DNA of 64,000 bases from IMG/VR virus record IMGVR_UViG_2806310815_000005, one strand, 5' to 3'. How positions within the stretch are numbered: position 1 is the first letter of the stretch; every line of letters starts with the position of its first letter. Shown here piece after piece: positions 1 to 64,000 of the stretch. The stretch is from an uncultured virus (IMG/VR IMGVR_UViG_2806310815_000005). Lineage: Duplodnaviria; Heunggongvirae; Uroviricota; Caudoviricetes. A program made the position numbers and the translations under genes. Below the pieces are notes generated by a model. That model was not told the DNA's origin. It made no database searches and saw only the letters and a program-made list of their open reading frames with translations.

Positions 1-693
1 TTTCTAATACTAGTAGCTTGGTTTGCGATAGACGAGTATTTTGATAAAAAAAAGTTAGAAAAAGCTCAAATAGAGTTACGTACAACTAAAATTAAAAACG
101 ACACTTTAGTTCAAATTAATGATAGGCAGTATACTAAACTAGTAGCAGACACATTAACAGAAAAACAACTCCGAAAAAAAATTGATAGTTTTGGAATTGT
201 AGTAAAAAATCCCGTTCTTGCACAAGAAATAAAATACATACCAATAACTGTAGAAAAACCTGTAGAGAAGTTAGTAAAAACAGATACTACAATAACAGCT
301 ATTGATTACTACCCAAAGCAAGAAAACTATTTTGCAAAACACACGACAGTATTTAAAACAAAAGACCTTACTGCCACAGGAAAGTTTGAATTCCAAGAAA
401 CAAGTATAAAGCTTGTAGTAAGTGAAAATGAAGACGGAACTTACAGAGCAACTTCTGACCTACCTAAATACTTCAATGTAACATCAATAGATGTCCAATC
501 ACAACCACTAGTCCCAACACAAAAAGACAGGTTTGGATTTATAGTAGGAGGTTCTTTAGGGAAAGAAATGGGGGCAGGTACTGAGGTAGATTTTTTCAGG
601 TTAAATGCAGGTATAAGATTTAATAAAGTTTACCTAATGTCAGGTGTAAGTTCAGACGGTCAATTAGATGTAGGTATAAATATTGAATTATAA
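1..693 (+). CDS. 5'-truncated membrane-anchored protein, possibly spanin-like lysis protein
   Basis: Frame 1 is open from base 1 (FLILVAWFAIDEYF... hydrophobic) to TAA 691-693, which overlaps the next ATG. The C-terminus has Gly/aromatic beta-strand-like segments (FGFIVGGSLG...LDVGINIEL). Not in the ORF track because it has no start. Confidence 0.5.
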   Translation, partial: FLILVAWFAIDEYFDKKKLEKAQIELRTTKIKNDTLVQINDRQYTKLVADTLTEKQLRKKIDSFGIVVKNPVLAQEIKYIPITVEKPVEKLVKTDTTITAIDYYPKQENYFAKHTTVFKTKDLTATGKFEFQETSIKLVVSENEDGTYRATSDLPKYFNVTSIDVQSQPLVPTQKDRFGFIVGGSLGKEMGAGTEVDFFRLNAGIRFNKVYLMSGVSSDGQLDVGINIEL

Positions 694-1226
694 TGGATAA
701 AAATAAGATAATAGTAGACTTTTTAGTTATACCTACAAATGAACCTAAGTACTTAGTAATATCGGATGCTAGCTATTGGGGGAGGATAACAGATACTACA
801 ACAATAGTTGAAATTATAACACCAGGATCTTCAAAACCTGTAGTACACTATTTTGCGCAAGGTAAACAAAACATATTTAATTCGATAAACTTAGAAGTTT
901 CAGTCGATGAAGATGTAAAAGTAGATTTACCAGATGGTATTTATCAGATAACCCTAAAAGGATCACCAGACACTTACAAAAAAACAAGAAGTTATTTAAA
1001 AACAGATAAAATTAGATTAGACATTTATAAACTTTATCTTAATTTAAGTAACGATGTAAATAATTGGTCAGAAGAAGAATTAGATTATATTACAAGGATT
1101 GAAATGTTAATTACAAAGTCAGAGGTATTTACAATAGAAAATAAGTTTAAAGAAGCTAACATAACCTACAATCAAGCTAGAATGTTAGTAGATGAATACA
1201 ACAAAAAATGGGAGTCCAAACAATAA
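693..1226 (+). CDS. hypothetical virion/tail-associated protein (177 aa)
   Basis: ORF track; TAATG coupling to the upstream gene; structural-module context. Confidence 0.6.
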   Translation: MDKNKIIVDFLVIPTNEPKYLVISDASYWGRITDTTTIVEIITPGSSKPVVHYFAQGKQNIFNSINLEVSVDEDVKVDLPDGIYQITLKGSPDTYKKTRSYLKTDKIRLDIYKLYLNLSNDVNNWSEEELDYITRIEMLITKSEVFTIENKFKEANITYNQARMLVDEYNKKWESKQ

Positions 1227-1414
1227 TAGAGAACTTAGTTTTTGAACGCGCTTACGAGAGGTTAGATAAATCTTATCAAAAATGGCAAATAAAAAGACGT
1301 TTTGATTTAGGAGATTACCCAAACAGCAATAGTGTAAGAAAAGACCTGTTGCTTACGAAAATATGTAAGTTTAACAACTGCAATCTAAAAGAACAAATAG
1401 AGAATTATGAGTAA
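1208..1414 (+). CDS. hypothetical protein (68 aa)
   Basis: ORF track; overlaps both neighbours in an operon-like fashion. Confidence 0.55.
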   Translation: MGVQTIIENLVFERAYERLDKSYQKWQIKRRFDLGDYPNSNSVRKDLLLTKICKFNNCNLKEQIENYE

Positions 1415-1832
1415 TTGCGGCGAAAAATTAAGTAACACAGCTACTGCAAAAAGTAAAGCACCTTCAGTAATATACGAAGGGAGTAGAAGTGAAAAAACAA
1501 AACTTATAGGAGATTGTGATATAACATTAGCGGATACCACACAGGACACTTATGAAATCTTAGATGATATATATTCTGAAATAGATAATTCTGAATTAGG
1601 TAACGATTATATAACCTACACAGATTTAAAAACAAACACTGTACTTTATAAACACGAAGAGGAGTTAGGAAACCTTAACGATAAAGTAACTACACTACAG
1701 AACCAAAATATTTGTGAATTAGATATAACAAATTGCGGTATAAATTTAACAGGCATCTCAGATCAATGTGAAAACCCAATTACTACATTAGGAGAGTTGT
1801 TAAAATATTTAGTAGAACAAAATCAAGTATAA
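1407..1832 (+). CDS. Cys-containing tail-fibre adaptor-like protein (141 aa)
   Basis: N-terminal Cys and coiled-coil-like segment resemble the N-termini of the downstream fibre proteins. Confidence 0.5.
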   Translation: MSNCGEKLSNTATAKSKAPSVIYEGSRSEKTKLIGDCDITLADTTQDTYEILDDIYSEIDNSELGNDYITYTDLKTNTVLYKHEEELGNLNDKVTTLQNQNICELDITNCGINLTGISDQCENPITTLGELLKYLVEQNQV

Positions 1833-1834
1833 TA

Positions 1835-3070
1835 ATGGCAACTTGCGAAACTAACATACCACAAACAGATAATACACCTTTACCTTGCGATGATTATGTA
1901 AATGATATTTGCGTAACTATCCAAGAGGGGTATCCATTTATAAATTCAAATGACAATGAGTCTTTAAAAGAAGTTTTAGAGAAAATCATAGAGAAAATGA
2001 TCGCTATAAACGGAGGAGATACTAATCAATATGATATAGCTTTAAATGGGAACAATTTAGAACTATCGGTTGATAATACACTAGTCACTTCTCTTGACTT
2101 ATCACAATTTTTAGACAACACTAATCTAGCTAGAATTACAAGTGCTGACTATACAGGAACAACACTTACTTTAACAAGAGGTGATGCTTCTACAATAACT
2201 GCTGAAATAATTACAGTAAACCCAACAGGTCTAGAAGCTATAGATGAGGGAAATGGAACAGGTTGGCGACTTATAGGTAAAAACCCTACTAACTATGGGA
2301 ATACAGGAAGTAACTCTGTAGATTTTTCACATAGTATTAGCTCATCTACGACTAATGGAGCTACGGGAAATAACTCATTTGCAGCAGGGTATAATACTGA
2401 GGCTTCAGGTAACAACTCTACAGCAATGGGTTATCAGTCAATTGCATCAGGTTTTGTAGGGGCTACATTAGGATACGGAGGGAGAGCAACAGGAACAGCA
2501 TCTTTTACTATAGGTTATGGTCATAATAACTCTGATAAAATTATTGCATCAGGACAAGGCTCTTTTGCAGGAGGCTCTGTTACTTTATCAGGTAGTAGAA
2601 TAGAAGCATCAGGACAGGGCTCTTTTTCTTTTGGTGCACCTAATAATGGAAATTCATTAGCTTCTGGTGTTAGTTCTTTTGCTATGGGAAAGGGTGTAGA
2701 ATCTCAAGGTGATTATTCTTTTGCTTTTGGTCAAGAAGTTTTAGCATCAGGTAATTCATCTTTTGCATTAGGATTTGGTAATAATTCCAGAGCTACGGGT
2801 GAACTTTCAATAGGCAGAAACGGTACAGACTATACATCAAACGATGATATTAATGATAGATTATTTAATATAGGTATAGGGGATACAAATCTCTCACGTA
2901 AAGATGCCTTTACTGTTTATAGAAGTGGGGCTGCAAAATTTCATCCAATAGCAAAATCTACTATAACTAATGCTAGCGCAGGAATGTTTATCTCTAACTC
3001 AGAGGAAAGCAATAGGTTAGAATTTTATGATGGAACTCAGTGGAACGTAATATCAATGACACCTGCTTAA
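1835..3070 (+). CDS. tail fibre/adhesin with YadA-head-like repeats (411 aa)
   Basis: Repeated ASGxxSxAxG motifs (ASGNNSTAMG, ASGQGSFAGG, ASGVSSFAMG, ASGNSSFALG) typical of trimeric beta-roll adhesin heads. Confidence 0.75.
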   Translation: MATCETNIPQTDNTPLPCDDYVNDICVTIQEGYPFINSNDNESLKEVLEKIIEKMIAINGGDTNQYDIALNGNNLELSVDNTLVTSLDLSQFLDNTNLARITSADYTGTTLTLTRGDASTITAEIITVNPTGLEAIDEGNGTGWRLIGKNPTNYGNTGSNSVDFSHSISSSTTNGATGNNSFAAGYNTEASGNNSTAMGYQSIASGFVGATLGYGGRATGTASFTIGYGHNNSDKIIASGQGSFAGGSVTLSGSRIEASGQGSFSFGAPNNGNSLASGVSSFAMGKGVESQGDYSFAFGQEVLASGNSSFALGFGNNSRATGELSIGRNGTDYTSNDDINDRLFNIGIGDTNLSRKDAFTVYRSGAAKFHPIAKSTITNASAGMFISNSEESNRLEFYDGTQWNVISMTPA

Positions 3071-3082
3071 ACTATTTTTTAA

Positions 3083-6000
3083 ATGGCTTGTAAAAAATGT
3101 AATAAGATAAAATGCTACTGTAACTCAACACCCCTTTTAGATATAAAATACAAAGGGGAGCAGTTGGAGTGCATATCTATTGAAGAGGGAGATAACATTA
3201 ACACCGCTTTAATAAATATAAATGAGAGGTTCTGTAGTATAACACCGCCACCATCAAACTTAGATATTATAAACATAGGAGAAGGTGAAGAAATATATGC
3301 GGGGGTAAACAATCAAAACAAAAAACAGTTTAAAAGTGTAAAAGGAGAAGGGGATATAGTTGTAACATCTGACTCTGATGAAATTACTATATCTACAAGT
3401 ATAGATATAAACAATACAGTAAGAGAAATAGATTTAGGGACTTTACCTGGAAGCTTGGTTGAATCAGAAGTGTTAGAGCAAGTAAGACAAACAATTGACG
3501 ATCTAAATTTAATAGTGGGTAAAGATGAGAATATACTTTTCAAAGTACAAACTCAAAAAGATTTTTACGACACAGGGGACATAACAAATGTAAGCCAAAA
3601 ATATATATGGAAAAAAGGTAAAGGAGATTGGAGTAGTTATACAGTTACAAATAATGATTTTACGATAGTAAAAGATACTCCTTTAGATAAACCAGTTACT
3701 AGAACTTCGGACATAATTAACGACGGAAAAGGGGAAGGAGAACCTTACATAACTGCTCAAGATATACCTGAATTTTCCTTAACACAACTATCACCATCAA
3801 ATACATTTGATTTATTAAAAGAAGGTCAGACAGTAGTAACAGTAGACTTATCTAGTCTTGTAAATACTTTTGACCAACCTAAAATTATAGGTGGAGATTT
3901 TAATGAAAGTTCAGGAGAACTTTCCTTGGTTCGAGACGATTCTAGTACACTATTAGTAGATTTTTCATTGTTAGTTGAATCTATACCTTTAAGTACTTCT
4001 GAGATAACAAATAACGGTTCTAATGGAGTATCTCCTTATGCGGAGGTAGGAGATTTAGGAGAAGTTGCTATTTCTAATGATTATAATGATTTAAACAACA
4101 AACCTAATTTACCGTTAAGTACTTCGGATATAATCAATGATGGTCAAGACGGAATTTTCCCTTTTATAACTAGTGCTGAAATACCTAACAGAACCTCCTC
4201 ATTTGTAAATGACGGATCTAATGGGTTAGATACTTATTTAGAAGACTCACAGGCTTCCCTACAAAAAATAACTAGTACTGGAAGTACAACCACTGAAATC
4301 ATAGAGACAGCGGGGTACTCTAAGACAGGAAAAACAGATAAAGACCTGCCTACACTTGGAGGGAATGATATAGCTATAAGCGATGTATACATTAAGGTAG
4401 ATTCACAAGACTCTTTAAAATCGCAGATCAATCTTTTTGACGGGAAAACTTTTGATTTCTTAGGAAAAAAAGTGCGATATGATGAAAATGCAACCCCTGA
4501 CGGTGTAGATGTAATAGCTCATAGTACTTTAAGCGGGGGTTTTGTAATAGATCACGATTACCTATTAGATGCAAGACTATTTGGTCTTAAAGAGGGGCAA
4601 GATAATGGCTATGTTTTTGAAGCGATTTCTACAAAAATACAGTCTATAGGAGGAGATTGTGTAGTAGTTATACCTTCTGGTACTTACGACAGTACTAAAC
4701 AGATTAGAGTTACTTCTAACAATGTAACCATCCAATTAAATGGGACAATTAATTATACAGGTACAGAAAAAGTACACTTCATAGAGGTAGGGACAAACGG
4801 AGGAACTCAATTAAGGAACTTTAAGCTTCTAGGAACAAACGGAGCAACTGTTAAAGGTTATGACGAATTACAAGGAGTTACATTTGTTCAAAATGATGAT
4901 GGAGATTGCTGCCACGTGGATAATACTCTCGGTGTAGTAATCAAAGATGTAGCTTTTAATAATGGTTATGTTAGCGGTGTACAAGTTGCGAGGTCGGCAA
5001 GTATAATTATAGATAACTGCACAGCGACAGGCTCTCAAAATAATAACGGTATTTCAATTGCTTTCGGAATAGCTAACCCCACTGATGAACAATACCCACA
5101 ATCACTTATATCAAATTGTAAGGCTTTTGATTGTATAGACTTTGGAATCGCTTCTTTTGCAAGTATTAACGTTTCGTTTGAAAACTGTTATGCAATTAAT
5201 TGCGGCAATTACGATGAAAACCAAATAGATGCGGGTGGAGGTATATCAATGGAAGATAATGCTGGTGTCCCTAACTCAATTACGTTTAATAATGTATTTA
5301 AGAATTGTCACGCTATCGATTGTAAGAATCAAGGTTTCTTTATAACGGGTAATGGTGTAGAGTTAGATGATTTTTGTACTGCCAGTGGTACGCTTCGAGA
5401 TACATCAGGGGGTGACCCTAACTTCTTCAATGGAAATGGTGTTTTCATAGCAAATGCTCAAAATGTTAAGATAAAAGGAACTTACACCAACAACGCCACA
5501 GATGGTGTTCAAATACTAGGTGATGTCAATGGATTATTTTACACAGGATTTGTTGACATAACATCTAAATCAAATGGTAGACATGGCTTATTTGGTCGAG
5601 GGATATCGCAACTAAAAATTAATGGAGGTGATTATGAAAACAACACTTCAGGCGGTATAAGGTTTCAAAATAATTCAGCTACTTATAATACAGGTAACGG
5701 TGAAATTATAGGTAACAATATATCTACCAGATTTAATGGTGATGAGGGCTCTTTCTTCACTGGTTTAAAATCTATTAAGATAGACAATCACTATGTTGAA
5801 GATGAAGGTGGTAATGGTGTGAGATTTGAAAATACAGAAACAGTTAGAGTTAACAGTATAAAAGCTTTCACTTCTGACATAGGGGCGTTTGGTAATGCTG
5901 TTAACATCCTCGCCAGTTGTACAAATGGGTATATAAAAGATACGGATGTTGGAAGTCTTAGTGTAGTCAATAATGCCACTAATAAAGAAGAAGTACTTAA

Positions 6001-7216
6001 AAAATCTGACTATAACTGGGATAGTACAGGTAAACTAAAAGTGAATGGTAATGAGGTTTACCATCCGGGAAATTTACCGCCTAGTATTACAGAGGCTGAT
6101 ATTACAGGAACTGAAAGACAGTATACTCAGCAGCAGCAATTTTCTATCCAACAGGTGGCTGATGCGTCCACTTTGGTCTGGAATTTAAGAGGAAAACAAG
6201 TAGCTTATTTACTTACTACGTCGGGGGTTGGTAATAATAGAACGTTTTTTAACACATCACTTGTTAATCCAATTAACGGTGGTTACTCAAAACTATATTA
6301 CATACAAGATGCTATAGGAGGTAGAGATATAACTTTTGGTAATAACTTTGTGGTGTCGGGGGAAATTGACCTTAGAGCTGACAAAGTGACGATTATACAC
6401 CTAAATATTAGTAGGGATGGTTCAAAGTATTACGTTCGTCTAGAACCTGTTGAGTCCTTTATAACGTATACGGATGAAAGGTTATCAAATCTAGTCAATG
6501 ATTTAACTGAATCTGAGAAACAAGTAATTCTTGATAAGTTAGGAGTACCTTATCAAAATTCAGGTTGGACAAGTAATTTAAGTATAGATAATAGTGTTAC
6601 ACCAATAACAGTACCCGCTAATACTGATTTCCAACTTAAGATACAGAACCAAACAATAATTGAACCTCAAAAACCAGACGATGTGTATGCCTTCCTAGTA
6701 GGAAAACGCTTAAAAATATCTTCTATTTCAGGTTCTTTTGAAGTTGGGGAAACTGTTACAGGAGGAACAAGTGGTGCAACGGGGGATGTAATATATATAG
6801 GTGCTGATTTTATTGATTTACAGAACGTATCTAACGTATTAGATTTTACTACCTCAGAAACTATTACTGGGGGGACAAGTACAGCTACAGCAACGGTAGA
6901 TTCAGATGAAGGGTCATTATTAACAGGACGTGAAGGAGACGATTTAGCTCTTCAATTATATATGACTATTGATACAGGGTCTACAAACTCTAAAATTGAT
7001 ACTTGGATTGATATAGGTGGTTCGGTCGGAGAACTATACAGAGAATCAAAAAACTACATAGACTCAGGTACAAACTATTTTAAAGTAATATTTGAAGGTT
7101 ATACTTTAGATACATTCGAGAGTAATGGAGGTAAGATATATGTTAGGTCATCTAATACTTTCGATATAACTAGTGTTATAACAGTAACTACTAAAAGGAG
7201 TCACAAAGCAAGATAA
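3083..7216 (+). CDS. tail spike with right-handed beta-helix (pectate-lyase-like) domain, putative depolymerase (1377 aa)
   Basis: Cys-rich N-terminus; four TSxxxN(D/N)G repeats; entry motif DARLFG...VVIPSGTY; N/G/C-rich beta-helix repeats; C-terminal ET(V/I)TGGTS repeats. Confidence 0.75.
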   Translation: MACKKCNKIKCYCNSTPLLDIKYKGEQLECISIEEGDNINTALININERFCSITPPPSNLDIINIGEGEEIYAGVNNQNKKQFKSVKGEGDIVVTSDSDEITISTSIDINNTVREIDLGTLPGSLVESEVLEQVRQTIDDLNLIVGKDENILFKVQTQKDFYDTGDITNVSQKYIWKKGKGDWSSYTVTNNDFTIVKDTPLDKPVTRTSDIINDGKGEGEPYITAQDIPEFSLTQLSPSNTFDLLKEGQTVVTVDLSSLVNTFDQPKIIGGDFNESSGELSLVRDDSSTLLVDFSLLVESIPLSTSEITNNGSNGVSPYAEVGDLGEVAISNDYNDLNNKPNLPLSTSDIINDGQDGIFPFITSAEIPNRTSSFVNDGSNGLDTYLEDSQASLQKITSTGSTTTEIIETAGYSKTGKTDKDLPTLGGNDIAISDVYIKVDSQDSLKSQINLFDGKTFDFLGKKVRYDENATPDGVDVIAHSTLSGGFVIDHDYLLDARLFGLKEGQDNGYVFEAISTKIQSIGGDCVVVIPSGTYDSTKQIRVTSNNVTIQLNGTINYTGTEKVHFIEVGTNGGTQLRNFKLLGTNGATVKGYDELQGVTFVQNDDGDCCHVDNTLGVVIKDVAFNNGYVSGVQVARSASIIIDNCTATGSQNNNGISIAFGIANPTDEQYPQSLISNCKAFDCIDFGIASFASINVSFENCYAINCGNYDENQIDAGGGISMEDNAGVPNSITFNNVFKNCHAIDCKNQGFFITGNGVELDDFCTASGTLRDTSGGDPNFFNGNGVFIANAQNVKIKGTYTNNATDGVQILGDVNGLFYTGFVDITSKSNGRHGLFGRGISQLKINGGDYENNTSGGIRFQNNSATYNTGNGEIIGNNISTRFNGDEGSFFTGLKSIKIDNHYVEDEGGNGVRFENTETVRVNSIKAFTSDIGAFGNAVNILASCTNGYIKDTDVGSLSVVNNATNKEEVLKKSDYNWDSTGKLKVNGNEVYHPGNLPPSITEADITGTERQYTQQQQFSIQQVADASTLVWNLRGKQVAYLLTTSGVGNNRTFFNTSLVNPINGGYSKLYYIQDAIGGRDITFGNNFVVSGEIDLRADKVTIIHLNISRDGSKYYVRLEPVESFITYTDERLSNLVNDLTESEKQVILDKLGVPYQNSGWTSNLSIDNSVTPITVPANTDFQLKIQNQTIIEPQKPDDVYAFLVGKRLKISSISGSFEVGETVTGGTSGATGDVIYIGADFIDLQNVSNVLDFTTSETITGGTSTATATVDSDEGSLLTGREGDDLALQLYMTIDTGSTNSKIDTWIDIGGSVGELYRESKNYIDSGTNYFKVIFEGYTLDTFESNGGKIYVRSSNTFDITSVITVTTKRSHKAR

Positions 7217-7227
7217 ATTAAAAATAA

Positions 7228-8658
7228 ATGGCACAAATAGAAGATTGCGGTTGCACAGAAAACCAACCTTGTGGAGAATGTAAACATAAACATTCAACTA
7301 TATGTATACTTCACGAAGGAGTGAGACTTACAACCATTGACACATATAAAGGGGAAAATTTAGAGAGTATCTTAGATAAAATAGATGCACTTTTTAAACA
7401 ACTAAACGATGCAGTATTCGCAGGAAGCTCTTATTTAAATGTAGGCGGTGGTTCAGAAGTTTTCTCAAAAGTAAATGCTCAATCAAAAGCAGAGTTTAGA
7501 ACTTTGGTTGGGGGTGTAGGTATTAGTTTAGTTCAAAATTTAGAGACAATAGGTATATCTATTAATGAAGCTTATATTAATAATCTGATATCCCAAGGCG
7601 AGAGTGCGGATATAAATACCACTATGACTAACTTAGTAAGTGGTAAAAGGATTGCAACCTATACTAATGAAGAAGGCAGTACTTACGATATTGATGAAAC
7701 AATTACCACTTTTGTAGATAATGGCAATGGTAGCTTCACATATACAAATGAGCAAGGTACATCGGTAACATTCTCTGCAAACGGTTTAGAGACTATAACA
7801 GCACTTACAAATGTAAAGGCAGGAAATAGGATAGGTACGTATACAAATGAGAATGGTGTTTCAGTAGATATAGATGAGACTATAACAAACCTTGTAAATA
7901 ACAATGATAATACTCTTACCTATACTAAAGAAGACGGCACTACCGCATCTTATTCTCCGTTAAGCAGTTCTACAGTACAAAAAGGAGTTATAGAAACGGC
8001 AACAAACTTAGAAGTGCAAGCAGGAACAGATAATGAAAGAGCTATAACACCTTCAGGACTCTCTTCAAGAACAGCTACAGAAACAAGAACAGGTATATTA
8101 GAAACAGCTACACAAGCAGAATCTGATGCTTTATCAGCAGTAGATAAAATAGTAACACCTGGGACTATACCAATAGCAAGTGAAACACAACAAGGATTGT
8201 CGGAAAGAGCTACACAAGCAGAAGTAGACGCAGGAACAGATACAACTAGGTACGTTACACCTGCTACACTTCAATCTAAGCTAGACGATGAAATAGGAGG
8301 CATCTCGGCAGGATTACAAACAACAACTGTAAATTTAAATACAAGTTCTTGGGGCGATAATCAGGAGCTTTTACTAAGCCACAACATAGGCTCTAACCCA
8401 ATAACGGCTTTTATGACAGCTACAGTAGTTTCAGGAAGCCAAGAAGGATGGGTAGTTGGAGACAGAGTACAAATAACACCTAATGCGCATAATTACGAGA
8501 ATGAAACAGATGGTGGAGTTACTATACAATTTACATCCACAACTCAATTTAGGCTTATAATAGGAGATGTAATAGTAGCTTTAAACAAAACTACAGGAAG
8601 AAGATTTTTCTTAGATAATACGGTTTGGTCTTTGCAAATAACATTTTTACATATTTAG
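7228..8658 (+). CDS. tail fibre protein (476 aa)
   Basis: Cys-rich N-terminus, duplicated TYTNExG..DIDETIT units, and ATETRTGILETATQAE/ASETQQGLSERATQAE repeats resembling T4-type fibre repeats. Confidence 0.75.
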   Translation: MAQIEDCGCTENQPCGECKHKHSTICILHEGVRLTTIDTYKGENLESILDKIDALFKQLNDAVFAGSSYLNVGGGSEVFSKVNAQSKAEFRTLVGGVGISLVQNLETIGISINEAYINNLISQGESADINTTMTNLVSGKRIATYTNEEGSTYDIDETITTFVDNGNGSFTYTNEQGTSVTFSANGLETITALTNVKAGNRIGTYTNENGVSVDIDETITNLVNNNDNTLTYTKEDGTTASYSPLSSSTVQKGVIETATNLEVQAGTDNERAITPSGLSSRTATETRTGILETATQAESDALSAVDKIVTPGTIPIASETQQGLSERATQAEVDAGTDTTRYVTPATLQSKLDDEIGGISAGLQTTTVNLNTSSWGDNQELLLSHNIGSNPITAFMTATVVSGSQEGWVVGDRVQITPNAHNYENETDGGVTIQFTSTTQFRLIIGDVIVALNKTTGRRFFLDNTVWSLQITFLHI

Positions 8659-8688
8659 ATAAGTTTTTTGGTTTTTACTTATCTTTTT

Positions 8689-8717
8689 GAGGGGGGGTAT
8701 TACACTCCCTCTTTTTT
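8689..8717 (+). terminator. intrinsic terminator after the tail-fibre genes
   Basis: GAGGGGG...CTCCCTC stem followed by TTTTTT; preceded by a second inverted repeat AGATAAGT..ACTTATCT (8657-8684). Confidence 0.65.
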
Positions 8718-8767
8718 GATTTTAGCAATTTTTAATATTCAAAGTTAATAGTTAATTTTACCAAATT

Positions 8768-9430
8768 ATGAGCACCTACGTAGATATAGTAAGCAGGATT
8801 TCAAATACCATAAAGTCTATAAACAAGGATGATAGAACTTCTAGGAGGTATATATTATCTGTATTTTTATCAAAATTGGAACTATTAATATCATCTAAAT
8901 TGCACGATAGATCTTTATTTAGAGAAACGTCTTTGTATACAGAGATACCTTGTTTTGAAATGGAGTATAAAGACAAATATGAGTGCGATAATATTGAATT
9001 TACATCTTCAAATTATGTTATGAGGTCGGTTAAAAAATTACCCCCTTTAGTAAATAGTAGATTTGGAGAGTCTATAAAAGAAGTTACAAATATAGATGGT
9101 ACAGTGGAGTACAGACCAATCACGCAGTCTAAATATAGGAGAAATTTAAAAAGAGAAGGTAAAGACCCAAACCAAAGGTATTTTATTATAGACGGGCACT
9201 TAGTTCTACCGCACACCACAACAGAAACAGTTAGGCTCTTACCACTTACTCTAGAAACCTATAAAATAGAATCGTGTGATAAGGATTACTGTAAATCATA
9301 TTGGGATTACGAAGTACCAAACTCATCAAAACTTACTGATATTGCAGTACAACAAACCCTTCAAGAACTAGGTTTTCATAAACAAGTAGTAGAAGATGAA
9401 AAACCAAATTTAAATTCAAACGAAAAATAA
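8768..9430 (+). CDS. crAss-like tail ring/tubular protein (220 aa)
   Basis: Size, position before the muzzle-like gene and the N-terminal DDRTSRRYI pattern resemble crAss-like ring proteins; by eye only. Confidence 0.5.
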   Translation: MSTYVDIVSRISNTIKSINKDDRTSRRYILSVFLSKLELLISSKLHDRSLFRETSLYTEIPCFEMEYKDKYECDNIEFTSSNYVMRSVKKLPPLVNSRFGESIKEVTNIDGTVEYRPITQSKYRRNLKREGKDPNQRYFIIDGHLVLPHTTTETVRLLPLTLETYKIESCDKDYCKSYWDYEVPNSSKLTDIAVQQTLQELGFHKQVVEDEKPNLNSNEK

Positions 9431-9895
9431 GTGTTAGATAAATTAGAAACCATTACCTGTGAAGATGATTTCCAGTTTTACAGAAAAAATTCAAAACACA
9501 GAGTAGTAAAACACACACCAAGATCAGTATATCACGCAACAATAGTCAATTTATTTTGGAATAAGGTTGCAGATAAAATGATAGAAAAAACAGGAGGGGT
9601 ATTTATAAGAGACTTCGGGTACTTCTTTATTTGTATAGACCCAAAAAGAGGTGCTAAACAACACGAGTTCCTCAAAAAAAAGTTCTTTAATCCCGCAACA
9701 AAGTCATATAGATTTTTTCCGATGTTCATTCCAAACAGAAGTATTTGGGAATTAAGATATTTTACAACTGACAGACTATATACAGATAGATTTAGATCTA
9801 AACTAGTAAAAAAGTTAAAAGCAGGTAAGATGTACAAGTGCTACTATAATGAGATAATTACCACACTTAATAAGTATAATGATAAAGTAGGATGA
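9431..9895 (+). CDS. basic protein, possibly IHF/HU-like (154 aa)
   Basis: GGVFIRDFGYF resembles the HU/IHF VxIxxFGxF motif; Lys/Arg-rich; crAss-like phages carry IHF-like genes in the structural block. Confidence 0.4.
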   Translation: MLDKLETITCEDDFQFYRKNSKHRVVKHTPRSVYHATIVNLFWNKVADKMIEKTGGVFIRDFGYFFICIDPKRGAKQHEFLKKKFFNPATKSYRFFPMFIPNRSIWELRYFTTDRLYTDRFRSKLVKKLKAGKMYKCYYNEIITTLNKYNDKVG

Positions 9896-10758
9896 CAAGA
9901 GCCCAACTAATAGAAGAAATAAAAGCAGGAGGTTTTGAGCAATATGAAGAAGCAGGGATTATTGATGATATATCTTTAAACAGATGGATTAAAAATGAGT
10001 TGAAACGCTTCGGAGCTAATGTAATGATTACCTCTGAGAAAACCTTACAAGTTATAAATGGTAAGGCGCAGCTACCTGAGAATTTTTGGAAACTTGATAT
10101 GGCTATTAGAGTTGATTTAAATAAGATTAGCGGAGAAGGTGATAAAGAAGATTTCTTACAAAGTGCTTATTTTTACAAACAAAGGAATGAAGTAGATGTA
10201 GAATGGGATAACGCATCAGAATCCTTTGAGCATAAAAACTATAAATGTATTGAAGAAAAGATATACCTTAGAAGAGCAACACTTACTTGCGAATACACAA
10301 ATCCTAGGTTTTTAACTTTAACAAAAGGTTTTAACAGAGAAACAGTCTCAAAAAAGTATCATAACTATAGTAAACAATACTCGGCATCAGCTAGCCACCA
10401 AATAAATATAGTTGGTGATTATATAAACACCAATTTTAAAGAAGGGTGGGTATATATTCAATATATTGGTCTTGAGTCTAATGAAGATGGGGATTTTATA
10501 ATACCAAAAGGAAACCACAATAGAATTGAAGAATACCTTATAGCTTATTGTAGAAAGCGTATATTAGAAGATTTAATTATGGGGGACGACCCTAATAAAA
10601 TAAATATGCTTAATTATTACAGACAAGAAGTTAGGGACTTATTTTCTTTAGCAATGACAGATGCAAAGTTCCACGGTGCTCAAGGTTGGAGAAGTGCAGT
10701 TAAAAGAAGTATAAAAAGAAATAGCAGAGCTTACGAAGCAATGTTACCAACAAAGTAA
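9892..10758 (+). CDS. crAss-like tail ring/adaptor protein (288 aa)
   Basis: ORF track; directly upstream of the muzzle-like gene; ATGA overlap. Confidence 0.5.
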   Translation: MTRAQLIEEIKAGGFEQYEEAGIIDDISLNRWIKNELKRFGANVMITSEKTLQVINGKAQLPENFWKLDMAIRVDLNKISGEGDKEDFLQSAYFYKQRNEVDVEWDNASESFEHKNYKCIEEKIYLRRATLTCEYTNPRFLTLTKGFNRETVSKKYHNYSKQYSASASHQINIVGDYINTNFKEGWVYIQYIGLESNEDGDFIIPKGNHNRIEEYLIAYCRKRILEDLIMGDDPNKINMLNYYRQEVRDLFSLAMTDAKFHGAQGWRSAVKRSIKRNSRAYEAMLPTK

Positions 10759-10760
10759 TA

Positions 10761-13700
10761 ATGGCAAAAAAACAAGAAGTTAATGTACCTCTTGCAGGTA
10801 TGGCTAGAGGCAAGAATCCTATGAATCTTGAACCTCAAGAGTACATATTTGCTAAGAATGTAAACTTTCAAAATGAATCTGGGGACATAGAAGTTTTAAA
10901 AACAGAAGCTTCTAATCTATTATCCTCTAAATTTAAGAGTGGTTTCAAAGTGGTAGGTTTTAAAAACGATATAACTACTGAGGCTACATATTTCTTTTTA
11001 ACCAATCCAATTACAAAAGTATCTGAATTTGGAGTTATTTATAATAATCAAAACGAACCTTATTTAGGGGATACAGAGGAGATAGATTGTGCAGAGTGCG
11101 ACAAACGTATTAAGTTATCAGAACCTTTAGAAAACCAAACACAGTCAGAGACCCAACAATATATAACGCTGTTAGAAGATAGTTGTAATAACTGTTTAAA
11201 TCTTTCGATAGAACACCCTATAAAAGAAAAGAACATTATAATTAAAAATGAGAAGTGTGGTAATGTACTATATTTTACAGACAATTATAATGAACCTAGG
11301 TTTATAAAATTGGACGATTTAGACTCCTACAAGTTTACAGGAGAAACTAATTGTGGTGTAGATGATACTGTCTCTACTTGCCTAGCTTGTGATAAACTTA
11401 GAATGTTCCCTTTACACAGAGAGGCTAAAGTACAAGGTGTAGAGATAGTCTTAGGAGGTAGATTACCTCTTGGTTCTTATGAATTTGCTTTTGTGTATTG
11501 TGATAATTTAGGGAACGAGATTAGCGAGTATTTTGGTTTTACTCAACCAATAAATATTTTCGACGAGAACACAACTATTTTAGAACAGTCAGAATTAAAT
11601 CAACAGACAAATTACGCAATAAAAGTAACACTATCTGACTTAGACCAAAATTACAAATACTATAAAGCTGTTGCTATACAAACTACATCTTTAGATGGAG
11701 CTACAAGGTATTTTGAAGAGGGAGTACACCCAGTAACAGACAATACAATACTTTATACTACCGAACAAGGTAAACAAACTACAAGCATAAATAAGCTTCT
11801 ACTTGATAAGCCAAATATAAAAAAGTTTAAAGGACTTCTTACATCTAACAAACTTCTCATAGGATATGGAACAGAAGTAGAAAAAGAGTGGAATTTACAG
11901 CCTGTTGTTAACCTATTAGGAAATCACGTAAAATGGCAAACACAAATAACAACAGAAGAGTACTATAAAACAGGTACAGCTAAAAAAACTTATCTAAGGG
12001 ACGAGGTATACCCACTATCAATAGGGTTTAAAACAAACTATGGATATAAGACAGCAAAGTTTCCATTAATAGGTAGACCAGCAACATCTTTTGATTTAGA
12101 AGAGGTAGATAATAAAGACACACAGTCCATTACAGCCTCTGTAAACAAATGTTACGGTGTAGAGAGAACAAAGAGATGGCAATTCTACAATACTGCCTCA
12201 GAAGAGGGCTCTTTCCCTTTAAGTGAGGATATAGAATACACTGAGGTTACAGAGACTCTGATTACTACTACTATTGTACCTAGTGAAGCTGATACAGAAA
12301 GCGATATAAACATAGATTCTATACCATCAGGAACAGTTTCTATTACAAATGCTTCTCAATTATTAGGGTATGTAGATTTAAAAACGTATTTACAAGATTA
12401 TAAAGACTCTTGCCCTGATAATATATCTACAATATGTGATTACCTAGAAGTTTCACAATATGATTCTATAAGTAATCCACCAGAATTAGGTAGTTGTTCA
12501 GAACCTACAAACACTATAAATGAGGTAGACATTGTAAGGGTAAATAACGAACAGACTACTTTTATACCTAAAGATATAGAAGATTACGGGAGAGTAAGAC
12601 CTACTCAAAGTTGCCTTATATACCAACAAGGAGAAAACAATACAGACGAAGATTTTTCAGCTAGGTACGCACTAAGATACTTTGTATCTAATCCTACAAT
12701 AGAAGGAACATTAACTGAACGTATAAATACAACTTATTCGGATTCCTGCGATTATGCAACAGACGTAATCGAAGTACCTCAATCTTCTATAACTACTGTA
12801 TCACTACCCCCCGTAGTTCATCCACATTACGGAGTAGAAATGGAGACAGGTTCTACAGTAGAACAAAAAGCAGCAAGAATACTAGATTATAGAAATGCCA
12901 TATATACAGAAACCTTTGAAAGCAGAGGAAATAGAGGTATAGGTGGTTTAGGTGGTTCAGATGCACCAAATTTCAATGCAGCAGGTTTATTTACTTCAAA
13001 AATACATAAAGGAGCTCTTTGGTATAGGATAGACGTAGAAAACAAAGAAAAAATAATACTTGAAATATCAAGACTTACTGACCCAGGAAGAAGAAATTGG
13101 AGATTGGATGCAGGAGTTGATCCGTTTAAAAATACTTTTGTTAGAATGCATTTATTCTCGGATTGCTCTTCAAGCTCTCCTATATCAGGCGTAGGTGGTA
13201 TAATTGATTTAAGTGAGATACCTGATATGATAGAATTAAATCAGTCTGTCATAAACCAATCAAGTGATGGGCAGTTTCTTTATTTGGTTTTTGACTTACC
13301 TATATCAGAGTCGAGAGGGTTAGGAGATAACGGATACATAGAAGATGAAGGAGCAACAAAAATAAATACAGTTGTAACTATACCTATGACATCTTGTTTT
13401 ACGGTAAATACAAGAGAAGAAGAGTATTCTAGAGTAGATGTGACTTATGACAGTATTGATATTGAAAAGAAGCAGGATTGGAGATCAGTATGTACCTATC
13501 AAACACCTGTGGTATCAGAATGTAACCTAATACCTAATAAATATGGTAAGTTTGGTTATATAGAAAGCACAGAAAATTATCCAGACAATCAAGAATTATA
13601 CGACTCTTCAATTTTAAGTATTCAGCCAAGTGATTTTACAAATGAGGATTCAAAACAAGATTTTAAAGAGGCATACACAGAAGGGCTAATAGACGGTAAT

Positions 13701-16700
13701 TATATTTTAAAAGAAGACACTAATTTTTCTTGTAAACCTATACGTCACTTTAGACTTCCTGATAACGAAGTTGCCCCATTTATGTCAGACCAAAATCAAG
13801 CAAGATTTAGTTCAAGTTTAATTTTTCCTTTAGGTATAACGATAGATGAGGATACGATAAATGATTACTTAAATATTGCGGTAAAAAATAGTCTAATAAC
13901 TCAAAAGCAAAGAGATTCTATTGTTGAGTATGAAATATATAGAGGGGACAGGACTTTAGACAAAGGTATTGTTGCAAAAGGTGTTATGTACGATATGTAT
14001 AAGTACACCGAAGATGATAAAGAAATACTATACTCAAACTACCCTTATAATGATTTAGGAGATGATAATCTAAACTATGAGACAGATGCAAGGACAACTT
14101 TTATAAAACACCCTTACTCAGGAAACAGCAACCATAATTACACACTACATTCACCAGAGTTACAATACTTAAAACCTACTTTGGGTTCTGAAATAAAAAT
14201 TGAAGGTGCTTTGTTTGGTAATTCAAGAGGGGCTTTTGATGAAGTTGAAGGACATTCAAAATGGATATTGTTAGGATCTGATGCAAGAAGCCTAGCATCT
14301 ACATTAGCAACAGCAGAGGTAGTGGCAGAAGCAACTATTGCTACTATGGACGCATTCTCTAGATTTAACCCTATAGCAGGGGTAGCAACTACAGTCTTTC
14401 CAGGAGCAGCCGTAGCTAGTACCACAATAGCAGTAGCTAGTGCATTAACAGCCGTTCTTTTTAAATACGGGAGGTATAAATACCAATGGTTAGAGATATT
14501 TGAAAATTTAGGTAAGCCTGAAAACTTCGCGTACTACTATTCATCAGAAGGATATTATAATGTATTTAAACCTACTCAAATAAACGGAGAAAAACTTAGA
14601 AGTCTAAATCTAGCTAAGTACTTAAAAGATGAACGTAAGATATTTGTAGATAAGAGAGTAGGAGACAAAGTTGAAATAAATAACTACAAAAGAGAAGAGT
14701 CTGTATACATAAATGTAGGAGAGGATTTTAATATAGTTTATTCAGACGAATATAAAAACTACGATAATAACCAAGTTCAAAGAAATTTGAGCAGTAGGTA
14801 TTATTTATCCGAAAGTGGAAGTTGTGCTGAGGGCAGAAGTAAAGAGGTAGAAAGAAATATAGCATCTCTTTATGTAAGTATGAAAAACTATCTACCTAGT
14901 CAGTATGGTAATATAGATTCTATAAAGTGGCTGTCAACAGGACATTCGGGAAACCTGACAAACACAACAACCCCTTACATATTTGGAGGAGACACTTACA
15001 TAGCCAGAGATACTTTCAAAAGGAAAATACCTTTATTTTTAAGAGATGCGTTTGATCTTGCTAATAAGACACCTTTTAATTACAAAAATCAAAGTAATAT
15101 AGGACAAGGTACGGCTAGATTTTATGGAAGTTATCGATTACCAAGTGATATTAATTTTGACAGAGGATTCCCTACAATAAGCAATGATTACAGTTTCGAC
15201 TGTCTAACAGGAGATAGAGGTTTTTATGTAAAAGAACCTTCTAAATTCTATTTATATTACTATGGGATACCTAATTATTTAGTTGAAACTTCAATTAATA
15301 CGAATTATAGATATGGTAAAAAAGAACCTAAAGATAATTTTTATCCGAATGTAGGAGACTACCTTGACTGGACTCAAGAAAATCTTGTATCGATAAAAGA
15401 GAGAAATAGCTTCTTTTATAATTTTGTATACTCTAAAAATGTAACGCAGAGTATATCAAGAACACTACCATCTACTTACAATAAAAAAGAATACGATTGT
15501 AGGTATGACAGCCCTAATGGAGGGTATTATACAATACAAGATAATTCAGAAAATGGTTTGTATGACCCTTGGTTAGTTTTTAGACCACTAGATTTGTTTA
15601 ATTTTTCATCAGGAAAAGGAGATTTGATATCTATGTTTGCTATGGAGAACGAGCAAGTAGCAGCAGTTTTTGAAGACGGGTTAGAAGTACACAATGCAGT
15701 AGACACAACTGTTGATGATGGAAAAAGACCTGAGACACAAGTATTAGGGAATGGGGGGTTATTTGCTAGAAGACCTAGAACTTTTTCAGAAACAGATTTA
15801 GGAAAGTGGGGCACGCAACTAAGCGAACACTCATCTAACGAGTTTGGACATTTCTATGCCGACCCAAAAAGAGGTACTATAACTAGGTTATATCCTGCAT
15901 CCTCTAACATAAAAGAGATATCAAAATACGGAAGAGGTAATAAACCAACATGGATGTATCAATGGTTCAAAGAACATCTTCCATTTAAAATTTTAAAAAC
16001 AAACCCAGAGGTAGATATTGATAACCCTTATAACGGTATAGGATTAAGTATTGGTTATGATGATAGGTACAAAAGAATCTTTTTTACAAAGAAAGATTAT
16101 GTAGCTAAAAATGATATGTGTTACAATAGTGGTAAATTCTATAGTTATGCTAGTCAACAAGAAACAATAACCCAATACGAAAATGATGGGTACACTTACA
16201 ATGGAATAGAAGAATGTGCTTTAAATTTCTCAAAAGAAGTCACAAAAACAGTAATAAAAGAGACAGAGGTAACAACATCTTTACCAAGTACAACAGATAT
16301 CTACGCTATTTTTGATACTACTTCTATGCAAGTAACAGACGGAATAGCAGCTTCTGAAGCTCTTAATGTTTGGTTCGATGCATACACAACAGATAACCCT
16401 GATTTCGAGGGAAATTTATACATAATACCTTATGGTATAGAAACTTATTTAGACTACCTTTGGATACTTCAACAAACTAATTACATACCTTCAGGAGGAA
16501 CTTGGAGTGATATAGCGATATTACCACCTAATTATAATACTCAAGATTGGATACCTCCAAAAGATATATTACTTTTAGCTTTTGTAGATGAAACACAAGG
16601 AGGTCAAGTTTTATACCCACAAGGTTATCACGCTAGTACTATATCACAAGGATTTGAAAATCCTACGCAGCCTTCGGACTCTTTTTTCCAAGGATACCTT

Positions 16701-17861
16701 AGTTTTAAGGAACAAATAGAAAACAACTACGACTTTTTTAGAGGTGTTGTGTATCCAATTGTGCAAAACACAGCAGGGTTAGGGGGTGCTTTAGTTTTAC
16801 AAACTTTAGCAGCTATGAAAGGTAGAACTTTGACACAATCTGAAATAGACGAGACAGGTACTACGGTAGATGTATCTTCACTACTAACAGAAAACCCTTA
16901 TGAAAATACGCCTATACCAAACACAAGCCCTCAGCAATACTTAGAGCCGTTGGAAAACTTTGGTTGGTTTGGACAGTATGATAAGGTAAGCCCTGCTTCA
17001 GAGGTATTCACATCTCAACAATTTCAAGATGATCTAAATAACCTCATTAATCAAGGAGGAACAGAGACAGAAATTGTAGAAGAGGAGGTAGAGATAACAG
17101 AAACAGAGATAGTAAAAGTACCTTTAGAGGAAACAAAGTTAGGTAGTGATGATTTTGAAGATGCTTCTTGGACAGTTGCATATGATCCATTAAATGAAGG
17201 TTGGATATCTTATTACGATTTTAAACCTAACTATTATATATCTCACAACAATTTCTTTCAGACAGGCTTAAATGACGCAGGAAGTAAGTTTGGATTATGG
17301 AGTCATAACTTAACAAATAAATCATTTAGAGTATTTTACGGAGAAAAATTCAATAGTATTGTGGAGTATGGTACAAAAAACGATTTAAGAGTCAGAAACT
17401 TAAACAATATTAAATTTAAGTCAGAAGCAAGAAGGTATCACAACGAGTATGATTTTGCTTATAGTAGGGATATTACTTGGGATACAGCTATAATAAGTAG
17501 TACAAGAGAGAATACAGGGAAGTTAAAATTAATCCCTCAAAAAACCTTGTCTCAAATATCAAAGTACCCTAAGAAACTGTCTAGTACAGTAGCCGAGATA
17601 CTTATAACCAACACAAATGAACTATTTAATTTTGACTATCTTTATAATAGAGTTAAAAAAGAAAATAATAACCAACCGCATTTTAATTGGGATATAAATA
17701 AGATTGAAAGAAAGTTAAACCCAAAAGCTGTATCTTTTTACGGCAAAAATATTTTAGAACCTTTGACATCATCTGCATTTAATGTATATTTGGAGCATAA
17801 TGGAGATACTAGATACGAAGTTGATTTACAATGGACTATAAACGAAGAGGATGAGATATAA
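10761..17861 (+). CDS. large tail stabilisation/muzzle-like protein (2366 aa)
   Basis: Segments resembling crAss-like muzzle proteins (YFTDNYNEPRFI, YLRDEVY, FGGDTYI, SWTVAY...WISYYDFKPNYY); contains large insertions. Confidence 0.7.
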   Translation: MAKKQEVNVPLAGMARGKNPMNLEPQEYIFAKNVNFQNESGDIEVLKTEASNLLSSKFKSGFKVVGFKNDITTEATYFFLTNPITKVSEFGVIYNNQNEPYLGDTEEIDCAECDKRIKLSEPLENQTQSETQQYITLLEDSCNNCLNLSIEHPIKEKNIIIKNEKCGNVLYFTDNYNEPRFIKLDDLDSYKFTGETNCGVDDTVSTCLACDKLRMFPLHREAKVQGVEIVLGGRLPLGSYEFAFVYCDNLGNEISEYFGFTQPINIFDENTTILEQSELNQQTNYAIKVTLSDLDQNYKYYKAVAIQTTSLDGATRYFEEGVHPVTDNTILYTTEQGKQTTSINKLLLDKPNIKKFKGLLTSNKLLIGYGTEVEKEWNLQPVVNLLGNHVKWQTQITTEEYYKTGTAKKTYLRDEVYPLSIGFKTNYGYKTAKFPLIGRPATSFDLEEVDNKDTQSITASVNKCYGVERTKRWQFYNTASEEGSFPLSEDIEYTEVTETLITTTIVPSEADTESDINIDSIPSGTVSITNASQLLGYVDLKTYLQDYKDSCPDNISTICDYLEVSQYDSISNPPELGSCSEPTNTINEVDIVRVNNEQTTFIPKDIEDYGRVRPTQSCLIYQQGENNTDEDFSARYALRYFVSNPTIEGTLTERINTTYSDSCDYATDVIEVPQSSITTVSLPPVVHPHYGVEMETGSTVEQKAARILDYRNAIYTETFESRGNRGIGGLGGSDAPNFNAAGLFTSKIHKGALWYRIDVENKEKIILEISRLTDPGRRNWRLDAGVDPFKNTFVRMHLFSDCSSSSPISGVGGIIDLSEIPDMIELNQSVINQSSDGQFLYLVFDLPISESRGLGDNGYIEDEGATKINTVVTIPMTSCFTVNTREEEYSRVDVTYDSIDIEKKQDWRSVCTYQTPVVSECNLIPNKYGKFGYIESTENYPDNQELYDSSILSIQPSDFTNEDSKQDFKEAYTEGLIDGNYILKEDTNFSCKPIRHFRLPDNEVAPFMSDQNQARFSSSLIFPLGITIDEDTINDYLNIAVKNSLITQKQRDSIVEYEIYRGDRTLDKGIVAKGVMYDMYKYTEDDKEILYSNYPYNDLGDDNLNYETDARTTFIKHPYSGNSNHNYTLHSPELQYLKPTLGSEIKIEGALFGNSRGAFDEVEGHSKWILLGSDARSLASTLATAEVVAEATIATMDAFSRFNPIAGVATTVFPGAAVASTTIAVASALTAVLFKYGRYKYQWLEIFENLGKPENFAYYYSSEGYYNVFKPTQINGEKLRSLNLAKYLKDERKIFVDKRVGDKVEINNYKREESVYINVGEDFNIVYSDEYKNYDNNQVQRNLSSRYYLSESGSCAEGRSKEVERNIASLYVSMKNYLPSQYGNIDSIKWLSTGHSGNLTNTTTPYIFGGDTYIARDTFKRKIPLFLRDAFDLANKTPFNYKNQSNIGQGTARFYGSYRLPSDINFDRGFPTISNDYSFDCLTGDRGFYVKEPSKFYLYYYGIPNYLVETSINTNYRYGKKEPKDNFYPNVGDYLDWTQENLVSIKERNSFFYNFVYSKNVTQSISRTLPSTYNKKEYDCRYDSPNGGYYTIQDNSENGLYDPWLVFRPLDLFNFSSGKGDLISMFAMENEQVAAVFEDGLEVHNAVDTTVDDGKRPETQVLGNGGLFARRPRTFSETDLGKWGTQLSEHSSNEFGHFYADPKRGTITRLYPASSNIKEISKYGRGNKPTWMYQWFKEHLPFKILKTNPEVDIDNPYNGIGLSIGYDDRYKRIFFTKKDYVAKNDMCYNSGKFYSYASQQETITQYENDGYTYNGIEECALNFSKEVTKTVIKETEVTTSLPSTTDIYAIFDTTSMQVTDGIAASEALNVWFDAYTTDNPDFEGNLYIIPYGIETYLDYLWILQQTNYIPSGGTWSDIAILPPNYNTQDWIPPKDILLLAFVDETQGGQVLYPQGYHASTISQGFENPTQPSDSFFQGYLSFKEQIENNYDFFRGVVYPIVQNTAGLGGALVLQTLAAMKGRTLTQSEIDETGTTVDVSSLLTENPYENTPIPNTSPQQYLEPLENFGWFGQYDKVSPASEVFTSQQFQDDLNNLINQGGTETEIVEEEVEITETEIVKVPLEETKLGSDDFEDASWTVAYDPLNEGWISYYDFKPNYYISHNNFFQTGLNDAGSKFGLWSHNLTNKSFRVFYGEKFNSIVEYGTKNDLRVRNLNNIKFKSEARRYHNEYDFAYSRDITWDTAIISSTRENTGKLKLIPQKTLSQISKYPKKLSSTVAEILITNTNELFNFDYLYNRVKKENNNQPHFNWDINKIERKLNPKAVSFYGKNILEPLTSSAFNVYLEHNGDTRYEVDLQWTINEEDEI

Positions 17862-18768
17862 GGATAAAAAACCTATTGAGAGAGAGTATTATTTATACAG
17901 ACACATAAGAATGGATACAAATGAACCTTTCTACATTGGTATGGGGACTAAAGTAAAAAAGTACTCCTCACTAACAACAGAATACAGAAGAGCATATGAT
18001 ACTAATAGAAGAAATAAGAATTGGAAATCAGTAGTAGCCTCAACAGATTATATTGTAGAAATACTATATGAGTCTTATGATAAAAACGTTATATATAAAA
18101 AAGAAAAAGAGTTTATAAAAAAATACGGCAGGAAAGATCTTAACCAGGGAAGTCTAGTAAACTTAACAAATGGAGGAGAAAAAAATAAAGGTTATGTAGC
18201 TTCTGAAGAAACAAGAGAAAAGCAAAGGAACTCTTTTGATATTGAAAAACATAGAAAGCATATAAATAGAATTTCAAAAGAGTGTTTTCACATAAAAACA
18301 GGTAAGAAATTTAAATCTTTAAAAGAGGGTTGTAAGTACTTTAATGTGACTTATGGTTCACAAAAAGAGGCAATAAGACATAAAAGAACTACAGCTTTAT
18401 TTATGTTTAAAGGAGAGGAATTTGAACCTATAAAGAGAACTCATAAGAAGTATAAAAAATGCATTCATATAGAAACAGGTGAAGTTTTTAAAAGTTTAAA
18501 ATATGGATGCAAGGTAAAAAAAGAGTCATATACTAAGCAGTTAGATGTGATTAAATTAGATCTAAGTACCAAAAAGTTTGAATTTATAAATAAAGAATAT
18601 ATAAATAATAAGGTCAAATATGAAGTTATAGACAAAAATACTGGCATCGTGTATATATCTTTAAGGTATGCTTGTGAGGTATTAGATTTAAACTATTCTG
18701 CGGAAAAGACAAAACTTAACAAGAATCCTGAAAACTCTATATTTTTAAAACGTGAGATACAAAGATAA
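17851..18768 (+). CDS. free-standing GIY-YIG-type homing endonuclease (305 aa)
   Basis: YLYRH...FYIGMG, E...I..YGR...LVNLTNGGE, a NUMOD3-like SEETREK, and repeated TGxxFxSL DNA-binding modules. Confidence 0.8.
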   Translation: MRYKDKKPIEREYYLYRHIRMDTNEPFYIGMGTKVKKYSSLTTEYRRAYDTNRRNKNWKSVVASTDYIVEILYESYDKNVIYKKEKEFIKKYGRKDLNQGSLVNLTNGGEKNKGYVASEETREKQRNSFDIEKHRKHINRISKECFHIKTGKKFKSLKEGCKYFNVTYGSQKEAIRHKRTTALFMFKGEEFEPIKRTHKKYKKCIHIETGEVFKSLKYGCKVKKESYTKQLDVIKLDLSTKKFEFINKEYINNKVKYEVIDKNTGIVYISLRYACEVLDLNYSAEKTKLNKNPENSIFLKREIQR

Positions 18769-20851
18769 AATAAAACCTGACTACTACCAAAGACTTGCTA
18801 TGATAGAATCTTCGGGTAATCCTAATGCTAAATCTAGCACCTCTTCAGCAACAGGACTATATCAATTTACTGAAAGTACTTGGAAAGGCTTGGTAAATCA
18901 ATTAGGTCTGAATTACAGTTTAGAAGACAGGACAGACCCTACTAAGTCTCGGAAAGTTGTAGAGGAGTTTACAAAAAGAAATAGGGATTATTTAAAAAAT
19001 TCTGTTGGGATAGATCCCAATAGTACTGAACTTTATTTAAGTCATTTTTTGGGTATGGGCGGAGGGTCTAGTTTAATGAAGAAATTACTAGAAAACCCTA
19101 ATGCGACTATAGATACTGTAGCTAGCCCAAACCAAATACAAGCTAATAAATCAATATTTTTAGATAAGAACGGAAATCCTAAAAACGTAAAAGATATATA
19201 TAATTGGGCAGCAAAAAAGTTTGGAGAAAAAAAGTTTGCGGACGTATATAAAGACGGACAAGTATATGATATAGACGAAAATAATAATGTAGTATCAGTC
19301 AATCCAAGTACAGCAACAGAAGCACAAAAAAAGACATCGGATGCAGTTAGGAAATCTATGTTGTCCCCTAAATCGGAAAGAATTATAAATGAGGTTAAAT
19401 TCCAACAAGCGTTTTACAAAAATTATAGCACTATTGACAATGTAAATAGTCAAGTACAGAAGCAACAAGAACAAGAAGAAAAAACCACAAACAAAACACA
19501 GCAGAAAGAAGAAACAGAAACTACTTCTCAACAACCGCAATTTAACCCATTTTCACAACAACAAACAGAACAACAAAAACAATATGTAGCACCTCAACAA
19601 GAGATAGATTATACATTGTTAGCACCAGAAGAGAATGAGTTTATGTCTCAGTTTTTAACACAGTTTCAAAAAGGCGGTGCTTATGAGATGCCTAAAGAGG
19701 CTGTGTATAAAGATACGGGTCTTCCATATAACTACGATTTCTTAGGAGAAAGTAACACACCTCAACAACAAGAAAACATTGTATCAGAAAGTACTTACGT
19801 TAAGAATCCTAAGAACTTTTTAGTAAGTGAGAAGCAAGAAGATAAAGATATTACTAAGATAATTGAAGGTGTAAAAAACAGAAAGGTAAATAAAAACAAA
19901 AATGTTAAAAATACAAGTGAAGGTACAATTAATAAGAGATTAGAAGAGGGTTTGTTATTAAAGTCAGGTACTAAAGGAGACAATGTAAAAACAATGCAAA
20001 GCACCCTAGTTGCACTAGGATTCTTAGATAAAGCAGATGGAGTGTTTGGTAAAAATACCAAAAAAGCGGTGGAAGATTTCCAAAAAGCAAATGGATTAAA
20101 AGTTGACGGTATAGCAGGGAAAAACACCATAAAGACAATTAACAGCTTAAATAGTAGAAAAGAGAATACTTATAATAATACAGTAATACCTCAAAAGTAT
20201 GCAGAGTCTACGGGGGTTGCTTTTCCGAAAATAATAGACGAAAGGTTAGGTGAAGATAGAAGAGGAATCGAAAATATACCGCAACCCGAAAGAACTTGGT
20301 TAGATAGTACTAAAGAGTTAGTACCTTTATCCGTAAGACAGTTTATATATGACACCTTCAGAGGGGAGGATACTATAACAGAATCAGATCTAAGTGAAGA
20401 TGAATACTCAAAGTTAATTGAGGGGGTTTACGATTCTTTAAAACAAGGGAAAAATAAAGTAGATTATGACACTTGGAGAAACGTCGGCTCAGGAGGTACA
20501 GATACAAGAGATGATGGAATGAATTTATATAATCCTGCATCTTCTTTACAAAAAACTTTAGGACAAGCTGCAATAAGAGTAGAAGATAATGGTGATATAT
20601 ACGTAATCGATACATATAATTTTAATGATGCAGGGGATAAAAAGAATAGGTATATAAACTCCCATACAGATAAAGATGGTCTTCTTAAACTAGATGAAGC
20701 TAAAGGTATTAGTAATAAGATGTATAGGATAGCAAGAAATTTTAAAACCTTAACAGGGAGATCAGAAGGAGGCAGCCCTAGTCGCATTTATGTCGGCAAC
20801 ATAAAGGACTACGAAGCGTCTTTAGAAAAAAGTAAAAACTTAAAAATATAA
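18752..20851 (+). CDS. putative virion protein: N-terminal lytic transglycosylase, peptidoglycan-binding domain, unknown C-terminal domain (699 aa)
   Basis: IESSGNPNA..SSATGLYQF is the SLT/lysozyme-like catalytic Glu motif. LKSGTKGDNVKTMQ...DGVFGKNT...FQKANGLKVDGIAG is a PG_binding_1 pattern. Q-rich linker. GTG start. Confidence 0.8.
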   Translation: MRYKDKIKPDYYQRLAMIESSGNPNAKSSTSSATGLYQFTESTWKGLVNQLGLNYSLEDRTDPTKSRKVVEEFTKRNRDYLKNSVGIDPNSTELYLSHFLGMGGGSSLMKKLLENPNATIDTVASPNQIQANKSIFLDKNGNPKNVKDIYNWAAKKFGEKKFADVYKDGQVYDIDENNNVVSVNPSTATEAQKKTSDAVRKSMLSPKSERIINEVKFQQAFYKNYSTIDNVNSQVQKQQEQEEKTTNKTQQKEETETTSQQPQFNPFSQQQTEQQKQYVAPQQEIDYTLLAPEENEFMSQFLTQFQKGGAYEMPKEAVYKDTGLPYNYDFLGESNTPQQQENIVSESTYVKNPKNFLVSEKQEDKDITKIIEGVKNRKVNKNKNVKNTSEGTINKRLEEGLLLKSGTKGDNVKTMQSTLVALGFLDKADGVFGKNTKKAVEDFQKANGLKVDGIAGKNTIKTINSLNSRKENTYNNTVIPQKYAESTGVAFPKIIDERLGEDRRGIENIPQPERTWLDSTKELVPLSVRQFIYDTFRGEDTITESDLSEDEYSKLIEGVYDSLKQGKNKVDYDTWRNVGSGGTDTRDDGMNLYNPASSLQKTLGQAAIRVEDNGDIYVIDTYNFNDAGDKKNRYINSHTDKDGLLKLDEAKGISNKMYRIARNFKTLTGRSEGGSPSRIYVGNIKDYEASLEKSKNLKI

Positions 20852-20975
20852 AGAAGATAGTTATTGCAGGGTGTATTATTACAAATAACCAAATATTAAC
20901 TTCCTCATAACTAAGTCCAGATAGTCTAGATAAGTATTTTATAATACTTACACACTCATAGAATAAATCGTACAT
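20778..20975 (-). CDS. small antisense membrane protein (65 aa, MYDLFYE...)
   Basis: ATG at 20975 within track ORF 20778..21110; hydrophobic IWLFVIIHPAITIFFIFLSFYFFL; fills the intergenic gap; own TATATTTG element about 25 nt upstream. Confidence 0.6.
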   Translation of the reverse strand: MYDLFYECVSIIKYLSRLSGLSYEEVNIWLFVIIHPAITIFFIFLSFYFFLKTLRSPLCCRHKCD

Positions 20976-20999
20976 AATAAATTGCTTTTTAAATCTAAG

Positions 21000-21007
21000 C
21001 AAATATA
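21000..21007 (-). promoter_or_regulatory. Bacteroidota-type -7 promoter element for the antisense membrane gene
   Basis: CAAATATA on + equals TATATTTG on -, matching TAnnTTTG. Confidence 0.55.
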
Positions 21008-21015
21008 CAAATAAA

Positions 21016-23907
21016 ATGGCAAGAAAAAAATATTCACGCAAAAAATATAAAAATGGTGTAAACCTGAATGCAACAGGGTATACTAAAAACACACCTACAG
21101 CAGAGAACAACTACAATTTGATACCGTCAAATAATATAACGATGGATAACACTACAGGTGATCTTCTTGCTATGCCGTTAGATGAAAATGGTAACGTTAT
21201 TGGAATGGAGTTTATGAAGCAAGGTAAAGACTACAAATTTCCAAATGCAGAGTCTGTGTTAGAAGTACCTCAATATCAAACAGGAGTAGATTTTATGAAT
21301 ATGAATCCTTGGACAAACCTACAACAACCGCCAGAATATCAAGGATTACCATTAAGAGCTGGTGTCACAAAAGAGCAGGTTAATAGCAGGGTATCTAGCC
21401 CCTATACTATGCCTAATGAAGCAGTTTATAAAAATACAGGTATATCATATAACACAGGGGAAGTAGATCCAAACACAGTTTCGCAATGGGAATTAGACGA
21501 AGCAAATGCAACAGGAGACTGGTTAGATAAGAATATAGTTAGTCAAGATACAACAAAAGTAGATGATTTTATTAGTAAAAACTATGAAAACGAGATGGCT
21601 AACTATGACCCTAACCAAGGTATAAACAGGGATATCCAAAACCCGCCTAAAACCCAATTTTTCAATCCTTATGGGGGAGTAGACATACCAACCGCAGCAA
21701 ATGTATTAGGTCAATCTATTGAATCAGGGAATACTTTAGGCACAGTAGCAAGTTCTTTAAAACTGGTTACAGGGCTAGGAAGAAATATCTTAGGTGGTAT
21801 AGGACAAGAGAGACAAAATCAATATGGTATTCAGGATTATCAAGATGAGCAGAGAAGAGGTATGACACAAGCATCGTATCAAGACGGAGGTATGGCTCAC
21901 AATGATGTACAAAATATAAACACCTCAACAGGAATAGGTTTTGAACCAACAACAGTAAACAGACTATTTGAAAGAATACCAGAGGTTAGCCCATCAGAAG
22001 CAGAAGTAGTGAAGTTAGGAAAGTATGGAGATAAAAAATATTTTGACATTATGTCTAATAAAGACAACAAGGTAATACTTAACCCAACAGCAAATAACCC
22101 TCAAAGTTCTGAGAATATGAATTCGTACTTACCATACCTAAGAGACTTAAACCCAGGTATGGACATATCATTTAATTATAATGCAAGGGGGAATAGGATG
22201 CAAGAAGGAGGTACTAACCAATACCAAGGTGCAGGTTCTGAAACATTGCCTATTGAAAAAATAGCAACAGGGGAGTATTCAGGAGAAACACCAAACACAC
22301 CTAACTCAGAAATTGAAGGAGGAGAGTACAGAAAAAATCCTGATGGAGAAGTTACAGAAGTACTCGGAAAATCTCACGAGCAAGGAGGAGTACCTGCTGA
22401 TTTAGAACAAGGGACAAAGATACTTTCTGACCACACTAAACTAGGAGCGGATAAAGCTAAGATGTTCAGAGAAGATTTTGACTTAGATATAAAAGCAAAA
22501 GACACTTATGCAGATGTGTTAGACAACTTTAAAAAGAAATCAGGTTTAAATAAGATTTCAAAAGAAATTGAAGATTTAACTAAAAAAGTAGAAAAAGAAA
22601 CGGAGAAAGAAGATTCTGCTACAAAAGAAATAAACTTAGAATTTTTATCTGAAAAAATCAAAGAATTAGAAGAGAAAAGAAAACCATTATCTGCTGCTAA
22701 AGAACAACTATTTAATAAAGCTTTTGAACTACAAGAGGGATCTAAATCTAAAGAAGAACAAACAGAAGAGTTTAAAATGGGCGGTGTAATGGATTTAGCA
22801 AAACAATATGACATAGAACCTGAAAGAGCAAAAGAACTTATTAAGAAGTACCAAGCAGGAGGTTTTGTACAGCCAGGAAGAGGTCTACCAAATGTTCCAG
22901 AAGGTCAGTCAATAAACCCTCAAACAGGGTTAGCGGGTAATGTAGATAGTAATTTATATCAAATAGCACAACAAAGAAACCCTTGGTTTGATTTTACAAA
23001 CTTTAATCCTCAAAACCAACAGCAAGTATTAAACTACCAAAAAGAATTTAATAAACGTTCAGGAAGTGGTATTAAACTGCAAGAGGATGGCATATTTGGA
23101 GAACAAACTCAATCCGCAGTATTAGGTCAGCAAGCAATAGGTATAACAGGTTCAAAACAACAAGGAGATTTACCACAAAGAGCTCAAATAACTACATCAG
23201 GTACTTTAAACCGTCCCGCCACTATTACACCACAAGAGAGACAAGTTATTGCAGACAAGGTAGCAAAAGGAGAGCCGTTAACAGAGCAGGAGAAACAAAA
23301 AATGAACCTACTTGCTTTACCTGAACAAAACCCTGTTATGCCAGGAGCACTACAACCCGTATTAAAAACAGAAAGAAGGTATGGAAGAATAGATCCAACT
23401 ATGGTAGACCCCACGCAACAATTAGCTGAAATAGACAGAAGCGCACAAGCAGTACAATCAGCAGTTAATCAAGCACCTGATGCCTCTAGAAATGCAACTT
23501 TAGCTCAAATATCAGCTAACACTCAGCAAGCTTCAAATCAAGCAGTAGCGCAGGCTAACCAAACTAATGCTCAAAGACAACAACAAGCAGATGCCTTTAA
23601 CATCAGACAAGGTGATAGAGAGCAACAAGCCTCTGCACAAGATGCACTAAGTTACGAACAAAGAATGTTTGGGGCTATGGCGAATACAGAAGCTGATATC
23701 AGAGATTATTTAGAAACACTACAACGTCAGAATCTAGCTAACTATAATAAAGTCAATGAGTTGAATTATCTAAATCAATTATCTGATAATTTTCAATTTA
23801 CAGGAAGCGGTTTTGAGCAGGTAGGGGAGTTCGACCCAATAGAATATGCTAGAAGAGTCAGGTTAGCGCAATCAGGTATAATCCCTACAAAAACAACTAC
23901 TACGTAA
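21016..23907 (+). CDS. putative virion cargo/ejection protein (963 aa)
   Basis: EIEGGE..GKSHEQGGV motif, coiled coil, Q/A-rich tail, repeated (Y/F/M)xxGG motifs; position in the cargo block. Confidence 0.6.
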   Translation: MARKKYSRKKYKNGVNLNATGYTKNTPTAENNYNLIPSNNITMDNTTGDLLAMPLDENGNVIGMEFMKQGKDYKFPNAESVLEVPQYQTGVDFMNMNPWTNLQQPPEYQGLPLRAGVTKEQVNSRVSSPYTMPNEAVYKNTGISYNTGEVDPNTVSQWELDEANATGDWLDKNIVSQDTTKVDDFISKNYENEMANYDPNQGINRDIQNPPKTQFFNPYGGVDIPTAANVLGQSIESGNTLGTVASSLKLVTGLGRNILGGIGQERQNQYGIQDYQDEQRRGMTQASYQDGGMAHNDVQNINTSTGIGFEPTTVNRLFERIPEVSPSEAEVVKLGKYGDKKYFDIMSNKDNKVILNPTANNPQSSENMNSYLPYLRDLNPGMDISFNYNARGNRMQEGGTNQYQGAGSETLPIEKIATGEYSGETPNTPNSEIEGGEYRKNPDGEVTEVLGKSHEQGGVPADLEQGTKILSDHTKLGADKAKMFREDFDLDIKAKDTYADVLDNFKKKSGLNKISKEIEDLTKKVEKETEKEDSATKEINLEFLSEKIKELEEKRKPLSAAKEQLFNKAFELQEGSKSKEEQTEEFKMGGVMDLAKQYDIEPERAKELIKKYQAGGFVQPGRGLPNVPEGQSINPQTGLAGNVDSNLYQIAQQRNPWFDFTNFNPQNQQQVLNYQKEFNKRSGSGIKLQEDGIFGEQTQSAVLGQQAIGITGSKQQGDLPQRAQITTSGTLNRPATITPQERQVIADKVAKGEPLTEQEKQKMNLLALPEQNPVMPGALQPVLKTERRYGRIDPTMVDPTQQLAEIDRSAQAVQSAVNQAPDASRNATLAQISANTQQASNQAVAQANQTNAQRQQQADAFNIRQGDREQQASAQDALSYEQRMFGAMANTEADIRDYLETLQRQNLANYNKVNELNYLNQLSDNFQFTGSGFEQVGEFDPIEYARRVRLAQSGIIPTKTTTT

Positions 23908-23973
23908 TATAAAAAGATTTAAGGTTTTTGCTTATTCAGTAAAGATTTCATAGTTTTACAAAAAATTCAACAA

Positions 23974-26943
23974 TTGGCAAATTACACATCAAGAGTAGCT
24001 AGAAGACAACAATTGGCAAGCCCTATTAACACGGAGGCTATTGGTTTTGTGCTACAAAGTAAGGAAGCAGCTTGGGACAGAAATCAGGCAAAATTAGATA
24101 GTATACTTAATCAAGTAGGGTCTTTAGATTTACTACGGTCTGAGGACAAAGAGTACGTTCTAGGTAATGTTGAAAGAATGTTAGGGTCTATAAACAATGT
24201 AGGCTCTTTAGACTTATCTTCTGACCAAGTGGGAAGAGGTTTAGAAAATGCCGTATTAGACAGCATAGACGATTATACTATAAACCAAGTAGCAATAGCA
24301 AGACAGAAAAAAGCTTTTGATTCCACCATACTTCAAGCGCAAAAAGACGGTACATACAATCAAATGAATCATCAAGTAGCCTTAAAGAGAGCAGGCTACG
24401 ATTCTTATATGAAAGGAGATACAGACACTTTAGGTTCTCTACAGTATAACCCATACATAGATGTTAGTAAAACTTTGGATGAAGAGATACAAAAAAATCT
24501 AAAATTATTTGGTATTGAGAGAACTACTATGGAAGGAGGACAAGATGGATTTGTACATAAAAACACAAGAAACGTAGTATCAAGAGACAGAATTCAGAGA
24601 ATAATCCAAGGATCAATGACCGCTGAAATGCAAAATCAGTTAGGTATCGAAGCTGAATATTCTTACGGAGATGCTGCGCCAGAAGTACAACAAGATATAA
24701 CAACAAGATATTCTCAAAAAATAAGCAGTGATATAAGAAGTATTGATTCTGCAATAAGCGAACTAGAAAACGAAAAGAGCCAAAACACAGGCACACCTAA
24801 AGAAGCAGAATTACTCGATAACATAAACCTGTTAAAAGAACAAAAACAGTCTCTACAACAAAGACAGGAACAGGGTTTTGATTACAAAACAGCCTACACA
24901 AACTACTACAACGAAAACTTCCTAGAGTCTAAATATAGTAAATATGAAACTAATGAATTAATAGATACAGAGATAGATAAAAGCTTTTTAGAACTTCAAA
25001 AGGCACAAGCAGCAGCGCAGAAAAAAGCAACATCGCAACCAAACACAGCTTTCACAGATAGTGTAATAGATTTAGGAGTACAAACAGAAGACAGCTTACC
25101 AGATCAAGTAAGCCAACTAGAAACCACTTTTTCTCAATCTTATGATAATTTTAAGAGCCAAGTAGTAAGCGAAATACAAAGCGGTAATTTAGATTTTATA
25201 AACTTCTCTCAGTATAGCAGTTTATCACCTGAAGACCAAGATAAGCAAGTACAAAAAATATACGATATTATAAACCAAGGGCAGGATTTAAAAAACTCTT
25301 ATCCTAAAAGTTTAGTAGAAGCAGCACAATCTTATAAAAGTGCCAGAGAGAATTTTGACGCTACCATAAACCCTATGCAGGAGGCAGTAGCTAAAATGAC
25401 TCAAGGTATGTATGAGGGACTGCAAGAGGCGCATAAAAGAGGTGGCTTTAATCCAAATAATTTTAGACAAACAGAAGTTGCTCAAGCTATTAAAAATGGT
25501 GTAGACTTCAACAACATCAAATCTAATAAAAAACAGTTTACTAAGATACAGATAGGGCTTATAGACCAAATATTAAGAGAAGACTTACAAGGCAATGATG
25601 GCGTATTTGGTATTGAAGGACAAAACGAAAAAATGCTGAGATTAACTAGAGACAGGCTTCTAGCAACACTACCTAAATCTGAACAAGGAGAATATGTTAG
25701 TACAAAAGTAGTAGGACAATCTTCTTTTTCAAATTTCTTTGGTGGTATAGGAGACTTAGCAGCAAACACTCTTCAAGGCATAGCTAATTTTTTTAAAGGG
25801 GACATACCACAAGAACAAGTGGAGGAGCATTATAGAAGAGGGTCTGAAGCAGTAGATAGATTAAGAGAAACATATAAAGAAAGGTCTTACTTAAATACAG
25901 CTAAAGATATAATAGGGGATATAGGAACAGGGCAGCCCTTTCAATCGGGTTCAACAGAAGATAAATTTTTAAGAGACATAGACTCTAATATTTTTGAAAG
26001 AGATTTTTATGTAAAAAATGCACAAGGACAATTCGAGGGTAAGGGATTAGATGAATTTTTAAAAGAGACTGTTGGAGGGGCTATGACTACTGTAACCACA
26101 GAAGCAAAGAACAGAGTAAATAACCTTGAATCTAGACTAGGTGTTGTATTAAACACGAACCTAGTGGGAGCAGATTCTGCACCTATAAGAAACGCAGGAA
26201 AATCTTTAATAAATAAAGCAGTTGCAAAACAAAAAATAGATGTATCGGATATAAATGAAGACCTAGTTTATTTTAGCTATGATAAAAACACAGCAACAGC
26301 AACAGTCAATTTAGTAGAAAAAGATGGAGATAGAGTACCAGTACTTTTTAAACTTTCAGAATTAGACCCTCAAATTCAAAACAGCCTAGTTACTGAAATA
26401 GAAAATACAGCATATAATGCAATGAGTAACCCTGCTGCTCAATCACACAAATACCACTCCACTGTATTTGAATCTGAAAATGAGAAGTTACAAACTATAA
26501 ACAAGTTAATGCAGTCGGGTGACATAGATTATGATTTATATCAAGTATATAGAGACAATCTAGACGGCTTAGGTTATGATAAAGACGACATATTACTTGA
26601 AGCAAAAACAGCAAAAAGAGAAAGTGCAGAAGGACAAGCCTATCTTACTAATGAATACCCAAAAGCTATTGAGAATTTAATGAGTGGAAGATATAGATTT
26701 AAAGTAGAGTATAACCCTGTATATGGAAAAGGTTATTTTGCAGAGACTTTCTTAGAAGACTCTATGAATCCTCAAAATAGAATACCTCTTATGTCTCCTC
26801 AACCTATGGGAGAGCACGTAAAACCTACAGTAGCTAAATTAGATGCTTTTGCAAAACAAGCCTATGCTATGGGAGCTTTATTTGAAGGTTATCAAAAAAA
26901 TGATAAAGGGGCTTTAAAGATTTTCCAACAATTGAATAAATAA
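23974..26943 (+). CDS. putative virion cargo/ejection protein (989 aa)
   Basis: Long helical-looking ORF with TTG start, in the cargo block. Confidence 0.55.
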   Translation: MANYTSRVARRQQLASPINTEAIGFVLQSKEAAWDRNQAKLDSILNQVGSLDLLRSEDKEYVLGNVERMLGSINNVGSLDLSSDQVGRGLENAVLDSIDDYTINQVAIARQKKAFDSTILQAQKDGTYNQMNHQVALKRAGYDSYMKGDTDTLGSLQYNPYIDVSKTLDEEIQKNLKLFGIERTTMEGGQDGFVHKNTRNVVSRDRIQRIIQGSMTAEMQNQLGIEAEYSYGDAAPEVQQDITTRYSQKISSDIRSIDSAISELENEKSQNTGTPKEAELLDNINLLKEQKQSLQQRQEQGFDYKTAYTNYYNENFLESKYSKYETNELIDTEIDKSFLELQKAQAAAQKKATSQPNTAFTDSVIDLGVQTEDSLPDQVSQLETTFSQSYDNFKSQVVSEIQSGNLDFINFSQYSSLSPEDQDKQVQKIYDIINQGQDLKNSYPKSLVEAAQSYKSARENFDATINPMQEAVAKMTQGMYEGLQEAHKRGGFNPNNFRQTEVAQAIKNGVDFNNIKSNKKQFTKIQIGLIDQILREDLQGNDGVFGIEGQNEKMLRLTRDRLLATLPKSEQGEYVSTKVVGQSSFSNFFGGIGDLAANTLQGIANFFKGDIPQEQVEEHYRRGSEAVDRLRETYKERSYLNTAKDIIGDIGTGQPFQSGSTEDKFLRDIDSNIFERDFYVKNAQGQFEGKGLDEFLKETVGGAMTTVTTEAKNRVNNLESRLGVVLNTNLVGADSAPIRNAGKSLINKAVAKQKIDVSDINEDLVYFSYDKNTATATVNLVEKDGDRVPVLFKLSELDPQIQNSLVTEIENTAYNAMSNPAAQSHKYHSTVFESENEKLQTINKLMQSGDIDYDLYQVYRDNLDGLGYDKDDILLEAKTAKRESAEGQAYLTNEYPKAIENLMSGRYRFKVEYNPVYGKGYFAETFLEDSMNPQNRIPLMSPQPMGEHVKPTVAKLDAFAKQAYAMGALFEGYQKNDKGALKIFQQLNK

Positions 26944-26949
26944 AACCAA

Positions 26950-29900
26950 ATGCTAGATAATAATATATCTTCAAATAATACTACTTTAGATTCTGTTGAA
27001 ACTTCAATTAAGGATAAATACCCCATACAAGGATCTCAACCTAAAAAAGCCATATTTAATGGTGCAGATTATTTAAGAGCAAAGGATGCAGGAAAGATTG
27101 ATTTATCGCCTGCAAATATAAAACAAGAAGAAATCTATACTCCACTTAGTTCGGGAGAGATGGTGTCAAAATACCCTACCTATATACAAGGTTTAGACAA
27201 TGAGCAGAGACTAGCACAACAACAGTCTACCGCAGAAAAGTGGGGTAACGGGTTATTAAAATTAGGGGGTAAAACACTAACTGCTGTTGCGGGTGGTACA
27301 TTAGGCGTAGTAGAAGGCGTAATAAATGGTGTAAGCGAAGGGTCTTTAGAAGCAACTTACAATAGTGATTTCAGTAAGTGGTTAGACGACCTTAACACTA
27401 AAATGGACTATAACCTTCCTAATTATTACACTCAACAAGAAAAAGATGCAGGTTTTGTAGAATCACTAGGAACAGCAAACTTTTGGGCAAATGATCTAAC
27501 AGAAGGATTATCTTTTACATTAGGAACTATTGTTTCAGAAGGTATTTGGGCTTATGCTACAGGGGGGTCATCGTTATTAGCAAAAGGGTTTTTAGGTAAT
27601 ACTGCTCGTTGGGGAAGTAAAGCCTTGTCAAAAGGTGATTCTCTAAAAGCCTTGTCAAAGTACAAAGATATTGTAAGACCTCTTATAGCTACAGGAGATA
27701 AAGCAGCAGTAGCAAATGCAAGACAAGCTTATACGAGAGGATTAAAACTCTCTCAAATGGCAGATAATGCTCGTTTTTTAGCTACATCAGCAGGTTACGA
27801 AGCAGGCGTAGAATCTCGTCATTACATAAAATCAACTACAGAGAATTGGTTAAATAACTACGAAGATTTAAATGGTAAACCTCCTTCTCAAGAAGAGATA
27901 ACAAGATTCCAATCAGAACTACAAGATACAGCCAACGCAATATTTGGAGCAAACTTGGCATTAGTCGGGTCTTCTAATTTAGCAGTTTTTGGTAATATTT
28001 TAAAAGGAACACCAATAAACCAAACAGTAAAAAACAGCGTTTTTAAGAACAAAATACTAGGTGTAGGGTACAAGACTACCGAAGCAGGTAAGAAAGTTGC
28101 TCTAGAGGCTACAAAAGCACAAAAAATAGCTAGAAAAGCTTATGTGTTTGGTAAGTATTCTTTGTTAGAAGGTGTTGTAGAAGAGGGAGGACAAGGGGTA
28201 TTCACAGCAACGGGAGAAAACTACATGCTTGATACTTACAAAACTGAAAATATCAATGATTCCATCTCTATGGCAGATTCTATGATAAAAGGTTTTGAAG
28301 AGTCCTACGGCACTAAACAAGGTAGAAAAGGTATCGGTATTGGTATGATAGTAGGCCTGTTTGGAGCGGGTATATCTACAAGAGGCAGGTTTGATGAATC
28401 TTCAGCAGAGCAAAAAGAGATTGAGCAATTAGTTGAATACTCAAATGCTGTAACTAATGACTTAGTACTAGAGCGTATAAAAGCAAACAGTAGAATAAAA
28501 AACGCCAATGACAAATTAACCAAAGCACAAAGAGACGGAAATGTAATAGAAGAAACTCTAGCACAAAATGAGATGTTGTATGCTAAAGCTATTAGAGATA
28601 TTCGTTTAGGTGGTTTAGAAGCAGGTTATGCAGACTTTGAAGCTTACTTGAATAAAACCTCTGACGAAGAGATACTAAATACCACAGGAGAAACAAATGC
28701 TGATGAATACCGAGCAAAAGCATTAGAAGAGTATAAAAGAGTGGGTAATGTAGCACAGCAGAATTTAAACTTTGCTGAAAATATGTTAGGTACTACTCCA
28801 TTAGCAGGAGATACAAGTGAGTCTAACGTGAAGACTATCGCTGAGGCGGTGGCTTATAATATGACTATGTTAGACGTTTCTGGCAACATTACTTCAAACA
28901 TAGCTCAAAACTTAAAAGAGCTTATAGCTGAAAATTTAGACGTCGACTTAGCAAACACAGTTTCGGTTGAACAAGCTTTAAAGAATGTAGGTAAAGAACG
29001 GTATAATGAGTACAAAACAGCTAGAAAGAAAGTAGAACTGTCTCAACAGAAAATAGACAAGCTTAACACTCAAATACTAAATACCCAAACTGCGTTTGAA
29101 TCAGAAAATACAGAAGGTAAGGCTCAGAAATTAAATGAGTTAAATAAAGAATTAGTAGCTGAACAACAAAGACTAGAGCAATTAAATCAAGAAAAAGAAG
29201 TAGCTTTTAGGCTTTCAAATATACCAAACCTTTCTAATGGAGAAGTTACTATGGATATGCTTGATAGTCAGCAACAAAATCTCCAAAGACTTGAAAAAGG
29301 TTTAACCGTAATCAGCCCTCAAAACAAAGAACTAGCTAATAATCTATTTAAGAGATATGAAGATGCTGTCAAAAAAGAAGCAGCTTACGGAGCAACAGTA
29401 GAAGTAATACTAGATCCAAAATCAAGAGCCTCCCATTTAAATGGATGGTTATCAAAACTTGCAAATAAAAATAAGAACTTACCAGACACTATAAAAAGAC
29501 TTATAGAGGATAACACTAATTCTTATGAGGAGAACCAAATACGGGCTGTCGAAAACACAACAAATGATCAAAACGAGGCTGTAACTGAGGTTGTAGATGA
29601 TGCTGAAAATGATGCTGTAAACCAAAAAACCTCCATTGAAAATCAAGAACAGTTAATAGATAATTTTATAAAAGAGCAAGATTACCTTACAAAGTATTTA
29701 GGCGAGGATATAAAAAATAATAAATCTATTGACCAAAAAGATGTTGAAAGATACAACGAACTTTTAGGTAAAGCATCGACAGACCCTCAACAAATTGTTA
29801 GAGAACCTTTTCAAGAGGGTAGAGGACTTACAGAAGAAGAAACACAAGAGTTAAAAGATTTAAATAGAAAATTAAACGATTGGCAAACCATTAAAGGAAG

Positions 29901-32900
29901 TGGTATTGCTGATGAATTAGATTTGTTAGAGCAACTTAAAAAACAAGTAAACGCAGAGCAAACTTCCCCAAAAACAACAGTTCAAAACATTGTTAAAGCG
30001 GGGGATGGGCAGAATGCATCGGGAGCAGGTGACTACAACTCTAATGTAAACACAATACAAAACCCTTCAGAAAAAGGTATAAAATACAATAAAACAGATA
30101 ACACTTGGGAATTAGTGCATACTAAACCTGAGTCATTAACTGAAATAATACCTGATTCCACTCTAGAAGGAGATTTATCGGGAGAAGTAGGTACTGAATT
30201 TACTCTAACAAAAGGAGACAATACCGTTAAGTTTAAAGTAACTGAGTACAATAGATTGTCAGCAAATAGAGAAGCTTTTGATAAAGTACTTGAAGGGAGC
30301 GGCACTACAATACTAAACTTTGAAACTTCTAATTATATGCCTCTTTATAGAGACGGAGTTCCTTTACAAGGAGATTTTGGATTTGTAATTGATGGTGAGG
30401 CGTTTGTATTAGACGAGGGGGCAGCTTATGATTTAAAACCAGAGGATACTTTAATAGCAGAACTTAACTTAAAAGATGAGTTTAATAAAAAACTTTTAGA
30501 AGATTATCGAGCAGGGAAAATAACTAAAAAAGAGTTAACTGACAGGCTATCTATACAAGTTAAACCTAAAAATAATCCGAATACAAGATTGGGAGTATTA
30601 AGAGGGTTAGGAGAAAAAAACAGTAATTCTCCTTCAGTGGCTGCTATGGCTCAATTAAGAGACAGTTTATTAGAAAAAATAGATAAAAGAGATAGTGATA
30701 TAATAGATTTAGGAATAAACATTCCTGTAAATAAAATACTTATAGGTTCTCCTAATGTAAGATTAAACCAAGACGGGAATCCTCAAACCATCGCTTTTAA
30801 TTCTGACTCTATAAAGCAAGTTGTAGCAACAGGATATACTGTAGCAGGTAATTTTGATCCAGAAGCAGCACAAGGTAGTACAGTAAGGCTAAACAAAGAG
30901 CTTAAAGATGTAAAAGATGTCTACGTAAGACGAGTAGCAGAGATGCCTGAAAATCAAGGTAAAAAAATACCAACAGTAGTATTTAAATATAGAAACACAC
31001 TTATTGCATTTCCTGTAGATTTAATAGAGACAGAAACAGCTTTAGCAGAGCAAGGTAATGATATTCTAGACTTAAACATATCATCTTCACAAAAAGCAAC
31101 AAAGTTTGTAAAACTATTACAAGACAATAAATTAAACCCAAGTGATTTTAATATAAACTTTGCACAAGAGGGGTGGGAAAATACTTCTCAAACTCAGAAT
31201 GCTTTGGATGCATTGGGGTCAGTTACTTCTTTTGCAGATGTAGAGTCTTGGAGACAAAAAGGCTTTAATCCTGTTAATCTTATAGATCAAGCAGAGATAT
31301 CTGTTGATTTAACAAACAAGCCTTTACTATCGGGTAAGGTGGTTATTAGGTTAGAAGATAGAACTCCTTATGATGACAGAGTGGTACGTCAAAAGTATAA
31401 AAATAGAATAGAACAAGAAAGAATAGATTTAACTGAAGAACTTAGTCAGGAAGCTATTGATATAGATAACCAGTTTCAAAATACAGATGAGTTAGGATTA
31501 ACAGTAAAAGAAGAAGATAGCGAGTTTTTAATAGCTATCCAAGATGAAGGTACGATCAAAACCCCTACAACAGATGTAGAAAAAAGAAGTAATGCAAATA
31601 AACTGAGAAATGCTTTAACAAAAAGTATTCCTAGAAAAATTAGAAATATAATTGGTTCTGAAAAAATAAAAGAACTGAGAGATAAGTTCAGAAAACTAGA
31701 TAAATTACAAGAACAAGAAAGTGAGATACCTACAGAAATATTCCCGCTTTCAGATACACAAATAAATCAGTTGACAATGTCTTTAGCAAGCACTCCATTC
31801 AATACATCGGAGGACTTATTTTTTGCGCTAAGAAAAGCTTTTATAACACCAACAGGATTTAATCCTACAGTAGAAAGTATGGTGGAGTCAGGTCTTTACA
31901 ATCAAGTAGAGGCAGAGACTTTGTTTGCAAATACAGACAAAATGGAGGAGATAAAGACTTTAATTGATCAGTTAAATGTAACTGAGGAAATTATAGAAAG
32001 TAATTTCACCCAAGATGAGAGATTTATTTCAAATAATGGAAGTTTAGATATTATAGGAAAGCTTGAAACTTCAAATTCTTATGTAAATAAACAAGAAGCA
32101 CTAGATTTATTGGGGGGTATTAAAGACCGACAAATCTTTGAAGATGAACTTAATAAATCAGACTTAGACTATCTTAAAGATTCTTATGATAGAACTAAAG
32201 GTACAGATGAAGATATTTTCATAGAATTTTCTATGTACGATAGAGTACCTGTAAGATCCGAAGCAACTGAGGCTCAACAAATGTTAGAGGAGACCTTAAC
32301 TCCTGATGAAGCTCCGCAAGAATTATTAGATGTATTGGATACTATAATAGGTATTAATACAAATACAACAACTTTATCCAACAGTGAGATAGCTGTAATT
32401 ACAAATGAAACTTTAGAGATAGCAAAAACAGCAGGTTTAGACCTACTTAATTTACGAGGAGAAAGTTTAGAAAATTTAAAACCACTTTTTACAAGTCTGG
32501 CAGATTTTTTACAGTTTCAAGATGAAAGATCTTTTAATAATTTTCTAGTAGAATATAATAAGATAAACAATCTACCTCAAGTAGAAACAGAATTAGTAAT
32601 TGTAAACGAAGTTAATCGTAATACAAATGGTATGGTTTATTATGAAACCAATGAGACTACTTACGAAGTTTTTGAAAATGAAGGGTTAGTACCACTAGGA
32701 GATAATGTGTACAAGCAAGTTCAAGATAAAACTTTAGATGTATTGTATACAGAAGTATCTCAACAAACAGGACAATCAATACAAGAACTTAGAAATCAAG
32801 TTATAGAGGAATCAAAATTTATTGAAAAACCTGAAGAGTATTCTTCGGAAACCTTAGAAATAATCACCCTTCATAGAATTCAAAATCAAGGTGTTATAAA

Positions 32901-33564
32901 TAACAACACAGAGTTACCTCAAATAAGCAATGAAGCTGTACTATATAATAAGAATTTACGAGGTTTAACAGATTTACAAACACAGTTTGTAGCTGATTTC
33001 AATAAAGAGATTGTTGATAACAAACAACGTAATACAACAGAGTATCAAGAATTTTATAGTAAGTTTAAGATAAATTCAAAAGGTATTGTGCTAAAATCAA
33101 CAGACCCCCTAACTATGGCTCAAATTAAACCGTATTTAAAAGGTAAGATAAACACATACCTTCAAATCACAAACCAAATACCCGTTCAAGGTGAAGTAGA
33201 TTTTATAGATAGAAATATAAAAAGATCATATTATTTGGATAATCCAAAATCTTTACCTATTTTTACCGAAAATTACGAAAGATTAAATGATGTTACATTA
33301 CTTAGTAAAGCATCTGAAGATTTTATACGAGTAGGTACTAGACTCTACGAAAATACAGAAACTTTAGGGGACTACAATTTTTACTCGGAGTTACCTATCA
33401 GAAGTGGATTAAAAACATATGAATTAGAAACTAAAACCCCAAAACTAGATATTGATTTAAACGATTATAATCACTTAGTACAGCCAGAATCAAATACAAA
33501 AGTAAGCAACAAATACTCAAAAGATGTTGAACAAGAAATTGATAAGGATATGGAGTGCAGTTAA
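26950..33564 (+). CDS. giant putative ejection protein with hydrophobic Gly/Ala-rich segments (2204 aa)
   Basis: N-terminal third has membrane-compatible segments (e.g. GIGIGMIVGLFGAGIS) and EGVVEEGGQ; coiled coils; ends in ECS. Confidence 0.6.
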   Translation: MLDNNISSNNTTLDSVETSIKDKYPIQGSQPKKAIFNGADYLRAKDAGKIDLSPANIKQEEIYTPLSSGEMVSKYPTYIQGLDNEQRLAQQQSTAEKWGNGLLKLGGKTLTAVAGGTLGVVEGVINGVSEGSLEATYNSDFSKWLDDLNTKMDYNLPNYYTQQEKDAGFVESLGTANFWANDLTEGLSFTLGTIVSEGIWAYATGGSSLLAKGFLGNTARWGSKALSKGDSLKALSKYKDIVRPLIATGDKAAVANARQAYTRGLKLSQMADNARFLATSAGYEAGVESRHYIKSTTENWLNNYEDLNGKPPSQEEITRFQSELQDTANAIFGANLALVGSSNLAVFGNILKGTPINQTVKNSVFKNKILGVGYKTTEAGKKVALEATKAQKIARKAYVFGKYSLLEGVVEEGGQGVFTATGENYMLDTYKTENINDSISMADSMIKGFEESYGTKQGRKGIGIGMIVGLFGAGISTRGRFDESSAEQKEIEQLVEYSNAVTNDLVLERIKANSRIKNANDKLTKAQRDGNVIEETLAQNEMLYAKAIRDIRLGGLEAGYADFEAYLNKTSDEEILNTTGETNADEYRAKALEEYKRVGNVAQQNLNFAENMLGTTPLAGDTSESNVKTIAEAVAYNMTMLDVSGNITSNIAQNLKELIAENLDVDLANTVSVEQALKNVGKERYNEYKTARKKVELSQQKIDKLNTQILNTQTAFESENTEGKAQKLNELNKELVAEQQRLEQLNQEKEVAFRLSNIPNLSNGEVTMDMLDSQQQNLQRLEKGLTVISPQNKELANNLFKRYEDAVKKEAAYGATVEVILDPKSRASHLNGWLSKLANKNKNLPDTIKRLIEDNTNSYEENQIRAVENTTNDQNEAVTEVVDDAENDAVNQKTSIENQEQLIDNFIKEQDYLTKYLGEDIKNNKSIDQKDVERYNELLGKASTDPQQIVREPFQEGRGLTEEETQELKDLNRKLNDWQTIKGSGIADELDLLEQLKKQVNAEQTSPKTTVQNIVKAGDGQNASGAGDYNSNVNTIQNPSEKGIKYNKTDNTWELVHTKPESLTEIIPDSTLEGDLSGEVGTEFTLTKGDNTVKFKVTEYNRLSANREAFDKVLEGSGTTILNFETSNYMPLYRDGVPLQGDFGFVIDGEAFVLDEGAAYDLKPEDTLIAELNLKDEFNKKLLEDYRAGKITKKELTDRLSIQVKPKNNPNTRLGVLRGLGEKNSNSPSVAAMAQLRDSLLEKIDKRDSDIIDLGINIPVNKILIGSPNVRLNQDGNPQTIAFNSDSIKQVVATGYTVAGNFDPEAAQGSTVRLNKELKDVKDVYVRRVAEMPENQGKKIPTVVFKYRNTLIAFPVDLIETETALAEQGNDILDLNISSSQKATKFVKLLQDNKLNPSDFNINFAQEGWENTSQTQNALDALGSVTSFADVESWRQKGFNPVNLIDQAEISVDLTNKPLLSGKVVIRLEDRTPYDDRVVRQKYKNRIEQERIDLTEELSQEAIDIDNQFQNTDELGLTVKEEDSEFLIAIQDEGTIKTPTTDVEKRSNANKLRNALTKSIPRKIRNIIGSEKIKELRDKFRKLDKLQEQESEIPTEIFPLSDTQINQLTMSLASTPFNTSEDLFFALRKAFITPTGFNPTVESMVESGLYNQVEAETLFANTDKMEEIKTLIDQLNVTEEIIESNFTQDERFISNNGSLDIIGKLETSNSYVNKQEALDLLGGIKDRQIFEDELNKSDLDYLKDSYDRTKGTDEDIFIEFSMYDRVPVRSEATEAQQMLEETLTPDEAPQELLDVLDTIIGINTNTTTLSNSEIAVITNETLEIAKTAGLDLLNLRGESLENLKPLFTSLADFLQFQDERSFNNFLVEYNKINNLPQVETELVIVNEVNRNTNGMVYYETNETTYEVFENEGLVPLGDNVYKQVQDKTLDVLYTEVSQQTGQSIQELRNQVIEESKFIEKPEEYSSETLEIITLHRIQNQGVINNNTELPQISNEAVLYNKNLRGLTDLQTQFVADFNKEIVDNKQRNTTEYQEFYSKFKINSKGIVLKSTDPLTMAQIKPYLKGKINTYLQITNQIPVQGEVDFIDRNIKRSYYLDNPKSLPIFTENYERLNDVTLLSKASEDFIRVGTRLYENTETLGDYNFYSELPIRSGLKTYELETKTPKLDIDLNDYNHLVQPESNTKVSNKYSKDVEQEIDKDMECS

Positions 33565-33575
33565 AAATCAATACT

Positions 33576-33704
33576 ATGAAAAACGAAGATCAACAAGAAT
33601 TAGATTATAACCACTGTCATACAGTGTGTCAAGATTTAATGGAAACAATAGAAAAAATTGAACAGAGAATTAAAAATACTGAAGTATACAAAAGGTTTGA
33701 ATAA
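33576..33704 (+). CDS. small hypothetical protein (42 aa)
   Basis: ATG AAA AAC GAA...TTT GAA TAA read directly; below the track cut-off. Confidence 0.35.
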   Translation: MKNEDQQELDYNHCHTVCQDLMETIEKIEQRIKNTEVYKRFE

Positions 33705-33960
33705 CTACGGACTGTATCCTACACTAAGTCTTTTAAAAGAATATGAGGAAAAGGAGTTGTATGAAGAATGCGCTGTGATATTAGCCGCTGTGGAGCAAAA
33801 ATTCAAAGATTCAAATCTGTTTCCAAACAATAAATTTCCAACTAAAATAGAACAGTTCTCAGAAGAACAGTATAAAAAAATGTTTGATAGCTTTGGTCTT
33901 GAGGGAGATGTTGCTCTAAAGAATAATTCTTACTACATAGCTGAAATTAAAAAATTATAG
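33658..33960 (+). CDS. hypothetical protein (100 aa)
   Basis: ORF track; TTG start; ends 2 nt before the next ATG. Confidence 0.55.
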   Translation: MNRELKILKYTKGLNNYGLYPTLSLLKEYEEKELYEECAVILAAVEQKFKDSNLFPNNKFPTKIEQFSEEQYKKMFDSFGLEGDVALKNNSYYIAEIKKL

Positions 33961-33962
33961 AA

Positions 33963-36900
33963 ATGCCTTGTAAAATAAAAAGAAACCAAAATAACGAAAT
34001 TGTAAATGTACTAGACTCTCAAGGAATTGAGAGTTCTCTTTATAAAAGTATAGCAAAACACCCTCTAGTTCAATCTAACGAAGAGGCATTAAATATATAT
34101 AAGAATTCACAATTACCTAAGATAGGAGAAGATGCAACTTTAGTGCATAAAGTAGGGGATATAACCACAACTTCTTACAGGGAAGCACTACAAGCCGCAA
34201 AGCCAGGAGACGATATAAAAATAGGGTTACAAAATACACAAGGAGAGTATTTTAATATAATCACCACAGAAAAAACCACTAATAAAAATACAGTAGAGGG
34301 TTTTACTAACTTTTATATAGAAAGCGGTATTTTAAATGAAGATAAAAAGCGTGTAGGAAATGATTATCATTTTCAGCCAAAAGGTCAGGATGAACTAGCC
34401 CGATCTATTAATTCTCAAATACTAAGAGAAGATGCAAAAGCATTTTTAGGTACAGAGGGGTTAACAGAAGGTTTTGAAACTTTTCAGTTTGATAAGACTA
34501 TGAATACAATTATGCTTCAAACTAAAAATGGTGAGGAGCGTATATCTTATGAGCAATTAGACCAAATGACACCTCAAGAGGTAAAAAGAAAGTTTGATAA
34601 TCCCGACTTAATCTTACTTGAAAGAGAGTTATATAAAAACCAACCTGCGTATAGAAATACTACTTTTACTAATCAAGCACCAACAAGAACAGAGAAAGAG
34701 TTACAAAAATCATTGCTGTCACTGCTCTCTAAGTTGGGAGTTACTACTATGGGTATATCTGAGTATATGTCTAAGTATCAAGCAAGAAACGGGGTTAATC
34801 CTAATGCAGAGGCTTTAGCTGACATAGCTAACCAAGTTATTGCTTACTCACAAGGAGAGATATCAATAGAAAACTTAACAGAAGAAACAGCTCACTTTAT
34901 AGCTGAGGCTATGCCTATTGAACAGACACAAGATATTCTACGTAATATACATAGAACACAAGAGTATGCAGAATACGCAGATAGATACAGAGAAATTTAC
35001 CGCTCAGAGTATAACGAGGCAGACTTAGAAGATGCTGTAAGAAGAGAGGTTCTAGGTAAGGTTATTGTAAACAGTATAAAAAATAACTTCTCAACAGAGA
35101 ATAAAACAGGTACACAAGTAGGTATTATAAACCGTATAAAGCAAGTTTTTGACAGTGTAATAGATACTGTTAGAAATATGTTTAAACCTCTTTATAGACA
35201 AGAATTAGACGTATATTTAGAAGATATAAATAGAATCATTCAAAGTAAAGACATCACCACACTAAATACGGATAATTTTAAATTCAACAAACACAGACTT
35301 TATAGTGTAAGTAAAAAGTCACCTCTTACAAAATCAATAGAAAAAGCTATTGAAGGCGTAAATCAACAAATGCAAGCTTTATCTTCTGAAAGTGGTATGA
35401 AAGGTCAAAAAAGAGGTAAGCTAGTTCGCCTAGAAGAAGATTTAAATAACAAGGAATCTTTAAAGGCAGTATCCTCAGTTATAGATATGGCTAAAAATGA
35501 CATTCGTTATTTAAAAGCGTCTATAAAAGATTCAAAAGATAATAATAAAAGCTACACCCTATCTACTGAGGAAAGTATTGTATTTAGTTATCTAAACGGT
35601 ATTATTAAAGGGTCTTTAAATGAACTTATTGCCACAACAAACAGAACTAATATAAAAGAAACAGGTCTTGCTAACTCTATTTCCGATTTTAAAAAATGGG
35701 AACAGGTAAACTCTGACGTAAAAGAAACTATAGGGGACATTGAAGAAATATCCAGTGAAATATCACAAGCCAAAAAACAACAAATAGAAAGAATTGTTGA
35801 TGATTTAATTAGGGTTAATAATTTTTCAGAAAGAAATAGAGAGGATTATATTAAATGGGCAGAAAAAGCAGAAAATGACACTAATTACATTCACGCTACT
35901 TTTGGAGCTTTAGCACACTCTCAAGATGGTATGCTTAGAACTTTAGACTACCTAATTAGAAAAATACATAATCAAACAGATAGTAATTTTACAAGAGAAA
36001 ACAACAGAATAAATAAGGTTTTACGTGATTTAGGTTTTGACACATCTTATTGGAGATCGCTTATTGACGGTAGCTACATAATAAACGAGTACAACCAAGA
36101 GCTTCACGATAAGTATACAAATGAAGTAGGGGTAGTATACGCCTACAAAAAAGCAGTACCTAAAACAAATCTGAAAGATTCTGAGATTATTGAGAGATTT
36201 AAAGAAGGAAATATAGAGCTTAACCTATCTACTGACCAAGCTAACGAATTTGCTCAACAAAAAAGAAATTGGGATTACGCTATAAGTGAGAGACCAATGA
36301 CTGAGGAGTACTATAAAAACTACGAAAAAAGGTTAGATCAAGCAGGTATAAAAGGAGTGTCTAAAGAAGCTCTTAGGAACTACTATTCCGATATGTCTAA
36401 AATGAAACAGAAGGCTTTGAACAGTAAGGGTCAAATTGATATGACTTTACTTTCTGAGGCTGAACGTGTTTTATGGAGACAGCTTACAGAGAACAGACAG
36501 TCTATGAAGAACTATACTGATGAAAACGGTGTACCTAAAAATGGATTGAGATATGTTGAGGTTAATGGGCAAATTCAAACTAATGAGAATGGAGCTCCTT
36601 TATTTGAACCTACATTTGATGTAAATGATGAAAACCTTCACAAAGAATACCGTGATGCTATAATCGCATTAGACATAAATAAGTTAGATGAACTTAACAT
36701 CGCTGAAAGGAAGAAGAGCGAACAAGAAGGCATAGAACCACTACCACAAGGTTTTATAGATGGTTTGAGAGTAGCAGAAGCACAAGGAGGCGAGGCTTTA
36801 GTTGAGTTTTTAAAATCTAATGCTTATATTGGTATGTCTAACGATTACTGGAATAACCTAGAAACATCTGATTCGTTAGTTGAAAGACTTAGAAATGAGG

Positions 36901-39680
36901 GTAGTGATGAGGCAATTTCTTTATCTAACAACCTTTTAAAAGCAAAAACACAGCTTAAAAATATACTAAAAACACACGCAAATAAAAATCAACCCACTGA
37001 AATAGATGGAAATGCTTTATCTAATACAGCAAAAGATACAGTAAGAACTATACAAACCGTATTAGACGGATATTACAGAGAAGCAAATTCAATATTAAAT
37101 GATGAAGGCAACTTTTCTTCGGATTCAATACTTACAGCAAATGATGCTTGGTTAGATCACATCGACAATTTAGGTATAGAAACAGCAGAAGAAGAATTTG
37201 ATGCAGCTAAAAAACATATGACAGCTACATCTGTGGATAGAACCAATTCTGACTTCTATACTATGGGTGCAAGAGCTAAAGAAGGAAAGCTTCAACCTAG
37301 TTTACAAGAAATATATGATACAACACCAGGGACAGATGCTCAAAAATTAGAGAGAACTAAAAAAGAGTTAGTCAGAAGACGGTTGCTTCCATATTATAAA
37401 AAATATACCTCGGTACAATACGAGAACTTTATAAATACGGTTGGTTCAGGAGGATCGGTTGAAGTAAATGGTAAATTGCTTTCTATGACTGACTATATAG
37501 ACTACGTATCAAAACAAAATGTAATAAGTATAAAACCAAACTACTCATTTTTTGATAGTAATAATAGTGCTGATGTAAACCCTAATTATAATAAAGGATA
37601 TAGAGGTGGTTATCTACAGCCTAAAAAAGGAAATATAAAATTGCCAAATGGAGACACTGTAAATTTTGAGAATAACACTTTTAAGCAACGATTTGCAGAT
37701 AAAAACTCAAAAGATTACAAAGCATATCAAGCTGTAATGGATTTCCACATTCAAAATTTAGATAGAATGGGTGTAGGGAGATCTTACAATGTATACTTAA
37801 AACCACAGTTTAGACAAGATACAGTAGAACGTGTAAATAAAACAATAAAAGACCCAAAAAGAATTGGATTGGCGTTTAAAGAAGCTTTTACTTTTACAGA
37901 AGATGACCAAGTAAAAGGTGATACAACTTATGGAGGTATAGAAAAAGTAATACCTAAAAGAGGTATTTATAAAATAGAAGATCAAAACGATGTTTCAAAT
38001 GATCTTTATAATACTATGAATATGATTGCTTATGAATCATTCTTAAGAGAGCAGCGTATTAACACTTATAGTGATGTAATGGCGGTTATGGATTCCATTG
38101 AAACTAGAGCAACAGTTAAGGATAAGAAAAACGACTCTACCAATGCTTATAAAATGGCTACAAGTGCAGTAGATAATTCACTATTTGGAATTAGAGAGCA
38201 GGTTACTTACGAAATAAATCTTCCATTTACAGATAAAAAAATGGATGTTGCAAAAGTAGGTAAGCAGTTATTATCTTATGTTAAGACACGTAATTTAGGG
38301 TTTAACGTAATTATCCCTATGACTTCGTTAATTACAGGTACAGCACAAAGAATAATTGAAACAAAAGTAGGGGAATTCTTGGAAAGCCGCTCTCAAAAAC
38401 TAGGTACAAAAGAGTTCTTTAAAATAGCAGGAGAGTCTGCAAAAGATTTTGGTAGTTTAAACCCAAAAGGAAAACTAAATGTACTTGGTCAAGTATTTGG
38501 TTCATTCGATTTAAAAGAGTCATTTAAAAACTCTAGTTATGGGATATTATCTAGAACGCTGCCTAGGATCGGTATGGGATTACACACCCTATCAAACTTT
38601 CCTCTGTATGGTAAGGCTATGTTAGGAGTCCTGCACGACTTTAGATTAGTAGAGCAACCCGATGGAAGTACAAAAATGATGAGGTGGTACGACTATAAAA
38701 TCGCCCAAATGAGAGAAGGTAAAACCACAAAAGAAGCTAAAGCGCAGTGGGGTACTATGGAGGCAGATGTAATCTATAATTATATAGAAGTAGTTGACGG
38801 ACAGTTTAATTTTAAAAAGCAATTAGAAGAAAAACTAACCGATTACAACGAAAAAGAGGTGATAGACCGATTAACAAACCACATAACTTCTGTAAATGAG
38901 AGAATCGACGGTCAGATGAATAATAATGACAGAAACTTAGCGTCAAGAGACTACCGTTTAAACTTCTTTAACACACACAGAAACTACTTTTGGCTTGCAT
39001 TATCACATAGATTTAAATCAAAAAGTAATAACCCTTTGACAGGAAAACTAGAAGAAGGAAGTTATATTACATTTTTTAAAGCCGCTAAAGACTATTTAAA
39101 CAACTTTAAAGAGTTAGGAGCAACCAACTTAATAAAAGGATTTAAAAAAGTATGGGATGATGCAGGAGTAGATCCAAAAACAGGAGAGATAGATTTTGAA
39201 CAGAGAGAACTAGTTAGAACAAACTTAAAAAGAATCGGTATTGAGTGGGCTATACTTCAAGTAACACTTCTAACAGGACTACTACTATCACAGATTGGTG
39301 GGGATGAGGATGATCCGTATATTTTAAAAAATTTAAATCTCCTCAACGCTCGTCTCAACAATGAATTAAACTCGGTACAAACGGGAATAGTTGGGTCTGC
39401 TTATGAAACCTTAAAAACACCTTTCGTTGGATTAGATACCGTCACGAATCTTGCTAATGTGCCTGATCTGCTTAATGACGAAGAAATAAAACACGGAAGT
39501 TATAGAGGTATGAATAAGAGGGAGAGATGGTTACTTAAACAAACACCAGGAGCAAAGTCTATGAGAGACTTAACAGAATTAACTCAAACAGTTAATACTT
39601 ATAATTTCTATAATGAGAAGTCTTACGATAACCCTTTAAACCCTATACATTATTTCATAAGTAAAAATTTGGAAGAGTAA
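33963..39680 (+). CDS. giant putative virion protein with degenerate zincin-like motif (1905 aa)
   Basis: LTEETAHF...REVLGK is an HExxH-like (EExxH) zincin pattern; starts MPCK; hydrophobic segment near the C-terminus. Confidence 0.6.
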   Translation: MPCKIKRNQNNEIVNVLDSQGIESSLYKSIAKHPLVQSNEEALNIYKNSQLPKIGEDATLVHKVGDITTTSYREALQAAKPGDDIKIGLQNTQGEYFNIITTEKTTNKNTVEGFTNFYIESGILNEDKKRVGNDYHFQPKGQDELARSINSQILREDAKAFLGTEGLTEGFETFQFDKTMNTIMLQTKNGEERISYEQLDQMTPQEVKRKFDNPDLILLERELYKNQPAYRNTTFTNQAPTRTEKELQKSLLSLLSKLGVTTMGISEYMSKYQARNGVNPNAEALADIANQVIAYSQGEISIENLTEETAHFIAEAMPIEQTQDILRNIHRTQEYAEYADRYREIYRSEYNEADLEDAVRREVLGKVIVNSIKNNFSTENKTGTQVGIINRIKQVFDSVIDTVRNMFKPLYRQELDVYLEDINRIIQSKDITTLNTDNFKFNKHRLYSVSKKSPLTKSIEKAIEGVNQQMQALSSESGMKGQKRGKLVRLEEDLNNKESLKAVSSVIDMAKNDIRYLKASIKDSKDNNKSYTLSTEESIVFSYLNGIIKGSLNELIATTNRTNIKETGLANSISDFKKWEQVNSDVKETIGDIEEISSEISQAKKQQIERIVDDLIRVNNFSERNREDYIKWAEKAENDTNYIHATFGALAHSQDGMLRTLDYLIRKIHNQTDSNFTRENNRINKVLRDLGFDTSYWRSLIDGSYIINEYNQELHDKYTNEVGVVYAYKKAVPKTNLKDSEIIERFKEGNIELNLSTDQANEFAQQKRNWDYAISERPMTEEYYKNYEKRLDQAGIKGVSKEALRNYYSDMSKMKQKALNSKGQIDMTLLSEAERVLWRQLTENRQSMKNYTDENGVPKNGLRYVEVNGQIQTNENGAPLFEPTFDVNDENLHKEYRDAIIALDINKLDELNIAERKKSEQEGIEPLPQGFIDGLRVAEAQGGEALVEFLKSNAYIGMSNDYWNNLETSDSLVERLRNEGSDEAISLSNNLLKAKTQLKNILKTHANKNQPTEIDGNALSNTAKDTVRTIQTVLDGYYREANSILNDEGNFSSDSILTANDAWLDHIDNLGIETAEEEFDAAKKHMTATSVDRTNSDFYTMGARAKEGKLQPSLQEIYDTTPGTDAQKLERTKKELVRRRLLPYYKKYTSVQYENFINTVGSGGSVEVNGKLLSMTDYIDYVSKQNVISIKPNYSFFDSNNSADVNPNYNKGYRGGYLQPKKGNIKLPNGDTVNFENNTFKQRFADKNSKDYKAYQAVMDFHIQNLDRMGVGRSYNVYLKPQFRQDTVERVNKTIKDPKRIGLAFKEAFTFTEDDQVKGDTTYGGIEKVIPKRGIYKIEDQNDVSNDLYNTMNMIAYESFLREQRINTYSDVMAVMDSIETRATVKDKKNDSTNAYKMATSAVDNSLFGIREQVTYEINLPFTDKKMDVAKVGKQLLSYVKTRNLGFNVIIPMTSLITGTAQRIIETKVGEFLESRSQKLGTKEFFKIAGESAKDFGSLNPKGKLNVLGQVFGSFDLKESFKNSSYGILSRTLPRIGMGLHTLSNFPLYGKAMLGVLHDFRLVEQPDGSTKMMRWYDYKIAQMREGKTTKEAKAQWGTMEADVIYNYIEVVDGQFNFKKQLEEKLTDYNEKEVIDRLTNHITSVNERIDGQMNNNDRNLASRDYRLNFFNTHRNYFWLALSHRFKSKSNNPLTGKLEEGSYITFFKAAKDYLNNFKELGATNLIKGFKKVWDDAGVDPKTGEIDFEQRELVRTNLKRIGIEWAILQVTLLTGLLLSQIGGDEDDPYILKNLNLLNARLNNELNSVQTGIVGSAYETLKTPFVGLDTVTNLANVPDLLNDEEIKHGSYRGMNKRERWLLKQTPGAKSMRDLTELTQTVNTYNFYNEKSYDNPLNPIHYFISKNLEE

Positions 39681-39699
39681 AAAACTGTTAAATATTTTA

Positions 39700-39735
39700 A
39701 AAAGCTCTGCGTTAATTTGTAGGGCTTTTATTTTT
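39700..39735 (+). terminator. intrinsic terminator ending the structural block
   Basis: AAAAGCTCTGC-loop-GTAGGGCTTTT followed by ATTTTT. Confidence 0.7.
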
Positions 39736-39747
39736 GCCGTATTTTTG
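39716..39747 (+). promoter_or_regulatory. Bacteroidota-type promoter (-33 TTTG, -7 TATTTTTG)
   Basis: TTTG 39716-39719, 20-nt spacer, TATTTTTG 39740-39747, about 20 nt before the next ATG. Confidence 0.6.
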
Positions 39748-39766
39748 TTGAAAATAACTTATAAAG

Positions 39767-40078
39767 ATGAAGTCAAAAATTTTAGGAGTAATCACAGGTC
39801 GATACCCTTTAGGATGTCAAGCGTACTCCATAGATGCAGAAACAGGTAAAATAATAGCCTCACATTTTTGCAGTAATGAAGTATTTGCAAAAAGCGATTT
39901 AGGTTTTACAGAACCAAGTTTTACAAGGTTACTAAATGAACCACATTCCACAGAAGGTTTTAATAGAGAAAGGAGAGACACCTACTCAAAACTATACCCT
40001 AATGGATATACTCTTGAATGGGTAGGTAACATAGAAAATGTAGATGGTTTAGCAGAGCTATTTAATCAAAATAATTAG
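39767..40078 (+). CDS. hypothetical protein (103 aa)
   Basis: ORF track; follows a promoter. Confidence 0.65.
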   Translation: MKSKILGVITGRYPLGCQAYSIDAETGKIIASHFCSNEVFAKSDLGFTEPSFTRLLNEPHSTEGFNRERRDTYSKLYPNGYTLEWVGNIENVDGLAELFNQNN

Positions 40079-40082
40079 AGTA

Positions 40083-40373
40083 ATGGAATTAGGACAAAAA
40101 GTAAAATTTGACAAAAAATACAAAAGAGTTCATTCAGTAGCTGGAGAAAATGGTTTTCAAAAAGTTTGGTCGGAAAAAGACATAAAAGAAACAGAAGGTG
40201 TGTTTGTAGGAGTAAGAAACTTAGTAAACAGTTATCTTGAAGAACACGAAGATTTTTCAGAATTTGAGTACTACCACGATGTTATAAATAAAGTAGAAGG
40301 GCAGTGCGCTTTAATAGCAGTTAGTAAAGCTCAATTAGTAAAAGTACCAATTAACAATTTAAAAACAGTTTAG
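40083..40373 (+). CDS. hypothetical protein (96 aa)
   Basis: ORF track; operon spacing. Confidence 0.65.
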   Translation: MELGQKVKFDKKYKRVHSVAGENGFQKVWSEKDIKETEGVFVGVRNLVNSYLEEHEDFSEFEYYHDVINKVEGQCALIAVSKAQLVKVPINNLKTV

Positions 40374-40375
40374 TA

Positions 40376-40558
40376 ATGGAGTGGATAAATGTTAAAAAAC
40401 CTTTTTCAGAATATGGGTTTTTATATAAGACTGTAAACGGTAAAATAGGCGTAAGTATGAATAGAAAGTTAGATGATTGGTTCATAAACAAATATGCTGT
40501 CCAATACTATATACCCATATTAAATATACTTAGCTTACCTCATAGCGATAAATTATGA
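40376..40558 (+). CDS. hypothetical protein (60 aa)
   Basis: ORF track; ATGA overlap with the next gene. Confidence 0.55.
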   Translation: MEWINVKKPFSEYGFLYKTVNGKIGVSMNRKLDDWFINKYAVQYYIPILNILSLPHSDKL

Positions 40559-40950
40559 ATAAAATCAGCTTCGATTATGATAGTACTTTGGATAAGCAAT
40601 ACATACAAGACTTTGCAAGAAGTTTAATTATAAAAGGTTTTGATGTTTGGGTATGTACTAGCAGGTGGGACGATGAAACCGCCGCAGAAAAAGGCCATAA
40701 AGATTGGAATAAAGACCTATTCAAAGTAACAGACAGTTTAGGTATACCAAGAGAAAAAATAATTTTCACTAATTACGAACTCAAATCAAAATTCTTAAAA
40801 GACAAAGGATTTATATTACACTTAGACGATGATTGGGTAGAACTAAATCACATAAACAATGAGACAAATATAGTAGGTATTTCCGTGTTTGGAGGAAACT
40901 CTTGGAAAAATAAGGTTAAAAAAATTTTAAGTACTTTGGATATTAAATAA
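40555..40950 (+). CDS. HAD-superfamily phosphatase (131 aa)
   Basis: Motif I ISFDYDSTL, motif II VCTSR, a Lys (motif III) and motif IV HLDDD. Confidence 0.75.
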   Translation: MNKISFDYDSTLDKQYIQDFARSLIIKGFDVWVCTSRWDDETAAEKGHKDWNKDLFKVTDSLGIPREKIIFTNYELKSKFLKDKGFILHLDDDWVELNHINNETNIVGISVFGGNSWKNKVKKILSTLDIK

Positions 40951-40958
40951 ATAAGTCA

Positions 40959-40966
40959 TATATTTG
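40959..40966 (+). promoter_or_regulatory. Bacteroidota-type -7 element for the interrupted membrane gene
   Basis: TATATTTG about 30 nt upstream of ATG 40996, with TTTG near 40935. Confidence 0.55.
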
Positions 40967-41019
40967 CATATTAACAACATTAAAACTTAGAAAAAATGTT
41001 AGGAACACTTTTAACTTAT

Positions 41020-42283
41020 AAGTTTTGTCAAAGAATATCAATTATCATTAAGAAATATTTAACGAATTTGTACAATAAATTTGTTTATTTTACATTTACA
41101 GAAAATTACTAATTTGTTTAAAAGCTTTAAATATAGAATTTACCCCACCGACTCTCAAAAGGAGCTGATACACAAGCATTGTGGTAGTGCTAGGTTCATA
41201 TACAACTTAGCTTTGGAGACAAAACAAATGGCTTATGCAGGAAACAAGGTAAACTTAACTTGTTTTGAACTTATCAAACAACTACCTGAACTTAAAAAAG
41301 AGCTTCCTTGGCTTAAAGATTGTAACAGTCAATCTTTACAAGCACCAATAAGGAATTTAGACAACGCTTTTACAAAATTCTTTAAAGGTCAGGCGGATTT
41401 TCCTGTATTCAAGAAAAAATCAAATAAAGGTAGTTTTAACATACCTCAAAATGTAATATTATCCGATGAAGTATTGGTGATACCTAAATTTAGAGAAGGT
41501 ATTAAGATTAAAATACATAGGGACTATTATGGTAAAATTAAAAGCGCTACAATATCTTATACTTCTACTGGAAAATACTTTGTTTCAATACTATGTGATA
41601 CGGAAGAAGAAAAACCTAGTAAACCAAAAATAACAGAAGAAAGCTCTGTAGGTATCGACCTAGGAATTAAAGACTTTATCGTTTCATCAGAAGCGCAAGT
41701 ATTTGATAATCCAAAATATTTAAGAAAGTCAGAAAAAAGATTAAAATTTTTACAAAGAAAGTATTCAAAACATAAAGGAAAAAGAACAAAACTAAAATTA
41801 GCAAAGTTACACGAAAAAGTAGCAAACCAACGAAAAGATTTTTTACATAAAGTTTCTAAAGAGCTTATCAAGAACCACGATACAATTTGTACAGAAACTC
41901 TACAGGTAAGAAATATGTTGAAAAACCACAATCTAGCAAAATCAATAAGTGATGCAGGTTGGGGTATGTTTATGACAATGTTAGAGTACAAATCTGAATG
42001 GTACGGTAAGAACCTGATTAAAATAGGCACTTTTGAACCATCCTCTAAGACTTGCGGTAATTGTGGGTTAATAAACAAAGATTTGCAATTAAAAGACCGA
42101 GAATGGACTTGTAAAAGCTGTTCTACTATACTTGACCGTGATTTGAACGCTGCTTGTAACATTAAAAACTTTGCTTTAAGAAACTATGTGTCTGGGACGG
42201 ACACTGAAAATCAGAACGAACTGCCTACATTGGTAGGAGTGTTGACTTCTGAAACTAATACACTTTAGTGCTTAGTAGTTCAC
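41020..42283 (+). mobile_element. IS200/IS605-family (IS1341-like, tnpB-only) insertion sequence
   Basis: Right end GAA-ACTAATACAC-TTTA-GTGCTTAGT-AGTTCAC (subterminal hairpin plus TTCAC); left junction inferred after TTAT; no target duplication; no tnpA. Confidence 0.75.
41114..42268 (+). CDS. tnpB: RNA-guided endonuclease TnpB
   Basis: N-terminal FKYRIYPT; RuvC-I GIDLG; RuvC-II TETL; zinc finger CGNC...CKSC; RuvC-III DRDLNAACNI. Start probably TTG 41114 (track gives 41081). Confidence 0.95.
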   Translation: MFKSFKYRIYPTDSQKELIHKHCGSARFIYNLALETKQMAYAGNKVNLTCFELIKQLPELKKELPWLKDCNSQSLQAPIRNLDNAFTKFFKGQADFPVFKKKSNKGSFNIPQNVILSDEVLVIPKFREGIKIKIHRDYYGKIKSATISYTSTGKYFVSILCDTEEEKPSKPKITEESSVGIDLGIKDFIVSSEAQVFDNPKYLRKSEKRLKFLQRKYSKHKGKRTKLKLAKLHEKVANQRKDFLHKVSKELIKNHDTICTETLQVRNMLKNHNLAKSISDAGWGMFMTMLEYKSEWYGKNLIKIGTFEPSSKTCGNCGLINKDLQLKDREWTCKSCSTILDRDLNAACNIKNFALRNYVSGTDTENQNELPTLVGVLTSETNTL

Positions 42284-42300
42284 TTAGTAATCGCGGCAGC
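42150..42300 (+). ncRNA. predicted TnpB omega/reRNA (3' tnpB plus right end) with flanking guide; boundaries approximate
   Basis: Inferred from established TnpB biology: the scaffold overlaps the tnpB 3' end and right end, and the guide starts after TTCAC (42284, TTAGTAATCGCGGCAG). Confidence 0.55.
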
Positions 42301-42606
42301 ATCAGGGATTATCTCTGTCTATGTTTACCGTAATAACGAAAAAACATTAGATAAATACTTTGATTTAGGTGATAAAGCTTGGGATAAAGCTAATGTAGAT
42401 GAAAAAATCGCCGCACTAAAGAAAAAATTAATTGAATTACAACAAGAGAAAATTTCAAAAAAGTAAAACTATGAAAAAAGGAAGCGACGGACTATTAACA
42501 GATATCATCTTTGAAGATACAATGGGGGGATAATAAAGTAAAAACAAAGATATGAATTAGAAGATAAATGGTTATGATCCCTGCAAGGAAACCAATTTTT
42601 TAATTT

Positions 42607-42637
42607 AAACCCTTAGATTAATTTCTAGGGGTTTTTT
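42607..42637. terminator. bidirectional terminator at the strand convergence
   Basis: AAACCCTTAGA-TTAATT-TCTAGGGGTTT with T-runs; lies where + and - gene blocks converge. Confidence 0.7.
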
Positions 42638-43106
42638 CGTTTGGATACATACTCGCTAAATACAAAAAATACTCCGCCTCAACAACATCCCAATGCTTAA
42701 TTAAATACTCAGGAAAGATAGATCCACCGTCTTGAACCAGATAAGGAAAAGCCACGTGACCATTTTCTAAAGACAATAAGTGATAAAGCTCGTGATACAA
42801 AACAGCTTTCCTAAAAGTAGGAAGATAGTTTGGAATATCAGCATTAACAAGGATTATCTTACGGTCATTCCTAGTCGCTCCGTGACGACCTTCTAAGTTA
42901 CTTGACACATAGATACCTTCAAGTAAAGAAAGCCGCTTAAAATCGATATTATACTTAGCACAAGACTTAATAAAGTCAGTTAGAACAGGTTTATAGAAAT
43001 CATCTACCTTAATAACTTTTCCGTCAGGAAGTACAAAATCAGAAACCTGAGCCTCCAAAGAAAGGAAACCCAGGTTTAAAATTAAAAATATAATTAACTT
43101 TTTCAT
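42618..43106 (-). CDS. exported zincin-like metallopeptidase (162 aa)
   Basis: Signal peptide MKKLIIFLILNLGFLSLEA-Q; HELYH (HExxH) plus a downstream His (ENGH). Confidence 0.65.
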   Translation of the reverse strand: MKKLIIFLILNLGFLSLEAQVSDFVLPDGKVIKVDDFYKPVLTDFIKSCAKYNIDFKRLSLLEGIYVSSNLEGRHGATRNDRKIILVNADIPNYLPTFRKAVLYHELYHLLSLENGHVAFPYLVQDGGSIFPEYLIKHWDVVEAEYFLYLASMYPNEKTPRN

Positions 43107-43109
43107 AAC

Positions 43110-43850
43110 TTAAACGTATCTTAAAGATGTTTTGTGTGGGTTGTGCAATATAGCATTACTCAAGTATTTATAACTTTGTGGTTTTGAATAAGAGGCTTCT
43201 TTTAAAGAATCATAATATATTCCTGTATCAGTGTCTAAGACTATTTTAGCACTTTTTCCTTTTTTACCTTTAGATTTACTATTGAATATTTTTGTACCAC
43301 CATCCTCAATTTTTTCTCCGTCAGGTGTTATTGAAAAATTTTTCCAATTTTCTAAAGCCTTATTATAGCTATCAGAGGCTTCTATTTCAGATTTAAAATA
43401 ACCCAAATAATATTTCCTTTGCATTATTCTTATGCTTGCCGCCCATCCTTCGCACTTACTGTCTTTTGAAACTCCTTTAAACTTAGAAGTGACATTATTT
43501 CTTTTACTGTTGTAACTATTTTCTCTCTGGGAGCACCACCTTAAGTTAGACAGGTTGTTATTACTTCTATCAGAATCTATATGGTCTACAACTAAACCTT
43601 CTTTTAGACCCTCAAAAGTAATTAATATCAATCTATGTACATATATCCTAGAACTTTTCTTATTCTTATAAAGTTGTACAGATTTATACCCTCTACCATT
43701 ATCATACTGTCTTAATACTTTAGGAGGTTTATTTTCAGTAACACCATTAACTTTTAAAACTTGTCTTCCTAAGCTTTTAACTCTCCCTAGATTACTTGCT
43801 TGATAAAGCCCTTCATAGTCAGGCACATCTTTCCAAATTTCTTCTTCCAT
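43110..43850 (-). CDS. NUMOD4-HNH-AP2 homing endonuclease (246 aa)
   Basis: EIWKDVPDYEGLYQASNLGRVKS (NUMOD4); VHRL..VDHIDSDRSNNNLSNL (HNH); SKFKGVS..YLGYF (AP2-like). Confidence 0.9.
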   Translation of the reverse strand: MEEEIWKDVPDYEGLYQASNLGRVKSLGRQVLKVNGVTENKPPKVLRQYDNGRGYKSVQLYKNKKSSRIYVHRLILITFEGLKEGLVVDHIDSDRSNNNLSNLRWCSQRENSYNSKRNNVTSKFKGVSKDSKCEGWAASIRIMQRKYYLGYFKSEIEASDSYNKALENWKNFSITPDGEKIEDGGTKIFNSKSKGKKGKSAKIVLDTDTGIYYDSLKEASYSKPQSYKYLSNAILHNPHKTSLRYV

Positions 43851-43864
43851 TTTTAAATAAAATA

Positions 43865-43936
43865 CCCGCCAAGCAGAGGTTAAGGATCTCTACGAAGCGG
43901 GGTTTATAATGTTTTAGTTTGCAGCCTTAACTCTAC
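43865..43936 (-). ncRNA. putative structured leader RNA (two hairpins with complementary loops)
   Basis: On -: GTAG[AGTTAAGG]CTGC, then CCCGC..GTAGAG[ATCCTTAAC]CTCTGC..GCGGG; loops GTTAAGG and CCTTAAC are complementary. Confidence 0.55.
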
Positions 43937-43939
43937 GAT

Positions 43940-43979
43940 TACAAATATAAAACAAAATATCTATTCTGCCAAATTTATT
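43940..43979 (-). promoter_or_regulatory. promoter AATAAATTTG-N13-TTTGTTTTATATTTGTA
   Basis: Bacteroidota -33/-7 consensus; the same arrangement occurs at 53778-53817. Confidence 0.7.
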
Positions 43980-45306
43980 AATTTTTCCATTTAAATTTTT
44001 TATAAGATATATCAATTTCCTCTTCATTTAGATCAAAAACCTCGACAACATACCCACTAACACCTTTTTTAAAGTTGTTTTGCACCCATTGGGATGCAGG
44101 ACTAAACGCAGGGTAGTTAAAATAATCAAAATCTTGGGATGTAGTAAAATCTAATAAAAACTGGTGGGAGTCTCCTTTGCAGAAGTGAAAATATTCGTAT
44201 TTATTATATAAATTATTTCCTTTTATGTATTGATCTATTTTTTCTATTGCTTTAGTGTCTAGGACAGGCTTAAATCCGAATTTGAGGGTCTTGTCATCTT
44301 TCCCGTGGCTGATTATAAAACAGTGTTTTCCTACACCATAATGAGAGATAAATTTTCTATGATTATTTACACTAACATTTTCATATTTGGTTTCTAAAAT
44401 ATATTTAGCAGCAGAGTTTATAAAATAGTCAAAATCCCCTCCGTGATTAGAGTTACACACATTTTCACAAATAATTTGAGAATACTGACCAGTAGCTATT
44501 AGTAAGTCTACCATAACAACCTTAAATTCCACAGCAGTGTCAAACACCTCTGTATTAGTCATATTTTGAGGGAGATCATGACCCCCCCTTGTGGTATAAC
44601 CATTATATCCGTCAGCGGTATCACCGAAATCTCGGATGTATAAAATTTCAGAGTTGTTTTGTATACTTTTGTTTACTGTCTGAACAACCATTTCTTTCAT
44701 CCTAGTCATCAACTCTTTTCTATTCCAAACACCTCCGTACAAGCTATTATTGTATTTATCAGGTTCGAGCCCTATGTGTGAATCAGTGTAAGTCATATTA
44801 GTGATGATAGATGTAGAAGCATCTTTTTTGTATGGAATATTATCCGCAGGCTTAATATGCTTTTTAACAACACTTTCAATAAATTCTTCATCGATACCTG
44901 AGACTTCTTTTAAAGTAGGTTTAAATCTAACATTATAAACCATATGTCCTGCATTGTGAGCCACAAGGTTGTACTTTTCCAAGTTGTCAAAAGACAGATT
45001 AAATTTATTACAGTACTCCTCGATACTATAAAATCTATTTAACTCACTGCTCCAAGCAGATGGCATAGAAAATACTTCTTCCTCATCTTCTATATTAACT
45101 GTTTTTTCTTTTTTAGTGGCTTTTTCATTCTCAAAATTAGCATCTGATTTACCACCACCATCTAGATTATTTATAATTCTGCTAAATTTCCGCCTAACAT
45201 TATCTGTATACTCTATACCGTGTTTTTCACAGTATTTTTTAGCTACATCGGTTATTGTGGATTCTTGTTCCCACAAATTTGAAATCTCATTTTCGTTGTA
45301 TTCCAT
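43978..45306 (-). CDS. calcineurin-like metallophosphoesterase with N-terminal extension (442 aa)
   Basis: TDSHIG, DFGD, NSNHG, SHG and GDSH motifs. Confidence 0.7.
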   Translation of the reverse strand: MEYNENEISNLWEQESTITDVAKKYCEKHGIEYTDNVRRKFSRIINNLDGGGKSDANFENEKATKKEKTVNIEDEEEVFSMPSAWSSELNRFYSIEEYCNKFNLSFDNLEKYNLVAHNAGHMVYNVRFKPTLKEVSGIDEEFIESVVKKHIKPADNIPYKKDASTSIITNMTYTDSHIGLEPDKYNNSLYGGVWNRKELMTRMKEMVVQTVNKSIQNNSEILYIRDFGDTADGYNGYTTRGGHDLPQNMTNTEVFDTAVEFKVVMVDLLIATGQYSQIICENVCNSNHGGDFDYFINSAAKYILETKYENVSVNNHRKFISHYGVGKHCFIISHGKDDKTLKFGFKPVLDTKAIEKIDQYIKGNNLYNKYEYFHFCKGDSHQFLLDFTTSQDFDYFNYPAFSPASQWVQNNFKKGVSGYVVEVFDLNEEEIDISYKKFKWKN

Positions 45307-45370
45307 TTATTTAATTTTAGTTACGCAATATAAACTATTTAAGTAATATATGCAAGTTTATTAATTGTTT

Positions 45371-45796
45371 TTACAGTTTATCTTTGAACTTCAAAAAGTT
45401 ATTCCACAAATTCTCCATATTGTCTTTCCCCACAGGATTCGCAGAATGAAAGTACATAACAGGGAAGACATCCACATCTTCATCAAGAAAATAGTTTATA
45501 ATAAACTTAACACAATCTAAACCTGTTTTTTCAGAGTGAGTTTGTAAGTCTTGATATAGTTTAGATACATTATAATCTGACCAGTACTTTTCAGGAGTAT
45601 AGTGTGAATCTCCTAAATCGTGATCAAATGAAATAGCTTGAGGAATACCATACCTTTCAATAAAAAGCACAAACTCTTCGTAATTTCTAACCCAAACCAA
45701 ATCTTCTTGTAAGAATTTTTCGGGAACGCGTTCTTCTAAGTTTAAATAGGGGTTTCTTAAATCGTCTAACCAAAGACATACATTATTTGTTTTCAT
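45371..45796 (-). CDS. cyclic-phosphate-processing receiver-like domain protein
   Basis: LWLDDLR, ISFDHDLG, KTGLDC, HSANPVG pattern; start probably ATG 45796. Confidence 0.75.
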   Translation of the reverse strand: MKTNNVCLWLDDLRNPYLNLEERVPEKFLQEDLVWVRNYEEFVLFIERYGIPQAISFDHDLGDSHYTPEKYWSDYNVSKLYQDLQTHSEKTGLDCVKFIINYFLDEDVDVFPVMYFHSANPVGKDNMENLWNNFLKFKDKL

Positions 45797-45843
45797 ATTC
45801 CAAATTTTTACCACTATTTTAATTTAGTGGTGATTATTAGTTT

Positions 45844-46170
45844 TTATATATCTGTTATTTCTATACCTAATAAAGACACAAGACACTTCATTTCATTATA
45901 ATCCCATTCATTTTCAATATTAAAATTCTCTTCTAAATCTTCAAGCTGTTCTTGTATTTCTTTATTTTTTACTTTCACTCCCCACCAATTATAATCAGAA
46001 GCTAGTGTTAAAATATGAGTATTCTTTTTTATAGTTCTTATCTTATCTATAAAACTCATCTTATTAAAACGAGCAGACATTATTCTATAATCCTCTAAAG
46101 CATACTCTCTAAATTGCTTTTTCATAGTTTGCCACTCTTCGTCTGTATATTTTTGTCTTAAATTTCCCAT
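45844..46170 (-). CDS. hypothetical protein (108 aa)
   Basis: ORF track; TAATG coupling. Confidence 0.6.
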   Translation of the reverse strand: MGNLRQKYTDEEWQTMKKQFREYALEDYRIMSARFNKMSFIDKIRTIKKNTHILTLASDYNWWGVKVKNKEIQEQLEDLEENFNIENEWDYNEMKCLVSLLGIEITDI

Positions 46171-46967
46171 TATTTTCCTGCTATTAGTTCATAAATATCT
46201 TGCTTATGTTTTTGACCGTTCTTTTGACGCGCATATTGACACTTAAACTCTAAGATACGTTCAACAGGATTTACTTTATAAGTATTTCCTTTAAATTCAA
46301 CGATTTTGTACTTTTCATTTGGCTCTATACTTAAATCTAACTTAACTCCTTTTAAAGTGAAAGTTTCATCAAAAGTATTACCGCTGTTTTTAGCGTCAAT
46401 ATGAGCTACACCGTCAAGCTCTTTTAAATCAACCCAAAAAGGGTGTATTAAATCTAAGTCACCACAGCCTTCTACTTCTAATCTCCTTAATCTTGCACCT
46501 TGTAAATATAGAGCAAGACTTCCACCAACAATTAGGTTTGGGAATTTATTTTGTAAATCTCTTACTAAGTTAAGTTTAAGTCTGTCGTCTTCTTCTCTAT
46601 CTTCTTTTTCCTGAACTATTTTATCTAATTCCTCTTTAGACACTTCTTCCAAAAATTCTATATGATCGGTACAAGATTTATTGGACTCATACCCTGTACC
46701 ATCTTTCCAACGACCTTTAATCCTAACTTTAAAGTAACGATTTTCGCCGCCAAGAGAGTACCATTTAAAACAATCTTCCAAAGTATTACAGTAATGAATA
46801 ACTGAACTAGAGCAAATCCTTAAAGATTTGTCCTCAACAGCACCCTCTCCTATACTAGTTACAGATACAACTTTCCTATCAGAAGTTACCATATATTCTT
46901 TACCTAGTTCATACTGCTGTTGTTTACAGTACATATTTTCATCTGTTGCTTTATATCCTATCTTCAT
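46170..46967 (-). CDS. two-domain protein with C-terminal Pol-beta-like nucleotidyltransferase (265 aa)
   Basis: VGGSLAL...GDLDL (GS plus DxD) and a later KLD; N-terminal YKATD..C..QQYELG..IHYC phage domain. Confidence 0.6.
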   Translation of the reverse strand: MKIGYKATDENMYCKQQQYELGKEYMVTSDRKVVSVTSIGEGAVEDKSLRICSSSVIHYCNTLEDCFKWYSLGGENRYFKVRIKGRWKDGTGYESNKSCTDHIEFLEEVSKEELDKIVQEKEDREEDDRLKLNLVRDLQNKFPNLIVGGSLALYLQGARLRRLEVEGCGDLDLIHPFWVDLKELDGVAHIDAKNSGNTFDETFTLKGVKLDLSIEPNEKYKIVEFKGNTYKVNPVERILEFKCQYARQKNGQKHKQDIYELIAGK

Positions 46968-46969
46968 AG

Positions 46970-47116
46970 TTAGTAAGTTTTATTATCAAAATTTGTATTT
47001 TTTAATTCTTCAAACATATGTTTTAATTCTCCCAATGTTTTGTTTTCTATATTTGGTATAATAGCACTAGCTGTATTTAACCACCGTATAAATTCTAGTC
47101 CGTCTTGTTTTTCCAT
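46970..47116 (-). CDS. small hypothetical protein (48 aa)
   Basis: MEKQDGLEFIRWLN...KTY* read directly; fills the gap in the operon. Confidence 0.45.
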   Translation of the reverse strand: MEKQDGLEFIRWLNTASAIIPNIENKTLGELKHMFEELKNTNFDNKTY

Positions 47117-47119
47117 AAT

Positions 47120-47797
47120 TTAAATAAATTTTGGTGTAAAATCTCCTTGACAACATCCAGGAACAGGTAAAAGTAAGTCTCCCGCTTGGTCAACATTTTT
47201 ATTTGACATCATATTTTGATACCATCTTTTTTCAGTTGTTTTTGAAGGATCTACTAATACGTGATACCCACCTTTTGTCTGAACAATGTCAAAACAATCT
47301 ATGTTTCCTGTGGCTTCGTAAACTATATCCTTAATATGCTTATCGTAGTTTTTATTTGAAATATCAAAATCAAAATCGACTCTAAAAGAACCTGACTTAC
47401 TTACCTGTATTGCATTTAAAGCGATTGACTTCGGATTCTGATACCTATCTTTACCTATGTTGTCAAGTATCATTTTAGCCGTTTTAATAGATGCATTTTT
47501 CATACTTCTAGGTGTCGGATGGATATACAAAGCCAATGTATCTAAAGGAATATCTTCAACCCCATTTATCTTATAACTACCAACAGGACATTCCATCTTT
47601 CTAATTTTATCAAACAGCCTATCTTTAGTAGAGGTAGTTCTTGCTAGTTGAGATTTATCTGATTTCAGTATGTTTGTTTTATCATACTTACTTCTTGCAA
47701 ACAAAGCTAAATAAAATTGTTCTCCGTCTTTTAAATTGGGAAGCCATTCAATAAATTTTTTTAATTTATCTTCGTCTTTAATAATTTTGTAATTCAT
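47120..47797 (-). CDS. AEP (primase/PrimPol) superfamily-like protein (225 aa)
   Basis: RVDFDFD (motif I, DxD), TKGGYHVL (motif II) and a downstream D (NVD). Confidence 0.55.
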   Translation of the reverse strand: MNYKIIKDEDKLKKFIEWLPNLKDGEQFYLALFARSKYDKTNILKSDKSQLARTTSTKDRLFDKIRKMECPVGSYKINGVEDIPLDTLALYIHPTPRSMKNASIKTAKMILDNIGKDRYQNPKSIALNAIQVSKSGSFRVDFDFDISNKNYDKHIKDIVYEATGNIDCFDIVQTKGGYHVLVDPSKTTEKRWYQNMMSNKNVDQAGDLLLPVPGCCQGDFTPKFI

Positions 47798-48896
47798 TAT
47801 TTCTTATTTTAAGTTCAATATTACAAATAAATTCTAAATCCACTTCATCTTTTAACGAAGAGTTAACATATAATTCTTTTAGTTCTTCTGCTTTAATAGA
47901 CCATTCATCCATAATTTTCTTTAAATCAACATCCCCTTTTTTGATGTCTAACAGAAAATTTCTGTCTTTTGTTCTATCCACATTTATAGAGTTTTGAAGG
48001 GGTATTTCTTGGGCAGTCATAATAAGCCTCACAGTATGCATTATATTTTTACCGTCATAGTCTTGACCGTGTTTTTTATTAGTAGCTACCCTAGTCTCGT
48101 TTCTAGCTTTTAACCACTTTTGATATTCTCTATACTCCTTACAGTGAGTGGAATAAGCCTCTCGATTAAAATACATAATACCCTTCCAATCGTTTATCCT
48201 ATATTTTTCTATCACAGATTTTCTAGGTTCATTTGTGCTTTCCTCTCCGATACCTTTATAACCCCTTTCTGAGAAACTTATATCATCAAACCTATGATTA
48301 TCATTTACCCATTTTATATCGTCCAAATAAAACCTATAACAATCTCTAAAACCATCTATTGATGCAAGACCTACTTGTTGTTGTGTATAGTCATTATCTT
48401 TTAACCAATCTTTAACTAAAAAAGTCTTACCTGACTCTCTATCAACAATTTTAGAAAAATCGATTATATCTTTTCTTTCAGTTCTTTTTTTCTCCCAATT
48501 AAATTTTTTATTTAAACCTTGCGCTTTTGAAAGCTGGGTCTTAGCATAACCTGAGAAAGTATTATAACATTTCTTAGATAAGAACTCCTCTTTAATTGAC
48601 AGTAAATACTTCCATTCATCAGTCCAATATAGCATACATCTATCAGGTAAAAATAAGAGCTCTAGTACGTTTGGATTTCCAACAGAGACAAGTTCTAAAA
48701 AACGCCTTAGTTCGTAATAAACTGTATCTGCATCCACATCTATTTGAGCAATATAATTGTTAGATAAAATATCTTCATTAGGTTGCAGAAATACGCCTTT
48801 AATATCTTGATCAGACTCAGGGGTATCTAATCCGTATGCTTGACTACCGACTATACCTTCAAAAATTATTTTATATTTATTTTGTAGTAATTTCAT
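47778..48896 (-). CDS. Pol-beta superfamily nucleotidyltransferase, RlaP-like (372 aa)
   Basis: GSQAYGLDTPESDQDIKGVF, GNPNVLELL, FSGYAKTQ, YDGKNIMHTVRL, LLDIKKG. Confidence 0.85.
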   Translation of the reverse strand: MKLLQNKYKIIFEGIVGSQAYGLDTPESDQDIKGVFLQPNEDILSNNYIAQIDVDADTVYYELRRFLELVSVGNPNVLELLFLPDRCMLYWTDEWKYLLSIKEEFLSKKCYNTFSGYAKTQLSKAQGLNKKFNWEKKRTERKDIIDFSKIVDRESGKTFLVKDWLKDNDYTQQQVGLASIDGFRDCYRFYLDDIKWVNDNHRFDDISFSERGYKGIGEESTNEPRKSVIEKYRINDWKGIMYFNREAYSTHCKEYREYQKWLKARNETRVATNKKHGQDYDGKNIMHTVRLIMTAQEIPLQNSINVDRTKDRNFLLDIKKGDVDLKKIMDEWSIKAEELKELYVNSSLKDEVDLEFICNIELKIRNNELQNY

Positions 48897-49314
48897 TTCT
48901 TCTAATTAAACTTAATAGTAATGTTCTCTCACAATTTAAATTTGCCGTTTGTTTTACAGCTTTCTGTATAATCTCTATTTTATCGTCAATCAAATACAAT
49001 AAACCCCAATTACTAGGCAACTCTCTAACTGAAATTAAATTTTCTGTACAGCAAAAATAACGAAATTCTCCAACACCTAATTCACAATTTTTCCTAAATT
49101 TTTTCTTTTTATCCGCTAAAAAATCGCTACGAGAAGTCTTAACCTCAATTAAAACAGAAGCCCAACTACAAAAACCAATTATATCAGGTATTTCTCCTGT
49201 AACAGTAGCTGAAGAAAATTCAGATAAAACAGTAGGACAATTTGGAACTAGAATATTCTTATTATGTTTCTTTAGCCACTTAGCTGATATTTTAACAATT
49301 TCTGAGTGTGTCAT
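48877..49314 (-). CDS. PD-(D/E)XK nuclease-fold protein, MmcB-like (145 aa)
   Basis: EIPDIIG...LIEVKTSRSDFLADKKK...WGLL. Confidence 0.7.
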   Translation of the reverse strand: MTHSEIVKISAKWLKKHNKNILVPNCPTVLSEFSSATVTGEIPDIIGFCSWASVLIEVKTSRSDFLADKKKKFRKNCELGVGEFRYFCCTENLISVRELPSNWGLLYLIDDKIEIIQKAVKQTANLNCERTLLLSLIRRNEITTK

Positions 49315-49317
49315 AAT

Positions 49318-49641
49318 CTACACTTTTATAATTTTCCAATGTTTAAAATCTTTGTCCCAACTCCTTTTTAAATCTAAGTAGTAATGACCACCACCACGTT
49401 CAATAACATTTACCTTATACCACCAAGCAGTCTTTTTTAATAAATATACTAATTCTTCATTTTCAGACCAACCACCTGTATGGATCTCAATTAAGTTGTT
49501 ATCTATTTCTATGTTACCATATCCAGTCTGATACAAACTGCAAAACACTTCAAAAGCTTCTTCCCATAAGTCAATCTTTCGTTGACCATCTTCTTTAGAG
49601 TCGTTTTCAAAATCTAAAACGTATTTTTCTAATTCTTTCAT
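49318..49641 (-). CDS. hypothetical protein
   Basis: ORF track; probable start MKELEKY at 49641; contains HTGGWSENE. Confidence 0.6.
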   Translation of the reverse strand: MKELEKYVLDFENDSKEDGQRKIDLWEEAFEVFCSLYQTGYGNIEIDNNLIEIHTGGWSENEELVYLLKKTAWWYKVNVIERGGGHYYLDLKRSWDKDFKHWKIIKV

Positions 49642-49646
49642 ATTAT

Positions 49647-50303
49647 CTATTTTGAGTGGTGATCCAAACACACCATTTCCTTTTTACTTAATAAATACTT
49701 TATTTCTTGATAAGAATAAGGTTTAAATTTTGGATGTGTATCAAAGCCTACGTCCATACTTTTACCAAAAACTTCTGTAAGGCTACCGTGACTATGACCA
49801 AAAAGCATCCAACTCCCCTCATTCTTGTGCATATAATTCCATACTCTAAAAGAGTAGTGAGACATTATTATTCTTTGCTTAAAAGCTTTTACACCTTGTT
49901 TTTTAGAAAACTCTGAAACCTGTAACTCTAGATAATCCTGTACAGAAGAAAAAACATATTTTAACTCATCGCTCTTACGTATCTCACTATCGTGATTTCC
50001 TAATATAAGGTGTATATTTTTACAATTGATTTTTTCTCTAAATTCAATAGTTCCGCTTTTATTTTCACCACTTTTATAATCGCCAAAATTCCAATCACCT
50101 AAACAGAATAAAATGTCATCAACACCAACAGTGTTATTTATGTTATTGACTAGTGTATTGTTATGTTCTTCTAGTGTATCAAAATCTCGACAACCTCGTT
50201 TACCATCCCAAGAAGAAGTGCCTCTGACAATTCCCGCGTGGTTATAGTGAGGGTCTGAACAGAAAAATATATTCTGTTTCGGTGTCAATTGTAATTTAAT
50301 CAT
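49647..50303 (-). CDS. calcineurin-like phosphoesterase
   Basis: SDPHYNH, LGD, GNHD, SHY, GHSHG, DVG; probable start MIKLQL at 50303. Confidence 0.85.
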   Translation of the reverse strand: MIKLQLTPKQNIFFCSDPHYNHAGIVRGTSSWDGKRGCRDFDTLEEHNNTLVNNINNTVGVDDILFCLGDWNFGDYKSGENKSGTIEFREKINCKNIHLILGNHDSEIRKSDELKYVFSSVQDYLELQVSEFSKKQGVKAFKQRIIMSHYSFRVWNYMHKNEGSWMLFGHSHGSLTEVFGKSMDVGFDTHPKFKPYSYQEIKYLLSKKEMVCLDHHSK

Positions 50304-50341
50304 ATCTCTAAAATAATTTCTACAAATATATACCAAATAAA

Positions 50342-50369
50342 AAACCCCTACAACTAAATGTAAGGGTTT
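50342..50369 (-). terminator. terminator overlapping the promoter of the next unit
   Basis: On -: ACCCTTACA-loop-TGTAGGGGT then TTTTT, with TATATTTG at 50324-50331. Confidence 0.7.
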
Positions 50370-50393
50370 AACAGGTTTTTAACTTTTTGGTTT

Positions 50394-50696
50394 TTATTTA
50401 ATCTTAATTTCTGTTGGCGGAGATTTGTCTTTTGTAAATTTAATTTTTAGTAAGCCGTTTTTATATTCGGCTTCTACATCGTCAAAAACAAACTGACAAG
50501 CAACAACATACTTAACCTCACCTTTAACAGAAACAATTAGCTTCTTACCTTCTCTATTAAGAGAGATATCTTCTTTCTCTGTTCCCGCTAAGTTAATATC
50601 AAAAGCCTTCCGTTCCTCATCACTTAAAACGTATTTAAACGGAAATTTTGGATTGAAGAAACTTGAAAGCCAATGTTCATCTTCTGTATAAAACAT
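50394..50696 (-). CDS. small heat-shock (Hsp20/alpha-crystallin-like) protein (100 aa)
   Basis: INLAGTEKEDISL...LIVS...VEAEYKNGLLKIKF...IKIK matches the Hsp20 pattern. Confidence 0.7.
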   Translation of the reverse strand: MFYTEDEHWLSSFFNPKFPFKYVLSDEERKAFDINLAGTEKEDISLNREGKKLIVSVKGEVKYVVACQFVFDDVEAEYKNGLLKIKFTKDKSPPTEIKIK

Positions 50697-50766
50697 ATCT
50701 ATAATAATTTTTAAATTTGTCTAGTATATTTCAATTAATATACCAATTAAATACACTGACTTTATG

Positions 50767-51147
50767 TCAAACCTTTTTAATTTTAGTTATGTACTCTTCC
50801 GATATCCATTTATTAATCTCCGTATAGTATTTTCCGTCCAAAAGAAAAGCTTCTTTAGTAGATATTTCTTCATTGTAATCAACGGTAACTAAGTACTGAT
50901 TGTCTGGATTAAACCTATTTTCAAACCAAATACAGTCTTCTTCTCCACTTTCAATACCTCGCTTAAAATCATCTTCCCTAATAACCCACTCATATAACCT
51001 ATCTCTTTCATCTTTAGAAAGCACATAGAAATATTTGTTAATTACTCTTTGAAAAAACATTGCTCTTGCGATAGGGCGTGGTGGCAAACAGGCGGTGACT
51101 AAGAAACTAAACTCAAAGAAGTCTATATCAAATCTAACATCTCTCAT
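50767..51147 (-). CDS. hypothetical protein (126 aa)
   Basis: ORF track; ATGA overlap. Confidence 0.65.
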   Translation of the reverse strand: MRDVRFDIDFFEFSFLVTACLPPRPIARAMFFQRVINKYFYVLSKDERDRLYEWVIREDDFKRGIESGEEDCIWFENRFNPDNQYLVTVDYNEEISTKEAFLLDGKYYTEINKWISEEYITKIKKV

Positions 51148-51422
51148 AACTCTTCAATTTTATACTCGCTATTTTGTGTCTTAAAATGCTTGTCAGAAAT
51201 AACCTCAACAATAACAGAAGTCATCCACGTATAAAATACAGAAGGATCAACTATACAAGCATACCCAACTTTAGATTGTGAGTGTAGCTTTTTACCTTTT
51301 CCTTCATCATCAAACTCAATAAACTTAATAACACCTGTTTTCTTTAATCCGTCGTTTACTCTAACTAATGTTTGCTTAGTTTGTATATCAATAGGTATCT
51401 TCTTTTGTTCTAATTTACTCAT
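51144..51422 (-). CDS. hypothetical protein (92 aa)
   Basis: ORF track; ATGA overlaps. Confidence 0.65.
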   Translation of the reverse strand: MSKLEQKKIPIDIQTKQTLVRVNDGLKKTGVIKFIEFDDEGKGKKLHSQSKVGYACIVDPSVFYTWMTSVIVEVISDKHFKTQNSEYKIEEL

Positions 51423-51715
51423 AATTGTTCTTTTATACTTTTTAATACATTATCAAATTCTTCTTTTTCAATTATTTCGCCGCGTTTAGAACCATTAAGT
51501 AGAAAATCCGAATAACACTTAGGAATACTACTACTAATCTCAACAACAGACCAAAGAAAAGATTCACACACCTTAATAACCTCTACCTCATCATCAGATA
51601 AAACAGAAATCTTATAATACTCGTCGTCTAACAGATTAAAACATTTAAAATAAACAGTCCCTAACGGAATACCTATTTCTTCTACTACCTGTTTTGAATA
51701 ATTTAGTTTATACAT
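51419..51715 (-). CDS. hypothetical protein (98 aa)
   Basis: ORF track. Confidence 0.6.
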   Translation of the reverse strand: MYKLNYSKQVVEEIGIPLGTVYFKCFNLLDDEYYKISVLSDDEVEVIKVCESFLWSVVEISSSIPKCYSDFLLNGSKRGEIIEKEEFDNVLKSIKEQL

Positions 51716-51718
51716 AGC

Positions 51719-51880
51719 CTAAAACTTTAAAGGAGCGTGAGCCAAATTACTAAAATCTACATCTGAATAAGCAATACTCTCTCCTTTTTGTATTCTATCT
51801 AAATTTTCAGAATACATATCAAATGCTTCTATCATTCTTCTATTCATTTCTGCCTGTAATTCCGCGTGATAATTATCCAT
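51719..51880 (-). CDS. small hypothetical protein (53 aa)
   Basis: MDNYHAELQAEMNRR...PLKF* read directly; fills the gap. Confidence 0.5.
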   Translation of the reverse strand: MDNYHAELQAEMNRRMIEAFDMYSENLDRIQKGESIAYSDVDFSNLAHAPLKF

Positions 51881-51883
51881 AAT

Positions 51884-52072
51884 TTATCTATATTTAAATT
51901 CTACTCTTTCTATATCGTGAATAAACTCTCCTTTATTTAATAAACCCTCAGACCTAAGAATATCTTCTAATTTATAAATAGGTAAAGTATACACTCTATC
52001 TGTTCTCTCATCAAACTCTTCATCTGTCCAATCAGAATTATCTACCTGATATTTAATTTCAATTGTTTTCAT
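51884..52072 (-). CDS. hypothetical protein (62 aa)
   Basis: ORF track. Confidence 0.55.
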   Translation of the reverse strand: MKTIEIKYQVDNSDWTDEEFDERTDRVYTLPIYKLEDILRSEGLLNKGEFIHDIERVEFKYR

Positions 52073-52388
52073 TACTTACATTTAATATAATACGTTCTTT
52101 TCTGCTCTTGCTCCACTCAAATAAACAGGGGATAAAATAAAAACTAAGTTGATCTTTTTCTAAAATACTTGACGGCACATAAACGCCTTTTTCTAACGAG
52201 GGTAAAAAACTTTCTATCTTAACAACACAGTCTTTAGACATATTATCATATTCTTCTTCAGTAGAAGCTATAAGATACCAATTATTAGTGTACATATGAT
52301 AGTAGCAACCCCTTTCTTTTAGATTAAACAGTAAGTGATATACTCCGTTTGGTAATACTTCCACCCAATAATCGTCTACATATTTCAT
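52059..52388 (-). CDS. hypothetical protein (109 aa)
   Basis: ORF track; upstream TATATTTG near 52457-52464. Confidence 0.6.
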   Translation of the reverse strand: MKYVDDYWVEVLPNGVYHLLFNLKERGCYYHMYTNNWYLIASTEEEYDNMSKDCVVKIESFLPSLEKGVYVPSSILEKDQLSFYFIPCLFEWSKSRKERIILNVSNENN

Positions 52389-52491
52389 TTTTATTTAATT
52401 TATTTGTTAGTAAAAATACGCCGCTAAAAACAAACAGCAGAAAAATTCAACAATACAAATATACAGCACTACAAACCAAAATACAAAGTGT

Positions 52492-53679
52492 TTAAGATAA
52501 GTTTAACGTTTCAATTATTTCTTCTACGGGTAAGTCTAAGGTGTAGCATTCTGTGTACCCGTCAAATTGCTCAAATGGAATATATTTATAAGAATAAAAT
52601 TTTCTATGTAATAGTATCTCTGTGTCAAAAGCTGTACCTGCATCAAATGAACAAGTGAATACCTCTTTATATTCAAAATATTTACTATATATGTTAGGTC
52701 TAAATCTTTTCTTCAGCCCTTTGTAAGTTTTACCTATTTTATAAAATTCTTCATTCTTATTCCAACATCTAATTAAATATACTATAGCAGGTCTCCCTTT
52801 TGCGCCGTTCACATAAGATGTTCTAGGGTATCCTCCGTTTTCAATACCGCATTGAGGGCATCCGTACCCAGTTAAGTGATCGTTAGGTGTTATTTTAAAG
52901 TATTCTTTATGAATTTTACAATAAATGTCCCCCTTTGTTTTCGCTGTTTTATACTCAAACTTATCATAAATAGATTCATCTGTACCTAATCTTTTCATAG
53001 CTTTTTTGACGAAATCCTCTTTATTAGAAGTTAAAGCTTCTCCTCTTCTGTCTTCCCAACAGAGTCCACACCCCTGACCATTAAGTAACCAATTAGGTTT
53101 AATTCTAAGTTCTCCGTGCTTTCTACATCTAATATTACAGTATTTTAGTGCACCTTTGTAAGTAAAATCACTAAAATCAATTGAATTTTTCCAACCTTCA
53201 CGTTCTCTGTATTTATTTATAAAATATAGAGAGGGAAAACAAGCCGCTTTTATAGTAAAATCAGATTTAGATAAAAGAGAAGCTCCGTTGATAAGAAGTA
53301 TGCCATATTTATCTTGAATGTATATTTTTTGGTCTTTTAAGGCTTTATCTTTTAACTCTCTAGTTAAGATTTTTATGTCAGGGTGAGTCTCTTTAACTTT
53401 CTCTACTAATTCGACATAACTGATCCTCTTACTTTTGTGTGAATTATCCATACCGCACTGAAAACAACCTTTATTAGAAGATAGATGATTGTAAAAAGTA
53501 GTTTCTAATTTACCGTGTACGGGGCAGATTATAGTTACAGGGGACTTTTTTAAAGGTAATTCTTTTATTAAAGAGTAATCAAAGAAATCACCAAATTTTT
53601 CAATTGACTTATTAACATAATAATCTCTTCGCTCTTTAAAATTAAACCCTATAGTAGGATTGTGTCTACTTTTACTCAT
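52492..53679 (-). CDS. putative homing endonuclease: repeated Zn-ribbon modules plus C-terminal GIY-YIG-like domain
   Basis: Three CxxH...CxxC units (CPVH/CFQC, CRKH/CGLC, CKIH/CPQC), then VYLIRC..YKIGKT...E..LH...GYTECY. Probable start ATG 53679; the track GTG lies inside the leader hairpin. Confidence 0.75.
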   Translation of the reverse strand: MSKSRHNPTIGFNFKERRDYYVNKSIEKFGDFFDYSLIKELPLKKSPVTIICPVHGKLETTFYNHLSSNKGCFQCGMDNSHKSKRISYVELVEKVKETHPDIKILTRELKDKALKDQKIYIQDKYGILLINGASLLSKSDFTIKAACFPSLYFINKYREREGWKNSIDFSDFTYKGALKYCNIRCRKHGELRIKPNWLLNGQGCGLCWEDRRGEALTSNKEDFVKKAMKRLGTDESIYDKFEYKTAKTKGDIYCKIHKEYFKITPNDHLTGYGCPQCGIENGGYPRTSYVNGAKGRPAIVYLIRCWNKNEEFYKIGKTYKGLKKRFRPNIYSKYFEYKEVFTCSFDAGTAFDTEILLHRKFYSYKYIPFEQFDGYTECYTLDLPVEEIIETLNLS

Positions 53680-53689
53680 AAATAAAAAT

Positions 53690-53770
53690 CCCGTCACTTA
53701 TCATCTGCATCTCACCTCAGAATCAAAGCAACGGGTATTTTGTTAGTGCGTATTAAAGTGAGATGACGCA
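53690..53770 (-). ncRNA. putative structured leader RNA (two hairpins with complementary loops)
   Basis: On -: TGCGT[CATCTCACTTTAAT]ACGCA, then CCCGTTGCTT..TCTG[AGGTGAGATG]CAGA..AAGTGACGGG; loops CATCTCAC and GTGAGATG are complementary. Confidence 0.6.
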
Positions 53771-53777
53771 ATTAAAG

Positions 53778-53817
53778 TACAAATATAAAACAAACTTTTG
53801 AATTATGCAAATTTATT
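53778..53817 (-). promoter_or_regulatory. promoter AATAAATTTG-N13-TTTGTTTTATATTTGTA
   Basis: Same arrangement as 43940-43979; Bacteroidota consensus. Confidence 0.7.
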
Positions 53818-53822
53818 TTTAA

Positions 53823-55817
53823 TTAATGTACCTCTGCGTATGAATTACCTATTTTATAATCTATACCTACAGGCACTTTAAGTTTCAACTGTCTGTTCAC
53901 CATATCAATAGCTTTCTTTAACTTTTCAACAATTAAATCACAATCCTCTGGTTTACAGCAAGTTATAATTTCATCGTGGAAACCTCCATATAATGTAACA
54001 CCCAAACCCATAAGATTATGTTGCCAGAGTGTAAATATATAATCTCCTGCACCTTGGTTTACGGTGCTGAAAATATCGCGCTCTGAGCGGAGACTATAAA
54101 AGTAACCATTTAAAGGGTTTTTAACCCACAACTGACCATTCGATTCCTTTGTTTCACAAGACTCAGAAAAAACACGAACACAGTTATTTTTAACCCAATA
54201 TGCATCTATTAGATTAGCTGCTTCTTTTGCAGGTATACCTAAATCCTCCCCTAGTTTAACTTTTCCAATACCGTACATACTGCTGTAGTTAGTCACTTTG
54301 CCTGCCGCCCTCTTTTTATCTAATTTATCGTGAAATTCATTCTTTTCTTCGTCTGTTTTATAGGAATTTAGTATAATTTGAAAATCTTCTGGTATTTCTC
54401 CTATCTCCTTAAAAGTGATGTCAGGATTTTTTCTTTTCTCTTTCCACCACTTATAAAAGAACACCTCTGCCTCTGTCATCATATTTGCAATTTGTGCAAT
54501 CTCTAAATGCGGATCGTAAAAAGGATGAGACTGATCTTCAACAAATTTTCTGTCTATGTCAAATACAAAGTTATTTCTAGTAACACTCTCTAGAGCACTG
54601 AGATCCGACCCCACCATAACATAACCTTCGGGAGGTAGAAGTAAACTACGTACATACTCCCCATAAGGAGCAGAAGGTTTAATAAGATTTACTAAAGTTC
54701 TGTGTTTTATCCTTAAAGTATTTGTAAATCCTCCTATATCAGCCACTATCTTATTGCCTCTAATCTTATCCCTTAGAAATCCTACAAAGTACCCTCTACG
54801 GTGCTGTAATAAGCTTAAATCAGACAGTCCTTTTATCTCTGGAACTTCTTCAACTAATTTTAATATTGATTTACATAAATCTTTGTTTTTATCTTTTAGT
54901 TGAGGCACTTTTCCGTTTGCGCCGTCCTTGTAGATACGAGGCTTCCAATTTAGCGAGAATAACCAAGATTTAACTTGTGAAGTGCTTTGAGGATTAGGCT
55001 CGTCGTACCTTACAACCTCTTCTAATTCTCCCTCGTAGTCTTCATCAACACCATAGTGTTCAGCTATTTTCAACCACCTTTCACCAGCAACAGAGGGAGT
55101 TCCGTCTTTTTTATAAATAGACTTTGGACGCTTTCTTTTGGCTACGACGGGGACTTTAGGCATTACTTTTTTCAACTCTTCTACTATTTCTTCTATAAGC
55201 TTATCAAACAGTTCTAAATTAGCTTGACAAGTTTCAATATCTAAAGTTAAAGGGTTGTCTTGGTGCATTTTATAGACCTTGCCTTTTGTCATAAGAAATC
55301 TTAGCAATGATTCTATGCGATTGTCATCATTGTTGTACAAATCTCTTAATAACTTTAGGTGTTTAAACCAAGTGTTTGTGTTAATCTTACAGTCTTCTGT
55401 AACCCTATTTACATACTCTTCATAAGATAGATTTTCCCAATCATCTATTTTTGGCTTAGGAACATTAAATTCCTCTCCATAATCTGAAAGCCCATATTTT
55501 ATTCTGTTTGGTTCAATGTACCAAGCCACTAACAATGAATCTACTATTGTGGCTTTTATCTGTATACCCTTAAATATTTTCTCAAGACTAGGGATATCAA
55601 ACATATAGAAATTATGACCCACTATTGTGTTATTGGGGTCTTCAAATACCTTTTTTACATCTTCTTTTTTGTTGGTAGTTTTAACAGACCAACCATCTTT
55701 TGTTTTATAAGCAATACCTAGAACGTGAAGATCAGACTCAACCCCTTTAATATCTTCTAAGAACCCTTTTGTCTCAATATCCCCTATTAGAGGTGTATCT
55801 AAGTCTATCTTACTCAT
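53823..55817 (-). CDS. polA: DNA polymerase family A (T7-like) with 3'-5' exonuclease (664 aa)
   Basis: Exo DIET, GHN..FD; motif A GSDLSALE; motif B RAAGKVTNYSSMYG; motif C FHDEI. Confidence 0.93.
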   Translation of the reverse strand: MSKIDLDTPLIGDIETKGFLEDIKGVESDLHVLGIAYKTKDGWSVKTTNKKEDVKKVFEDPNNTIVGHNFYMFDIPSLEKIFKGIQIKATIVDSLLVAWYIEPNRIKYGLSDYGEEFNVPKPKIDDWENLSYEEYVNRVTEDCKINTNTWFKHLKLLRDLYNNDDNRIESLLRFLMTKGKVYKMHQDNPLTLDIETCQANLELFDKLIEEIVEELKKVMPKVPVVAKRKRPKSIYKKDGTPSVAGERWLKIAEHYGVDEDYEGELEEVVRYDEPNPQSTSQVKSWLFSLNWKPRIYKDGANGKVPQLKDKNKDLCKSILKLVEEVPEIKGLSDLSLLQHRRGYFVGFLRDKIRGNKIVADIGGFTNTLRIKHRTLVNLIKPSAPYGEYVRSLLLPPEGYVMVGSDLSALESVTRNNFVFDIDRKFVEDQSHPFYDPHLEIAQIANMMTEAEVFFYKWWKEKRKNPDITFKEIGEIPEDFQIILNSYKTDEEKNEFHDKLDKKRAAGKVTNYSSMYGIGKVKLGEDLGIPAKEAANLIDAYWVKNNCVRVFSESCETKESNGQLWVKNPLNGYFYSLRSERDIFSTVNQGAGDYIFTLWQHNLMGLGVTLYGGFHDEIITCCKPEDCDLIVEKLKKAIDMVNRQLKLKVPVGIDYKIGNSYAEVH

Positions 55818-55864
55818 AATCTAATTAAATTTTTCTGTTGTTAATCTCTATTTTTGCGGCTATT

Positions 55865-56059
55865 TTATACAAACATAAAAGGAGATTTTTCATATTCTTG
55901 TAATTCAAATCCTATTTTCACTTTATTTTTGAGTCTACTGCTTAAAGATTCCCAATCTCCATAATTTATTAAGGTGTTTGGGGTTACATACCCATAATCA
56001 AAAAGTATATTGTATAATTCGTGTTTTTCTTCTTCGTTAAGTTTATTCCATTTTTCCAT
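55865..56059 (-). CDS. hypothetical protein (64 aa)
   Basis: ORF track. Confidence 0.55.
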   Translation of the reverse strand: MEKWNKLNEEEKHELYNILFDYGYVTPNTLINYGDWESLSSRLKNKVKIGFELQEYEKSPFMFV

Positions 56060-56082
56060 AATCTATTTTTTACACACCAAAT

Positions 56083-56277
56083 TTACAAACGAAAATCGAA
56101 TTCCACATAACCTATTAAGTTAAAATTAGGTTTTAGGTTATCTATAAATTCTTGCATATCCAAATCTTGACCATTATAATAACGTCTACTGTAAATACTT
56201 TTGTGCTTATTTACTATTTTTGTAAAGTCTTTTTCTTCTACTTTGTATACAGCATCTTCTAGTGTTATTAATCTCAT
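56083..56277 (-). CDS. hypothetical protein (64 aa)
   Basis: ORF track; ATGA overlap. Confidence 0.55.
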   Translation of the reverse strand: MRLITLEDAVYKVEEKDFTKIVNKHKSIYSRRYYNGQDLDMQEFIDNLKPNFNLIGYVEFDFRL

Positions 56278-56507
56278 AATTTATAATTTTGATAGTCAAT
56301 CCAAGTATTTAATTTATCTAAAGATTCTTCATATTGTTTAAAATAACGTTCATTATCCTTTCTCCATTTGTTATAAGCCTCCTCCTTAGTGTAGTTTAAA
56401 AGGAGTGTGTAGGAAGGGTCAAAAATTGGTGGGAAAGCTATATAAAAATTGTAAATATTATAACCTTTGTCTTCAAACTTTTCTCTTACCTGATCATATG
56501 TTATCAT
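56274..56507 (-). CDS. hypothetical protein (77 aa)
   Basis: ORF track. Confidence 0.55.
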   Translation of the reverse strand: MITYDQVREKFEDKGYNIYNFYIAFPPIFDPSYTLLLNYTKEEAYNKWRKDNERYFKQYEESLDKLNTWIDYQNYKL

Positions 56508-56509
56508 AA

Positions 56510-56935
56510 CTATATAGTATTTATATCAACCGCTAAACCCTCTCCTATCAAACCAAACACATCAAAGTGATTTTTAAATAGAAACCGAATATCTCTATAC
56601 ATAATACCACCCATAAGCTCTTCTCTATTATTATGGGGTAGTTTTGCAACATCATCTAAGTATAAAATAGCCTCTTTATTTAAACTATACATTTTAAACT
56701 CTTCTTTTTTAAGATCAGAAATTGGTCTTAATATTGGGTAGATTTCAGAATAAATAAATTCTTCAGTTACTGTTCTCCCTATTTCGTGTATTTCTACATA
56801 GTTAATATCTAAACCAACAATTTCAAATTCTTTTGGTATAATAGGGTCGGAATAATCATCGATATTCTCCCCCTCAGCAAAACATTTTAACCTATAACGC
56901 AAATAAGGTGTTAGGTATCTTAATTCTAGTTCCAT
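56510..56935 (-). CDS. Bacteroidota-phage-type hypothetical protein
   Basis: YLTPYLRY...PILRPISDL...HFDVFGLI pattern; probable start MELEL at 56935. Confidence 0.65.
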   Translation of the reverse strand: MELELRYLTPYLRYRLKCFAEGENIDDYSDPIIPKEFEIVGLDINYVEIHEIGRTVTEEFIYSEIYPILRPISDLKKEEFKMYSLNKEAILYLDDVAKLPHNNREELMGGIMYRDIRFLFKNHFDVFGLIGEGLAVDINTI

Positions 56936-56939
56936 AATT

Positions 56940-58016
56940 TTATTCTTTTTTCTCTCTTGCAAATATATGAATTCCTTGTGATATCTCTACTTTAAATTTC
57001 GTTAAATTTGAAAAAAGGTAGTATTTTCTCTCTCTTTTCTGTCTGTTTTGCTCTTTTTCGGCGATTTCTTCTGGTTTTTTATCTTGATGCTTTTTAAGGT
57101 ATAGTGGAGCTTGCATTCCTTTATTCAGCATAGTTACACTAGTCTTTTTGTATGTATCCGCTTTTGCAGATAAATAAGGCGATTCATCAATCCACTTAAA
57201 CATATAATTTTCCATCTCATCATAAGTTATATATCCGCTCGAAACGAAACCTCCTCCAATCAACGAACTCGCCAAAATATTTTGATGGCCTACCTGCTCT
57301 TCATCAGCCTTTTTGATTATATTGTAAACCCTTTTAAGAACTTCTTTCTTATCTTCGTCTGTTACATCTTCTATCTCTTCAAATTCTCCCGTGTATTCTT
57401 CAAACTCGTCATACTTACCTCCACGTTGAGTCCAAGTTTCAGGATTTTCTCGCCACTTAATGTTTTCGTCCCAACTGAGAAAGAGGGGTAATGTAGCATT
57501 CTTTCCACTTTGATCAAAAGACTTAACGTATTCCATATGGTAACACATAGCGTGGAAATAGGATTTGAATTCATCCGTTGAGGCGACTTGAGGTATACGC
57601 ACCAAAGCCTTAACTCCATTTGCGCTAGGACTTTTGTATGCACATATTATGCATCTATACTTCTCAAATAGTTTATCTCTAAACTCATCAGCATCAATAG
57701 GTATATGATCAAAATCCCAAATACAAATTCCAGTGAAACCATCCTCTTTTTTAATATTCTCATAAGACCGCCCCTTACCATCTAAATTAACACAAGGAGT
57801 AAAATAGAACAGATTTTCTTGTTTTAGCTTACCTTTTGTTTCCCAATCTTGTTTTTTCTCTGCCTCGGCAATTTTATTAAATACCTCTTTTATCTCAGGT
57901 TTTGGGTTTTTATGAGACTCAATAAACTGACGAAGGGTGATTTTACCTAATGGTTGGCATTTGTAAATTTTACCTGGAAAGTAATCTATTTTTATATCGT
58001 CTAAAATACTACTCAT
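56940..58016 (-). CDS. primase/PrimPol-like protein with BT4734/VirE N-terminal-like domain (358 aa)
   Basis: K..L.YFTP, IWDFDH, SPSANGVKALV, FDQSGKN..LSWD; lies between polymerase and helicase genes. Confidence 0.75.
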   Translation of the reverse strand: MSSILDDIKIDYFPGKIYKCQPLGKITLRQFIESHKNPKPEIKEVFNKIAEAEKKQDWETKGKLKQENLFYFTPCVNLDGKGRSYENIKKEDGFTGICIWDFDHIPIDADEFRDKLFEKYRCIICAYKSPSANGVKALVRIPQVASTDEFKSYFHAMCYHMEYVKSFDQSGKNATLPLFLSWDENIKWRENPETWTQRGGKYDEFEEYTGEFEEIEDVTDEDKKEVLKRVYNIIKKADEEQVGHQNILASSLIGGGFVSSGYITYDEMENYMFKWIDESPYLSAKADTYKKTSVTMLNKGMQAPLYLKKHQDKKPEEIAEKEQNRQKRERKYYLFSNLTKFKVEISQGIHIFAREKKE

Positions 58017-58036
58017 ATTGTCTAAATATTCTTTTA

Positions 58037-58423
58037 TTATCCTCTAAAATCACTTGTTAATCTTACCCACCAAGAGAGTTGTTTCCCTAGGTGTTTTCTA
58101 TAATTTGTAAATATGTCGTGAATATCCCACATTTCTTCATCTCTTATCCATTTAATAAAATAGTAATCATAGCACCTTGTCCATTGACCTAAAGTGTTAT
58201 CTTTAAATCTACCTTTATTGTAATTTACAAAATGTATCACAGGACAATTCCTGTCTATATAAACACACATTGCTAATTTACTATGTTTATTTTTCTTGGC
58301 ATAATGAACACTATTGTCGTGACATCTAAAATTCATTTTTATTTTACCAGGTTCAACCGTTATTTGATCAAAATTAGAGGTAACATATTCCATTATTTGC
58401 TGTCTTGCTTTTTTGTTACTCAT
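58037..58423 (-). CDS. hypothetical protein (128 aa)
   Basis: ORF track; ATGA overlap. Confidence 0.6.
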   Translation of the reverse strand: MSNKKARQQIMEYVTSNFDQITVEPGKIKMNFRCHDNSVHYAKKNKHSKLAMCVYIDRNCPVIHFVNYNKGRFKDNTLGQWTRCYDYYFIKWIRDEEMWDIHDIFTNYRKHLGKQLSWWVRLTSDFRG

Positions 58424-58833
58424 AGTAAACCTTTAATTTTACCTAAGATACTCTCCTTATTCTTATTATATAACCAAGTATTCCTTTTTGAGGGGTGAAT
58501 TACAAATACCATTTTCTTATCTATATTTTTATTTTTTAAGAAATCTCTGGCAACACCTCCTAAAACAAGAATAGACTTCGAGTTTTCAACCTTTTCCTTT
58601 AAACTTCTTTCCCAATACTCTTCCATTTGCTCATTTGATGGTTTTTTATGACCACCACCCGAAGCAAATCCTGGAAACTTATCATAAACAGCATCAAAAT
58701 CAAACAAATCTTGTGCTTTTCCTTTGCTAATACCTAATTCTTCAAACCAATCATAAAGTTGAGTGGTATCGTAAGGTAATCCTTGTTTTACAGCAGGTGG
58801 AGCTTGTCCAATAATTAAAATCTTTTTATCCAT
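58420..58833 (-). CDS. uracil-DNA glycosylase-like fold protein (137 aa)
   Basis: ILIIGQAP (motif A), LVLG..A, HPS (motif B). Confidence 0.7.
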   Translation of the reverse strand: MDKKILIIGQAPPAVKQGLPYDTTQLYDWFEELGISKGKAQDLFDFDAVYDKFPGFASGGGHKKPSNEQMEEYWERSLKEKVENSKSILVLGGVARDFLKNKNIDKKMVFVIHPSKRNTWLYNKNKESILGKIKGLL

Positions 58834-59365
58834 TTTTATAAGTCGTTTTTGCCGCTTCTGCTACGGTAGGGTTATATCCTAGTATTTTCTTTGTTCTTTT
58901 AAAGCAAGATTCCCAAATAATATCTAAACTCTTCTCTTTTATATGTTCAACAGATGCGTGAGCTAAATGTAAAACACCTTTAAAACCTACTTTCAAATAA
59001 TATTTTTTAGGTAATTTTACACAAAACAGAAGTTCTGAGTGAGGGGTTTGTCTAGTCTTGACGTGGCTTTCTTTACCGAAATATTGAACCCAACTAACAC
59101 CATTTTCTCCTTTATACCTTAGTCCTGTTGTATTTTTAGATGTAATATCCTCATACATACCTCTATCTAAAGCCCATTGTTTAACTTCTTCCATAGACTT
59201 ATTTTCAAAAATATAAGATACAATATAAGCATTTTTTGGTACTGTAATTTCTGTTGGATTGAATATTCTTTTCCACCCTATTTTATCAGGATCTCTCGCC
59301 ATAATAGTTGCAAAAACACATCCTGTTTTACCTTGCCTTATATATTTTAAATTTTCATCGTTCAT
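58826..59365 (-). CDS. hypothetical protein (179 aa)
   Basis: ORF track; GCVFA near the N-terminus; TATATTTG immediately upstream (59370-59377). Confidence 0.6.
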   Translation of the reverse strand: MNDENLKYIRQGKTGCVFATIMARDPDKIGWKRIFNPTEITVPKNAYIVSYIFENKSMEEVKQWALDRGMYEDITSKNTTGLRYKGENGVSWVQYFGKESHVKTRQTPHSELLFCVKLPKKYYLKVGFKGVLHLAHASVEHIKEKSLDIIWESCFKRTKKILGYNPTVAEAAKTTYKNG

Positions 59366-59378
59366 ATTACAAATATAA

Positions 59379-59585
59379 CTATAATAAGTTTAAATACTGT
59401 GAATACCTTGTTAAAAATTTAAAGTGATTTATAGATTCAATAGCTTCTTCTTTTGATTCGGGGAATTTATAACTACCTATAATTTTTCCGCCAAAAATAT
59501 AGCCTGACGCTAAGAATATATGCATCTTAGTTATACCGTCTTGGTTATAAACTTTTTTACTGTCTTTTCTTATTTGTTGCCACAT
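59379..59585 (-). CDS. hypothetical protein (68 aa)
   Basis: ORF track. Confidence 0.5.
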   Translation of the reverse strand: MWQQIRKDSKKVYNQDGITKMHIFLASGYIFGGKIIGSYKFPESKEEAIESINHFKFLTRYSQYLNLL

Positions 59586-59700
59586 TTTTATAATTATTTA
59601 ATTAGATAAGCACTTAACCAATTACACTAAAGCGATACCTGCAAAGAAAGCGAATATTATCCAAGCACATCCTATATTTTCGTAGTATTCGTCTGGTTTT

Positions 59701-59985
59701 TTACTCATCTTTTAGTATATTTAAAATTGATTCTTTATCTACACTGTAAAGAGTCTTTCTGTCGTAAGTAGGCGTTCTTCCTGCTCCCCAACCTATAAAA
59801 ACCTCTTTTTTTGTTTCTTCTGTTTTAACTTTAGCATTATCCGCCGCCAACTCTAACAAATCTTTTAACATTTGTTTTACTGTTTCTTTTTCATAATTAA
59901 CAGGATACATACCTTTAAAAACTTCATTATTTGGTATGTATTCAATTGCTTTATATTCATCTAAAAAGTCATCCATTTTCATCAC
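59701..59985 (-). CDS. hypothetical protein (94 aa)
   Basis: ORF track. Confidence 0.55.
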   Translation of the reverse strand: MMKMDDFLDEYKAIEYIPNNEVFKGMYPVNYEKETVKQMLKDLLELAADNAKVKTEETKKEVFIGWGAGRTPTYDRKTLYSVDKESILNILKDE

Positions 59986-60227
59986 TTTGCAAATTTAATG
60001 TATTGTTTTAAAAATGTTTTACCAAGAGGTTTTTCCTCCTCCACATTGAAGAAATACACCTCAAATATTTCTTCGTCTCCTAAATTAACCGCAGTTGTTA
60101 TTAGTGGATGTGCTGTTTTAGTCTCAAAATTGTAGTAGGTGAAATCGTCATCACCACCCCACTCTTCTTTTGTCACCTCTGTTCTCTCAAATCCTAGCTG
60201 TTCTAGTTCTTTTGCTGTGTACTTCAA
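59982..60227 (-). CDS. hypothetical protein (81 aa)
   Basis: ORF track. Confidence 0.55.
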   Translation of the reverse strand: MKYTAKELEQLGFERTEVTKEEWGGDDDFTYYNFETKTAHPLITTAVNLGDEEIFEVYFFNVEEEKPLGKTFLKQYIKFAK

Positions 60228-60402
60228 CTTCCAATATTTTTATATAATTACTGTTTAAATTTTTATCTTGCATCACTTTAAGCAAAGATAACAAATCTTC
60301 TTCGTTTCCGAGCCTAAGCCAGTCTAAATATTCGTTAAAATCCATATCTCCAATAATATTTAGTGGATTGGATATTAGCTGTTCGTACTTAGTGTTTATC
60401 AT
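60187..60402 (-). CDS. hypothetical protein (71 aa)
   Basis: ORF track. Confidence 0.5.
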   Translation of the reverse strand: MINTKYEQLISNPLNIIGDMDFNEYLDWLRLGNEEDLLSLLKVMQDKNLNSNYIKILEVEVHSKRTRTARI

Positions 60403-61108
60403 CTATTTTTGATTTTACTAATTTTTTTAGTTTTTCTTGCCAAGTAAAATTATATTGCTTACCGTGAGCTTGCCAGCTTGTTTGAGACATAACATCATTT
60501 AAACTAAGACAAGGTTTATTGTAAAGTACATATTCTTCTGCGGCTTTTTTAGTTGAGAAATACCAATTTTTAGCAGGAATGTAGAAAACATCGATATTGT
60601 TTATTTTATAGTTAGCTATTTGGTAATTATATTCTTTACTTACCACCCAACAAGAATTACCTTCAAAAACATCAACCCCATCTTCAGTTGTGAATAAGCA
60701 CTCTCTAAAATGCTCAATTTTATTTATACTAATTCCGCCATTACCGCCTAAAGCTAACATTTGTTCTCCGTTACAATCTAATTTAAAACCACTTATAGTA
60801 AAAGTATTAGTTTTACAGTTTGGTTGCTGCACTTTATCACTGACACAAAAACAGACAGAATCTGATAATCTCTTTACTTTCGTTACCACTCTAAAAGGAA
60901 CTCCATTTGAAATACCTTGAGGAGTATGCATATAATAGTTTAACACCTCGTAATCTCTGTCAACTACCTCTTCCCAATCCTTACTATTATGCACTACCCA
61001 TAAAGGTATTTCCCAACCATCTTCGCTAGAAAGACCTACCAAACCTTCTTTGTTCAGAGTAAGTACTTCAAAAACTTTTCCTGTTGGTATATGTCTATAT
61101 TTTTTCAT
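60389..61108 (-). CDS. hypothetical protein (239 aa)
   Basis: ORF track; first gene after the promoter at 61132-61139. Confidence 0.65.
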   Translation of the reverse strand: MKKYRHIPTGKVFEVLTLNKEGLVGLSSEDGWEIPLWVVHNSKDWEEVVDRDYEVLNYYMHTPQGISNGVPFRVVTKVKRLSDSVCFCVSDKVQQPNCKTNTFTISGFKLDCNGEQMLALGGNGGISINKIEHFRECLFTTEDGVDVFEGNSCWVVSKEYNYQIANYKINNIDVFYIPAKNWYFSTKKAAEEYVLYNKPCLSLNDVMSQTSWQAHGKQYNFTWQEKLKKLVKSKIDDKH

Positions 61109-61149
61109 ATTTCTTATTTTTAATTACACTACAAATATAAAACAAAAAA

Positions 61150-61171
61150 CCGCCCTATAAAAATAAGACGG
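61150..61171 (-). terminator. terminator after the helicase, overlapping the next promoter
   Basis: On -: CCGTCTTAT-TTTT-ATAGGGCGG then TTTTTTGTTTTATATTTG. Confidence 0.7.
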
Positions 61172-61198
61172 CTAAAATTAATAATATTTTAACAGATA

Positions 61199-62320
61199 TC
61201 AAAAAGGCACTTCATCTTGATCATCATCACTCTTAACAACAGGATCATCAAAAGCTACATCAGGAGTAATAGGTGTAATATCCTTATAATTATTTTCTTC
61301 TGTTTGTCTTGGTTTTGCGCCAAATGTAGGAGTTTTTATAGATGGTGTTGAGAAGCTGTTGTTACTAGAGTAGCCTTCTACCTCATTTCTCTCAAAAACC
61401 CTTTCGGCAAATACATCTTTTGTGTCTTTTATATCCACACCTCTCCTTTTAAGGTAAAAATAATAAGCGACTCCTATAGGATCAAAACTATCAGTGTTAC
61501 TGCCTTCTATTTTAAAATCTTCTAACCAAGGATAGGCATTTTTACTAAATACCATAAATTTATCATTTAAGTGCATTCTCCAAGGCATTACTTTCACATA
61601 GAGTATATCGCACAATTTGAAAAATTGCCCACTCCCGTACAGATCAGACTCGATGGGTTTATGATTTTTAGGATTATCTATCCTCTTAAGAATATCATCG
61701 TTCAATTGGTTTAATATTATAAAACTAATAAACCAGTGCATATCTTTAAGCCTGTTAATTTGTGTTAAAAAAGAGTCTACTGAAGATTTTTGACTTCCTT
61801 TAGTATCTAGTATGTTTTCTAAGTTGTCAACAGTAACTACTATTTTTCTATCAGGGTATTGCTCTATTAGCCAACTAACATCCTCAAAAAACTGTTCAGG
61901 TGTTACAGGTTCGTTTTGATAATACACATTATCATTTCTATGGACTTCGCAGACCTCTCTCAATTGCTTCAAGTCTTCCACAGTAGGGTTATTATAAAGA
62001 ACTTCATCCATAGTTTTACCCGTCTTTTGGCAAATATCTCTTACAAGTATTTTAAAAAAATTCAATTCATAGTTGCCATTCATAACAACTACATCAGGAT
62101 TGTTAGACAGTATGTGCCTTTGTATCCTTTCTAGGTCATATGTTTTCCCAGAAAAACTACGAGCAGCTATACCAACGATCAAAGAAGGGGTTAGGCCGCC
62201 TAAACAACTTTTATCCAAGTGATCTATGCCTGTGGAAATAGGTTTTATTTTACCTGACTGAAAATCTCCTATTAATTTTACTGTTTTATTTGTAAGGTCT
62301 GTGCTTTTTTTTAGTGGCAT
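61199..62320 (-). CDS. dnaB: DnaB-like (SF4) replicative helicase (373 aa)
   Basis: ISTGIDHLD...GG; Walker A ARSFSGKT; Walker B VTVDN; ILNQLN; SDLYGSG; acidic tail ending DEVPF. Confidence 0.85.
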   Translation of the reverse strand: MPLKKSTDLTNKTVKLIGDFQSGKIKPISTGIDHLDKSCLGGLTPSLIVGIAARSFSGKTYDLERIQRHILSNNPDVVVMNGNYELNFFKILVRDICQKTGKTMDEVLYNNPTVEDLKQLREVCEVHRNDNVYYQNEPVTPEQFFEDVSWLIEQYPDRKIVVTVDNLENILDTKGSQKSSVDSFLTQINRLKDMHWFISFIILNQLNDDILKRIDNPKNHKPIESDLYGSGQFFKLCDILYVKVMPWRMHLNDKFMVFSKNAYPWLEDFKIEGSNTDSFDPIGVAYYFYLKRRGVDIKDTKDVFAERVFERNEVEGYSSNNSFSTPSIKTPTFGAKPRQTEENNYKDITPITPDVAFDDPVVKSDDDQDEVPF

Positions 62321-62324
62321 ATAT

Positions 62325-62873
62325 TTAATCTGTTATTTCTACTTCCCAATTATACATTGCTTTATATACTCTATCATCAATTTTATCTTTCCATTTATCG
62401 GCCACTTCCTTAATATGTTTTTCTTTTGCTTTTTTATACGCTTGAAAAGCTTCTTCTGGTGTTTTAAAATAGCCTAAATGAGTCTGAGTATAACCTATAT
62501 TTATTGTAGCTCTGTATTTTTTATTTACTTTCACTACGCCCTTAAAATATTTCGATTTCTTTTTATTTCCAAAAATTTTATTTATTTCTTGAGGAACAAA
62601 ACAGCAAAATTTAGAATCATATACAGTATTACCTTTGGCTAAAATATCCTTATCCAAATGCCATCCTTCCATATATTCAGGTTTGTAATTTTCTTCAAAC
62701 CATCTACTAAAATTACTAATACGCAACCAGTCGATGGACACAATACAATTTTTATAATTCTTGTGGCGATAACACCTCTGTAATATGTTCATCCACAAAT
62801 CATATATAATAGGTGTAGTTTTTTCAACATCTATGATCCCTCCATATCTATTCCCTGTACTTTTTATTGACAT
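62325..62873 (-). CDS. HNH-like/AP2 homing endonuclease (182 aa)
   Basis: W.NILQRCY...LDKDIL..GN..Y...CCFVPQEIN, then AP2-like GV...HLGYFKTPEEAFQAY. Confidence 0.8.
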   Translation of the reverse strand: MSIKSTGNRYGGIIDVEKTTPIIYDLWMNILQRCYRHKNYKNCIVSIDWLRISNFSRWFEENYKPEYMEGWHLDKDILAKGNTVYDSKFCCFVPQEINKIFGNKKKSKYFKGVVKVNKKYRATINIGYTQTHLGYFKTPEEAFQAYKKAKEKHIKEVADKWKDKIDDRVYKAMYNWEVEITD

Positions 62874-62926
62874 ATATTTAAAAATTCTCTCTTATATTCA
62901 TTATTAATCTCTTCTAAAATGATTTA

Positions 62927-63145
62927 TCATAATATATCAGTTATATAATCTAGCTCTCTTATAGCATCATCATACTCATCCCTAAGCTCTTTTGGTACAC
63001 GTTTTACACCTAACAATTGTTCTAAAACTTTTGGTGCCTTATATGTAATATAACTATAATCAGTGGTCAAATCTCTAGCTTGCTGTAACAATTCTTCTAA
63101 GTCTTCTTTTTTACTCATTTTTAGTAATTTTTCTAGCTTTTTCAC
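62927..63145 (-). CDS. hypothetical protein
   Basis: ORF track; the start may be the internal MSKK. Confidence 0.55.
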   Translation of the reverse strand: MKKLEKLLKMSKKEDLEELLQQARDLTTDYSYITYKAPKVLEQLLGVKRVPKELRDEYDDAIRELDYITDIL

Positions 63146-63377
63146 TTAATTCTCTTAATAATCTGTTTGTCTCTCTTTGATACATTTCAGCACACTCCGC
63201 AATAGTAGGTGCAGGATACTCCATATCCTCAAAACCACTACTACTATCGTTTGAATCAATTAATTCCCATTTATCCGTAGGACGATCTGAGTAGTAGTTT
63301 ACCCAAAGTTTGTTACATTTGTAGTCAGGAAAAGTTTTCTTAAAGTCTATTGCTTGTTTAGGTGTTATTCTTTTCAT
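63111..63377 (-). CDS. hypothetical protein (88 aa)
   Basis: ORF track. Confidence 0.55.
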   Translation of the reverse strand: MKRITPKQAIDFKKTFPDYKCNKLWVNYYSDRPTDKWELIDSNDSSSGFEDMEYPAPTIAECAEMYQRETNRLLRELSEKARKITKNE

Positions 63378-63389
63378 AACTTAAATATT

Positions 63390-63755
63390 TTAAGATACTG
63401 TATTATAACCACCGCCATAATTATACATACTCCTACAACTACCATCACAAAAACATACCCCACCACCTCTAAAACAAAACGGTTTAGTTTTTATATTTTC
63501 TTTAATTATTTTAGTTCCTTCTGTATTTAGAGCATTCTCTAACCTTTTATAGGATTCTTCTTTAGTTTCTACAGTTTCTATTATTTGCCAATTATTTTTA
63601 AAGTCTTCTATAATGTACCTACTACTTACGTCTGTATCTAAATTACGTATTACACAAGAAGTGCTTGTCATTTCTACAACCTTACCTTTAAAAGGAGTAC
63701 TGTGTGATGATTTTTTACCTTTAAAAATGTAAATATATTGATCTTTAATTTCCAT
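63390..63755 (-). CDS. hypothetical protein with C-terminal Cys cluster (121 aa)
   Basis: ORF track; CFRGGGVCFCDGSC. Confidence 0.55.
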   Translation of the reverse strand: MEIKDQYIYIFKGKKSSHSTPFKGKVVEMTSTSCVIRNLDTDVSSRYIIEDFKNNWQIIETVETKEESYKRLENALNTEGTKIIKENIKTKPFCFRGGGVCFCDGSCRSMYNYGGGYNTVS

Positions 63756-63942
63756 AATTCTCTAATTGTTTTATTTGTTCTTCTGTCAAATGTTCTTTGT
63801 ATCGTTCTAATACTTCTGCGGCGGGAAGATACTCAACCAATTCTCCATTATTGACTCCTAAACTTCCACCACCCTTACTATCTTCACTATAAGGGTCAAT
63901 ACCAACAATGTATTTATCTATTAGCTCAGCTTCTCTATCCAC
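63745..63942 (-). CDS. hypothetical protein (65 aa)
   Basis: ORF track; GTG start. Confidence 0.45.
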   Translation of the reverse strand: MDREAELIDKYIVGIDPYSEDSKGGGSLGVNNGELVEYLPAAEVLERYKEHLTEEQIKQLENYGN

Positions 63943-64000
63943 CTGTTTTCTTATTTTAGTATCACCGTATTTATCTAACCAATCTGTTATTGGATTATTC

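What the first reader, a model, noticed from the sequence alone, without database searches (positions are those of the whole stretch)
40996..42466. Intact TnpB element in a phage with reconstructable empty site, TAM and guide
Seen in sequence: removing 41020-42283 restores an in-frame 68-aa gene (MLGTLLTY|LVIAAASGIISVYVYRNN...). This places the insertion after TTAT and ends it at the hairpin plus TTCAC. All three RuvC acidic residues and the zinc finger are present; there is no tnpA. Established: TnpB uses right-end RNA plus flanking sequence as guide and cuts TAM plus target at element-free alleles. Inference: TAM TTAT and guide TTAGTAATCGCGGCAG would target the uninterrupted allele of co-infecting sibling phages, making this an RNA-guided homing element in a phage. 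Both gene halves are undecayed, suggesting a recent insertion. The left junction is inferred from frame restoration; junctions a few nt away are possible.
Basis: partly seen in the sequence, partly recalled or inferred. Interest (0 to 1): 0.7.

Follow-up and report, generated by a model that had tools for sequence, protein, structure and literature searches.

The report
Transposase-less TnpB element in marine phage
A 1.26-kb selfish element that carries only an RNA-guided nuclease (TnpB) and its guide RNA splits a tiny membrane-protein gene in a ~141-kb marine phage; it is a well-built member of a known element family, and its proposed self-copying between sister phages is plausible but untested.

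Summary
Removing 41020-42283 restores a 68-codon frame. The right end at 42283 is fixed by relatives whose homology stops at the same GTTCAC. TnpB aligns to ISDra2 TnpB (E 7e-70) with the D/E/D triad and zinc finger. The guide-RNA scaffold shows strong covariation: 12 of 26 pairs are compensatory, and 0 of 500 shuffles reach the observed values. No tnpA lies in the 64 kb.

- **Empty allele:** none was found in proteins, viral contigs, metagenome contigs or four laid runs.
- **"Recent insertion":** a sibling phage from another study carries the same insertion, so this claim is not supported. That sibling's element is an identity island inside diverged flanks.
- **TAM:** the family motif is TTTAT; the window has CTTAT.
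- **Second junction:** another in-frame junction (TTTAT, 41088) exists but scores as non-coding.
- **Relative L013:** this related element has natural empty sites in 9 related phage contigs, with 0-3 guide mismatches.

Phage-to-phage TnpB homing is described as theoretical in a 2026 review (PMC13565253). This scan has noted similar TnpB-only phage elements on other DNA before.

Verdict: new member of a known kind, moderate interest.

The parts
40996..41019 (+). 5' fragment of the interrupted gene: ATG plus 8 codons. As it now stands it runs on into the left end as a 38-codon ORF that stops at TAA 41110-41112.
41015..41019 (+). The family consensus is TTTAT.
   Evidence: functional status inferred
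41020..41113 (+). Left end, 94 nt, about 17% GC. It has no IS605-type subterminal hairpin: DNA fold z = +0.55, and 140 of 200 shuffles fold as well.
41114..42268 (+). tnpB: TTG start, 384 codons, TAG stop. The start lies 1 nt after the stop of the truncated upstream ORF, so translational coupling is possible (inference).
42104..42283 (+). omega-RNA scaffold overlapping the 3' end of tnpB. A long-range helix pairs 42104-42109 with 42277-42282. There is a hairpin at 42188-42204 and a compound stem at 42211-42252.
42254..42283 (+). Right end: a weak AT-rich imperfect hairpin (42254-42276) followed by the conserved terminal AGTTCAC (42277-42283).
42284..42299 (+). Predicted 16-nt guide, TTAGTAATCGCGGCAG. 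It is unique in the window even with up to 3 mismatches allowed.
   Evidence: the 16-nt guide length is taken from what is known of ISDra2 (recalled)
42284..42466 (+). 3' fragment of the interrupted gene: 60 codons plus TAA, with no start codon of its own. It is in the same frame as tnpB, separated from it by the TAG stop and 5 codons.
42607..42634 (+). Terminator-like hairpin at the point where the + and - gene blocks converge.
43110..43850 (-). Neighbouring free-standing HNH_3 + NUMOD4 homing-endonuclease gene. It is a possible alternative driver of the local sequence identity between siblings.

Best explanation
**What it is.** A 1,264-bp transposase-less element of the IS200/IS605 family (IS1341-like, tnpB only) sits after CTTAT between codons 8 and 9 of a 68-codon membrane-anchor gene. 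That gene is the last one in the structural gene block of a ~141-kb marine crAss-like phage related to Cellulophaga phages phi17:2 and phi4:1.

**How it most likely works.**
- tnpB is transcribed with the phage's late operon. It may be translated by coupling to the truncated host ORF.
- The 3' part of the transcript folds into the omega-RNA scaffold (42104-42283) and continues into the flank as a ~16-nt guide.
- The element's own junction carries TTCAC where a target would carry the TAM, so it is protected.
- The only matching target is the uninterrupted allele (TAM followed by the guide sequence) in a co-infecting sister phage.
- Cutting that allele either destroys the competitor or, through recombinational repair from the filled genome, copies the element in. 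This would be TnpA-independent, 'non-restorative' homing.

**Shown:** protein family and catalytic residues, the right-end boundary, conserved RNA structure, the family TAM, absence of tnpA in 64 kb, degenerate end hairpins, and the same insertion in a sibling.

**Inferred:** the exact left junction, tolerance of CTTAT as a TAM, expression, cleavage and homing.
For: **Protein and RNA**
- TnpB domains are present. It aligns with ISDra2 TnpB at E 7e-70 with the RuvC D/E/D triad and zinc finger aligned.
- The omega-RNA fold has 26 pairs, 12 of them with compensatory changes and 98.7% of cells paired. 0 of 500 shuffles reach the observed values, and sliding the partners gives only 33-40% paired.

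**Boundaries and target**
- The right end is fixed by relatives.
- The guide is unique in the window.
- The left junction is supported by codon statistics and by the restored hydrophobic segment.

**No sign of transposase-based mobility**
- No tnpA was found in the window.
- The left end has no hairpin and the right-end hairpin is weak, whereas relative L008's right-end hairpin folds at z = -4.7. TnpA-driven movement therefore looks unlikely.

**Selection on TnpB**
- The 15 differences between siblings in 41146-41218 fall in 13 codons, 12 of them synonymous (two double-hit codons combined by me).

**Identity island in sibling X5**
- There are 0 differences in 41219-42330 and in 40971-41145, while the rest of the 3.1 kb holds 21 differences.
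- Under a uniform model, an element body free of all 21 has P of about 3e-5 (my arithmetic).

**Precedent within the clade**
- Element L013 (TnpB 66% identical) has real empty sites in 9 related phage contigs. The TAM-position pentamers are TTTAT (4), ATTAT (3), CTTAT (1) and TTCAT (1), with 0-3 mismatches to its guide.
Against: - **No empty allele found.** The 60-residue fragment has 0 homologues among 5.8 billion proteins. Viral contigs gave only a spurious hit. Metagenome contigs returned only the source contig. No joint from 41019 to 42284 appeared in 4 of 4 laid runs, and X3, X5 and X6 all show filled-allele contigs. These runs are contigs, which drop rare variants.
- **TAM mismatch.** The pentamer is CTTAT, not the family's TTTAT.
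- **The identity island is not diagnostic.** Divergence between the siblings is patchy anyway: 42493-43200 also has 0 differences. An HNH homing-endonuclease gene lies about 830 nt away. Metagenomic contigs can also be strain chimeras.
- **The 73-nt patch.** A patch with about 20% divergence inside tnpB does not fit one clean recent copy.
- **Start codon and promoter.** TnpB starts with TTG, and I found no promoter of its own. The sigma-70-type scan is at chance level (11 found against 11.1 expected).
- **No expression data.**
Confidence: 0.5

Rival explanations
1. Passive passenger. An ordinary IS200/IS605 insertion entered an ancestor of this phage lineage, mobilised once by a TnpA supplied in trans by a host or co-resident element. 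It knocked out a dispensable small gene and is now simply inherited. TnpB is intact only because too little time has passed, and no phage-to-phage homing takes place.
For: - Two lineages from independent studies share the same insertion at the same site, and no empty allele was found.
- The TAM is off-consensus (CTTAT).
- There is no promoter of its own, and the start codon is TTG.
- TnpB genes annotated as 'transposase' occur in many phage records (30 records).
- TnpA-carrying relatives exist in viral contigs (L024, L026, L027, L029).
Against: - Both end hairpins are degenerate, so the element is not a fresh TnpA substrate.
- Outside one patch the element is identical in the two siblings, while the flanks differ at 0.7-1.5%. 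That fits recent lateral spread better than old vertical inheritance.
- The differences inside the patch are 12 of 13 codons synonymous.
- The omega-RNA helices are all intact in the window's copy.
Confidence: 0.33
2. Different left junction. The element starts at 41089, after the perfect TTTAT at 41084-41088. The interrupted gene would then have had 91 codons and the left end would be only 25 nt long.
For: 41088 is one of only two TTAT sites that fall on a codon boundary of the ATG-40996 frame. The join is stop-free, and the motif is the exact family pentamer.
Against: - 41020-41088 has 17% GC and scores -0.161 per codon, lower than 99.7% of real in-frame 23-codon chunks.
- Weak similarity to the start-proximal left end of relatives begins 5' of 41088.
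- The proven left end of L013 is 53 nt, so 25 nt would be unusually short.
Confidence: 0.1
3. Retention device only. A tnpA elsewhere in the unseen ~77 kb of the genome, or in the host, still excises the element. TnpB then serves the published restorative role, re-cutting the excised donor site, and is not used for spread between phages.
For: - The sibling's contig holds two further short TnpB-like matches: 27 nt with 1 mismatch and 31 nt with 4 mismatches. They map outside the window, so the genome probably carries more IS copies.
- The restorative mechanism is established for IS605-family elements (abstracts of PMC10055086 and PMC10690162 seen).
Against: - The left end has no TnpA-type hairpin and the right-end hairpin is weak.
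- No tnpA was found in the 64 kb.
- None of the 12 nearest viral relatives has a tnpA within 1.5 kb.
Confidence: 0.07

Closest known systems
ISDra2 TnpB with its omega/reRNA (Deinococcus radiodurans; PDB 8bf8, 8exa, 8h1j)
   Same: - Same three-domain protein. phmmer E is 7e-70 across residues 3-356, with the catalytic D/E/D and zinc finger aligned.
- The guide RNA scaffold overlaps the 3' end of tnpB and the right end.
- The guide is the flanking DNA, and a 5-nt T-rich TAM lies 5' of the left end.
   Different: - There is no tnpA next to it.
- The left-end hairpin is absent and the right-end hairpin is weak.
- The TAM family is TTTAT rather than ISDra2's TTGAT (the latter recalled, not tested).
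- The element sits in a lytic-type phage genome and starts with TTG.
IS1341-type (tnpB-only) members of IS200/IS605, and TnpB 'homing' (Meers et al. preprint PMC10055086; Zedaveinyte et al. preprint PMC10690162; abstracts seen only)
   Same: A tnpB-only element whose guide matches the element-free site. Double-strand-break-stimulated recombination is the expected route of maintenance or spread.
   Different: - The published demonstrations are in bacterial chromosomes and plasmids.
- Review PMC13565253 (passages read) treats copying into co-infecting phages as theoretical.
- Here the resident replicon is a phage and no transposase is in sight.
Free-standing homing endonucleases of phages (SegF, SegB, mobE of T4; intronless homing and marker exclusion), as summarised in PMC13565253
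   Same: - A selfish nuclease gene in a phage, predicted to cut the sister phage's allele and be copied in with co-conversion of the flanks.
- This window also carries three such protein-guided endonuclease genes.
   Different: - Recognition is by guide RNA plus TAM, not by protein.
- Self and non-self are told apart by presence or absence of the element, not by sequence polymorphism.
Related phage element L013 (IMG/VR contig, TnpB 66% identical)
   Same: - Same right-end type: an AT-rich hairpin followed by AGTTCA(T/C).
- No tnpA within 1.5 kb, and a short AT-rich left end.
- TAM TTTAT.
   Different: - L013 sits at a stop/start overlap between two conserved genes and its last base recreates the ATG, so no gene is lost.
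- Its empty site is documented in 9 related contigs. The window's element breaks an orphan gene and has no documented empty site.

Membership tests
IS200/IS605 family, TnpB (OMEGA) nuclease | TnpB architecture: HTH_OrfB_IS605, OrfB_IS605 (RuvC) and zinc-ribbon/TNB domains | tested here: met
   Pfam E-values are 1.2e-14, 2.6e-23 and 6e-23, all above the gathering scores. PHROG 506 'transposase' scores 6.7e-123.
IS200/IS605 family, TnpB (OMEGA) nuclease | Intact RuvC catalytic triad (D, E, D) and CxxC...CxxC zinc finger | tested here: met
   Alignment to 8bf8_A: D191, E278 and D361 (numbering recalled) pair with D, E and D of the window protein, and both cysteine pairs are present.
IS200/IS605 family, TnpB (OMEGA) nuclease | Conserved structured guide-RNA scaffold at the 3' end of tnpB, ending at the right-end boundary | tested here: met
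   RNAalifold on 12 sequences gives 26 pairs, 12 with compensatory changes. 0 of 500 shuffles reach the observed values, and the slid controls are far lower. No Rfam family matches.
IS200/IS605 family (autonomous IS605/IS608 type) | Y1 (HUH) transposase TnpA in the element | tested here: not met
   tblastn with TnpA from L026 and L029 gives no hit in the window. No Y1_Tnp appears among the window's ORFs scanned with Pfam. The rest of the genome was not seen.
IS200/IS605 family (any TnpA-mobilisable member) | Matching imperfect subterminal hairpins at the left and right ends | tested here: not met
   The left end folds no better than shuffles (z +0.55). The right-end hairpin is weak (z -0.21). 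Relative L008's right-end hairpin has z -4.73.
IS200/IS605 family | Insertion 3' of a specific TAM without target-site duplication, with an exact element-free site existing | tested here: inconclusive
   The junction is inferred from frame restoration and codon statistics. CTTAT is one position off the family's TTTAT. No empty allele was found.
RNA-guided homing element (functional class) | Cleavage of the empty allele and copying of the element into it | not testable with these tools
   Only indirect evidence is available: the identity island in sibling X5 and empty sites for relative L013.
IStron (group I intron plus TnpB) | Group I intron at the 5' end that splices the element out of the host mRNA | tested here: not met
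   Rfam at E <= 1 over 40500-43000 gives only a chance PK-HAV hit. The left end is only 94 nt.

The most novel reading that the evidence does not exclude
A whole clade of TnpB/omega-RNA elements has given up TnpA-based transposition and lives in marine and other phages as RNA-guided gene drives. Each is aimed at the element-free allele of sister phages. The identity island around this element in an independently sampled sibling (49 and 47 identical bases on either side, then divergence) would be the co-conversion footprint of such a homing event in nature.
Probability: 0.4. Interest if true: 0.7.

Novelty: new member of a known kind. Interest (0 to 1): 0.4.

Why it matters
TnpB is the ancestor of Cas12, and it is known to preserve its transposon by cutting the vacated site. 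Whether it can also drive itself through virus populations without any transposase, in the way protein homing endonucleases do in T4-like phages, is still called theoretical in a 2026 review (PMC13565253).

This locus supplies a concrete and testable set of parts: nuclease, scaffold, guide, predicted TAM and predicted target. The related element L013 goes further, because its targets exist in nature.

A positive assay would show RNA-guided gene drive and competitor killing among phages. It would also add a compact TTTAT-TAM nuclease to the toolbox.

If negative, this is just one more stranded insertion sequence.

Tried and rejected
**Search for the empty allele (all negative)**
- The 60-residue fragment against 5.8 billion proteins gave 0 hits.
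- The same fragment in viral contigs gave one hit, L001. It lies inside an unrelated 486-aa ORF and is spurious.
- In metagenome contigs it returned only L037, which is 100% identical to window 38284-46463 and so is the source contig.
- The neighbour gene 40555-40947 gave four loci at 45-52% identity. I did not examine them further.
- The C-terminal 559 residues of the 1905-aa virion protein and the 162-aa downstream gene found no relatives in viral contigs.
- The nearest named phages are Cellulophaga phi17:2 and phi4:1, at 43.5% amino-acid identity. They show no synteny downstream.

**Laid runs**
- Run X7 covers both flanks but shows no phage-like contig over tnpB. Depth is only 2-4 and these are short contigs, so this is not evidence of an empty allele.

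**Records that could not be reached**
- No whole genome is held for this window.
- The source record is not searchable by handle. I therefore could not see the other ~77 kb, nor the two further TnpB-like matches implied by X5.

**Other readings and checks**
- Rfam has no family for the RNA.
- TAG read-through fusing TnpB to the 3' fragment (same frame) is rejected. TAG ends 8 of 53 ORFs, and giant ORFs are intact under code 11.
- The 5-nt direct repeat ACTTA at both junctions would imply a 1,268-nt element and an in-frame TAG. It would also cut into the conserved terminal AC of the right end, so it is rejected.
- A host-derived near-identical IS was not found. The best matches in species genomes are 62-67% identical and sit in MAG contigs. 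The best protein outside the phage's own cluster is 78% identical.
- The sigma-70 promoter scan is uninformative.
Full report
**What the window is**

The 64-kb window is phage DNA.
- PHROG and Pfam hits include giant virion proteins of 2366, 2204 and 1905 aa, crAss tail-ring proteins 1 and 2, a tail fibre, family-A DNA polymerase, a DnaB-like helicase and uracil-DNA glycosylase.
- The 1905-aa protein is 43.5% identical to that of Cellulophaga phages phi17:2 and phi4:1, genus Lightbulbvirus.
- The source metagenome contig (L037, 141,276 nt) is identical to window 38284-46463.
- An independent study yields a 141,481-nt contig of a sibling. This is therefore most likely a complete ~141-kb lytic-type genome.
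- Genes run on the + strand up to about 42.5 kb and on the - strand beyond it. The finding lies at this convergence point.

**The observation**

*The interrupted gene*
- ATG 40996 plus 8 codons ends at 41019, and 42284-42466 is a 60-codon open frame with no start codon of its own.
- Joining the two in a script gives a stop-free 68-codon frame.
- The 3' fragment is real coding sequence. It scores 0.578 per codon on the phage's own codon statistics, against 0.49 +/- 0.16 for in-frame gene chunks, and no off-frame chunk reaches it.
- The join creates a 19-residue hydrophobic segment (mean 1.97) that the fragment alone lacks (0.83). The last 45 residues hold 21 charged ones.
- The product therefore looks like a small N-terminally anchored membrane protein.
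- It has no homologue anywhere I searched.

*The nuclease*
- TnpB (TTG 41114 to TAG 42268, 384 aa) has all three Pfam domains.
- It aligns with ISDra2 TnpB at E 7e-70, with the D/E/D triad and both CxxC pairs in place.
- Relatives start at ATG or GTG aligned to the TTG at 41114, and public gene calls give the same 384-aa product.

**The right end and the guide RNA**
- Thirty viral contigs carry TnpB relatives at 40-71% identity.
- In 9 of the 12 nearest, homology to the window stops exactly after GTTCAC. One has GTTCAT and two have CTACAA. The sequences beyond differ in every context.
- Ten of 18 more distant relatives end the same way.
- The 200 nt before the end fold into a shared structure of 26 pairs. 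Twelve have compensatory changes and 98.7% of cells are paired. 0 of 500 shuffles reach the observed values, and slid controls give 33-40%.
- In the window these are a hairpin at 42188-42204, a compound stem at 42211-42252, and a long-range helix between 42104-42109 and 42277-42282.
- The 16-nt guide occurs only once in the window, even with 3 mismatches allowed.

**The left end and the TAM**
- Left ends are not alignable across the family. In 7 of 8 relatives with a clear GC-rich left-end hairpin (L008, L010, L011, L017, L018, L022, L030; not L019), TTTAT lies 15-19 nt 5' of the hairpin (read by eye).
- L020/L021 and L027 instead share homology from just after TTTAG.
- The window has CTTAT at the frame-restoring junction.
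- Only three TTAT sites lie between the ATG and tnpB, and two fall on a codon boundary: 41019 and 41088, the latter a perfect TTTAT.
- The 69 nt between them have 17% GC and a codon score of -0.161, lower than 99.7% of real in-frame chunks. I therefore keep 41019|41020 at about 0.75, give 41088 about 0.1-0.15, and leave the rest to other junctions.
- The window's left end has no hairpin better than shuffles, and its right-end hairpin is weak. L008's right-end hairpin is strong.
- No tnpA is present in the 64 kb, so the element looks stranded for TnpA-type transposition.

**What the population data say**

Four runs were laid on 39700-43200.
- X3, which may be the source, matches fully.
- X5, from another study, has one 141,481-nt contig spanning 40059-43200 with the element in place, 36 differences and 3 small gaps.
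- X6 also shows filled-allele contigs. X7 is too thin to judge.
- No run shows a joint across the element. The insertion is therefore shared by diverged siblings, and 'recent' is not supported in the simple sense.

The distribution of differences in X5 is striking.
- There are 14 in 40141-40970.
- There are none in 40971-41145.
- There are 15 in the 73 nt of 41146-41218.
- There are none in 41219-42330.
- There are 4 in 42331-42347 and 3 plus indels in 42475-42492.
- There are none from there to 43200.
- The patch changes 13 codons, 12 of them synonymously (with two double-hit codons combined by me). It therefore comes from a diverged but functional tnpB allele or paralogue.
- The element body free of all 21 non-patch differences has P of about 3e-5 under a uniform model (my arithmetic).

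This is what co-conversion after homing would leave. General mosaic recombination, the nearby HNH endonuclease or a chimeric assembly could also produce it.

X5's contig also holds two further short TnpB-like matches outside the window, so the genome probably carries more copies.

**A relative with proven empty sites**
- L013 (TnpB 66% identical) has the same AT-rich right-end type and no tnpA within 1.5 kb. It lies between a cytidylyltransferase-like gene and an epimerase gene.
- Nine related phage contigs (L074-L082; epimerase 62-76% identical) lack the element. In eight of them (all but L079) the two genes abut or overlap.
- At the position of the insertion these contigs read TTTAT (4), ATTAT (3), CTTAT (1) or TTCAT (1). 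This is followed by a 16-mer with 0 (2 contigs), 1 (4), 2 (2) or 3 (1) mismatches to L013's guide.
- L013's right end finishes in T instead of C, which recreates the epimerase's ATG.
- This proves the TAM-adjacent, duplication-free insertion mode for this clade inside phages. It also shows that such guides do have natural targets in other phages.

**Comparison with what is known**
- This is an IS200/IS605-family, tnpB-only element.
- TnpB in viral genomes is recorded (PMC10691335, passages), and many phage records annotate such genes as transposase.
- TnpB as a homing nuclease that preserves its transposon is published (abstracts of PMC10055086 and PMC10690162).
- Review PMC13565253 (passages) lists 'transposon non-restorative homing' into co-infecting phages as theoretical, with plasmid evidence only.
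- A cyanophage preprint (10.64898/2026.02.14.705889, passages) speculates on similar roles.
- My two full-text searches found no demonstration of phage-to-phage TnpB homing. I did not read supplements.
- Earlier notes of this scan describe several analogous TnpB-only or IsrB-only cassettes in other phages. The pattern is therefore recurrent, which lowers the novelty of this instance.

**Verdict**
- The anatomy is confirmed: about 0.9 for the element, right end and guide, and about 0.75 for the left junction.
- RNA-guided homing or competitor cutting is the best functional reading at about 0.5. A passive passenger is at about 0.33.
- It is a new member of a known kind.
- Interest is moderate. 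The locus is testable, but its target allele has not been seen and the broken gene is an orphan. The related L013 locus is the better natural test case.

Noticed in passing
window 43110-43850 (-), 52492-53697 (-), 62325-62873 (-): Three free-standing homing-endonuclease-type genes lie in 20 kb: HNH_3 + NUMOD4; DUF723 + T5orf172, directly downstream of the family-A DNA polymerase gene; and an HNH PHROG 953. Together with TnpB, this phage is heavily colonised by selfish nucleases.
   Followed up: partly
window 39765-40059: In sibling X5 this stretch, which is most of the 103-aa ORF 39767-40078, is replaced by 127 unrelated letters. A small variable cassette therefore lies about 1 kb upstream of the element.
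   Followed up: no
window 41146-41218: A 73-nt patch of tnpB differs at 15 positions (about 20%) between siblings, almost all synonymous, inside otherwise identical sequence. This looks like gene conversion from another tnpB copy. Run X6 also holds a 161-nt contig over 41261-41421 with 21 differences.
   Followed up: partly
window 41557-42162 (-); L011 1491-2549 (-): Long antisense ORFs lie inside tnpB: 201 aa here and 352 aa in relative L011. A cyanophage preprint (10.64898/2026.02.14.705889) reports peptides from a comparable antisense ORF. I did not test whether the frame is conserved beyond what sense-strand constraint would produce.
   Followed up: no
L013 2660-2666: The right end of this related element ends in GTTCAT instead of GTTCAC, which recreates the ATG of the downstream epimerase gene. 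In empty alleles that start codon is made of the TAM's last two bases plus the first base of the target.
   Followed up: yes
L002/L003 about 2675-2730: A second ATAGTTCAC lies 47 nt beyond the element's right end and is preceded by TTTAT. It may be a remnant of an earlier insertion at the same place.
   Followed up: no
L008 and L010 (same 23.7-kb viral contig): Two related TnpB elements with near-identical left ends sit 3.4 kb apart in one viral contig. Each follows TTTAT.
   Followed up: partly
window 45371-45814 (-), 47778-48896 (-): A cREC_REC (cyclic-phosphate processing receiver) domain protein and an RlaP-type RNA-repair nucleotidyltransferase lie in the early/replication block.
   Followed up: no

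Follow-up and report, generated by a model that had tools for sequence, protein, structure and literature searches.

Two unrelated endonuclease genes in the window, which is the whole 64-kb stretch of marine phage DNA analyzed here, each follow a near-identical promoter and a leader of about 90 nt in which the loop of a 5′ hairpin is complementary to the apical loop of a terminator-like hairpin. This loop-loop pairing is conserved through covariation in homologous leaders. We are inclined, with little more than even confidence, to read the leader as a portable cis-acting promoter-proximal attenuator, in which read-through would be set by the loop-loop contact.

All features described below were read on the minus strand. 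The first gene (43110 to 43850) encodes a NUMOD4-HNH homing endonuclease of 246 aa (Pfam NUMOD4, 1.1e-12; HNH_3, 2.4e-14) matching HNH endonuclease families in PHROG. The second (52492 to 53679) encodes a DUF723/T5orf172 (GIY-YIG-like) endonuclease of 395 aa counted from ATG (Pfam DUF723, 4e-08; T5orf172, 5e-05; PHROG 681 endonuclease, 2.4e-48). The ORF listing placed the start of the latter at GTG 53697, within hairpin 2 of its leader; a start at the ATG (53677 to 53679), which lies past the U tract, is more likely.

The pattern AATAAATTTG-N13-TTTGTTTTATATTTGTA was present in exactly two copies, at 43940 to 43979 and 53778 to 53817 (0 expected in 100 shuffles), which bears out the report in the first-pass annotation that the same promoter precedes both genes. 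Promoter 1, identified by exact match and spacing pattern, is of the Bacteroidota type, with a −33 TTTG (43970 to 43973) and a −7 box TATATTTG (43942 to 43949), and shares bases with the stop codon (43978 to 43980) of the gene ahead of it. Promoter 2, identified in the same way, is identical to it at 10 + 17 bases and begins 5 nt past the polA stop codon. The Bacteroidota promoter consensus is TTTG/TAnnTTTG, a general −33/−7 type. A third exact copy of the −7 box 17-mer (61130 to 61146) lies ahead of an ORF (60389 to 61108) with a short plain leader, and the promoter is therefore not exclusive to endonuclease genes. Of the earlier proposal that the two genes share one cassette, the common architecture stands, but the promoter is a general type that recurs at 61130 without the leader, and the two leaders have no sequence in common.

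Leader 1 contains hairpin 1 (43921 to 43936; GUAG/CUGC stem), whose 8-nt loop (43925 to 43932) includes GUUAAGG and which was found in the RNAfold MFE and centroid structures and by the scanner. It is followed by a 19-nt A-rich linker (43902 to 43920; sequence and RNAfold) and by the terminator-like hairpin 2 (43865 to 43901; RNAfold), with a GC-rich base, a 3 × 3 internal loop, a 6-bp apical stem, and an apical loop (43879 to 43887) including CCUUAAC. A U-rich tract and an A/U-rich stretch (43851 to 43864) then reach the ATG (43848 to 43850). In leader 2, hairpin 1 (53747 to 53770; UGCGU/ACGCA stem; RNAfold and scanner) has a 14-nt loop (53752 to 53765) with CAUCUCAC, and hairpin 2 (53690 to 53735; RNAfold) has a 10-bp base, a UGAU/UGAU internal loop, a 4-bp apical stem, and an apical loop (53708 to 53717) with GUGAGAUG; the U tract AUUUUUAUUU (53680 to 53689) directly precedes the ATG. 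The previously noted succession of hairpin 1, A-rich linker, long hairpin, U tract, and ATG was seen in both leaders, with both hairpins given by RNAfold. The kissing segments, which agree to the base with the loop complementarity annotated before, are GTTAAGG (43925 to 43931) with CCTTAAC (43879 to 43885) in leader 1, forming 7 Watson-Crick pairs, and CATCTCAC (53758 to 53765) with GTGAGATG (53708 to 53715) in leader 2, forming 8; the two sets of loop sequences are unrelated. Predicted folding energies were −21.7 kcal/mol for leader 1 (z −2.28; 3 of 200 shuffles as good) and −22.5 kcal/mol for leader 2 (z −1.95; 6 of 200), so that the RNAfold z-scores (−2.3 and −2.0) are modest.

The form of an intrinsic terminator, a GC-rich stem that runs straight into a U tract, was present in both leaders (stem bases CCCGC/GCGGG with tail UAUUUUAUUU; CCCGU/ACGGG with tail AUUUUUAUUU), and hairpin 2 ends 14 nt before the ATG in leader 1 and 10 nt before it in leader 2. 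A generic terminator scan flagged the inner part of leader 1 only; interrupted stems lie outside its model. Given this form and a position 10–15 nt ahead of the ATG, action of the leader as an attenuator is plausible. In relatives of polA without an endonuclease gene (L153, L156, and L157; 72–74% aa identity), a simple terminator and then a promoter come after polA. Cassette 2 is located between the polA stop and the resident promoter of the next gene (52456 to 52487; spacing pattern and comparison with the polA relatives), which marks its 3′ border. No other terminator is present between these two points in the window, and hairpin 2 of leader 2 occupies the place of the plain terminator found after polA in the relatives. 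By eye, the leader at the resident promoter resembles the one after the polA terminator in these relatives.

The complementarity in leader 1 is not significant by itself: when 75 nt of upstream sequence were compared with the inside of hairpin 2, the 7-nt match gave p values of 0.19 for run length and 0.01 for duplex energy. Likewise, a single 7-nt complement within ~110 nt is expected in 10–35% of shuffles, which would suit an origin by chance or from inverted repeats at the DNA level (half-sites of a protein operator, for instance, or scars of recombination). The pairing becomes significant because both partners sit in hairpin loops. Upstream regions of MEEEIWK-type NUMOD4-HNH genes were collected, 87 of them distinct; a terminator-like hairpin with a GC-rich stem and a U tract directly after it was found within 45 nt of the ATG in 32, and 26 of these loci had scorable loops on both sides. 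At least 6 Watson-Crick loop-loop pairs were present in 13 of the 26, compared with 44 of 710 (6.2%) for loops paired across non-homologous loci, and at least 7 in 11 of the 26, compared with 14 of 710 (2.0%). No locus scored exactly 5, so the score distribution is bimodal. Ten different kissing sequences occurred among the homologous HNH leaders.

Covariation was analyzed in subfamily A3, an alignable set of seven sequences. All seven kissing pairs were paired in all seven sequences, and four of them change on both sides, so that the loop-loop covariation sought in homologous leaders was found. The whole structure was 93.6% paired, compared with 75.2% in shuffles (0 of 500 reached the observed value) and 33–42% with the partners slid. 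The idea that the leader structure is under selection thus gains support, since pairing is kept while sequences differ and compensatory changes occur. Recurrent G-U pairs in the A3 stems fit an RNA of the sense strand; on the other strand they would be A-C mismatches. Together with the strong enrichment of loop-to-loop placement within loci and the compensatory changes, this makes chance or DNA-level repeats a highly improbable explanation. A covariance model of one subfamily (R1) missed both leaders when run on the window; these are placed in the class defined below by architecture alone and are not sequence-homologous to the subfamily that gave the covariation statistics.

The kissing-loop terminator leader class is our own grouping, not a published family. 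To belong to it, a leader needs a promoter no more than ~10 nt from hairpin 1, a hairpin 2 of terminator-like form whose distance to the ATG does not exceed 20 nt, and 6 or more Watson-Crick pairs joining the apical loops; both window leaders have all three. Of 16 members scored, at least 11 have a TAnnTTTG box that ends 2–9 nt ahead of hairpin 1; the distance is 5 and 9 nt in window leaders 1 and 2. Linkers ranged from 8 to 21 nt, and their length did not scale with stem length across members. An invariant AGUA faces GAA in the hairpin 2 internal loop of many members; this motif is absent from the two window leaders, and no other sequence conservation was found across the class. A second leader type (class P; L007, L025, L073, and others), in which an internal element pairs with sequence adjoining the ATG, was also observed.

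When both strands of the window were scanned for the fold, 12 rows matched, and an ORF followed only the two endonuclease leaders. In 43 loci (250,525 bases), the strong matches ahead of an ORF were those of HNH genes. Such physical linkage would suit a role of the RNA as guide or partner of the nuclease, the latter having been put forward in the first-pass annotation. We regard this as very unlikely: the same fold precedes the unrelated NUMOD4-HNH and DUF723/T5orf172 nucleases, loop sequences vary among copies, and no Rfam match to HEARO or any omega-RNA-like family was obtained. In the cultured Flavobacterium columnare phage FCV-1.01, moreover, one copy of the fold lies ahead of an HNH gene and another heads a non-nuclease operon (a 69-aa ORF, then an HTH_36 protein); judging from this second copy, the fold is not nuclease-specific.

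A terminated RNA of ~85–95 nt could instead be the product itself, a small structured RNA from a strong promoter, with the gene expressed as a read-through by-product. Promoter, 5′ hairpin, and terminator do make up the anatomy of a small-RNA gene, and a compact kissing fold would give a stable RNA; this is nevertheless unlikely, as the class has no single-stranded seed or other conserved sequence in common, and the element stands 7–20 nt ahead of the start codon in all members scored, which points to cis action.

A factor-dependent switch, in which the terminator is opened by a phage or host factor at a defined moment during infection, is also rather unlikely, if less so. In lambda pR′-tR′, constitutive transcription gives a short RNA, and Q is required for read-through; HK022 put, an RNA of two hairpins close behind a promoter, is a second analogue. 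The succession of promoter, short leader, terminator, and gene is the classic layout of an antitermination-controlled operon, and the leaders would resemble pR′-tR′ in that a promoter-proximal terminator would give only a short RNA until RNA polymerase has been modified. The fold at the head of the non-nuclease operon of FCV-1.01 would agree with such a switch, as would AGUA opposite GAA in many members, a candidate protein-binding motif that we take to resemble the sarcin-ricin/loop-E type. However, the window leaders lack this motif, the rest of the class sequence is not conserved, and neither a candidate antiterminator gene nor any sequence or factor resembling Q or put was found; unlike in put, the second hairpin is itself the terminator-like element.

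At gathering score, the Rfam 15 covariance models gave no match in the whole window, in keeping with the earlier remark that the leader was not recognized as a named family. At E ≤ 5, the region 42000 to 54500 yielded two weak unrelated matches, a greA leader (E 0.22; 50335 to 50429) and CRISPR-DR45 (E 4.8). Eight related loci yielded one weak Phe_leader match (E 0.56) elsewhere in the loci. No published description of a kissing-loop terminator leader was found in the literature searched. The fold is that of a widespread, uncatalogued RNA family and probably sets how much of the downstream gene is transcribed.

In the guanidine-IV riboswitch, a kissing loop impedes full closure of the terminator stem and so causes read-through, with linker length creating the steric competition (PMC11611296). 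Both in this mepA motif and in the window leaders, where the contact is seen by sequence and covariation only, a 5′ hairpin loop kisses the loop of a terminator-associated hairpin. Guanidine-IV has conserved loops and a ligand-dependent contact, whereas the leaders have ten different kissing sequences; because these loops vary and pair over 6–8 full Watson-Crick bases, no conserved ligand pocket is present. Guanidine-IV also precedes guanidine exporter or detoxification genes instead of NUMOD4-HNH and DUF723/T5orf172 endonucleases. Membership of guanidine-IV was rejected, there being no conserved loop nucleotides, no exporter context, and no Rfam match at gathering score or loose E.

T-even homing endonuclease genes (mobE, segF, I-TevI/II/III, segB, seg43(25)) likewise have their own promoters and 5′ terminators or stable hairpins that keep expression low (PMC2988022). 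There, T4 mobE and segF are described with intrinsic terminators at their 5′ ends, with ~30% termination at that of mobE, and Aeromonas phage 25 seg43(25) with a predicted hairpin of great stability that lies immediately ahead of the RBS without sequestering it and may regulate translation (PMC2988022). The T4 terminators are short simple hairpins within the coding region, and the Shine-Dalgarno sequence is sequestered by the T4 hairpins, whereas hairpin 2 is long, interrupted, upstream of the ATG, and joined to a 5′ hairpin by a covarying tertiary contact. Since the ATG and the preceding 10–15 nt lie outside hairpin 2 in both window leaders, a T-even type RBS-sequestering hairpin was rejected. 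The hosts of the kissing-loop leaders are Bacteroidota, unlike those of T-even phages. Shine-Dalgarno pairing is weak in Bacteroidota.

Control of translation or stability, in which a rigid fold limits ribosome loading or a 5′ hairpin and compact fold protect the mRNA while termination is incidental, could draw on the RNA hairpins at the ribosome binding site that control T-even endonuclease genes (PMC2988022) and on the class P leaders that pair with sequence adjoining the ATG. It seems quite improbable for the kissing class, in which the ATG and the preceding A/U-rich stretch are outside the structure and a GC-rich stem with a U tract immediately behind it (32 of 87 regions) goes beyond what a stability hairpin needs.

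Under the attenuator reading, each endonuclease gene would bring a self-contained 5′ control module, consisting of a host-type (Bacteroidota sigma-A) promoter and a ~90-nt RNA leader. The leader would open with a small hairpin, close to or at the transcript 5′ end, and finish with a long hairpin of intrinsic-terminator form, 10–15 nt short of the start codon. Transcription would mostly end at the U tract, and the kissing of the hairpin 1 loop with the apical loop of the terminator hairpin would set the fraction reading through into the gene. By our own geometric estimate, a fully stacked kissing complex needs a linker of roughly 11–18 nt, and the observed linkers (8–21 nt) are close to or below this. 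Because the linker is only about as long as the stacked complex needs, the most likely effect of the contact is to reduce termination to a fixed level that does not depend on a ligand; the contact may instead have the opposite sign and stabilize the terminator. A more specific proposal, possible but doubtful, is a portable ligand-free "dosing terminator", in which the kissing loop competes with stem closure and fixes read-through. Since only complementarity would matter, each copy in a genome would evolve a private loop code that avoids cross-pairing and recombination between copies, and mobile endonuclease genes and some ordinary operons would spread the unit between Bacteroidota phages.

If the attenuator reading is correct, the leaders would represent an undescribed, widespread class of structured phage RNA and a terminator tunable by a tertiary loop-loop contact without ligand, and would explain how selfish endonuclease genes import tightly limited expression into new genomes. 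As the loops vary freely, the leaders would also offer a natural collection of orthogonal parts for controlling transcription in Bacteroidota, for which such tools are few. The reading is testable now, because cultured F. columnare phages carry the fold.

Assembled metatranscriptome contigs from one sample bridge both leaders (X5 record 1, spanning 42400 to 45730; records 7 and 15, spanning 53425 to 53994), which indicates no more than the existence of read-through RNA or of carried-over DNA. In addition, one contig (X6 record 10) ends at 43848, an anecdotal observation from one sample.

The two endonuclease genes encode mutually unrelated proteins, a NUMOD4 + HNH_3 protein (43110-43850, minus strand) and a DUF723 + T5orf172 (GIY-YIG-like) protein (52492-53679, minus strand). 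Upstream of the HNH cassette lies a gene for an exonuclease-like protein (phrog_22398), and upstream of cassette 2 one for a family A DNA polymerase. Near-identical promoters had been described for both in the first-pass annotation, and the 40-base pattern AATAAATTTG-N13-TTTGTTTTATATTTGTA was indeed found in exactly two copies in the window (43940-43979 and 53778-53817, minus strand), with none expected. Both copies have a 20-nt spacing and match the form of Bacteroidota promoters, for which the consensus is TTTG at -33 and TAnnTTTG at -7. A third exact copy of the -7 box was identified at 61130-61146, where it precedes an ordinary gene whose leader is short. In the rest of this gene block the terminator comes first and the promoter second, the reverse of the order in the two cassettes, each of which consists of a promoter, a leader and an endonuclease gene.

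Reading of the minus strand bore out the proposed leader layout in both regions, with the elements in the same order: hairpin 1 directly 3' of the promoter (43921-43936 in leader 1, which precedes the HNH gene; 53747-53770 in leader 2, which precedes the DUF723-T5orf172 gene), an A-rich linker of 19 nt in leader 1 and 11 nt in leader 2, the long, interrupted hairpin 2 with a GC-rich base (43865-43901 and 53690-53735), a U tract, and the ATG (43848-43850 and 53677-53679). Both hairpins were predicted by RNAfold in leader 1 (-21.7 kcal/mol, z -2.28) and in leader 2 (-22.5 kcal/mol, z -1.95). The complementarity claimed for the loops of hairpins 1 and 2 is exact, being GUUAAGG/CCUUAAC in leader 1 and CAUCUCAC/GUGAGAUG in leader 2. 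Hairpin 2 of leader 2 contains a symmetric UGAU/UGAU internal loop, and AGUA/GAA is absent from both leaders. Among the related loci collected from IMG/VR and metagenome contigs (L numbers), AGUA opposite GAA(A) was invariant in the internal loop of hairpin 2 in L010, L083, L096, L074, L129, L041, L126, L055, L075, and L160. This internal loop resembles the sarcin-ricin/loop-E motif.

A plain complementarity test took the best complementary run that the 75-nt upstream stretch forms with the interior of hairpin 2 and compared it with 200 dinucleotide shuffles, giving p 0.19 for leader 1 and 0.1-0.35 for most relatives. Since most loci were not significant, it was replaced by a loop-to-loop test; the unusual feature is that both complementary partners lie in hairpin loops, not the 7-nt complement itself. 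Among the NUMOD4-HNH homologues in IMG/VR and metagenome contigs, 128 had a sufficiently long upstream region, and 87 of these regions were distinct. A terminator-like hairpin was located within 45 nt of the ATG in 32 of the 87. Watson-Crick pairs between the loop of an upstream hairpin and the apical loop of the terminator hairpin could be scored on both sides in 26 loci, of which 13 had at least 6 pairs and 11 at least 7. When loops were combined across non-homologous loci as a control, the corresponding counts were 44/710 (6.2%) and 14/710 (2.0%). The scores were bimodal, with exactly 5 pairs in no locus. Binomial p values (1e-9 and 1e-12) treat the loci as more independent than they are, since some are related; even so, ten distinct kissing sequences were present in at least 7 lineages. 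Covariation, the check suggested for the leaders, was found in A3, an alignable leader subfamily of 7 sequences: all seven kissing pairs were paired in 7/7 sequences, and four changed on both sides. The whole A3 structure was 93.6% paired, as against 75.2% in shuffled sequences (0/500 reached the observed value) and 33-42% with the partners slid, and recurrent G-U pairs in A3 were consistent with an RNA of the sense strand.

Placement before genes was surveyed with a scanner that required at least 6 loop-loop pairs between a terminator-like hairpin bearing an apical hairpin and a second hairpin no more than 75 nt upstream of it. Twelve hits were returned for the two strands of the window, of which only the two endonuclease leaders were followed by an ORF; the others were mostly 6-nt runs within coding sequence. 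In 43 loci (250,525 bases), the strong matches preceding an ORF belonged to HNH genes, and there were additionally one doubtful AT-rich match in L029 and one weak match in L155. In L029, whose nuclease shares 28% identity with the second one of the window, the leader carries GTACGAA/TTCGTAC; this locus was not counted as support because RNAfold equally gives an ordinary stem. Only 2-9 nt separate the end of a -7 box from hairpin 1 in at least 11 of the 16 members scored, which would put the transcript's 5' end at hairpin 1; hairpin 2 lies 9-20 nt from the ATG in the members scored.

The covariance model R1, built on the AGUA/GAA subfamily, recovered its own subfamily and L055 (E 1.4e-3), and with filters off gave weak matches to L160 (E 0.032) and L075 (E 0.088). 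Leaders 1 and 2 were not found by R1, and a single sequence-aware model is insufficient for the whole class. The earlier statement that the structure was not recognized as a named family held, with no Rfam match at the gathering score or at loose E-values. A literature search found no description of such a kissing-loop leader, and in the main text of the 224-motif paper (PMC5737381) the words endonuclease, homing, HNH, and kissing have zero occurrences. We class promoter-proximal attenuation of selfish endonuclease genes as a known kind and the covarying kissing-loop architecture as undescribed.

The position of cassette 2 was compared with that in L153, L156, and L157, relatives with 72-74% identical DNA polymerases. 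These have no endonuclease gene 3' of polA, which is followed by a plain terminator, a promoter, and a short leader. The order in the window is the polA stop, the cassette promoter, hairpin 1, hairpin 2, the nuclease gene, 4 nt, and a resident promoter (52456-52487), whose leader by eye resembles the leader after polA in the relatives. By this comparison, cassette 2 occupies the place of the relatives' polA terminator, leaving hairpin 2 as the sole terminator-like element after polA in the window. Contigs from run X8, a related DNA population, cease to resemble the window at 43943 and 53810, within both promoters, which weakly places the 5' cassette borders inside the promoters (one contig each). 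L146-L152, which carry relatives of the gene preceding the HNH cassette, were discarded as border markers, their downstream genes being unrelated and the borders undefined. In relatives of this phage, other endonuclease genes were also observed directly upstream of polA, of the GIY-YIG type in L153/L154 (1738-2490) and of the NUMOD4-HNH type in L156 (1813-2514), and these lack a kissing-loop leader. Evidently, polA is a hotspot of endonuclease gene insertion.

The leader RNA had alternatively been proposed to be a partner of the nuclease. This reading is disfavoured, since the fold heads unrelated nucleases and, in FCV-1.01, a cultured Flavobacterium columnare phage, also a gene context of another kind. 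In FCV-1.01 one copy precedes a NUMOD4-HNH-AP2 gene (loops GUAGUGC/GCACUAC, internal loop AGUA/GAA), and a second stands before a 69-aa ORF, after which comes an HTH_36 protein (loops GUAGAGAG/CUCUCUAC). In this AT-rich genome a relaxed scanner gave about 130 hits, nearly all AT-only runs, and the two GC-containing intergenic matches alone were retained after sequence reading. As the fold is not specific to nucleases, it points to general machinery, namely RNA polymerase, ribosomes, or RNases.

Hairpin 2 has the form of an intrinsic terminator between promoter and gene, which would make the gene's expression depend wholly on read-through. T4 endonuclease genes are known to limit their own expression in this way, with 5' terminators in mobE and segF, about 30% termination measured for that of mobE, and translation limited by hairpins in others (PMC2988022). 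In the mechanism proposed for the guanidine-IV riboswitch, a 5' hairpin forms a kissing loop with a terminator hairpin, a feature shared with the present class; the contact impedes full formation of the terminator stem, with steric competition arising from a short linker (PMC11611296). Linkers in the kissing class are 8-21 nt long, near or under the need of a fully stacked complex by a rough estimate, and the kissing contact would therefore most likely lower termination to a defined level. Freely varying loops leave no conserved ligand pocket, and the read-through level would be either constant or controlled by a macromolecular factor. We infer this mechanism as a whole, from termination to the kissing effect. 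Metatranscriptome contigs from one sample bridge both leaders, and one contig ends at 43848, immediately beyond the U tract of leader 1. Contig depth was reduced over the second nuclease gene relative to its neighbours, and both genes were partly uncovered; such depth and holes cannot rank genes and were left out of account.

Other leader types were also observed before HNH genes. A second, sequence-conserved NUMOD4-HNH type occurs in L007, L025, L073, L090, L099, L114, L120, L144, and L145, in every case about 110 nt before the HNH start. It comprises, in order, a promoter, AAGCAGGAUAG, a hairpin, GACAAAGGUAA, a 7-nt element x, and GCCCUUCCUGCUU with a U tract. Two complements of x, one directly past the U tract and one adjoining the ATG, covary with x among loci; L007 and L025 had no Rfam match. 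In Polaribacter phage P12002L (L158, 13060-13183), the HNH leader element UCUAUGUU is complementary to AACAUAGA just 5' of the ATG, and this leader resembles the second type more than the kissing type. In L079, L119, L095, L124, L019, L136, and L125, from phages with sigma-70-type promoters and Shine-Dalgarno sites, a 5' element of the HNH leader pairs with the interior of the terminator hairpin over 11-23 bp including G-U. These longer pairings look like alternative helices, not short kissing loops.

The window comes from a 141-kb metagenome contig (L066). Giant virion proteins are encoded on its plus strand, and replication functions occupy a block on the minus strand. The 2366-aa virion protein shares 51% identity along its entire length with those of Cellulophaga phages phi4:1 and phi17:2, which assigns the virus to the large marine Flavobacteriia phages of the phi4:1/phi17:2 group; a crAss-like identity was dropped on the same evidence, and a paper on phi14:2 transcription was accordingly not counted as support. 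A group I intron at the HNH gene was also considered and rejected: there was no Rfam intron match, and the next ORF starts 3 nt after the HNH stop, leaving no room behind the gene. A full-length TnpB-like gene (41081-42268, plus strand; HTH_OrfB_IS605, OrfB_IS605, and Cas12f1-like TNB domains; phrog_506 transposase, 6.7e-123) sits where the two gene blocks meet, with no omega-RNA-like Rfam match downstream of it. An RNA-repair-flavoured gene run (45371-50336, minus strand) contains a cREC_REC receiver domain, RlaP (RNA repair pathway DNA polymerase beta family), a weak Hjc-like match, and a Metallophos phosphoesterase, and is followed by an HSP20-like protein gene (50394-50696). Further, a strong terminator-like hairpin with 14 pairs (43043-43077, minus strand) lies within the 5' coding part of the ORF after the HNH gene, and reads are apparently cut at 43072-43101.
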